Shown here one piece after another: positions 1 to 32,000 of a DNA stretch of 32,000 nucleotides. Source of the stretch: Candidatus Nanosynbacter sp. BB002 (GTDB taxonomy: Bacteria; Patescibacteriota; Saccharimonadia; Saccharimonadales; Saccharimonadaceae); the NCBI RefSeq assembly GCF_037013405.1, contig NZ_CP146064.1:450001-482000 (forward strand), written 5' to 3'. Each line of letters begins with the position of its first letter. Positions within the stretch are counted from its first letter, which is position 1. The notes beneath the pieces were generated by a model. It did not search any database. It was given only the letters and a program-made list of their open reading frames with translations, and had not been told where the DNA came from. Made by a program: the position numbers and the translations under genes.

Positions 1-25
1 TTACTTGCCCGCTGTAGGCCTCTTG

Positions 26-133
26 TCGGCAGTGTGCGTAGTTCCCTCCGCTAAGTGAAAAGGAAACTTAATTATCTAGCCTTAGGAGCTAGTGCCTTCG
101 GGCGTGAAGGTTCAAGTCCTTTCTGCCGCACCA
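26..133 (+). tRNA. Aberrant tRNA-Leu(UAG)-like element. The 3' two-thirds are canonical; the 5' part is non-canonical. It may be a pseudogene, an interrupted tRNA or an att remnant.
   Basis: 76-92: hairpin ctagc/cttagga/gctag, a 7-nt loop with U33, anticodon TAG and G37. 93-105: long variable arm gcc-ttcg-ggc, as in type II tRNAs. 106-122: T-arm gaagg/ttcaagt/ccttt. 123-129: acceptor 3' strand ctgccgc, then discriminator A and CCA (131-133). 26-32 (tcggcag) pairs 6/7 with the acceptor 3' strand, followed by tg (U8/G9-like) and a gcg...cgc D-like arm whose loop reads AGTTCC instead of AGTTGG. About 23 extra nt (53-75, forming hairpin taagt/actta) separate it from the anticodon arm. Confidence 0.45.
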
Positions 134-225
134 GAATTGGTATTCAAAAATATCGCCTATAATGGTGATGTTTTTCTTATTACAAAGCGATTTATACAGA
201 CTGATCTCAACAATAAAAATTCTTA

Positions 226-255
226 TTGACTATATCAAAACGCATATGCTACAAT
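226..255 (+). promoter_or_regulatory. sigma70-like promoter for the TasA-like/SipW-like operon
   Basis: TTGACT (226-231), 18-nt spacer, TACAAT (250-255). SD gaggaggg at 302-309 precedes the ATG at 321. Confidence 0.55.
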
Positions 256-320
256 CGCGCCAAGATAGAAAATAATACAAGACATCTACTTTTAGGTAGT
301 CGAGGAGGGTTTATATCACT

Positions 321-950
321 ATGAGCAAAGCAAATAATTATTTCCAGCGGCAACGCATCGGCCTGGCGGTTGTCGGTGGTATCATGACGCTGATGGTAGC
401 GTTTAGCTTGACACCGACGTTTGCGGGTGTTGTTGCAACCATCACCAACAGCGTAAACACCGCATCAACTGGTACATTAGTGATGGAAGAAAAGAACCAG
501 GATGGATCAGTTACCTGTACTACTACAGGTAGTGGTAGTGCGACTTGTGCAACCATCAACAAATATGGCGGCCAAGCACTCGTTCCAGGCGGCAGCACTG
601 ACACCACGGTGAAAATCACTAACAAGGGTAGTATCGCTGCCAGCGCCTTTACTGTCAAGGGTGGCACCTGTACAACTGAGAACGCACCAGGCGCATCAGT
701 CTCTGGTACTGGTAATTTGTGTAGCAAAATGACTGTTACCGTCCGTGCTAACGGCACACAAGTATGGACTGGTACTGCAGAAGCTTTCCAGCAAGCAGCA
801 GCACAAGACATCAAGACAGTCGTTGGTCACCCAATTGCACCGAACGAGACCGTCACACTGATCATCACCGCTGCACTCCCAGCAAACACTGACGCCAGCT
901 TCCAGGGTCGCCAAATCTCACAGCCAATCACCTGGCAATTCAGCGCCTAG
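321..950 (+). CDS. Secreted protein with a SipW-cognate (TasA/camelysin-type) signal peptide
   Basis: 209 aa. Basic n-region (QRQR), hydrophobic helix, then TFAGVVATITNSVNTASTGTL, resembling the TasA-class pattern (..TFA...N....GTL). Thr/Gly-rich mature part. Strong SD. Directly upstream of an archaeal-type signal peptidase gene. Confidence 0.7.
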   Translation: MSKANNYFQRQRIGLAVVGGIMTLMVAFSLTPTFAGVVATITNSVNTASTGTLVMEEKNQDGSVTCTTTGSGSATCATINKYGGQALVPGGSTDTTVKITNKGSIAASAFTVKGGTCTTENAPGASVSGTGNLCSKMTVTVRANGTQVWTGTAEAFQQAAAQDIKTVVGHPIAPNETVTLIITAALPANTDASFQGRQISQPITWQFSA

Positions 951-991
951 CATCTCATAAATAGCCGTAAAATCTGATACACTAAAGGGTA

Positions 992-2722
992 ATGAAATTT
1001 AGTAAGACCAGCATTTGGGTAGTCGCAGCACTGAGCCTACTGAGTTTGGGCTCAGTGCTCGTACTACACCTGGCTGGTTTTCGCTTTTTTACCATCGCAA
1101 CACCAAGCATGGGCGAAACCGCTCCAGTCGGAACACTAGTCGTCACTAAGCCGCAGCAATCTTACAACAAAGATGACATCATCACATTTTATCGTAGCGG
1201 CAGCGTCTACACTCACCGCCTAACTAAGATCAATGACGACCACAGCTACACCACTAAAGGTGACCTCAATGCCGTAGAAGATTCTCTGCCGGTGGCTAAC
1301 CGAGATGTGATTGGCAAGGCGGTGGTGATTGCGCCTGTGTGGGGCTGGGTCTGGCGGGCCGCACCAATTTTGCTCATTGGCTGGTTTATCGTCTATTTGC
1401 TTTCGTGCATCAAACGGCTACGCGAGCGCTGGCGTTGGCCAGTTCGCATCATTGGCGGGACATTGGTGGTTATTTTGGCGACGCTGATCCTCAACCCATG
1501 GCTTCGCGCTGACATGCTCAGTATCGCTACACACCAGAAAAATGACGTGCGACTTCACATTGTCAACACGGGCATTTTCCCCATTCGTGATGATGACGGC
1601 AACCGTGTTCACACTGGTCAAACTGCCATCGTTCGCGCCACCGAAACTGACGCGCAGGGGCATTACATTTACGTGCCACGACCGTCCCTTGGGCCAACGG
1701 GCGTGGTGTTTGCGCTGTTGTGGTGTCTGTTGCCGCTCTTCATAGCGCTATTGGTAAAATTGCCACCACCAGAAGAAGAAATCACTGGGCTGCAACTTGT
1801 TCATGAGCGGAATCGCAACATGGCACTGCTCGCTATTATCATCTTGTTTGAAGTAGTGCTTCTGACCGTACAATTATCTTCCCTAGCAGGATTTACCGCG
1901 ACCATACAAAATAGCACCAACCACGTTCAAGCTCGCGCCTACTTTAAGTGCTCTGAGGCCACCTGGAGCCGTTCACAGATCCGTCCAAATCCTCAGCCGT
2001 ATTTTGCCTGGGCGCTCAATAGCGACTATGCGGCTAATCCTGTCGTGACGGACCTCTCTGGTAACGGCAACAACGGCAAACCTTCGCCAAGCGATGGCTC
2101 ACCTAGCCGTGCCAGCGTATCAAACACCGGTTGTGTGCGTGACGACCGCCGTATTTCAGTGTTCAACGGAGTGAATGCCTGCTTGACTCACGGAACGTCA
2201 GCAGACCAAAAGGTCAACCCAGCCCCAAACACCTTCAGCCTGGAAGTCTGGTTTAGTACTACCAGGAAAAGTAATGGACGGCTGATGGGTTTTAGCTCAC
2301 TGTATGAAGGTGATTATAACGGTGGCGGACAAAGTGATCGCCATATTTACATTGATAAAGATGGGCGCGTTGTGTTCGGTGTTTACAGTGGCAGCATCAG
2401 GCTCGTCACTTCACAAGCTGGCGTAAACTATGCTGATGGTCGCTGGCATCACGTCGTTGCTACTATGTCGCCAAATGGCGCGGCACTATATCTTGACGGT
2501 GCTAAAGTAGATACCAATCCATCCATGACTGCCGGCGAAAATGTACCTAATGGTGGCTATTGGAAAGTTGGCTGCGGCAAATTGACGTATTGGAAAAACG
2601 CTGACGGCAGTGACTACCAGGGTCCTAAATATTTTACCGGCAGCATGCAGTACAGCTCAGTCTATACAACCGCCCTCACCGAACAACAGGCTCGTGACCA
2701 CTACTTGGCAGGTGCGTCATAA
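992..2722 (+). CDS. Archaeal-type (S26B, SipW-like) signal peptidase I fused to a LamG/concanavalin-A-like lectin domain protein
   Basis: 576 aa. The N-terminus has a TM helix, then TPSMGETAPVGTLV (Ser nucleophile), YTHRL (His) and TKGDLNAVED (compare the KGDNN..D box of SipW/Sec11-type enzymes). Several TM helices follow. An internal signal-like segment is at aa 271-310. The C-terminus carries LamG-type motifs (FSLEVWF, GRWHHVVAT, LYLDG). Confidence 0.7.
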   Translation: MKFSKTSIWVVAALSLLSLGSVLVLHLAGFRFFTIATPSMGETAPVGTLVVTKPQQSYNKDDIITFYRSGSVYTHRLTKINDDHSYTTKGDLNAVEDSLPVANRDVIGKAVVIAPVWGWVWRAAPILLIGWFIVYLLSCIKRLRERWRWPVRIIGGTLVVILATLILNPWLRADMLSIATHQKNDVRLHIVNTGIFPIRDDDGNRVHTGQTAIVRATETDAQGHYIYVPRPSLGPTGVVFALLWCLLPLFIALLVKLPPPEEEITGLQLVHERNRNMALLAIIILFEVVLLTVQLSSLAGFTATIQNSTNHVQARAYFKCSEATWSRSQIRPNPQPYFAWALNSDYAANPVVTDLSGNGNNGKPSPSDGSPSRASVSNTGCVRDDRRISVFNGVNACLTHGTSADQKVNPAPNTFSLEVWFSTTRKSNGRLMGFSSLYEGDYNGGGQSDRHIYIDKDGRVVFGVYSGSIRLVTSQAGVNYADGRWHHVVATMSPNGAALYLDGAKVDTNPSMTAGENVPNGGYWKVGCGKLTYWKNADGSDYQGPKYFTGSMQYSSVYTTALTEQQARDHYLAGAS

Positions 2723-2733
2723 TAGTGTATAAT
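2705..2733 (+). promoter_or_regulatory. sigma70-like promoter for tRNA-Val and probably the downstream ORFs
   Basis: TTGGCA (2705-2710), 17-nt spacer, TATAAT (2728-2733). The tRNA 5' end lies 11 nt downstream, at 2744. Confidence 0.55.
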
Positions 2734-2743
2734 ATATAAGTAT

Positions 2744-2820
2744 GGGAAATTAGCTCAGTTGGCTAGAGCGCACGATTCACATTCGTGAGGTCACAGGTTC
2801 GAGCCCTGTATTTCCCACCA
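2744..2820 (+). tRNA. tRNA-Val (anticodon CAC), CCA encoded
   Basis: Manual cloverleaf: acceptor gggaaat/atttccc; D-arm gctc-agttggcta-gagc; anticodon arm cacga-ttCACat-tcgtg; T-arm acagg-ttcgagc-cctgt; discriminator A plus CCA. Confidence 0.9.
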
Positions 2821-2832
2821 TTGTTACCTATT

Positions 2833-3447
2833 ATGCCTGAAGTAATTGACGAAAAGATTATACCCTCTTCCCTGACAGTCGAAAGAGGTGGGTTCCGTAA
2901 GAGACCTGTTCCAGTGGAGTTTGAGGTGCGCCACAGAGAGGCTGCCAAGCCCACGCTTCCTGAGCAATCTCCCGTAATCCTTGGCATCATCGGACAAGTA
3001 GCTATTAGTCCTGACTCCGTGCGCTATACCATGGACGTACGAAAAGAAGGGGTTCATAAAGATCTACGTTTGGCACAAAACAGCGTTGAGCGAATCGTCG
3101 GGAGCAAAAAATCCGTCACTGGAAGCAAAGAGAAGACAATTGTTGACATCATAACCAGAGGAGTGAGCGCCCAGTCGATTGACTCGGTTGTTCGTGCATG
3201 GTACGACAAAGATCATCTTAATACACGCAGTGTAGAAGCGCAAATTGTCCCAGAAGTCTTAGCTATCGGCTGCTATGCACTGCGGGATGTTATGCGTACG
3301 GTACGAATAACTGGACAATTACCAAATGAAGTGCCGCTCACTAATGACGATATTCTTTCGTTAGAAGCAGCAAAACGCCCTGCTATCTACGTGGAGGGGG
3401 CACCTGCTTACAGCTTCAATAAGATCGTTGAACGGGCCTACCTCTAG
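2833..3447 (+). CDS. Hypothetical protein (first of three tandem genes, possibly a distant paralog of the next two)
   Basis: The long ORF as listed starts at 2785, inside tRNA-Val. The first ATG outside the tRNA is at 2833 (MPEVIDEK...). No recognisable domain. No terminator between the tRNA and this ORF. Confidence 0.55.
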   Translation: MPEVIDEKIIPSSLTVERGGFRKRPVPVEFEVRHREAAKPTLPEQSPVILGIIGQVAISPDSVRYTMDVRKEGVHKDLRLAQNSVERIVGSKKSVTGSKEKTIVDIITRGVSAQSIDSVVRAWYDKDHLNTRSVEAQIVPEVLAIGCYALRDVMRTVRITGQLPNEVPLTNDDILSLEAAKRPAIYVEGAPAYSFNKIVERAYL

Positions 3448-3472
3448 ACTAACTATATACCATGCATGAGTA

Positions 3473-3501
3473 TTGACTTTTTCTAATCATTGTAGTATTA
3501 T
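3473..3501 (+). promoter_or_regulatory. sigma70-like promoter placed for a leaderless transcript of the 3509 ORF
   Basis: TTGACT (3473-3478), 17-nt spacer, TATTAT (3496-3501), then 7 nt to the GTG at 3509. Confidence 0.5.
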
Positions 3502-3508
3502 ATTTTGA

Positions 3509-3970
3509 GTGTTTAGAAAAGTTACGGTAAATGTGGGCGTATTTGACGTGCCTCCTCACGAGTCATCTACAGTACCCATTGGCTTGGCGATCCCTGGTGC
3601 TCGTGAACCAGACGGCATAGATTTAGTTCTCAGTTCGGATGGAATGCACGAAGATTTGTACGCTGCATATTTACGCCATCTGACACCAAAACAGCGATTA
3701 GCGATGCCCGACGAAAAGCAGCATCACAGCGCCGAGCTGGGACTTGGTGTGTTTGATGAGAATATTGACAGGCTACCGAGCATTATTCCTTTCAAGCAAA
3801 CCACTGAAAAAACCATGGCAGTTGCTGAACCAGCACGACGATTGGCGCTGTGCGCCTTGCATGTCGTCTTGTATGAGCGATATGATCTCGGCCCATTTAG
3901 AAACACCATGGGCACCGTGCAGCTATCCAGGCGCGCCATTGCCCGAGCGGCCAAAGAAATAGCACTATAA
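3509..3970 (+). CDS. Hypothetical protein (paralog of the 3991 ORF)
   Basis: 153 aa with a GTG start. Shares LV(L/V)(S/T)x(D/S)G(M/N)H(E/Q)xxYxx(Y/F)L and a C-terminal LAxCxLxVV-type motif with the next ORF. Confidence 0.6.
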   Translation: MFRKVTVNVGVFDVPPHESSTVPIGLAIPGAREPDGIDLVLSSDGMHEDLYAAYLRHLTPKQRLAMPDEKQHHSAELGLGVFDENIDRLPSIIPFKQTTEKTMAVAEPARRLALCALHVVLYERYDLGPFRNTMGTVQLSRRAIARAAKEIAL

Positions 3971-3990
3971 TTTAACCATTCAAGGAATAC

Positions 3991-4518
3991 ATGCAAGAAA
4001 CATTATCATTCACTTCAACCATCTTAGAGCCAGACAAAGTTAAGCGCGAAAATCCTCGCCCTGCTGGGTTTGCGATATTTTCTCAAACATTAGAGAAAAC
4101 AACAGCTCACTTGGTAGTTACTCCAAGTGGCAATCATCAGTCAAGCTATGAAAAATTCTTATCATTACATCCACCTTTAAAGACAGAGCGGAAGTCATGG
4201 AATCCTGACAAAACACCGTTCTTACCAGATGAACCGTTTCTTGCTGTAGGCCTTGCCTATCCACCGCTTCACCCTATCCCCGCTGTTTATGGAGCAGACC
4301 TCACAGAATTTGGTAGGCTACCGCGTGGACTGCGCGTGAGCAAGACACAACTAGACTTGGCTGCTTGTGGTCTCTTTGTGGTGATGAATGGTATAACAGA
4401 GGAAATGAACGGACCGGAGCTGCCAGAAATTAAACTGCAAGAAAGACCAGATGGCATCACGCGTACCGTTACATTTACTCCTGAACAATTGGACGAAGCA
4501 CAGACATACGTGTTATAA
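3991..4518 (+). CDS. Hypothetical protein (paralog of the 3509 ORF)
   Basis: 175 aa. ATG preceded by aagga. Shared motifs as listed for the 3509 ORF. Confidence 0.6.
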   Translation: MQETLSFTSTILEPDKVKRENPRPAGFAIFSQTLEKTTAHLVVTPSGNHQSSYEKFLSLHPPLKTERKSWNPDKTPFLPDEPFLAVGLAYPPLHPIPAVYGADLTEFGRLPRGLRVSKTQLDLAACGLFVVMNGITEEMNGPELPEIKLQERPDGITRTVTFTPEQLDEAQTYVL

Positions 4519-4532
4519 TAACCCTAAAGGAA

Positions 4533-4563
4533 GGTCTGCTACTAACATCAGACCATATTTTTA
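4533..4563 (+). terminator. Putative rho-independent terminator after the three-gene cluster
   Basis: ggtctg (4533-4538), 10-nt loop, cagacc (4549-4554), followed by atattttta. The T-run abuts the typA ATG, so the function is uncertain. Confidence 0.35.
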
Positions 4564-6386
4564 TGAAGGACGCTAGCAAGATTCGAAATATTGCCATTAT
4601 TGCCCACGTCGATCACGGCAAGACGACCATGGTTGATGGGCTACTCAAACAGTCGCGCACATTTCGTGACAACCAGGCCGAGATGAGCCAAGAACTGATC
4701 ATGGATTCGGGTGATCAGGAGCACGAACGCGGTATCACCATCACCGCCAAACAGACTTCAATTTTTTACGGTGATTATAAAATCAACATCATCGACACGC
4801 CGGGGCACGCCGATTTCTCGGGCGAGGTCGAGCGGACGCTACAGATGGCGGACGGTGTGCTATTGATAGTCGATGCGCAGGAAGGGCCGATGCCGCAGAC
4901 GAAGTTTGTATTGAGCAAGGCACTAGAACTGGGCTTGAAGCCAGTGGTGGTGATTAATAAAATTGATAAACCTGCCCGGCGAATTGCCGAGGTTGAAGAT
5001 GAGCTAAGCGATCTATTTTTGGAGTTGGCGACCGATGATAGTCAGCTGCATTATCCGATTTATTACGCCGTTGGGCGCGATGGCAAGGCGTGGCGGGAGA
5101 TTCCTACTGACCCGACTGAAGACGCCGATCTCACACCAATTTTTGAAGCGATTATCAACGATATCCCAGCACCGAGCGTCACGGCTGACGGCGGTTTCCA
5201 GATGCTGGTGACCAGCCTGCAGTACGATACCTTTCAAGGTAAATATGCCATTGGGCGGATCGCTCGCGGGTCGGTCAAGCGCGGGCTGGTGGTTAGCCTG
5301 ATGAAACAGGGTGAAGTATCAGGCTCGGCGCGAATCGAGAAAGTCTTTGGTTACCGTGGGCTGAACCGCGAAGAGCTTGGAGAGGCGTTTGCTGGCGACA
5401 TTGTGGCGTTGGTGGGCGTCAGCGAGGCACACATCGGCGATACGATTGCTGACAAAGAACAGCCAGAAGCCTTGCCAGCAATTGCCATCGAAGCGCCGAC
5501 GCTGAGCATGTACCTCGGCCCAAACACCAGCCCGATGAAAGGACGTGAGGGTGAGTTTACCACCTCGCGGCAGATTGGCGACCGCTTGCGGCGAGAACTG
5601 GAAACCAACGTGGCGCTACGCGTCGAAGAAAACGGCATCGGCTTTACAGTGTCTGGCCGCGGCGAGCTACACCTGAGCGTCTTGATCGAGACCATGCGGC
5701 GCGAAGGCTTTGAGTTTGAAGTCGGCCGCCCGCAAGTGGTGACTATCACCGAGGACGGTGTCGAAAAAGAGCCAATTGAAGAGCTACAAATCGAGATTAG
5801 CAGCGAATTTATCGGTGCAATCAGCCAAGAGCTCGGCGCCCGCCACGCCGAAATGAAGTCGCAAGAAACCACCGCTAGCGGCGCTACCCGCATCACCTAT
5901 GTGCTGCCGACGAGAGCGTTGATCGGCCTGCGCAACGTACTCTTGACCGCCACCAAAGGCACGGTGATTATGAATTCCCTGCCGTATGGCTATCAACCGC
6001 TGGGCAGCAAATTGCCAAAGACCCGCGGCGGCGTACTTATCGCCTTTGAAGCTGGCACCACCACGCCATATGCTCTGCAGGCGGCCGAAGCGCGCGGCGA
6101 ACTTTTGGTCGGGCCGGGTACGGAAGTGTACGCCGGGATGATCGTCGGTATTTATAACCGCCAAGAAGACATCGAAATTAACGTCTGCAAGGCTAAGCAC
6201 CTCACCAACATGCGCTCCAAATCGTCCGATGGCACGGTGCAGCTAACACCATTTACGCAGTTTAGTCTGGAGCAATGCATCGATTTCATCGAGGACGACG
6301 AGCTGCTGGAAGTGACGCCAAAATCTTTGCGTCTGCGTAAACGTTACCTCGACGCTAATGAGCGAAAGCGCGCCGCCAAGAGATAA
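4563..6386 (+). CDS. typA: Translational GTPase TypA/BipA
   Basis: 607 aa. G1 [10 protein letters not shown]3 [12 protein letters not shown]. Full-length architecture typical of BipA, with EF-G-like domains and a C-terminal domain. Confidence 0.96.
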
Positions 6387-6403
6387 ACCCGCACCTTACC
6401 TAT

Positions 6404-6433
6404 GAAAATCGCCCCAAGCTGAGGGCGATTTTC
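6404..6433. terminator. Bidirectional hairpin terminator between convergent genes
   Basis: Perfect 11-bp stem gaaaatcgccc / gggcgattttc with an 8-nt loop. A/T runs on both sides. Confidence 0.7.
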
Positions 6434-6453
6434 ATAGATGGAGTGAACCGAAA

Positions 6454-7005
6454 TTAGTCCACCAATGTTTCTTTGACGCGCTTTGAAACCACAAAATATA
6501 GTGACAGTAGTCCAGCAACGATGAAGTAGATGAATATTCCACCGATGGTGCCAACAATTCGTTCTGCATCAGAATCTTTGCGCATTGAGGCAATGACAAT
6601 CTGAAGCAAGGTAAAATACGTAGCAGACGTCATATATGCGGCAATGGCCAGATAGCGGCCAACTTTTTTCTGCAGGCTAATCAACACGACAGTGGTAAAG
6701 GATAGAATAGCAATGATTGGCGCAAAGATGATCGACACAGCGCCTTCAGGACTGCTCAATCTTAGCACGGCACCGAAGAACATCAGTGTATAGATGATAC
6801 CACCAAAGCCCATTAGCACTGTTAAAAATGCCAACCAACCTTTGACACCCTTCAGGGAGTTTGCCATCACAACATACTGCACGGGAGCAGCTGACGGCTG
6901 TGCAAAATATTGTTGATTGGCGTCTTCTTGTGTGGTTTGTTCAGAAACATGAGCTTCTGTAACTCTTGGAGTTTCTGTTGTTTTTTCCTGTGATGCTGTT
7001 GCCAT
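6454..7005 (-). CDS. Hypothetical polytopic membrane protein (DUF2569-like?)
   Basis: 183 aa. Acidic, Thr/Gln-rich N-terminal tail, then about 4 hydrophobic helices (GWLAFLTVLMGFGGIIY...). The family assignment is only an impression. Confidence 0.6.
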   Translation of the reverse strand: MATASQEKTTETPRVTEAHVSEQTTQEDANQQYFAQPSAAPVQYVVMANSLKGVKGWLAFLTVLMGFGGIIYTLMFFGAVLRLSSPEGAVSIIFAPIIAILSFTTVVLISLQKKVGRYLAIAAYMTSATYFTLLQIVIASMRKDSDAERIVGTIGGIFIYFIVAGLLSLYFVVSKRVKETLVD

Positions 7006-7040
7006 AATGATTTACATTCTCCTTATGAAAATATCTGCTC

Positions 7041-7069
7041 TAGATTATACCATCGTAACCAGTTATAGT
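7041..7069 (+). promoter_or_regulatory. Putative promoter for trehalase (leaderless arrangement)
   Basis: TAGATT (7041-7046), 17-nt spacer, TATAGT (7064-7069), then 6 nt to the ATG at 7076. Confidence 0.4.
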
Positions 7070-7075
7070 AAAAGT

Positions 7076-8674
7076 ATGATAAAGAAAAATGTTGACCAAT
7101 TTAAACGCTCTTTGGTGCGCACCAGCCAGCGCATCACACCCATCAATCGTAAAGATCCTGACGAATTATTTGGGCATCTATTTCACGAAGTCCAAGCGCA
7201 GCAAATTTACCAAGACGGCAAGACATTTGTCGATGTAGTGCCAAAAAAGCGCTGGCGACGCATTCAGCGAGAATACTTGGAAGCCTCAAAAAAACCCGAT
7301 TTTAATCTGCAAGAATTTGTCAATCAACATTTTTATGATTTTAATCCGTCGCATGCAGGTCACGTGCCTCAGCCAGCCGAATCAGCGCGCCAGCATGTCA
7401 CGCAGCTATGGCCGCAGCTGAGGCGCCAAGCTCACAAAGCATCGGGCTCGCTCATTCCCCTACCGTACGACTACATTGTTCCTGGCGGACGTTTTTCGGA
7501 GCAATTTTACTGGGACACCTACTTCATCATGCTGGGCTTGGCAGTTGATAACCAATGGGAATTGATCAATGGCATGATGAAAAATTACTCCTACATGATC
7601 CAGCGGTTTGGTTATATCCCGACCGCCAACCGAACATATTTCCTGAGTCGCAGTCAACCGCCATTTTTCTCTGCTATGGTTAAGCTGTTGGCGATGCGTC
7701 CACGGAAAGTCGGTGGCTCGAGCTTGGTACTATTGGAATATTTCCCACTGCTGTTGACAGAATACAAATTCTGGATGAAAGGGCACAAACAACTTGACAG
7801 CGCCGACCAGATAGCTACTGGACGAGTGGTAAAAATGCCAAATGGCACTGTTCTGAACCGCTACTTTGACAATAAAAATACACCACGTCCAGAAAGCCGC
7901 CGCGAAGACATCAAGACGGCTCAGAAAAGCCCCAATGCCAACAAAGCAAAGATTTACCTGGACTTGCGAGCTGGCGCAGAGAGTGGCTGGGATTTCAGTT
8001 CACGTTGGTTTGGCGAGGCGTGCTGTATTGAAACCATTCAGACGACTGACATTGTGCCGGTGGATCTCAACTGCTTGCTGTATGACCTAGAAATGACCAT
8101 CGCTCAGTGTTACGGTATCTTGAAACAAAAAGCGCTGCGCAAAAAGTTCATTCAGGCTGCCGAAAAGCGCGCAGAAGCCATCAGGACGTACTGCTGGAAC
8201 GAAGCGACTGGATTTTTCTATGATTATAATTTCCGCACTGGTCGACAGATGCCACACGCGACGCTGGCTGGCGTCTTTCCACTTTACAATGGTATCGCCA
8301 CCAAGAAACAAGCCGAGCAGGTGGCTGCAATGCTACAGCGCGAGTTTTTGCGCGATGGCGGGTTGCGGATGACGCTGGTTGACAATGGTCAGCAATGGGA
8401 CGCGCCAAACGGCTGGGCACCGCTACAGTGGGTGGCGGTTTGCGGTTTGAAGCGATACGGGCTGGATGAGCTGGCGGAGGAAATCAGGACACGCTGGCTG
8501 GCTTCGACCGAGCGCGTGTTTGCCGACAAAGGCAAGATGATCGAGAAATATGACGTCGACAGTGAGTCACGCATCGGCGGTGGCGGTGAATATCCGTTGC
8601 AAGACGGCTTTGGCTGGACTAATGGCGTGTACGCGGCGCTGTATGATCGGTTTGATGAGCGCTGCCCAAAGTAG
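7076..8674 (+). CDS. treA: Alpha,alpha-trehalase (glycoside hydrolase family 37)
   Basis: Both GH37 signatures are present: PGGRFSEQFYWDTYF and QQWDAPNGWAPLQ. The ORF is open from 7007, but that start would abut the divergent gene's start codon at 7005. The ATG at 7076 is preferred. Confidence 0.9.
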   Translation: MIKKNVDQFKRSLVRTSQRITPINRKDPDELFGHLFHEVQAQQIYQDGKTFVDVVPKKRWRRIQREYLEASKKPDFNLQEFVNQHFYDFNPSHAGHVPQPAESARQHVTQLWPQLRRQAHKASGSLIPLPYDYIVPGGRFSEQFYWDTYFIMLGLAVDNQWELINGMMKNYSYMIQRFGYIPTANRTYFLSRSQPPFFSAMVKLLAMRPRKVGGSSLVLLEYFPLLLTEYKFWMKGHKQLDSADQIATGRVVKMPNGTVLNRYFDNKNTPRPESRREDIKTAQKSPNANKAKIYLDLRAGAESGWDFSSRWFGEACCIETIQTTDIVPVDLNCLLYDLEMTIAQCYGILKQKALRKKFIQAAEKRAEAIRTYCWNEATGFFYDYNFRTGRQMPHATLAGVFPLYNGIATKKQAEQVAAMLQREFLRDGGLRMTLVDNGQQWDAPNGWAPLQWVAVCGLKRYGLDELAEEIRTRWLASTERVFADKGKMIEKYDVDSESRIGGGGEYPLQDGFGWTNGVYAALYDRFDERCPK

Positions 8675-8675
8675 G

Positions 8676-9848
8676 CTAATTCTTGGTTGGGCGCGGAATA
8701 TCTTCTGGCAAAAATCCTTTTTCATGCTGGAAACCAGCCTGCCATTTGTAATCTTTAGCGTAACCTAGATCTTTCATTAGCTTGGTAGCAGCATTTCGAA
8801 GATGGAGCGGCACGGGCGAGTTCGGATACTTGTGTGCCAGAGAAAAGGCGTCATTCATCAAATCAGTAATCTCGCGCGACTTCTGACTGCGAGCCAGGGC
8901 GATGGCACAGTGAAATAGATTATATTTGGCTTCAGGTAGCCCAACGCGCTCCACCGCCTCAAAAGTGGCGACCGCCAAGCTCAGCGCGCCGTTACCCGCC
9001 AATCCAATATCCTCCGACGCAAAAACCACCATCCGCCGAGCAATAAACTTCGGATCTTCACCAGCATCAATCATGCGCGCCAAATAATACGCCGCAGCTG
9101 TCGCATCACTGCCCCGCAGTGATTTGATGAACGCTGAGATGACGTCATAATGCGCGTCACCCTTTTTGTCATAGCCCGGTAGTCGCCGCTGGGCCGCTGC
9201 CTTGACCACCTCGGGCGTGACTTTCTCACCAAAACTCAATGCCAATTCCAAATTACCCAAAGCCACCCGCGCGTCGCCATCTGCCAATTCTGCCAGATAA
9301 TCCAAAGCTTTGGGCGACACCCGCTTGGTTTGTTTCAAAGTCTTCAGCGCTCGCTTCAACACCAATATAATTTCATCTTTGGTCAGTTGCTGGAGCACCA
9401 ACACCCGTGTCCGGCTGAGTAGCGGCGTGATTACCTCAAAGCTTGGATTCTCGGTGGTCGCGCCAATCAAGGTAATCAGCCCACTCTCGACGTGCGGCAA
9501 AAACGCATCCTGCTGCGCCTTATTAAAGCGATGGATTTCATCAACAAATAAAATTGTCCTCAGTCCCAAATTCCAATTTTGCCGGGCATGTTCAATCACC
9601 CGTTCGACATCTTTCTTGCCACTAGTCACCGCTGACAGCTCAATAAATTCGGCATTAACTTCGCGGGCGATAATCCGTGCCAAGGTCGTCTTGCCCGTCC
9701 CCGGTGGCCCCCACAAAATCAAACTGACCGGCTCAGCGCGCCTCACGATTTGGCGGAGCAGCTCACCCTCGCCCAGCAAATGGCTTTGTCCGATCACCTC
9801 ATCCAATTTCTGCGGCCGCATCTGTTCGGCCAGGGGTCGTCGATTCAT
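8676..9848 (-). CDS. rarA: Replication-associated recombination protein A (RarA/MgsA AAA+ ATPase)
   Basis: Walker A GPPGTGKTTLA, Walker B LFVDEIHRF, TTENPSFE, and a C-terminal MgsA-type helical domain. The ATG at 9848 (MNRRPLAEQMRP) is preferred over 9872. A TATAAT box lies 6 nt upstream (complement of 9855-9860). Confidence 0.93.
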   Translation of the reverse strand: MNRRPLAEQMRPQKLDEVIGQSHLLGEGELLRQIVRRAEPVSLILWGPPGTGKTTLARIIAREVNAEFIELSAVTSGKKDVERVIEHARQNWNLGLRTILFVDEIHRFNKAQQDAFLPHVESGLITLIGATTENPSFEVITPLLSRTRVLVLQQLTKDEIILVLKRALKTLKQTKRVSPKALDYLAELADGDARVALGNLELALSFGEKVTPEVVKAAAQRRLPGYDKKGDAHYDVISAFIKSLRGSDATAAAYYLARMIDAGEDPKFIARRMVVFASEDIGLAGNGALSLAVATFEAVERVGLPEAKYNLFHCAIALARSQKSREITDLMNDAFSLAHKYPNSPVPLHLRNAATKLMKDLGYAKDYKWQAGFQHEKGFLPEDIPRPTKN

Positions 9849-9927
9849 ATATTTATTATACCGCATTCGCATCCTCCCGCTCTATATAGTAAAATGGTTA
9901 ATGGTATCAGTTAAACGAGGAGGGTAA

Positions 9928-11472
9928 GTGAAACATATCACGATCAAACATCGTCTGAGTGCTTTTACAGCAAGTTTAGTATTTGCACTCGTTGCGGTCG
10001 CGGCAATCGCGTGGCCAATTGCAACGTCATCAAACGCCAAAGCCGCCAGCCCAGCGCTCAACGCAACTGCGTATGAAGTGTCCAGGCCTGGCAAGCCACA
10101 CAGCTTTGTCACAACATCCCAAACAGAAATCCAACAAGCAGCCAAAAATGGCTTCACAACAGTGCGCCCTATTTTTATGGTGTCAACAACTGCAGGCAGC
10201 GGTTTGGTGCCAGTGTATCGCGCTGACGCAACACTACAAGACGGCAACTACACAAGTCTTTTGACGGTCAATAAAAATGAGGCTGACAATGCTTGTAAAA
10301 AGTACGGATTCACCTGCAAAGGAATCGCCTTTTACGCTCAAGCTGAGCTGAAAGATGGCGCAGAGATGGTTTACCGCATGCGGTACAAGCATTTCAATTT
10401 CCGCCAAGTCACTGCCAAAGATCGACAAGAGCTTCAGAAAGCTGGCTATATCCAGGAGAGCCGAGAGTGGTTCTACGTCAAACCAGTCCAGAACAACAAC
10501 GGCAACGGTAACGGTAACGTTGACCCAGTCAAAGATGGTAAATTCTCCATCGCGGTCTATCCTGACACACAGCAGGAAGTTTTCCAATGGTCAGGCAATC
10601 AATTCGCTGCCCGCACCAACTGGACCGTGAAAAATAAGGAAAAATACGACATCCGCTTCTTGGCTCACACTGGTGACATGGTCACTTCTGGTGGACATGA
10701 AGGCATTGATAAACCAGATCAATACATCGTCGCGTCCAACGCATTCAAGACTATTGATCAGGCAAACATTCCTTACTTGACGACCATTGGTAACCACGAC
10801 ACAAAGGCTGTTTGTGGCGGCGGTGGCGCTTGTGACTGGCGACACACCAACGAATGGGCACGAGACACGACGGTATTCAATCGATACTTCTCTGCTACAC
10901 GTCAGAAATTGTCAGCCAACCAAATGTTTGAAAATGGCAAAGTTGACAACGCCTACAAAACTTTCACCGCTGAAGGTAAACAGTGGCTTGTCTTGACACT
11001 TGAGCTTTGGCCGCGCGCTGAGGCGGTCAATTGGGCGAAGAACGTCGTAGCCTCACATCCAAAGCACAACGTTATCGTCCTGAGTCACTCACTGCTGAAC
11101 GCCGATGGCTCAATCGGTACTGGCGCTGGATACGGTACCGGCAAACAAACCCCGCGCTATGTCTACGACAATTTGATCTTGGCATATCCAAACATCCGTA
11201 TGGCCTTCTCAGGACACGTGGGACAGGCAGCCAGCCGCGTTGACACAGGTAAGCACGGCAACAAGGTTGCATCATTCTTGGGTGCATTCCACTCAAATGA
11301 CTACAACCCAACCAGGATTTTGACGGTCGACACCATCAACAACACAGTGACGTCCGACATTCAGGCGGCTTCGATCCGCGATGCTTACAAAGCAAAATAT
11401 CCAAACGCAACATTGCCAAACTACGACCAATACGACGTATCGTACTCAGGCATGAACTTTGTTAATCCATAA
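9928..11472 (+). CDS. Secreted calcineurin-like metallophosphoesterase with N-terminal repeat domain
   Basis: GTG start with SD gaggaggg (9917-9924). Signal peptide (..IATSSNAKA). Three approximately 45-aa repeats (..VYR....A...GF/GY...FY) and an NNNGNGNGN linker. Phosphoesterase motifs HTGDMV, GNHD, LSHS and GHVG. Confidence 0.8.
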   Translation: MKHITIKHRLSAFTASLVFALVAVAAIAWPIATSSNAKAASPALNATAYEVSRPGKPHSFVTTSQTEIQQAAKNGFTTVRPIFMVSTTAGSGLVPVYRADATLQDGNYTSLLTVNKNEADNACKKYGFTCKGIAFYAQAELKDGAEMVYRMRYKHFNFRQVTAKDRQELQKAGYIQESREWFYVKPVQNNNGNGNGNVDPVKDGKFSIAVYPDTQQEVFQWSGNQFAARTNWTVKNKEKYDIRFLAHTGDMVTSGGHEGIDKPDQYIVASNAFKTIDQANIPYLTTIGNHDTKAVCGGGGACDWRHTNEWARDTTVFNRYFSATRQKLSANQMFENGKVDNAYKTFTAEGKQWLVLTLELWPRAEAVNWAKNVVASHPKHNVIVLSHSLLNADGSIGTGAGYGTGKQTPRYVYDNLILAYPNIRMAFSGHVGQAASRVDTGKHGNKVASFLGAFHSNDYNPTRILTVDTINNTVTSDIQAASIRDAYKAKYPNATLPNYDQYDVSYSGMNFVNP

Positions 11473-11492
11473 CAAACACGGCAAACAAATTA

Positions 11493-11518
11493 GTAGCCCC
11501 GTCATCAGGCGGGGCTAC
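11493..11518. terminator. Bidirectional hairpin terminator
   Basis: gtagccccg (11493-11501) / cggggctac (11510-11518), 8-nt loop, followed by ttta. Overlaps the stop codon of the minus-strand GH13 gene. Confidence 0.65.
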
Positions 11519-13089
11519 TTTATGTCAAGCAATACACCACCATAGCCAGGCAATTGCAATACGTCGCCGTCTACACGGATATCTGGGTTGGTACCAATGA
11601 TGACACGGCCAGACTCCGGCAACCACACCGTTTGTGCTGAGTCCGCGAAGTTGATATATATCTGCAGCTGTTGACCGTCAAGTTGGCGACGAAATCCTAA
11701 GACAAATCCGTTGCCAGTGTCCAGCTTTTCCATGCTGCCGTAGCGTAAAATTGGCAGTTCATGTCGCAGCTCCAATAATTTTCGACATAGCCACAACAGC
11801 GAGCTTGGATCTTTCGTCTCTTTAGCGACATTGACTTGCTTGCGGTTAGAATGCACCGGCAACCACGGCAGCACATTGGCAAACCCGGCATAGCGAGAAC
11901 TGTTCCATTGCATGGGCGTACGCGCGCGGTTGCGGTCATCCTGCAGCGAATGGTGAAAGCCATCTTGCGCATCATACTGCGTCAAATCAACGTCTTCCAT
12001 GCCAATTTCATCACCATAGTACATCACACTGACGCCCGGACACAGCAGATTAAGGAACTGCAGCGCACGGGACCGCGGCAAACCCAGGCGGGACGTCACA
12101 CGCGGCTGGTCGTGATTGCCAAGGCAAAAGAATGGTATATTCTCCCCTGCCGCTTCCAAATAGTTCATGATATTCCAGCCAGTATGCTCACCGTGCCAGT
12201 CATTTTGCCGATGTTCCATAAAAAAGGCCGTGGCTTTCGGATGAACGTGGATGACGTCATGATATTGTTGCCAAATGTCGCCAAGACGCTCATCTGGATA
12301 GAACTCAAATACCATCTGCTTGTCGTCATATTCATCACAAACACTCGCCAACTCATGCAGATATTCTTGAAAATGCGGCCCGTGTTTGCAATGGTTATGA
12401 ATGTAGGCGCCGTAGCTGTCAGCATCGCCATGAAAATGAGGATTTGGCGAATCATCACGCAGCTCTGGATCTTTGGAAATCCCCCAGATGGCGTCCACGC
12501 GCATGCCGTCAACGCCCATGTCAAACCAAAATCGCACCACGTCTTTGATGGCCAGGCGCACCTCAGGATTGTCCCAGTTGAGATCTGGCTGGGTTGGTAA
12601 AAATGAGTGCAAATAGTACTGACCAGAATCAGCATCAAACGTCCATGACTTGCCACCGGCCAAACTGACCCAATTGTTCGGTGCATGCCCGTCGTTACCG
12701 TCTCGCCACACATACCAATCTCGCTTAGGATTGTCCCGTCCAGAACGCGACTCAACGAACCACGCATGCTGGTCAGACGTGTGACACGGCACTAGGTCAA
12801 TCATCACCTTGATGTCGCGCGCGTGAGCCTCGTCCAACAACATACGAAAATCATCCAGACCACCAAACACCGGATCAACATTTTGATAATCCGCCACGTC
12901 ATAGCCAAAATCAGTCATGGGCGACGTGAAAAACGGCGAAATCCAAATGGCGTCAACGCCGAGATCACTGAGATAGTCCATCTTGAGCGTAATGCCATTC
13001 AAATCCCCGACCCCGTCACCGTTCAAGTCTCGGAAACTTCGCGGATAAATCTGATACAACGATCCAACATCACGCCACGCTTTAGTCAT
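11515..13089 (-). CDS. GH13 alpha-glucosidase / oligo-1,6-glucosidase-type enzyme
   Basis: 524 aa. YQIYPRSFRDLNGDGVGDLNG, GVDAIWISP, DLVPCHTS, GVDGMRVDA (nucleophile region), EFY and NHDQPR, which are the classic GH13 conserved regions. TATACT lies 6 nt upstream of the ATG (complement of 13096-13101). Confidence 0.92.
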   Translation of the reverse strand: MTKAWRDVGSLYQIYPRSFRDLNGDGVGDLNGITLKMDYLSDLGVDAIWISPFFTSPMTDFGYDVADYQNVDPVFGGLDDFRMLLDEAHARDIKVMIDLVPCHTSDQHAWFVESRSGRDNPKRDWYVWRDGNDGHAPNNWVSLAGGKSWTFDADSGQYYLHSFLPTQPDLNWDNPEVRLAIKDVVRFWFDMGVDGMRVDAIWGISKDPELRDDSPNPHFHGDADSYGAYIHNHCKHGPHFQEYLHELASVCDEYDDKQMVFEFYPDERLGDIWQQYHDVIHVHPKATAFFMEHRQNDWHGEHTGWNIMNYLEAAGENIPFFCLGNHDQPRVTSRLGLPRSRALQFLNLLCPGVSVMYYGDEIGMEDVDLTQYDAQDGFHHSLQDDRNRARTPMQWNSSRYAGFANVLPWLPVHSNRKQVNVAKETKDPSSLLWLCRKLLELRHELPILRYGSMEKLDTGNGFVLGFRRQLDGQQLQIYINFADSAQTVWLPESGRVIIGTNPDIRVDGDVLQLPGYGGVLLDIK

Positions 13090-13262
13090 GTTTTAAGTAT
13101 AAGCGAGATGAACAAAAAATACTAGCAGCTTACTATCCATTTTATCCAGTGCATAAGCGAAGCGTCATATAGCTAGGACTGTATTTGCCGTTCTACCACA
13201 CCCCCTACTGCAAGACGAAGTATACAATGGCTTATTCTATACGACATTGTATAATAAAACAT

Positions 13263-15533
13263 ATGTCATTTTTCTCTACAGATATTCAAAAATGGGGCTT
13301 GAGTCTATATACGACAAGATTACGTACTCGGAACTTCATTAAATACAGATTTATTGAAAGGTTTTCAGCTACTTGGATTGCTGTACTCATATTCATATCT
13401 CTAGCTTGGTTAATAATTTGTTTTGATTACTCCAGTGTTATTTTAAAGCCTGAGGAACTAAGCTCATTCTTTTTTAGCGTTGGTACAATTACCGGGTCTA
13501 TGCTTGCAATCGTTTTTGCATTTACGTCTCAGTTGATATCTAGATCAAATGAAGCTCTTTCTGCAAGATTCTATAAATCGTTTGCACGAGACACAAGAAT
13601 CGATCTAAGTTATATTCTATTGGGGTTTATAACGGTCGTCGAATTTATTCTTGGTATTATTACCACTAACAGCAATAATAGTGGTGCTAGGATTTTTTTA
13701 CCTAGAGTCGGCCTTTTATTGCTTTTACTGTCTATCATAATTTTGTACTGTTCCTATATTAGGCTTATTCGACTTATGAATAATGATCAGTTAGTACTTA
13801 TGCTGGCAAAAAATATAAAAAAAGAAATTGATGAGATGAACTATCTTGCAAAAAGAATCTCTCATATTTTGAATATTAAACTTAATAAAACATCTGATAA
13901 AGATAAACGTGCTACACAAGCTAATATATACACTACTCAGCTTCATCCTAAAGTTAATAATTTACAAAATCACCTTGATGGATTAATTGAACTATATTCT
14001 GTCAGCAAAGAGAAAAAAGATACGTATACTGCATATAACTGGCTACGCCTAGCATTTAACTTAATAATAGTATATACACTGTCTCGGAAATACAATACAT
14101 CAATTAAATGCAATCTCAAAGCTGGTCTAATCTCAGAAAGCGATGTTGCGGCTTTTATCCAAGCAAGTCTAGAGAAAATGTACTTTATATGGGAAAAGGC
14201 GTTAGCTGAAAATGATGTTGTAACAATAAGAAAATATATCAGGCATGTTCAAGATGTGGTGATAGCAAGCCTAGACGTCCAGCATATTGAGCGACCAGAA
14301 GAAAACCCCGCTTATCATACAGCAATTTATAATTTTACGGAAGTCATAGAAAATAGTATTAAACAGAAAAATGTTGATGCGCTATTTGAAGCTTCTGATG
14401 CGCTGAACCAAATAGCTAAAAAGGCTCTGCAGTTCAAACATCGTATTGATCCAGTAGAGAGTATTCTAAAATATCTGCATAAGATAATAGCCCAAGCTTC
14501 CGGACCTGATGATATGTATCCAGTCTTAAAGAATGGGATTGATAGCTTAACTAGCGTATGCAATCAAATATTCATCCAAGATGAACTAACTGACCGTAGG
14601 CTACGTATCATGCAAGATTATGTTCCAGACTGTATTATTCTGGGTGTAATGAACGACCGCGGCTTAATTGACACTACCCTGACTATGTTTGCCGATAACA
14701 TATTTGCATATGCTTCGCACGGAATTGGGGATAATATAGATAATATATCTGAAAACCAGATTAAAAAAATTATCAATATCTCGAAGCTTACCATTTCTAT
14801 ACTAAAAAGATTAGCAATTTTATCTATAGGTATACGTAGCGGAGTTCAAAGTATGAATGGAAACATACTCGTTATGCCTGATTTTTTATTTAAGATCTTA
14901 ACTAACGATAAGGTCGATGAAAGATACAAACAGGAAATCAAAGATTTACTATCAAAGCTAGCAGCATTACCTTCTAGCTTGCCTAAGCTGGAGACTGTAA
15001 AAGATTTTGATGATATAGAAGAATTTCTCGATAAACTCCTTCAAAGCTCGTTGATTGGGGTAGAAAATAATCAATTAGATTATTCGGGCAAAGTTTTAAG
15101 CTCTATTTTTAAATACCTTGAAGATGCGGTAAATAGCAAGGACAGTAAAGTCAACATAATGGGCCTATTAAGAGTTGTAAATAAAACTAAGACAATCGGC
15201 GCAGCCGCACAATCCCTCGGATATGAAGGCATAAGTAAAGCAGTTATTAAATTTATTAGAGGCTTTGAAGAACTATATCATAATAAATACTTTCCAGATG
15301 GATTTGATGAAAACAAACAATATACTCTTTCACCCTTATTTCTTCGTTCTGATCAAGATACAGCATATGACAGTGGCGTTGGGCTACCTTCGTACGTTGA
15401 TGACACACATGCACCGTTCTACAGACACCACGGTCAGAGTGCTTTAGATAAGTTTGAAAAAAGCATCTGGAGAGATGTCAAGAAGAAGAAAAAACAACAA
15501 AGCAATCAAGGAAATTCATCTCAAAATAGCTAA
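13263..15533 (+). CDS. Large hypothetical membrane protein: about 4 N-terminal TM helices, a long alpha-helical soluble domain and a Lys-rich tail
   Basis: The ORF is open from 13185 (TTG). In-frame ATGs lie at 13227 and 13263. The ATG at 13263 is preceded by TATAAT (13250-13255) plus 7 nt. TM segments include ATWIAVLIFISLAWLIICF, FFFSVGTITGSMLAIVFAF, LSYILLGFITVVEFILGIITT and VGLLLLLLSIIILYCSYI. The C-terminus is KKKKKQQSNQGNSSQNS. No catalytic motif was recognised. Confidence 0.7.
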   Translation: MSFFSTDIQKWGLSLYTTRLRTRNFIKYRFIERFSATWIAVLIFISLAWLIICFDYSSVILKPEELSSFFFSVGTITGSMLAIVFAFTSQLISRSNEALSARFYKSFARDTRIDLSYILLGFITVVEFILGIITTNSNNSGARIFLPRVGLLLLLLSIIILYCSYIRLIRLMNNDQLVLMLAKNIKKEIDEMNYLAKRISHILNIKLNKTSDKDKRATQANIYTTQLHPKVNNLQNHLDGLIELYSVSKEKKDTYTAYNWLRLAFNLIIVYTLSRKYNTSIKCNLKAGLISESDVAAFIQASLEKMYFIWEKALAENDVVTIRKYIRHVQDVVIASLDVQHIERPEENPAYHTAIYNFTEVIENSIKQKNVDALFEASDALNQIAKKALQFKHRIDPVESILKYLHKIIAQASGPDDMYPVLKNGIDSLTSVCNQIFIQDELTDRRLRIMQDYVPDCIILGVMNDRGLIDTTLTMFADNIFAYASHGIGDNIDNISENQIKKIINISKLTISILKRLAILSIGIRSGVQSMNGNILVMPDFLFKILTNDKVDERYKQEIKDLLSKLAALPSSLPKLETVKDFDDIEEFLDKLLQSSLIGVENNQLDYSGKVLSSIFKYLEDAVNSKDSKVNIMGLLRVVNKTKTIGAAAQSLGYEGISKAVIKFIRGFEELYHNKYFPDGFDENKQYTLSPLFLRSDQDTAYDSGVGLPSYVDDTHAPFYRHHGQSALDKFEKSIWRDVKKKKKQQSNQGNSSQNS

Positions 15534-15618
15534 ACCTATACACTGTCCGATAAAGCCTCTGTTGCTAATGAGCAAATTGATTAATATATCATGATGGTCA
15601 AGGATGCTCTATAAACTA

Positions 15619-15642
15619 AATGAACCCCGGAGAGGGTTCATT
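15619..15642 (+). terminator. Stem-loop downstream of the 782-aa ORF (possible terminator)
   Basis: aatgaaccc (15619-15627), loop cggaga, gggttcatt (15634-15642). Perfect 9-bp stem, but no clean T-run. Confidence 0.35.
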
Positions 15643-16003
15643 GAATCGAATGATTTCGTTTGTGGTGCGGGGTGATGTGCAATGTTTACACGAAATAGAG
15701 GCTGAGATCTGTAGGTGGGAGGATATTCTTCGCATTGGTTATGCAAGATATCTGAGAGGGGCATCGAGTCATACTTCTCAAGAGACTTACGCGTAGTTAT
15801 TATATGAGTTTTTCAAAGTATCTAGTTGACCGTATCAGTCGCAGCTTGCAAATATATCTTATATTCCCAGTTTGTTCTTGCTAAATCCTAAGATATTTAG
15901 ATTTAACTCGAGACATGATTGCGAAGTTGACTAATAGACTCTAAAGCGCCAAATAGGCATAGTAAGTCTGCTGCTGTAATGACTCTTATTGTAATACACG
16001 AGA

Positions 16004-16032
16004 TTGAAGCAATATTGCAGCTAGGGTATAAT
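16004..16032 (+). promoter_or_regulatory. Near-consensus sigma70 promoter of the two-gene operon
   Basis: TTGAAG (16004-16009), exactly 17-nt spacer, TATAAT (16027-16032). SD aggag (16051-16055) lies 3 nt before the ATG at 16059. Confidence 0.7.
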
Positions 16033-16058
16033 TAAGGTAAGTAAGTACTGAGGAGAAT

Positions 16059-16814
16059 ATGACTAAAAGTAAATTAACAAAGATTGTATATTTTGATGAG
16101 CAAACCGCTCTTGATTTTGTTGAAATACAAGACAAGGGTCGCTACATACGGGAAATTGAGAATGAAAATAAAGGCGAGGCGGGTACAACCACGGAGGCAT
16201 CGGTAAAAACGCCAAAACTACTTTCGATGTTTCGGCTTAACGCTGATATTCACGCTTCCATAGAAGCGCAAAAAATCGTCCGAAGTACTATCTCAAACAC
16301 AATACTTACTGACTTCATCGAAAAAGCCGAACAAGATAAAGGTGTCGAGCGTCTCTCAGGCTATGACATTCAACTAACAGAAGAAACTCGTCTAACAATC
16401 TATACGGCGATTACGGATGCTGCGAGTGGTAATCTTCCTATGGACCAACAAGGGATGGGAATGGAGGTGTCAAAGTTCGGCGCTGTACTAAAGAATTTGC
16501 AAGGATACCTCGAATGTAATGCCGTAAAGGACGGTAAGGCTAGTGCAATTCTTCGCTTCAATAGTACATCATTCCGAAATAACTACCGCCTTGCAGACAT
16601 CATTAATATGGACCTCCAGTACTACGGTGTAAAAGTGGGCACAACAGACACTTCAACACTCAGCTCCTTAGGCTTAGACCTTACAAATAATCCAACCGAC
16701 ACACAAGACGAGCTTAACCGACTCCTTAAAAGTACGGATGCCGATCCAAGTGGTGAAAAATTAGATGTCTACGATATTATCTTAGCTGGTGTATTCAACG
16801 ATGCAGCGAACTAA
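16059..16814 (+). CDS. Hypothetical 251-aa soluble protein, gene A of the candidate system
   Basis: Strong SD. No TM segment, signal peptide or catalytic motif recognisable by eye. The N-terminus is KIVYFDEQTALDFVEIQDKG, followed by an acidic/Thr-rich linker. The stop codon overlaps the start region of the downstream ATPase gene. Confidence 0.75.
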   Translation: MTKSKLTKIVYFDEQTALDFVEIQDKGRYIREIENENKGEAGTTTEASVKTPKLLSMFRLNADIHASIEAQKIVRSTISNTILTDFIEKAEQDKGVERLSGYDIQLTEETRLTIYTAITDAASGNLPMDQQGMGMEVSKFGAVLKNLQGYLECNAVKDGKASAILRFNSTSFRNNYRLADIINMDLQYYGVKVGTTDTSTLSSLGLDLTNNPTDTQDELNRLLKSTDADPSGEKLDVYDIILAGVFNDAAN

Positions 16815-17958
16815 GGGAGCTGTGGAGGTCAATTTTTTCTATGGTCCAGGCGATAAGCTTGGCGAGTCCTACGACCTTCAATCTGTCGAATCGCATATAA
16901 CACTACTACAGCTTGCCTCAAAGCTTGATGCTGCTCGACTATTATCTAGCAAGGAATTTCTCAATTTTGAACAAGATACACTTATAGTTTGGCCTGAGGA
17001 GTTTTTTGGTGTGAGAGACAACTTTACAAACTCTTTGTGGAGAAATGTTCTGGAGACAAATCTACAAAAAGCTTATGTCGTCAACCCTCCAAAGCTGCTC
17101 GTGGAACAGGCAAAATTGCTATTTGGAACCGAGTCGGTCACTGAGCGTAATCATTCATACAAGTCAATTAGTCTTGACTTAATAAAGGAGGTGTCTGGTA
17201 GTCTAGAGAATGCCATAGTTGGACAGGACGATGCTGTTCAATCCCTTCCACGCTGTCTCGTATCTTTAATGAATACTGAAAAGAAACCTGTAGTTGTTAT
17301 GCTCTATGGACCGACGGGCGTAGGAAAAACTGAATCTGCAAAGATAATCGCTAACGCCCTTGGCGGCGAGGCTAGTCGTATGCAATTTTCAATGCTTCAG
17401 ACGGGTTCTCTAGCGGAGTATCTTTATGGATCAAGAGTTAATAGTAGATCGTTTGCTGCAGACCTGCTCGAACGACAATCCAATGTTGTTATCTTTGATG
17501 AATTCGACAAGACTGGGAGTGTCTTCCATAGTGCATTCTATCAGTTATTTGATGAGGGCGTTTTTGTCGACAAGAATTATAGCGTCGATATGACAAACAC
17601 TCTCATAGTCTGTACGTCAAACTACTCTTCACTACAAGAAATACGACAGCATCTCGGAGAACCCCTTAGTTCACGTTTTTCAGCATTTATAAAGTATACT
17701 ACTCTTGATCAATCGGCGAAGACCGCCATCATCAAGCAAAAGATTGATAAACTCTACGAATCTTACCCAGAAGACATTAGACAGGCTATCAATAAAGACG
17801 AAATAGAAGAGCGATTTCTGCCACTACTATGTAAGCTGAGTAACGTCAGAGAGATAACGAATTATATTGAACATATAATGTCTAACTATATTCTTGCGTC
17901 TGTGGAGGAGACAGGTATCGAGAATAGCTCTCTACCAGAGACTTCTGAGCCGATATGA
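16801..17958 (+). CDS. Stand-alone Clp/Hsp100 D2-like (AAA_2-type) AAA+ ATPase, gene B of the candidate system
   Basis: IVGQDDAVQSL, Walker A LYGPTGVGKTESAK (nt 17308-17331), Walker B VVIFDEFDK, sensor-1 IVCTSN and LSSRFSA (Arg finger/sensor region). It aligns by eye with the housekeeping ClpC fragment at the window end (DEIEKAHPDV..LLEDGQLTD...IIILTSN). It lacks Clp_N, D1 and the middle domain. Start is ATG 16801 or GTG 16789; either overlaps gene A (14 or 26 nt). Confidence 0.8.
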   Translation: MQRTKGAVEVNFFYGPGDKLGESYDLQSVESHITLLQLASKLDAARLLSSKEFLNFEQDTLIVWPEEFFGVRDNFTNSLWRNVLETNLQKAYVVNPPKLLVEQAKLLFGTESVTERNHSYKSISLDLIKEVSGSLENAIVGQDDAVQSLPRCLVSLMNTEKKPVVVMLYGPTGVGKTESAKIIANALGGEASRMQFSMLQTGSLAEYLYGSRVNSRSFAADLLERQSNVVIFDEFDKTGSVFHSAFYQLFDEGVFVDKNYSVDMTNTLIVCTSNYSSLQEIRQHLGEPLSSRFSAFIKYTTLDQSAKTAIIKQKIDKLYESYPEDIRQAINKDEIEERFLPLLCKLSNVREITNYIEHIMSNYILASVEETGIENSSLPETSEPI

Positions 17959-18862
17959 GATACTGCAAATTTGGCCGACTTGACACCATTCTGTTTATGA
18001 TATCTACTGCGACAGGTGTCACCTCGCCCGTTTTCTGAAAGTATTCTGGACCACTAATCACAATACATACATCCTTGGCCATTGGAAAGACAATCTCTGA
18101 ATCTAGTCGACCAAAACCGCCAAAAGAAAAATGAACCACTCCATTTGGCATACGCTTAGCGACAAAAGCTGGCATATCACTTGTAATAAACTCATAACCG
18201 TCTGGTGCAAACATGATGTGCCAACCTCGCCTGATAAATTTTTCAGCTATTGGTAGTACCTGTTCAAGCATACCCCTAATCACATTGTTTTTCCCAATAT
18301 CTATCGTAAGCTTCATATTATTTTCATCAATCATATCTTGAATATCTTGCTTAGACAATTCACCGGTAAAATCGGGATTTTCTTTTAATAGTTTTTCAAA
18401 ACGTGCAGGATCATCCTTTTTGAACTCATCCATCATAGCTTTTCGAGCATTGTCATCGAGCAGTTTAGACAACTTATCTTTTAGAACGTCCTTTAGGAAC
18501 TTTATTCCCGTCTCTTCAAAAAAATCCATAGTACGCGGTACTCGTAAGTACTGAAGAGCGATGAATATCGAGATATCCGCTATCGTTGCATTATCAATCC
18601 ATTCACCTAGCCTTACTGTATTTAGCCAACCCTGATACTTTGACTCAATACCCTTTGCCAGCATTTCTTCAATTTCATCTGAATCCTTGCCGTCCTTGTC
18701 CTTTATTCGGTACAGATAATTCTGTGAGCATATTTTATCTATTTTGGTTGGCGTAATCATTTTGGACCGTGAATTGTACGCATAGGTCCTCTCCTTCTTT
18801 TCATCAAAAAGAAATCCTCTCAAGTAGGTCTGCGGAACGAAGTGTGCTTGCTTTGTCGCCAT
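17882..18862 (-). CDS. DUF4238-like protein
   Basis: The ORF is open to 19060, but the upstream extension is hydrophobic junk. The ATG at 18862 gives MATKQAHFVPQTYLRGF, matching the N-terminal H-(Y/F)-VPQ-x-YL-(R/K)-x-F motif I associate with DUF4238. TATAAT lies 6 nt upstream. The 3' end overlaps the ATPase gene by 77 nt. Confidence 0.65.
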   Translation of the reverse strand: MATKQAHFVPQTYLRGFLFDEKKERTYAYNSRSKMITPTKIDKICSQNYLYRIKDKDGKDSDEIEEMLAKGIESKYQGWLNTVRLGEWIDNATIADISIFIALQYLRVPRTMDFFEETGIKFLKDVLKDKLSKLLDDNARKAMMDEFKKDDPARFEKLLKENPDFTGELSKQDIQDMIDENNMKLTIDIGKNNVIRGMLEQVLPIAEKFIRRGWHIMFAPDGYEFITSDMPAFVAKRMPNGVVHFSFGGFGRLDSEIVFPMAKDVCIVISGPEYFQKTGEVTPVAVDIINRMVSSRPNLQYLISAQKSLVESYSRYLSPPQTQEYS

Positions 18863-18868
18863 AGTGTT

Positions 18869-18874
18869 ATTATA
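18869..18874 (-). promoter_or_regulatory. -10 box for leaderless DUF4238 mRNA
   Basis: The minus strand reads TATAAT-aacact-ATG. The -35 region is only AT-rich (ttttat). Confidence 0.4.
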
Positions 18875-19246
18875 GCGGTTATGCACCATAAATAAAAAAT
18901 AACATAGGCTTACCGCACTTAAGCAATATAATTTTTCGCACGATAGGGTTCTGAAAATGACACAGAAAAGAATAAAGTAGTAAGGGTGTCCTCTTGTTAC
19001 CATACTAGATCTTGGCTTTGGGTATCCGATAGAGGTAAAGATAATGCTAACGCGCAGCAAGCACTAAAAAGCACTTCGCTAGAAAGTCAACAATACGAAG
19101 GTCTTACAGATGAATTAGTCGAGACCGCTATTGCGCCTCAAAATACTCCTATAAAAGATGGCTTTATAAAAAAGAAGTGGTACACAAAGATAAGTCTACC
19201 GAGCTAGAAAATAGGGTTGGGTTGTCGGAAGGTATAAATTAATCAC

Positions 19247-19280
19247 AAACAAAAAAGACCTTTCAGAGCTTGAAAAGTCT
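19247..19280 (-). terminator. Rho-independent terminator of the tRNA-Phe/tRNA-Gly(GCC) transcription unit
   Basis: Minus strand: agactttt, loop caagctctg, aaaggtct (8 bp including one G-U), followed by tttttgttt. Confidence 0.65.
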
Positions 19281-19284
19281 TATA

Positions 19285-19360
19285 TGGTGCGGGTTAGGAG
19301 ACTCTAACTCCTGGCCTCTTCCATGGCAAGGAAGCGCTCTAACAACTGAGCTAAACCCGC
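19285..19360 (-). tRNA. tRNA-Gly (anticodon GCC), CCA encoded
   Basis: Manual cloverleaf: GCGGGTT-TA-GCTC-AGTTGTTA-GAGC-G-CTTCC-TTGCCAT-GGAAG-AGGCC-AGGAG-TTAGAGT-CTCCT-AACCCGC-A-CCA (76 nt). Confidence 0.9.
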
Positions 19361-19409
19361 ATGTGATTCACGATTCATTGTAGCAAAGCCGTGAACAAAA
19401 TGCAATATT

Positions 19410-19485
19410 TGGTGGCTCCTCCCAGACTTGAACTGGGGACACAAGGCTCTTCAGGCCTCTGCTCTACCAACTGAGCTAAAGAGCC
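19410..19485 (-). tRNA. tRNA-Phe (anticodon GAA), CCA encoded
   Basis: GGCTCTT-TA-GCTC-AGTTGGTA-GAGC-A-GAGGC-CTGAAGA-GCCTT-GTGTC-CCCAG-TTCAAGT-CTGGG-AGGAGCC-A-CCA (76 nt). Confidence 0.9.
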
Positions 19486-19551
19486 ACAAACTTGCTATTT
19501 CATTGTACTAAAGTTGTCGCTATCTGGCAAGGGTGATATACTTTTAAGAAC

Positions 19552-19626
19552 GCGGGTGTCGTATAACGGCTATTATGTGACCTTCCCAAGGTTGAGACGG
19601 GAGTTCGACTCTCCCCATCCGCACCA
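19552..19626 (+). tRNA. tRNA-Gly (anticodon CCC), CCA encoded
   Basis: GCGGGTG-TC-GTAT-AACGGCTA-TTAT-G-TGACC-TTCCCAA-GGTTG-AGAC-GGGAG-TTCGACT-CTCCC-CATCCGC-A-CCA (75 nt, a few G-U pairs). Confidence 0.85.
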
Positions 19627-19640
19627 CAATTTACCATCAC

Positions 19641-19668
19641 GAGCTTCCCGGCGAGGCTCTTTTTATTT
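19641..19668 (+). terminator. Rho-independent terminator after tRNA-Gly(CCC)
   Basis: gagcttc (19641-19647), loop ccggc, gaggctc (19653-19659), then tttttattt. Confidence 0.6.
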
Positions 19669-19688
19669 GTCCTGCAAATCAGCAAAGG

Positions 19689-19901
19689 CTAAACGGTTAT
19701 TTCGCTATATTCCGCGTAACCAAACTTGTCCAAAACTTCCTGACCAAATTTCCTAAGATTATCAATTCGTGCCTGTTCTTTGTCAAAATTTTCCTGCGTA
19801 CAAATGGCGTCATAAAGCGCTCTCATATCACTATCCTCAGGACTACTAGCAGTTGCCCCTGTAAGTTCTCGCTCCATTAGGTCATGATTAGCACGTGGCA
19901 T
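19689..19901 (-). CDS. Small hypothetical protein (70 aa)
   Basis: The ATG at 19901 (MPRANHDLMEREL...) is preceded by SD gaggagg. The listed 84-aa ORF start at 19943 lacks an SD. Confidence 0.55.
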   Translation of the reverse strand: MPRANHDLMERELTGATASSPEDSDMRALYDAICTQENFDKEQARIDNLRKFGQEVLDKFGYAEYSEITV

Positions 19902-20031
19902 ATTTCCATTCCTCCTCTTTTGACTCCATATATATCTTAGCACTATCTATACCATATAGAGTTTGCTTTTGCAATACTGTGTTCCGCGCCAATATAAAAA
20001 GTCCTCGACGTACATCGGGACTACTGACTAA

Positions 20032-20580
20032 CTATAATGGTTCTCGCAGGAACTTGGTGAGGTGCGCCTCCCCATAACTACGATTGTCCACCACAACAAT
20101 TCCGTTTTGAACTGGCACCTCACCTATTCCTGGGTGTGATAATATCATACATCCGCCCGGTTTGAGAAGCCCCATTAGTCGTGAAACTGTGGAAAACTGA
20201 GGATTATGATATGGTGGATCGGCAAAGATGATATCAAACTTCTCTGTTACGCTCATGCTTTTCAGCCAATTCGATATCGTTGTTTTTATTACAATAGATT
20301 TTTCATCGACGCCCAAACTGGCTATGTTTTCGGCGATCACGCGCTGCGCGACCCGGTCTCGCTCCACAAAAACCACCGACTCGGCACCGCGACTGAGTGC
20401 TTCCAGGCCAATCGCGCCAGAGCCAGCAAAAGCATCCAGCACCCGCGAACCGCGAACCGTCTCGCCCAGTGAATTAAACATTGCCGAACGGACTCGCTCA
20501 CCCATGGGATGTGTCGTCGAGCCTGGTGGAGTTTGAATGAATCGTCCGCCAAATTCCCCAGCGATGATGCGCACCCTCAC
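20032..20580 (-). CDS. rsmD: 16S rRNA (guanine966-N2)-methyltransferase RsmD
   Basis: RIIAGEFGGRFIQTPPGSTTHPMGERVRSAMFNSL, SAM-binding VLDAFAGSGAIGLEALSRGA and the DPPY motif (IIFADPPY). GTG start overlaps the upstream stop (GTGA). Confidence 0.9.
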   Translation of the reverse strand: MRVRIIAGEFGGRFIQTPPGSTTHPMGERVRSAMFNSLGETVRGSRVLDAFAGSGAIGLEALSRGAESVVFVERDRVAQRVIAENIASLGVDEKSIVIKTTISNWLKSMSVTEKFDIIFADPPYHNPQFSTVSRLMGLLKPGGCMILSHPGIGEVPVQNGIVVVDNRSYGEAHLTKFLREPL

Positions 20581-21392
20581 CGTTTAGCCTCAAGTTTCCA
20601 AACCGACGCTAGCCAGCCCAGCATGACGGCTTTGATGATGATCGGCATCAGTTCATGGTTAGTTTGCCACGCCAAATCAGTCGTCCAGCCGTTTTTGCCA
20701 AAATTGTCATACATCTTTAGGTCAGCCACAGCGTGCACTTGCTCTAGATAATATTTCCGATAGCCCTGTTGTTTGACCTGTAAAATCTCAGCCTCACTCG
20801 GCACAGCATCCTTAAAGCGCGGATAAGCCACTACGCTCGCCACACCAGCTTCAAACGCCACATGCATGGTCATCATGCCTTTAGCACCCCAAAACTTCCA
20901 GTTGTTTTTGATGAGCTCAATCCCCGTGTCACCCTTCATGACATTTTTCTTGAGGATGGAGGTTCGCGTCTCTAGACCTTCGCCGCCGCGCAGCTCCTGC
21001 ATGGCATGTTCCAGCGGGAAATGATGCGCTGGCGTCAAACCATCGGTGATGGCATGCGCCATCCACGCCGCTTCAAAAGCGGCTCGTTCAGAATTATGGT
21101 TCTGTAGCGCCTTCGCCAGATTATCAATATGCTGGTCGATCATCTCCAACAGTGCCGTGTCGTTCGGGTCGTCTGGATTGATGAAATGCCATGGTTCGTC
21201 GACAGCTGGACTTTTGCGCTTAACGCCATCGGGGCCGTTTTTGCCCTCAAAATGCAGAATATTTTTAACATCAGGAAATTCGCACCAATCAGGCAGCATC
21301 GGTTCAAGGTGTCGCCTGGCCACTCGATCTATCTTTTGATGAACACCGATAAATCGACCAGAGCCATCTCTAATTGTTGTTCCTGCGTACAT
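20577..21392 (-). CDS. Conserved hypothetical protein (His-rich; possibly a phospholipase C / P1 nuclease-like fold)
   Basis: 271 aa with a hydrophobic C-terminal helix. His/Asp/Trp clusters (WHFINPDD, WMAHAITDGLTPAHH). The family guess is weak. Confidence 0.5.
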   Translation of the reverse strand: MYAGTTIRDGSGRFIGVHQKIDRVARRHLEPMLPDWCEFPDVKNILHFEGKNGPDGVKRKSPAVDEPWHFINPDDPNDTALLEMIDQHIDNLAKALQNHNSERAAFEAAWMAHAITDGLTPAHHFPLEHAMQELRGGEGLETRTSILKKNVMKGDTGIELIKNNWKFWGAKGMMTMHVAFEAGVASVVAYPRFKDAVPSEAEILQVKQQGYRKYYLEQVHAVADLKMYDNFGKNGWTTDLAWQTNHELMPIIIKAVMLGWLASVWKLEAKR

Positions 21393-21393
21393 A

Positions 21394-23436
21394 TTAATTC
21401 AAAATGGTTAATCGCTGATAGCGACTGACGGCACGCGCCAGATGGTTATATTGTAACAAATCCCGCCCCTCTTTGACAAAGCGCTCGGCCTCCGTTTGCG
21501 CACGGGCGATCAGTGGCGTATCGCTCAGTGAGGCAATTTTCAGGTTCAGCGCGCCATGTTGCATCTTTCCATAGATCTCGCCAGGACCGCGCAGTTTCAG
21601 GTCAACTTCCGCCAAGTAAAATCCGTCTTGAGATTTCTCAATCTCTCTGAGACGCTGGGACGGCTTATCATGACCCGACATCATCAAATGACAAAAACTC
21701 TGATGCTGACCACGCCCAACCCGACCACGCAGCTGATGGAGCTGGCTGAGACCAAAATGATCGGCATTTTCGATGAGCATGACCGTGGCGTTTGGCACGT
21801 TAACGCCAACCTCCACCACCGTGGTACTCACTAGCATATCCAGCTCGCCGTCGGCAAACTGTTGCATGACCGCGGCTTTTTCCTCCGGCGGCAATTTACC
21901 GTGTAGCAATCCGACGCGGCGATGACGAAACATCGTTTTTGCCAATTTGTGATATTCCGCCTCGACCGATTTTTTGTCATTGTCAGGATTATCGTCGATC
22001 AACGGGCAGATGATATAGGCTTGGCGACCTTTGGCAATTTCTGCATCAATAGTTTCGTAGAGCTTTGGCGCTGAGGCTGGCGACCAAATTTTCGTTTCAA
22101 TCGGCTGGCGCCCGGCTGGCAGCTCGTCCAAAATCGAAATATCCAGTTCACCATACAAGGTCAACGCCAGACTTCGCGGGATCGGCGTGGCAGTCATGCT
22201 GAGCAGGTGTGGCATGTAGTCTGCCTTTTGTAATAATGCCTGCCGCTGCTTGACGCCGAACCGATGCTGCTCGTCAATTACCACAAACCCCAGCTTGTGG
22301 TACGCCACTTTTTCCTGAATCAGCGCGTGTGTACCAACCACCACGTTAATGTTGCCGCTCGCTAAATTGTCCAGCAGCTGCCGCCGCTGAGCGCCCTTGA
22401 CGTGTCCCGTCAGCAGTGCCACCGACACGCCAAATGGCGACAATAATTCATCCAGCGTCTTGGCGTGCTGAGTCGCCAAAATCTCCGTCGGCGCCATGAT
22501 GGCCGTCTGAAAGCCAGCCTGCGCCACTTCTGCCGCCACCAGCCCGGCGACCACGGTTTTGCCTGAGCCGACATCGCCCTGTAGTAGGCGATTCATCGGA
22601 TGCTCCGACTCCAAATCTTGCAAAATCTGCCAGGCGGCGCGGCGCTGCGCGTTGGTTAAGGGAAATGGCAATTGTTCGACAAATTGCTTGACGACCGGCT
22701 GATTGAACGGGATGCGCCAGCCAGTCAATTTGGTTTGTTCTTGCTTGTTGAGCTGCGCAGCCAAAATCATTTCAAACAATTCCTCAAACGCCAGCCGCTC
22801 ACGACCGCGAGCAATTTCCTCGTGACTATTTGGCGCGTGGAGGAACCTGACGGCTTCGGCGCGGCTGACTAGTTTTTGCCGCTGGACAATGTGTTCTGGT
22901 AGCGTCTCGGGCAAAAATTCCATGATAGGACGCAGATTTTTCAGCAAATCCTGCACGGTTTTGGGGCGGAGATTTTTGATTGATTTGTAGACGGGATGGA
23001 TGCCCGACGTAGGCTGGGCGTCGGATGTATCGGTTTGCTTGGCAAGTTCGACGGATGGATTGCTAATCTGATAGCTATTATATTGCATGCCAAATTGGCC
23101 GGAGAACATAAACTCGGCGTCAGATCTCAGCTGCGATTCGCGGTACGGTTGATTAAACCAAACGGCCTTGACCTTGCCAGAATCATCCGCCAACACCGCC
23201 GTAGTGATCCTTAAGCCCCGGCGCACAATCCGCGTCGAAATCGACTCGCAGCGCGCTCGCACCGTCACCTTGCCTGGTTGAAGATCAGCGATATTGACCG
23301 CCGCCGAATAATCATCATACGCCCGCGGCAAAAAATCTAGGACATCCGCCACCGTCTCCAACCCTGCCGCCGCCAACGCCTGAGCAGTTTTAGGGCCGAC
23401 GCCTTTGATATGTTCCAGTGGAGTTGTCAGCTTCAT
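21394..23436 (-). CDS. recG: ATP-dependent DNA helicase RecG
   Basis: 680 aa. N-terminal wedge/OB domain, helicase motif I GDVGSGKT, motif II DEQHRF, SMTATPIPR, and QLHQLRGRVGRG. Confidence 0.96.
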   Translation of the reverse strand: MKLTTPLEHIKGVGPKTAQALAAAGLETVADVLDFLPRAYDDYSAAVNIADLQPGKVTVRARCESISTRIVRRGLRITTAVLADDSGKVKAVWFNQPYRESQLRSDAEFMFSGQFGMQYNSYQISNPSVELAKQTDTSDAQPTSGIHPVYKSIKNLRPKTVQDLLKNLRPIMEFLPETLPEHIVQRQKLVSRAEAVRFLHAPNSHEEIARGRERLAFEELFEMILAAQLNKQEQTKLTGWRIPFNQPVVKQFVEQLPFPLTNAQRRAAWQILQDLESEHPMNRLLQGDVGSGKTVVAGLVAAEVAQAGFQTAIMAPTEILATQHAKTLDELLSPFGVSVALLTGHVKGAQRRQLLDNLASGNINVVVGTHALIQEKVAYHKLGFVVIDEQHRFGVKQRQALLQKADYMPHLLSMTATPIPRSLALTLYGELDISILDELPAGRQPIETKIWSPASAPKLYETIDAEIAKGRQAYIICPLIDDNPDNDKKSVEAEYHKLAKTMFRHRRVGLLHGKLPPEEKAAVMQQFADGELDMLVSTTVVEVGVNVPNATVMLIENADHFGLSQLHQLRGRVGRGQHQSFCHLMMSGHDKPSQRLREIEKSQDGFYLAEVDLKLRGPGEIYGKMQHGALNLKIASLSDTPLIARAQTEAERFVKEGRDLLQYNHLARAVSRYQRLTILN

Positions 23437-24192
23437 CTACGAAACAGCGTTGATGCCTTCCAGTGCGTAGGCGGTATCTTCCCAGCGTTCCACAGCGATA
23501 CAATCAATGCCCATATTTTTGACTGGGAAATCATTGCCGCCTTCTTCCAGTTTATCGCCGAAGAATAGAATCTCCTCTTTGGTTACACCTGTCGCTTCCA
23601 TTAGTTTCTTCATGCCGTACGCCTTGTCAATGCCAGGCTTGGTGACATCCAAGCTGGTGGTGCCTGCCGTCCGAATTTCAAATTCTGGAATGCGTGCTTT
23701 GACAGCATCGTTGAGCAATTTACGTTTTTCCTTGTTGGCTTCAGCCCAGGCGTATTTGTCTTCAGGAGTAGCCTTTTGACCCAGCGCAGAGTATGTCACC
23801 TGACTGAGGCGATCTTCGATGATTTCGCCAGCTGGATTGTCCACCCACATATCAAGCTCCTTAGCTGAGGTCTCAATTGCCTCAAAAATCCGAGCTTTTT
23901 GCTCTTCAGTCAAGTCCTCCTGATATTGCAATCGCCATTCGCCGTCCTGGAAGCGATAGTAACGAGTGCCACATGTTGGCATGATGTGCAGCCGGCTAAG
24001 ATCAACGCCCGGAACTTGTTCAATTTGCCTGACAGTGTTTGGATAGATCACTCCTTCAAAATCAGTACCAGAAATGATGCACACGTCGTAATGTTTCAGC
24101 AACTCCGCCAACAGACCAGCCATGCGCGGCGTAGCTGGCATTTTCGACAAGACAATAGTGTCGTCTGAGTCAAAAGCTATAATTTTCTTCAT
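23437..24192 (-). CDS. HAD-IIB family hydrolase (sugar phosphatase / phosphomannomutase-like)
   Basis: DxDxT motif FDSDDT at the N-terminus. SGT, a K in TKPGIDK, and a terminal GDK..EGGND motif. The start codon overlaps the tyrS stop by 1 nt (TAATG). Confidence 0.8.
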   Translation of the reverse strand: MKKIIAFDSDDTIVLSKMPATPRMAGLLAELLKHYDVCIISGTDFEGVIYPNTVRQIEQVPGVDLSRLHIMPTCGTRYYRFQDGEWRLQYQEDLTEEQKARIFEAIETSAKELDMWVDNPAGEIIEDRLSQVTYSALGQKATPEDKYAWAEANKEKRKLLNDAVKARIPEFEIRTAGTTSLDVTKPGIDKAYGMKKLMEATGVTKEEILFFGDKLEEGGNDFPVKNMGIDCIAVERWEDTAYALEGINAVS

Positions 24193-25412
24193 TATTCGTC
24201 TCCCTCCATGATTAGCACAAATGTATTTTTACCTTTTTTCAGTAGCGACGTGGTGTTAACAGCTTGGTCTTCGGCTATTTTTTCGCCATTAAGGCTGATG
24301 GCGCCAGATTTTAGCAGGCGTTTTGCCTCGCCGTTGGAACTGACCGCACCAGACACCACCAATGCTTCAATCACGCCGACGCCGACATCAACGCGCGGGA
24401 TTTCCTTGGCGAGAGCGTCCAGGTCATCGTCTGATAATTGCCGAAAATCGCCGCCGCCAAACAATACTTCAGTCACCCGCTCCACTGATTCGCGCCGATT
24501 GACGCCGTGGACGATGTCGGTGACTTCGCGTGCCAAGACCTTTTGGGCCGAGCGCGCACCCGGGTTAACCGCATGGTTTTCAGCGATGGCCTCAATGGTG
24601 TCGCGATCGAGCATGGTAAAGATTTTCATGTACTCAATGGCGCTTTCGTCATCAACGTTCAGCCAGAATTGATAGAACTTGTAGACGCTGGTTTTGGCTT
24701 CATCTAGCCACACAGCGCCACCTTCGGATTTGCCAAATTTGCGCCCGGTTGATTTGTTGATGAGTAGCGGTGCGGTCATAGCGTAGACTTCGGCATTTTC
24801 TTTTTTGCGGATCAATTCCACGCCTGAAACCAAATTACCCCACTGGTCAGAACCGCCGATTTGTAAATTGACACCGTGGTGTTTGAACAAATGCCAGAAA
24901 TCATACCCCTGCAGCAACGTGTAGGTAAATTCCGCAAAACTCAGCCCTTTACCGTTGTCGATGCGTGCCTTGAAAAATTCACGACCGATCAAATCTGCCA
25001 TGTTGAAATTCTTGCCAATGTCGCGGAGGAACGGCAACAATTCCAAATTGCCCAGCCAATCCGCATTGTCCACCAGGGTAAAATCGCGTCCGGCGAAAAT
25101 TTGTGACACCTGTGCTTTCAAAGCTCGTTTATTGTGCTCAATTTCCGCATAAGAAAGTAGACTCCGCTCCTCGGTGTCGCGCATATCGCCGATCATACCC
25201 GTGCCGCCACCAACCAGTAGAAACACCTTGTGTCCGCGCTCCAAAAAATGCCGCACCATCATATAGACCGCCAAATGCCCGACATGCAAACTGTCAGCTG
25301 ACGGATCTGTCCCCAAATAGAGCGTAAAATTCTCCGAATCGATAAGCTTGTCGTTGGTGAATGTGGTCTGGTTCCAAAACCCGCGCCACTGTAATTCCTC
25401 TGATAACTGCAT
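24192..25412 (-). CDS. tyrS: Tyrosine--tRNA ligase
   Basis: HIGH-type motif LHVGHL, KMSKS-type motif KFGKS and a C-terminal S4-like domain. The ATG at 25412 (MQLSEELQWRG) is preceded by aaggag. The listed ORF extension to 25517 lacks support. Confidence 0.94.
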   Translation of the reverse strand: MQLSEELQWRGFWNQTTFTNDKLIDSENFTLYLGTDPSADSLHVGHLAVYMMVRHFLERGHKVFLLVGGGTGMIGDMRDTEERSLLSYAEIEHNKRALKAQVSQIFAGRDFTLVDNADWLGNLELLPFLRDIGKNFNMADLIGREFFKARIDNGKGLSFAEFTYTLLQGYDFWHLFKHHGVNLQIGGSDQWGNLVSGVELIRKKENAEVYAMTAPLLINKSTGRKFGKSEGGAVWLDEAKTSVYKFYQFWLNVDDESAIEYMKIFTMLDRDTIEAIAENHAVNPGARSAQKVLAREVTDIVHGVNRRESVERVTEVLFGGGDFRQLSDDDLDALAKEIPRVDVGVGVIEALVVSGAVSSNGEAKRLLKSGAISLNGEKIAEDQAVNTTSLLKKGKNTFVLIMEGDE

Positions 25413-25443
25413 ATTTTCTCCTTGGTCAGCTAATCTTAGTATC

Positions 25444-25452
25444 AGTATATCA
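25444..25452 (-). promoter_or_regulatory. Extended -10 element for tyrS
   Basis: The minus strand reads TGATATACT about 30 nt upstream of the tyrS ATG. Confidence 0.35.
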
Positions 25453-25463
25453 ATTTTTGGCAG

Positions 25464-25491
25464 TTGATGCGAACCATGTGCGTGATATAAT
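25464..25491 (+). promoter_or_regulatory. Promoter of the PBP gene (leaderless arrangement)
   Basis: TTGATG (25464-25469), 16-nt spacer, extended -10 TGATATAAT (25483-25491), then 7 nt to an in-frame GTG at 25499. Confidence 0.5.
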
Positions 25492-25498
25492 AGATTAC

Positions 25499-28153
25499 GT
25501 GAATAAGAGTAGTACAAGTAGCAGCAACAAATCGCCTTCTAGTCCCAGGAAATCTGCGACAAAGCGATTAAGCTTGTATGCCAATCTGGCACATAAGCGT
25601 AAAGTTAAAAAAGATAAAGATTCGCGCGAGCGTGCTGAATATTTGGCAAGCTTGCCGAAGCATCCAGTTAAGCGATTTTTCTATCGCTTACATCCAAAGC
25701 GGTTAGCTAACTATTGGTTCTCCAAACGCGGCGCAAAGATGGCGCTGAAAATTGCTGGTATTACTCTGTTGTTGATGATCTTGTTTATCGGTGGGCTGTT
25801 CGCATATTTCCGCAAAGACTTGGATAAGATTCGACCAGGCGAAATTGCCAAACGTGTCCAAACAACAGTCACGAAATATTATGACCGTAACGGCGTGCTA
25901 CTCTGGGAAGATAAAGGAACTGGTAACTACAAACTGGTGGTCGAAGGTGACCAAATTAGCAATCACCTGAAACATGCTACTGTTGCCATTGAGGACAAAG
26001 ACTTCTACAAACACCACGGAGTTAGTGTTAGCGGCTTGACGCGTGCGGTATTTTCAACGGCTTCTGGAGGGCAGGTTCAGGGAGGATCGACATTGACCCA
26101 GCAGCTCGTCAAACAGGTGTTCTTTGCGGATGAAGCTGGTGAGCGTGGTCTCAAGGGTATCCCGCGTAAGATCAAAGAGATGATTTTGGCGATTGAGGTT
26201 GAACGCATGTACAACAAAGACCAAATCTTGTCACTATACCTCAACGAATCGCCATATGGAGGTCGCCGTAATGGCGCTGAGTCAGCTGCACAAACGTACT
26301 TCCACAAGAGCGCAAAAGACCTAACTATAGCCGAAGCAGCCCTGCTAGCAGGAATTCCGCAGAATCCGTCCTACTTTAACCCGTACAATACTGCCGGTAA
26401 TAAGGCCTTGATCGAGCGCCAACACACCATCTTAGACTACATGACAGAACAAGGCTACATCACACAAAAAGAAGCAGATGAAGCTAAGAAATACCCAATC
26501 CTTGACAATCTATATCCACAAGTCGAACAAACTGAAGGCATGAAGGCACCACACTTTGTGATGATGGTCCGATCACAGCTTGAAAAAGAACTTGGTCAAG
26601 CAGTTGTTGGACGAGGTGGATTGACCGTTAAAACAACACTGGATTGGCGCATCCAAGAAAAATTAGAAAATGAAATGAAAGCCTTCTTTGCAACCGGCCG
26701 CCCAGCTGCTATTAACGCCCACAACGGTGCGTCAGTCGTGGAGGATGTGCAGACTGGTCAAATTGTTGCCCTGATGGGTAGCCGTGACTTTAACTATCCA
26801 GGCTTTGGTCAGGACAATGCTGCCACGGCCTTCGTCCAGCCAGGTTCATCCATCAAGCCATTTGTGTTTACTCACCTATTCAGCAAGCACGGTAGCCAAG
26901 CTTACGGAAGCGGCACCATACTGAAAGACGAAAACATTGACTCAATTTACGGTGCTAAGCTTAACAACTGGGACAACAAGTTCATGGGTGACATCACCAT
27001 CCGCCGAGGACTTGGTCTGTCTCGTAACACCCCAGCGGTGAAAGCAATGTACATTGCTGGCAACGGTAGTCCAAAGCCAACCGTGGAATTCATCCGAGGC
27101 CTTGGTAACTCAGAGTATTGTAAACAAGAGGAAGACTCTGGTGGTTACGGTCTATCTGCCGCCATCGGTGGATGTGGCGCCAAGCAAACTGAACTGGTCA
27201 ATGCCTATGGTACCTTGGCTCGCCTGGGTGTCAGGAAAAAGTCCACCTCAGTATCGGAAGTGATCAACTCTCAGAACGAAACCCTCCTGAAATGGAAAGA
27301 TGAATCAAAGCAAGCTGTCGATCCGCAGGCCGCCTATATCACCAACGACATCCTAGCTGACCGATCGAGCACATTGGTGACAGGAAGTATCCCGGGTGTG
27401 CGTGCTAGCTACAAGACCGGAACCTCCGACAAGGGCAATCAACCAAAAGACATCTGGCTGGCGAGCTATACACCAGCTCTCGCCATGACCCTCTGGCTTG
27501 GTAACTCCGACAGTCGTACATTGACCTCCATAAACTCGTCAACTGGTCTCCCAGTGATTCAGAAAGTCATGAGCTTTGCACATACCCAGGTCTACCAGCC
27601 AGCTGGCAAGTGGAAATCAAGCATGTGGTACACCCGCCCATCTGGTATCAAGCAGAATGGCAAAGAACTGTACCCATCGTGGTGGAACCAAAACCAAGGA
27701 CAAAGCTCGTCTAAGATGACATTTGACCGCATCTCTAAAAAGAAGGCTACCTCCTGTACTCCAGAGGGCGCACGAGAAGAAGTTGACGTGATCAAGGCAG
27801 TCGACCCAATCACCAAGAAAGAGTCTTTCAGTGCGCCAGCAGGTTACAACGCTACCGCTGACGACGATGTGCACAACTGTAGCGATGCCAAGCCTCGTGT
27901 CGCTAGCATCACCGCGTCTGGCTCGAGTAATAAATACACTATTGATGTCAGTGTTGATGGAGGAAAATTTGGTCTAGCAACGCTTGATATCTTGGTTGAC
28001 GGACGTTCAGTCAAATCAAGCAATATCAGCGGTAACAGCGCCTCAGACCGCGTCTCAGTCAATGTCTCATCAGGATCACACACTATCACCGTGAATGTCC
28101 GCGACGAAGGGTACTACACCGCAAGTAGCTCAAAAACTGTCAGCGACGATTAA
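25499..28153 (+). CDS. Class A penicillin-binding protein (GT51 glycosyltransferase plus transpeptidase)
   Basis: GT51 motifs EDKDFYKHHG, GGSTLTQQL and RKIKE. Transpeptidase motifs SSIK (SxxK), SRN (SxN) and KTGT. TM helix ALKIAGITLLLMILFIGGLF. The start is uncertain: GTG 25499 is preferred, ATG 25739 is the alternative, and the listed 25361 start would overlap tyrS. Confidence 0.9.
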   Translation: MNKSSTSSSNKSPSSPRKSATKRLSLYANLAHKRKVKKDKDSRERAEYLASLPKHPVKRFFYRLHPKRLANYWFSKRGAKMALKIAGITLLLMILFIGGLFAYFRKDLDKIRPGEIAKRVQTTVTKYYDRNGVLLWEDKGTGNYKLVVEGDQISNHLKHATVAIEDKDFYKHHGVSVSGLTRAVFSTASGGQVQGGSTLTQQLVKQVFFADEAGERGLKGIPRKIKEMILAIEVERMYNKDQILSLYLNESPYGGRRNGAESAAQTYFHKSAKDLTIAEAALLAGIPQNPSYFNPYNTAGNKALIERQHTILDYMTEQGYITQKEADEAKKYPILDNLYPQVEQTEGMKAPHFVMMVRSQLEKELGQAVVGRGGLTVKTTLDWRIQEKLENEMKAFFATGRPAAINAHNGASVVEDVQTGQIVALMGSRDFNYPGFGQDNAATAFVQPGSSIKPFVFTHLFSKHGSQAYGSGTILKDENIDSIYGAKLNNWDNKFMGDITIRRGLGLSRNTPAVKAMYIAGNGSPKPTVEFIRGLGNSEYCKQEEDSGGYGLSAAIGGCGAKQTELVNAYGTLARLGVRKKSTSVSEVINSQNETLLKWKDESKQAVDPQAAYITNDILADRSSTLVTGSIPGVRASYKTGTSDKGNQPKDIWLASYTPALAMTLWLGNSDSRTLTSINSSTGLPVIQKVMSFAHTQVYQPAGKWKSSMWYTRPSGIKQNGKELYPSWWNQNQGQSSSKMTFDRISKKKATSCTPEGAREEVDVIKAVDPITKKESFSAPAGYNATADDDVHNCSDAKPRVASITASGSSNKYTIDVSVDGGKFGLATLDILVDGRSVKSSNISGNSASDRVSVNVSSGSHTITVNVRDEGYYTASSSKTVSDD

Positions 28154-28178
28154 TCGTCTTGGCTATTCGCCAACCTAA

Positions 28179-29081
28179 TCAGCTCAGCCTCTCAGCCTCG
28201 CGCTGGGCTGATGTTTTTGTAGTCGTAGAACGACGACGAGTTTGCTGCACAGGCTTCTGAGTTTTTACTGCTGGCTTTTTAGTAGTCTTCTTAGCTGATC
28301 CTTCTGGACTAGTCTGCACTTTCCGACCAACAGAGCGACGTTTTGCGATGACAGCTGTTTGTCTTGTTGGTTCTGGCGGAGTGGTTTGCTCGACAACCTT
28401 GGCGAACATCATCTTGCCAGCGTCAGTTTGTAGGCTACGGATAATTTCAATGCGCTTTTTCTGACCCAGGAACTTTTTGGCCTGCTCAACCACCACCATG
28501 GTGCCGTCATGCAAATAGCCGACTGCTTGATGAGAATCCTGACCTTTTTGTGTCAATTCCAGCACCAGCTCATCGCCAGGTAGATAGCTCATGCGCAAAC
28601 TCTTGGCCAGCTCATTGATATTGAGAATCTGAATACCTTCAACTTGTGCCACCTTATTCAGGTTGTAGTCCAGCGTCAAAATAGCAGCGTTCATTTCCTT
28701 GGCGAGCTGCAGCAGACGGTTATCAACGCCCTCGGGAATGCGCGTCGCATCGTCAAGCAGCGTGAACGAACTACCCAGCACATCTTTTAGTTCCTTCATG
28801 ACGTCCATACCAAAGCGGGCACGTTCGCGCTTAGCATGATCAGCACCGTCAGCCAACAACTGCAGTTCTATTAGCACACTGCGCGGCACGATGATCTGCC
28901 CCAGCAAGAACCCAGTCTTTGCCAGATCAACCACCCGTCCGTCCATCAACACCGAGGTGTCAACCAAAATTGGCAGCTGCGTGCCACTACCTGTGTGCCG
29001 CCGCGGCTTGACCAGCAGATATATCTCCGCCATGATAGCCAGCAGCATGATAATGATAAGAAGTTCAATTGTTTTTTCCAT
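28179..29081 (-). CDS. PIN/TRAM domain protein (YacL-like) with N-terminal TM helix and basic C-terminal tail
   Basis: PIN: ILVDTSVLMDGRV...IIVPRSVLIELQLLAD. TRAM-like: LELTQKGQDSHQAVGYLHDGTMVVVE. Located downstream of radA, as in Firmicutes. Confidence 0.8.
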   Translation of the reverse strand: MEKTIELLIIIMLLAIMAEIYLLVKPRRHTGSGTQLPILVDTSVLMDGRVVDLAKTGFLLGQIIVPRSVLIELQLLADGADHAKRERARFGMDVMKELKDVLGSSFTLLDDATRIPEGVDNRLLQLAKEMNAAILTLDYNLNKVAQVEGIQILNINELAKSLRMSYLPGDELVLELTQKGQDSHQAVGYLHDGTMVVVEQAKKFLGQKKRIEIIRSLQTDAGKMMFAKVVEQTTPPEPTRQTAVIAKRRSVGRKVQTSPEGSAKKTTKKPAVKTQKPVQQTRRRSTTTKTSAQREAERLS

Positions 29082-29104
29082 AATAATTTCCTTTATGATA
29101 ACAT

Positions 29105-30457
29105 TTATTGTAAATAGTCAATCAGTGCCTGGCGTAAATCGCCGACACCGCGCACAAATGCGTCCTTGTGGGTTTTTGGCGCAATGGCGTAGGTAAAGCC
29201 GAGCTTCTTCGCCTCTTTGACGCGGGCGTGCCAGCCTTGAGCTGAGCGCACTTCGCCGCCCAAGCCGACTTCGCCAAACACCACCGCTTCGTCGCTGAGT
29301 TTGCGGCCAGCCGAGGCCGAGGCGATGGCCATAGCGACTGCCAAGTCCGCCGCTGGGTCGCTCAGTTTCAAGCCACCAACCACGTTGATGTAAATATCTT
29401 TGTCGGAGAGATTGAGCTTGGTACGCTTTTCCAGCACCGCCACCAACAAGTTTAAGCGGTTGAGATCAAAACCGCTGGCCGCGCGTTTGGGGTAGCCAAA
29501 ATTCGTCGGATTGACCAACGCCTGAATTTCCACCAGCAGCGGCCGCGCCCCCTCCATGGTGGCTAGGACGATGGAGCCGTCGAGGTTTTGCCGCTCGGCT
29601 AGCAAACTCGCCGATGGATTAGCCACAATCTGTAATCCATCCTCGTGCATTTCGAAAATTGCTGCCTCATTAGTCGAGCCATAGCGATTTTTCTGCGCCC
29701 GTACCACGCGAAAACCACCGTAGCGATCGCCCTCAAAATTCAGCACCACGTCGACCAAGTGCTCCAGGACTTTCGGCCCAGCAATTGAGCCTTCTTTGGT
29801 GACGTGTCCGACCAAAATCACTGCGGTATTCGAGGCTTTGGCGGCGCGAATGATGACGTTGGATGAGTTGGTGATTTGGCTAACTGAGCCTGGCGCTGAG
29901 GCAATGTCTGCCAGCGACAATGTTTGGATGGAATCGACAATCACCAGATTGTAATGGCCAGTCTGGATGGAAGCGGCGATGTCCTCGGCGCTGTTACTGG
30001 ACGCCAGCTGCAGACTCTCTGAGTCAACCGCTCCCAACCGCTCAGCCCGCAATTTGACCTGCGACACCGACTCCTCGCCGCTGACATAGAGCACTTGGTT
30101 TTGTCGGGCAATAAACGCCGCGACTTGCGCCAGCAGGGTGCTTTTACCAATTCCCGGCTGCCCCGCCACCAGCACCACGCCGCCCGGCAAAAAGCCACCG
30201 CCGAGCACCGCGTCAAGGTCGGCAATGCCGGTTGCTAGCCGCGCCTGTTTAGTTTCAGTAGCCGTTTCGCTGAGCCTGAGCGTCGTGAGCGCCTTGCCCT
30301 TGCCACTGCTGCGGGCTACCGCCGACGCACCAGTATCGACTGGTAGTTGCTCAACCAGCGAGTTCCACTCACCACAATTTTCACACTTGCCAACCCACTT
30401 TGGATAGCTGGCGCCACACTGCTGGCAGATAAATTGCGATTTTGCCCGCGCCATCAC
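29105..30457 (-). CDS. radA: DNA repair protein RadA/Sms
   Basis: Zinc finger CQQCGASYPKWVGKCENCGEWNS, Walker A GQPGIGKST, the KNRYG motif and a Lon-like C-terminal domain. Confidence 0.96.
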   Translation of the reverse strand: MMARAKSQFICQQCGASYPKWVGKCENCGEWNSLVEQLPVDTGASAVARSSGKGKALTTLRLSETATETKQARLATGIADLDAVLGGGFLPGGVVLVAGQPGIGKSTLLAQVAAFIARQNQVLYVSGEESVSQVKLRAERLGAVDSESLQLASSNSAEDIAASIQTGHYNLVIVDSIQTLSLADIASAPGSVSQITNSSNVIIRAAKASNTAVILVGHVTKEGSIAGPKVLEHLVDVVLNFEGDRYGGFRVVRAQKNRYGSTNEAAIFEMHEDGLQIVANPSASLLAERQNLDGSIVLATMEGARPLLVEIQALVNPTNFGYPKRAASGFDLNRLNLLVAVLEKRTKLNLSDKDIYINVVGGLKLSDPAADLAVAMAIASASAGRKLSDEAVVFGEVGLGGEVRSAQGWHARVKEAKKLGFTYAIAPKTHKDAFVRGVGDLRQALIDYLQ

Positions 30458-31434
30458 TCTACCGCCTTTTGACTGTCGAGGCTCTGACTGAGCCGATCAG
30501 CTTGCTCACCTAGCGCATTCATTTTTTCAACGTCAGCATTGTACTGATCGATCTGCTGGAGTAACGCAGCCTTTTGACTATTCAAGCGTTGACCTTCGGC
30601 TTGCAATTGCGAACGCTCAGCCTGGAACTGCTGCTGTGAACCAAAACCACCGCTAGTAGCTCGCTGATTGAAATCACGAATCTTCTCATTCAGCGCTGTC
30701 ATCGAGGTATCGTAGTTTTCCTTTCGCTGCTCAATCACCGCTCGTTGCTGTTTCAACTTCGCCTGCAAAGTAGTCACTTGCCGCTCCAAATCAACAAATC
30801 GCTGATTGTATTTTGCGTGCAAGGCAACTACTCGTGAGCGGTCACTGAAAAATCGAGCATAGTGCGTTTCCAGCTCTGAGCCCAAATCGGCATGTTCCGT
30901 GCCTAAAATGGAATGAAGCTCATTTGACCGAGAGCCTGGCTGCGCTCGATCATAGTACGCCATGCGTTCTTCCAACTTATTGTCTTTGATCCTCGCATAG
31001 GCATGTTCCAACAATTGACCAAGTCGCTGCTTTTCGGCGTCAGATAATCGCGACCACGCTGCGTGCAACATCTCGTGCGCCGCCGTCACCTCTTTGATAC
31101 CGTCAAGCTCAGGGTTCGGCACATTGTAAATATGAATAGTATCCTCTCCTGACTTGTAGCAGCCCAAAATTGGACTGGCTTTTTCCGACCGACGACACTC
31201 AGCATTAAATTCATTGGACGACTCCAGCCGTGGCTGAGTGACGTAAAATTGAAATCTGCCGTGCTCCGACATACCAGCGTTTGTTGCCAATTGAGCAATC
31301 TCAGTACTGGGCTGAAATTGCCAAGCTCGCACATGATCGAGTACGAATTGCCGGTTGAGCACCACCCAACCACTGAAGGCCAATATAGCTACTGACAGTA
31401 AAAAGCTCCCTAGTTTGCTAATCTTCGACATCAA
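30454..31434 (-). CDS. Membrane-anchored hypothetical protein with an HExxH motif and a C-terminal coiled coil
   Basis: N-terminal TM helix (LGSFLLSVAILAFSGWVVL), AAHEMLHAAW, then a Gln/Arg/Leu-rich heptad-like region (aa about 210-320). It overlaps the clpC stop by 17 nt and the radA start by 4 nt. Confidence 0.65.
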   Translation of the reverse strand: MMSKISKLGSFLLSVAILAFSGWVVLNRQFVLDHVRAWQFQPSTEIAQLATNAGMSEHGRFQFYVTQPRLESSNEFNAECRRSEKASPILGCYKSGEDTIHIYNVPNPELDGIKEVTAAHEMLHAAWSRLSDAEKQRLGQLLEHAYARIKDNKLEERMAYYDRAQPGSRSNELHSILGTEHADLGSELETHYARFFSDRSRVVALHAKYNQRFVDLERQVTTLQAKLKQQRAVIEQRKENYDTSMTALNEKIRDFNQRATSGGFGSQQQFQAERSQLQAEGQRLNSQKAALLQQIDQYNADVEKMNALGEQADRLSQSLDSQKAVE

Positions 31435-32000
31435 TTATTACCTCACCTTTTTTCATTGACGCAATTAATGTTGATCCTGCGTGCGCTTTCGACAGCACTG
31501 CTTCACTCAACGGATCTCCCAACAGAGTCTGGACAGTCCGCCGAAGGCGTCTCGCTCCGCGTTCAGCGTCAAAGCCATGGTCAATGATGCGACGTTTGAC
31601 ACTTGGTTTAATCATCAGGCTCATGCCGTGGCTCTCAATTGCCGCGCCAAGTTCGCTCGCAATAGTATCAAATATCTTGCCAGCAACTGCTCGGCTCAAC
31701 GCTTGGAAGACGATGATAGCATCAAATCGCTCAATCAACTCTGGCTTTAAGAAATCCTCCAGAGCCTGTCGCGCCGTCCGGTCATTGTGTCGCTGTACGT
31801 CTTTGCTACTGCGTTTCTTTGCGCCGCCAAACCCTAACGCTTCAGTATTCATCATACCCGCCGAGCCAACATTGCTGGTCAAGATGATGATGGTATGGCG
31901 AAAGCTGATCGCTCGCCCTTGCGCGTCGGTCAACTGACCATCTTCCAGTAGTTGCAGTAGCAGATTCATCACGTCTGGATGTGCTTTTTCAATCTCATCA
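31418..32000 (-). CDS. clpC: Clp/Hsp100 ATPase (ClpC/ClpB-type), C-terminal part; the gene continues beyond the window
   Basis: The reading frame is open to position 32000 (..DEIEKAHPDVMNLLLQLLEDGQLTDAQGRAISFRHTIIILTSN..). The D2-small domain is present (RFDAIIVFQAL, GARRLRR). Confidence 0.85.
   Translation of the reverse strand, partial: DEIEKAHPDVMNLLLQLLEDGQLTDAQGRAISFRHTIIILTSNVGSAGMMNTEALGFGGAKKRSSKDVQRHNDRTARQALEDFLKPELIERFDAIIVFQALSRAVAGKIFDTIASELGAAIESHGMSLMIKPSVKRRIIDHGFDAERGARRLRRTVQTLLGDPLSEAVLSKAHAGSTLIASMKKGEVIIDVED

Follow-up and report, generated by a model that had tools for sequence, protein, structure and literature searches.

In PMC11514479, which cites Millman 2022, and in bioRxiv 10.1101/2024.10.26.620412, Dodola is defined as the combination of a DUF6414 protein with a ClpB-like protein, and it is presented there as an anti-phage system that protects B. 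subtilis from SPP1. The name dates from 2022, and later citing papers credit it to Millman et al. 2022; the names Dodola, ClpB and DUF6414 are absent from the bioRxiv version of Millman et al. The Dodola of S. thermophilus protects against streptococcal phages (bioRxiv 10.1101/2024.10.22.618286), and only systems derived from Bacillus and S. thermophilus have been demonstrated to confer phage resistance, in experiments with two hosts (PMC11514479; bioRxiv 10.1101/2024.10.22.618286). In plaque assays, the anti-phage activity came from single chromosomal copies, and protection was lost on a high-copy vector (bioRxiv 10.1101/2024.10.22.618286). Protection is weak or absent in some set-ups (PMC11514479); hence, the activity of Dodola is context-dependent.

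The pair of genes described here was found in a window of 32,000 nucleotides (the whole stretch of DNA that was analysed) from a member of Candidatus Saccharibacteria. A first-pass annotation, made from the letters of the sequence, had proposed a candidate undescribed defence system in a foreign island. The features of the locus are collected in Table 1.

Identification of the Gene Pair

The PADLOC profile search returns Dodola for both proteins, each over its full length. The 251-aa protein matches the DolA profile PDLC03837 at E 2.2e-54, its residues 3-245 covering positions 2-257 of the 258 in the profile, and the ATPase matches the DolB profile PDLC03838 at E 3.5e-106, with residues 13-371 aligned to positions 3-370 of 375. 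Pfam is in agreement, with DUF6414 in the first protein (E 1.2e-18, 68.4 bits for a cut-off of 25) and AAA_2 in the second (E 8.4e-14, 52.4 bits for a cut-off of 27). The gene dolA comes first, dolB is adjacent on the common strand, and the ATPase catalytic residues of DolB are intact. The locus is thus very probably a canonical Dodola, dolA being coupled to dolB, and forms one cassette among several in a tRNA-adjacent hotspot.

The system type is therefore already known, and DUF6414 with a ClpB-like ATPase, named DolA and DolB, is nothing new in kind. The first reading, which saw in the locus a foreign island with an anti-phage or conflict function, stands, but the system can no longer be called undescribed: the domain pairing does belong to a named system, and the 251-aa protein, in which no motif had been recognised, is a member of a catalogued family. 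Standard annotation with PADLOC or DefenseFinder would label the pair Dodola. Compared with the Dodola-family proteins retrieved from other phyla (members of the Bacillota and Actinomycetota), the similarity is only 27-37%, so the function of the present copy is transferred by family membership.

Table 1. Positions of the features discussed in the text, numbered from the first letter of the window.
Feature	Position	Strand	Evidence
AT-rich variable cargo block between alpha-glucosidase gene and tRNA cluster	13090-19284		GC, synteny
756-aa orphan membrane protein, hotspot cargo	13263-15533	+	Homolog distribution
Promoter-like site: TTGAAG (16004-16009), 17-nt spacer, TATAAT (16027-16032)	16004-16032	+	10/12 matches
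Shine-Dalgarno GAGGAG upstream of dolA	16050-16055	+	GGAGGA core kept in 7 loci
dolA, 251-aa DUF6414 protein, Dodola component A	16059-16814	+	PADLOC, Pfam
dolB, 385-aa single-ring Clp-D2-like AAA+ ATPase, Dodola component B	16801-17958	+	PADLOC, Pfam
DolB N-terminal family-specific alpha/beta domain (~residues 1-125), invariant G15, N95-P96-P97	16801-17175	+	AF2, alignment
Walker A GPTGVGKT (G170-T177; K176)	17308-17331	+	G170, G173, G175, K176, T177 invariant in 47 homologs
Shortened pore-loop-1 equivalent GSRVNSRS (G210-S217)	17428-17451	+	Aligns with ClpC 'GAPPGYVGHDDGG'
Walker B VVIFDEFDK	17485-17511	+	D233, E234, D236, K237 invariant in 47/47 homologs
Sensor-1 TSN (T272-N274)	17614-17622	+	T272, N274 invariant; S273 in 46/47 homologs
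R292, candidate arginine finger (in the SSRF of the first-pass annotation)	17674-17676	+	Invariant in 47/47 homologs
R350, candidate sensor-2 arginine in lid domain	17848-17850	+	Invariant in 47/47; role inferred
DUF4238 gene, 326 aa from ATG 18862	17882-18862	-	Pfam E 4.5e-36, profile positions 3-277 of 281
tRNA-Gly(gcc), tRNA-Phe(gaa), tRNA-Gly(ccc) cluster bounding hotspot	19285-19626		ARAGORN, Rfam
Separate Clp/Hsp100 protein, C-terminal end (AAA_2 + ClpB_D2-small)	31418-31972	-	Pfam domains; only marginally similar to DolB

Gene Organization and Expression Signals

The open reading frame of dolB (16789-17958, + strand) can be read from three starts, giving 389 aa from GTG 16789, 385 aa from ATG 16801 and 378 aa from GTG 16822. 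The public gene calls of the source contig use ATG 16801, which produces a 14-nt overlap with the end of dolA, whose stop codon lies at 16812-16814; the overlap between this stop and the start of a 385-389-aa protein had been correctly seen in the first annotation. Because the codon at the position of 16822 is ATG in the related locus L004, a start 7 nt past the dolA stop is also possible. The junction is tight whichever start is used, and dolB is predicted to be translationally coupled to dolA.

The near-consensus promoter noticed upstream of dolA is present, as is its Shine-Dalgarno sequence. Such promoter-like matches are not above chance in the AT-rich region (17 found vs. 21.4 ± 3.9 in shuffled sequences), and the idea that this promoter is statistically special was rejected on this count. 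What argues for it is conservation: seven related loci all share the -10 box TATAAT, the GGAGGA Shine-Dalgarno sequence and the ATG without change, and differ in the -35 box. On the grounds of the unchanged -10 box and Shine-Dalgarno sequence, the pair is predicted to use its own promoter.

The ATPase DolB

DolB consists of a single AAA+ module (residues ~125 to 370) preceded by an N-terminal domain, and the AF2 model is of high confidence (pLDDT 91.8). The Clp/Hsp100 D2 motifs listed in the first annotation (GPTGVGKT, VVIFDEFDK, TSN and SRF) are all there and fall on columns invariant in 47 homologs. By analogy with the Clp D2 ring, R292 is a candidate for the arginine finger. The best Foldseek matches of the model in the PDB are Skd3, the human CLPB (E 2e-13), and the D2 rings of ClpA, ClpC and ClpB (E ~1e-13 to ~1e-12), while the DolB profile, searched against PDB sequences, reaches E 7e-28 (~1e-27) with ClpC. 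Weak PADLOC matches to TRIP13 (E 1.3e-5) and IetA (E 1.5e-5) are also found. In NCBIfam, DolB scores 45-63 bits for ClpA, ClpB and ClpV, for which the cut-offs are 885-1232 (ClpB: 44.8 vs. 1232). The Clp ATPase at 31418, which had been taken for a distinct copy, is indeed the end of a separate protein.

The N-terminal domain, built of beta-alpha-beta units, is confidently modelled, and no member has a Pfam family at E<0.01 in it. Its best PDB sequence match is a protein lysine methyltransferase, with E 0.024 over 44 residues. A degenerate methyltransferase, an idea raised by the invariant N95-P96-P97, was rejected since the motif lacks an aromatic fourth residue, the domain has only ~120 aa and Pfam gives no support. 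The PADLOC DolB profile spans the domain; hence, it is part of the canonical DolB.

The region equivalent to pore loop 1 was compared with Clp by sequence alignment and the AF2 model, and there it shows no conserved aromatic residue across the 47 homologs. Position 213 is most often His (26 of 47 homologs) and is Val in the present protein. The model places the 210-217 region as a loop between the helices 201-209 and 218-223. Directly before this loop, the motif Y207-L-[F/Y]-G210 is nearly invariant among DolB homologs; it could function as a pore loop of an unconventional kind, in which case a threading mechanism would again be feasible.

The Partner DolA and a Proposed Mechanism

The DUF6414 family comprises 618 representatives at 50% identity, nearly all of ~250 aa and standalone, and a Pfam search of DolA gives no secondary signal beside DUF6414. 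Foldseek searches of PDB and BFVD with the AF2 model (pLDDT 72) give no match at E<=0.001. Among the 18 invariant positions, many are polar (K8, D13, T81, R166, N168, N174, Y176, D180 and D239). A phage origin of DolA was rejected, with one weak match among 50,697 phage records and no PHROG family.

A tentative model can be put forward in which DolA and DolB would form a stoichiometric complex, the ATPase acting as a switch that controls DolA. DolB would be an oligomeric and catalytically competent ATPase, and since it lacks the Clp pore-loop tyrosine, it is more likely an ATP-driven switch or remodeller than a processive unfoldase. DolA would be both its client and the effector: upon infection, DolB may release, assemble or activate DolA, and the activated DolA would stop phages from multiplying, with a probable cost to the cell. 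The suggestion of the first-pass annotation that the ATPase licenses, remodels or restrains its small partner is a reasonable hypothesis. It is rather doubtful that the pair goes further and represents a mechanism unseen in AAA+-based immunity, with DolA as an effector of genuinely new fold and DolB as an infection-sensing switch instead of an unfoldase. The features named for such a reading are the lost threading tyrosine and the gain of a unique N-terminal domain with the invariant NPP motif.

The roles may possibly be reversed in this Dodola, with DolA as the sensor or adaptor that passes a phage protein on to DolB, and DolB interfering directly by unfolding or disassembling this protein or assembly, without killing the cell; DolB might then conceivably work like ClpB, Skd3 or ClpC with MecA. 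The nearest structural relatives of DolB, the single-ring Skd3 included, are true unfoldases or disaggregases, every ATPase motif is intact, and the YL[F/Y]G motif resembles an aromatic-hydrophobic-Gly pore motif. In addition, DolA has no recognisable enzymatic fold, and the pair alone suffices for defence in heterologous hosts, according to the literature. However, YLYG aligns with 'RLVG', which in ClpC belongs to the helix ahead of the pore loop; the loop proper of DolB is shorter and devoid of an aromatic residue. The invariant polar residues of DolA suggest an active site or a fixed interface and not a fast-evolving surface for phage recognition, and no ClpP-docking loop or protease partner is apparent on reading the sequence.

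Conservation of the Pair across Genomes

The co-occurrence of the first gene with a single-domain AAA_2 ATPase, a check proposed in the first annotation, holds throughout: in 12/12 genome loci (Saccharibacteria, Actinomycetota, Spirochaetota and Bacillota), the gene directly after DolA codes for a DolB homolog. The same arrangement is found in four further loci, chromosomal and plasmid-borne, of Clostridium, Listeria, Latilactobacillus and Enterococcus, with junctions of 0 to 8 nt. One natural DolA-DolB fusion protein of 661 aa was encountered; this single case could be a frameshift or gene-calling artefact.

The neighbourhood of known defence genes, another of the proposed checks, is seen both in the local hotspot and elsewhere: pairs adjoin GmrSD and Eco57I, a type I R-M subunit and a TIR gene, or RelE and a DNA methyltransferase. 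On enterococcal plasmids, the TIR gene lies 13 bp upstream of the pair, which indicates that accessory genes exist in some Dodola variants. DolA homologs are carried by 28 plasmids, of which many can be mobilised or are conjugative, and some of the homologs adjoin RelE/ParE toxin-antitoxin genes and recombinases.

A Strain-Variable Defence Hotspot

The AT-rich block beside the DUF4238 gene and the tRNA cluster was correctly described by the first annotation: the GC content is 0.33-0.43 across ~13000-19500, compared with ~0.50 in the flanks, and both the DUF4238 gene and the three tRNAs are confirmed. The flanks (6842-13111 and 19247-24695) are syntenic with the related loci L002 and L004 at ~92% nucleotide identity, and the interior is variable. 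In 48 metagenome loci, the equivalent interval measures from 0.1 to ~10 kb, commonly at least 0.9 kb, and its cargo differs. Dodola occupies the site in only one of ten strains whose alpha-glucosidase is at least 95% identical; in other strains, the cargo consists of HpaII and DpnII R-M systems, a reverse transcriptase, SocA/Panacea or DUF4238. The interval from the tRNA cluster to the alpha-glucosidase gene is clearly a defence hotspot with cargo turnover at the strain level. Relative to L002, the Dodola block has diverged to an extent similar to the flanks, an indication of stable vertical inheritance there.

Rfam identifies the three tRNAs as the only intergenic non-coding RNAs. No flanking direct repeats of at least 14 nt (tRNA 3' end or att-like) and no recombinase or integrase open reading frame in 13090-19284 were found; an integrated element was therefore rejected as an explanation of the island. 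Recombinases are present in the equivalent hotspot of other strains, and beside Dodola in L005.

These data also bear on whether the pair is an addiction, stabilisation or anti-plasmid module of mobile elements, similar to a toxin-antitoxin, with phage defence as a side effect. The plasmid-borne homologs and their RelE/ParE and recombinase neighbours fit such a module, and the loss of protection on the high-copy vector suggests dosage sensitivity. This explanation is nevertheless improbable: single chromosomal copies are active against phages in plaque assays (bioRxiv 10.1101/2024.10.22.618286), the window holds no integrase, att repeat or plasmid gene, and the inheritance in L002 appears vertical.

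Two further genes of the hotspot deserve consideration. The DUF4238 gene, called as 326 or 335 aa, faces dolB in convergent orientation, with an overlap of 77 nt between the two 3' ends. It lies beside Dodola in 5/6 Saccharibacteria loci, and it is found in the hotspot without Dodola in four others (L052, L058, L069 and L096). DUF4238 alone is listed as the single-gene system Rst_DUF4238 (bioRxiv 10.1101/2024.10.26.620412), and the neighbour is probably a separate single-gene defence candidate. The 756-aa membrane protein has no match in Pfam, PADLOC, NCBIfam or PHROGs; its 62 homologs are all metagenomic or from Saccharimonadales, none with a Pfam domain, and in L032 and L082 its gene is part of the hotspot while Dodola is absent. 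The 756-aa membrane protein is independent of Dodola.

It is very improbable that Dodola forms a three- or four-gene unit in this lineage with the convergent DUF4238 gene and/or the upstream membrane protein gene. The segment 15950-18940, with dolA, dolB and DUF4238, is kept together in 5/6 Saccharibacteria genomes, as well as in L027 and L068; this block conservation, the overlapping 3' ends and the enterococcal TIR variant would be consistent with a larger unit. On the contrary, L005 has Dodola without DUF4238, each of the two genes also occurs where Dodola is absent, and neither is nearby in 6/6 non-Saccharibacteria loci; shared descent explains the co-occurrence within one clade. Extra Dodola subunits were thus rejected for both proteins, whose distributions are independent of Dodola.

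That the pair serves in housekeeping, with DolB as an additional ClpB-like disaggregase paralog and its partner as a dedicated co-chaperone, unrelated to mobile-element conflict, is hardly credible, since the homology of DolB to Clp/Hsp100 D2 rings and the fixed chromosomal position of the pair within the Saccharibacteria clade are set against presence and absence among near-identical strains, a patchy phyletic distribution with plasmid carriage and defence-gene neighbours, a foreign-looking base composition, DolB scores that fall far short of the NCBIfam cut-offs, the presence of another, full Clp/Hsp100 gene in the window and the published phage-defence phenotypes of Dodola.

Significance

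The locus documents Dodola in Candidatus Saccharibacteria, a lineage with genomes of less than 1 Mb. To our knowledge, the immunity of these bacteria apart from R-M and rare CRISPR has been little explored, and experimental manipulation of Saccharibacteria is difficult. The tRNA-adjacent hotspot could be a useful discovery site for defence genes in the genomes of ultra-small episymbionts, and the orphan membrane protein beside Dodola is one candidate new defence gene. Furthermore, the intact ATPase motifs, the missing pore-loop tyrosine and the lack of a detectable structural relative of DolA narrow the hypotheses on the Dodola mechanism.

Comparison with Known Systems

Defence systems composed of an ATPase and a partner are represented by RADAR (RdrA/RdrB), PARIS (AriA/AriB) and CBASS TRIP13-HORMA. 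The likeness with Dodola is conceptual: in each, an oligomeric ATPase would control, or sense for, its operon partner. In contrast, fold searches at E<=0.001 detect no homology of DolA to RdrB, AriB or HORMA, and DolB comes from another AAA+ clade.

With the Clp/Hsp100 D2 rings and Skd3, DolB shares the fold of the AAA+ large and lid subdomains, as well as the positions of Walker A, Walker B, sensor 1, arginine finger and sensor 2. ClpB, ClpA and ClpC, however, carry tandem D1 and D2 rings and Clp_N, whereas DolB has one ring, with neither Clp_N nor a second AAA domain in Pfam. The coiled-coil M-domain of ClpB, ankyrin repeats and the Pfam ClpB_D2-small domain are all absent from DolB. The D2 ring of Clp grips its substrate with the tyrosine of GYVG, while the loop of DolB is shorter and lacks a conserved aromatic residue; the N-terminal alpha/beta domain, for its part, is unique to the DolB family.

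Among the defence systems, the PADLOC candidate system PDC-M37 is close in its ATPase. The PDC-M37B profiles of PADLOC match the AAA+ part of DolB (E 1.5e-24 and 6e-22), but far more weakly than the DolB profile does and only from residue ~114 onward, and no PDC-M37 profile matches DolA in the PADLOC search. PADLOC is reported to call Dodola and PDC-M37 as duplicates at one locus (PMC11811056). Like Rst_DUF4238, the neighbouring gene carries a full DUF4238 domain and stands outside Dodola, but its match to the PADLOC DUF4238-Pers profile is weak (E 6.6e-10), and its role in defence is putative.

The closest agreement is with Dodola itself. Gene order, strand, tight junction, protein lengths and both protein families correspond to those of the present pair, and the setting in a defence island is common to the known systems and to this one. 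The difference lies in the host and in the company of the pair: this copy comes from Candidatus Saccharibacteria, where it is co-inherited with a convergent DUF4238 gene.

Identification of the gene pair as Dodola

The two genes form a Dodola system, and we consider any other assignment very unlikely. Against PADLOC-DB, the 251-aa product of the first gene matches DolA (PDLC03837) with an E-value of 2.2e-54 over profile positions 2-257 of 258, and the product of the second matches DolB (PDLC03838) with an E-value of 3.5e-106 over positions 3-370 of 375. Pfam assigns them to DUF6414 (68 bits, for a cut-off of 25) and AAA_2, respectively. Both families, their order and common strand, the tight junction and the intact ATPase motifs of Dodola are present. 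As summarized in PMC11514479, citing Millman et al. 2022, Dodola is defined as exactly this DUF6414/ClpB-like pair, and the two-gene system is active against the Bacillus phage SPP1. A Dodola system of Streptococcus thermophilus protected broadly against streptococcal phages when carried on a low-copy vector or in the chromosome, whereas a high-copy vector gave no protection (bioRxiv 10.1101/2024.10.22.618286). Its mechanism is listed as unknown in a 2026 review (PMC12926258).

The first-pass annotation had thus correctly read the pair as a defence system; its proposal of an undescribed one is not borne out, since the pairing of these two families is that of the named Dodola system. The system type is already known, and the putative anti-phage phenotype of this copy is assigned by family. 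Modest novelty lies in the host lineage, in the hotspot and in certain limits set on how Dodola may work.

Gene organization and expression signals

The two-gene layout proposed initially is confirmed, as is the suspected translational coupling. The public gene call on the 133.7-kb source contig (ENA ERZ27318981 k141_42083) starts dolB at the ATG codon, resulting in a 385-aa protein and a 14-nt overlap with the dolA stop codon. In the related locus L004, the codon equivalent to the most downstream candidate is an ATG preceded by GAGGAG, 7 nt past the dolA stop, and judging from the sequence an alternative dolB start at this distance is possible. The coupling is tight under either start.

The TTGAAG-17-TATAAT site postulated as the promoter of dolA and the Shine-Dalgarno sequence are present. 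Such promoter-like matches are not in excess in the region (17, versus 21.4 +/- 3.9 in shuffled sequence), and the -35 box drifts among related loci. The support comes instead from the TATAAT, GGAGGA and ATG of dolA, as these are invariant in seven related loci.

Features of the Dodola region and of the compared Clp gene (window coordinates)
Feature	Position	Strand	Remarks
756-aa ORF	13263-15533	+	hydrophobic N-terminal segments, GC ~0.34
Palindromic hairpin	15619-15642		perfect 10-bp stem
Promoter-like site TTGAAG-17-TATAAT	16004-16032	+	sequence match
Shine-Dalgarno GAGGAG upstream of dolA	16050-16055	+	
dolA (ORF A)	16059-16814	+	251 aa
dolB (ORF B)	end 17958	+	389 aa (GTG 16789), 385 aa (ATG 16801) or 378 aa (GTG 16822)
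DUF4238 gene	17882-18862	-	Pfam
tRNA genes (three)	19285-19626		
Clp/Hsp100 C-terminal end	31418-31972	-	AAA_2 plus ClpB_D2-small

Conservation of the pair in other genomes

A scan of DolA relatives in one genome per species resulted in 12 loci, each of which has a DolB homolog directly 3' of DolA. Half of them are Candidatus Saccharibacteria MAGs (86-94% identity); the others belong to Bifidobacterium, Aquipuribacter, Aeromicrobium, Leptospira, Priestia and Agrilactobacillus (27-36% identity). The same order, with 0 to 8 nt at the junction, was encountered in Clostridium algidicarnis, Listeria monocytogenes, a Latilactobacillus plasmid and Enterococcus plasmids. The co-occurrence suggested as a check on the pair is therefore general in these genome loci and found in further ones.

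An exhaustive profile search yielded 618 DolA representatives at 50% identity, nearly all standalone proteins of about 250 aa. A single DolA-DolB fusion was found (P0211, 661 aa), in which DUF6414 spans residues 12-251 and AAA_2 residues 421-540. This may be a genuine fusion, or an artefact of a frameshift or of gene calling. DolA homologs are carried by 28 plasmids and by essentially no phage genomes.

Known defence genes are also among the neighbours of the pairs, as had been anticipated: GmrSD and an Eco57I-type enzyme; a type I restriction-modification subunit and a TIR-domain gene; RelE/ParE and a DNA methyltransferase. The TIR gene, encoding 154 aa, lies 13 bp upstream of a DUF6414-AAA pair on the same strand in an Enterococcus faecium plasmid (L017, NZ_CP109840.1, 5521-7849). 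Six more Enterococcus plasmids carry DolA homologs at equal identity (30.6%). The arrangement may represent a three-gene TIR-Dodola variant; if so, DolAB might be able to sense or regulate on behalf of an additional effector. In Listeria monocytogenes (L014, 9988-11547), a gene for a 519-aa caspase-like Peptidase_C14 protein is located directly 3' of dolB on the same strand; 22 or more similar Listeria contigs share this arrangement.

A defence hotspot in Saccharibacteria

The "foreign block" next to tRNAs described in the first-pass annotation is a low-GC, strain-variable hotspot. GC content is 0.33-0.43 over approximately 13000-19500, compared with about 0.50 in the flanks, and the three tRNA genes lie at its border. 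On both sides of the block (6842-13111 and 19247-24695), two related loci, L002 and L004, show synteny with the window at ~92% nucleotide identity. The segment 15950-18940, with dolA, dolB and the DUF4238 gene, is common to five of six Saccharibacteria MAGs, and most of the six have other genes in place of the segment 13111-15950, which contains the 756-aa ORF. In L002, this Dodola/DUF4238 block and both flanks are all ~92% identical to the window. The block of L004 is 85.6% identical, versus 92.3% and 96.0% for its flanks, a divergence that recombination or faster evolution of the defence cassette could explain.

Among 80 metagenome loci with the adjacent alpha-glucosidase gene, the stretch that separates the tRNA cluster from this gene is between a few hundred bp and ~10 kb long; in many it measures ~0.9 kb and holds just a CsoR-like gene and a 158-aa gene. 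Ten loci have an alpha-glucosidase at least 95% identical to that of the window: one (L027) contains Dodola and the other nine different cargo of 1.6-4.9 kb. Because the cargo differs among near-identical strains, this stretch qualifies as a true hotspot, with turnover at the level of strains. The cargo forms 60 protein clusters, including HpaII and DpnII restriction enzymes with methyltransferases, DUF4238, reverse transcriptase, SocA/Panacea, Beta_protein, M78/IrrE peptidase, ADP-ribosylglycohydrolase and serine recombinases.

No integrase or att-like repeats were found in the window. Another Saccharibacteria MAG (L005, 10048-13283) carries Dodola without DUF4238, followed by a tRNA-Gly as in the window, a tyrosine recombinase gene (10320-11216) and phage-like genes, which suggests that Dodola is linked there to an integrative element. 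In seven loci (L021, L039, L040, L044, L045, L049 and L087), an insertion of ~1.3-1.5 kb parts tRNA-Gly(ccc) from tRNA-Phe and tRNA-Gly(gcc); this is a further small site of variation, within the cluster itself.

The DUF4238 gene, already recognized as a neighbour together with the tRNAs, is convergent with dolB. The 3' ends overlap by 77 nt (17882-17958), leaving terminators no room, and the arrangement is kept in four related loci (L001-L004). DUF4238 also occurs without Dodola (L052, L058, L069 and L096). The gene fits the listed single-gene system Rst_DUF4238, and given this independent distribution it is probably a separate system of that kind.

The 756-aa ORF has no match in Pfam, PADLOC, NCBIfam or PHROGs. 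Its 62 homologs, all of them from metagenomes or Saccharimonadales, likewise lack Pfam domains. As it is found in the same hotspot without Dodola (L032 and L082), it is cargo in its own right and a candidate defence gene. The 525-bp spacer between this gene and the dolA promoter contains the hairpin AATGAACCC-TCTC-CGGGGTTCATT, which could be a terminator or mark the edge of a cassette; the window is homologous to L001-L004 only from 15950 onward.

Protein anatomy and proposed mechanism

The predicted DolA model, of moderate quality (pLDDT 72), shows a core of mixed beta-sheet and a disordered stretch at residues 39-65, and gave no Foldseek match in PDB or BFVD at E<=0.001. Eighteen positions are invariant, many of them polar (K8, D13, T81, R166, N168, N174, Y176, D180 and D239).

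The DolB model, of high confidence (pLDDT 91.8), comprises an N-terminal alpha/beta domain (residues ~1-125), an AAA+ large subdomain and a helical lid. In structure comparisons its best hits are Skd3, the single-ring disaggregase also called human CLPB, and the D2 rings of ClpA, ClpC and ClpB (E ~1e-13), and its profile matches PDB sequences at E 7e-28, in line with the Clp/Hsp100 D2 module first recognized. All of 47 diverse homologs keep Walker A K176, Walker B D233/E234, sensor 1 T272/N274, R292 and R350; hence, DolB is almost certainly an active, oligomeric ATPase. For the N-terminal domain, searches of Pfam and PDB sequences found no relatives, and only G15 and N95-P96-P97 are invariant.

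Coupling, strict adjacency and the one fusion argue that DolA and DolB would form a complex. In it, DolB might be a switch or remodeller powered by ATP, not an unfoldase that threads its substrate, and DolA an effector, restrained or activated by DolB on infection. As a whole, this mechanism is tentative and may well prove wrong. The main rival is that DolA is an adaptor handing a phage protein to DolB as the unfoldase. The equivalent of the pore loop has no conserved aromatic residue across the 47 homologs (His is the commonest, 26/47). The adaptor explanation is nevertheless viable because a near-invariant Y207-L-[F/Y]-G210 directly precedes this loop.

Comparison with Clp/Hsp100 proteins

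The second Clp gene of the window was rightly set apart as a different copy: its product is barely similar to DolB. DolB shares the D2 fold with the Clp/Hsp100 proteins but differs in ring number, accessory domains and pore loop, and it scores far under the NCBIfam Clp cut-offs. In contrast to ClpB, it has a single ring and lacks the Clp_N and M-domains. Where the Clp D2 ring grips its substrate with a GYVG loop, the equivalent in DolB is shorter and reads GSRVNSRS.
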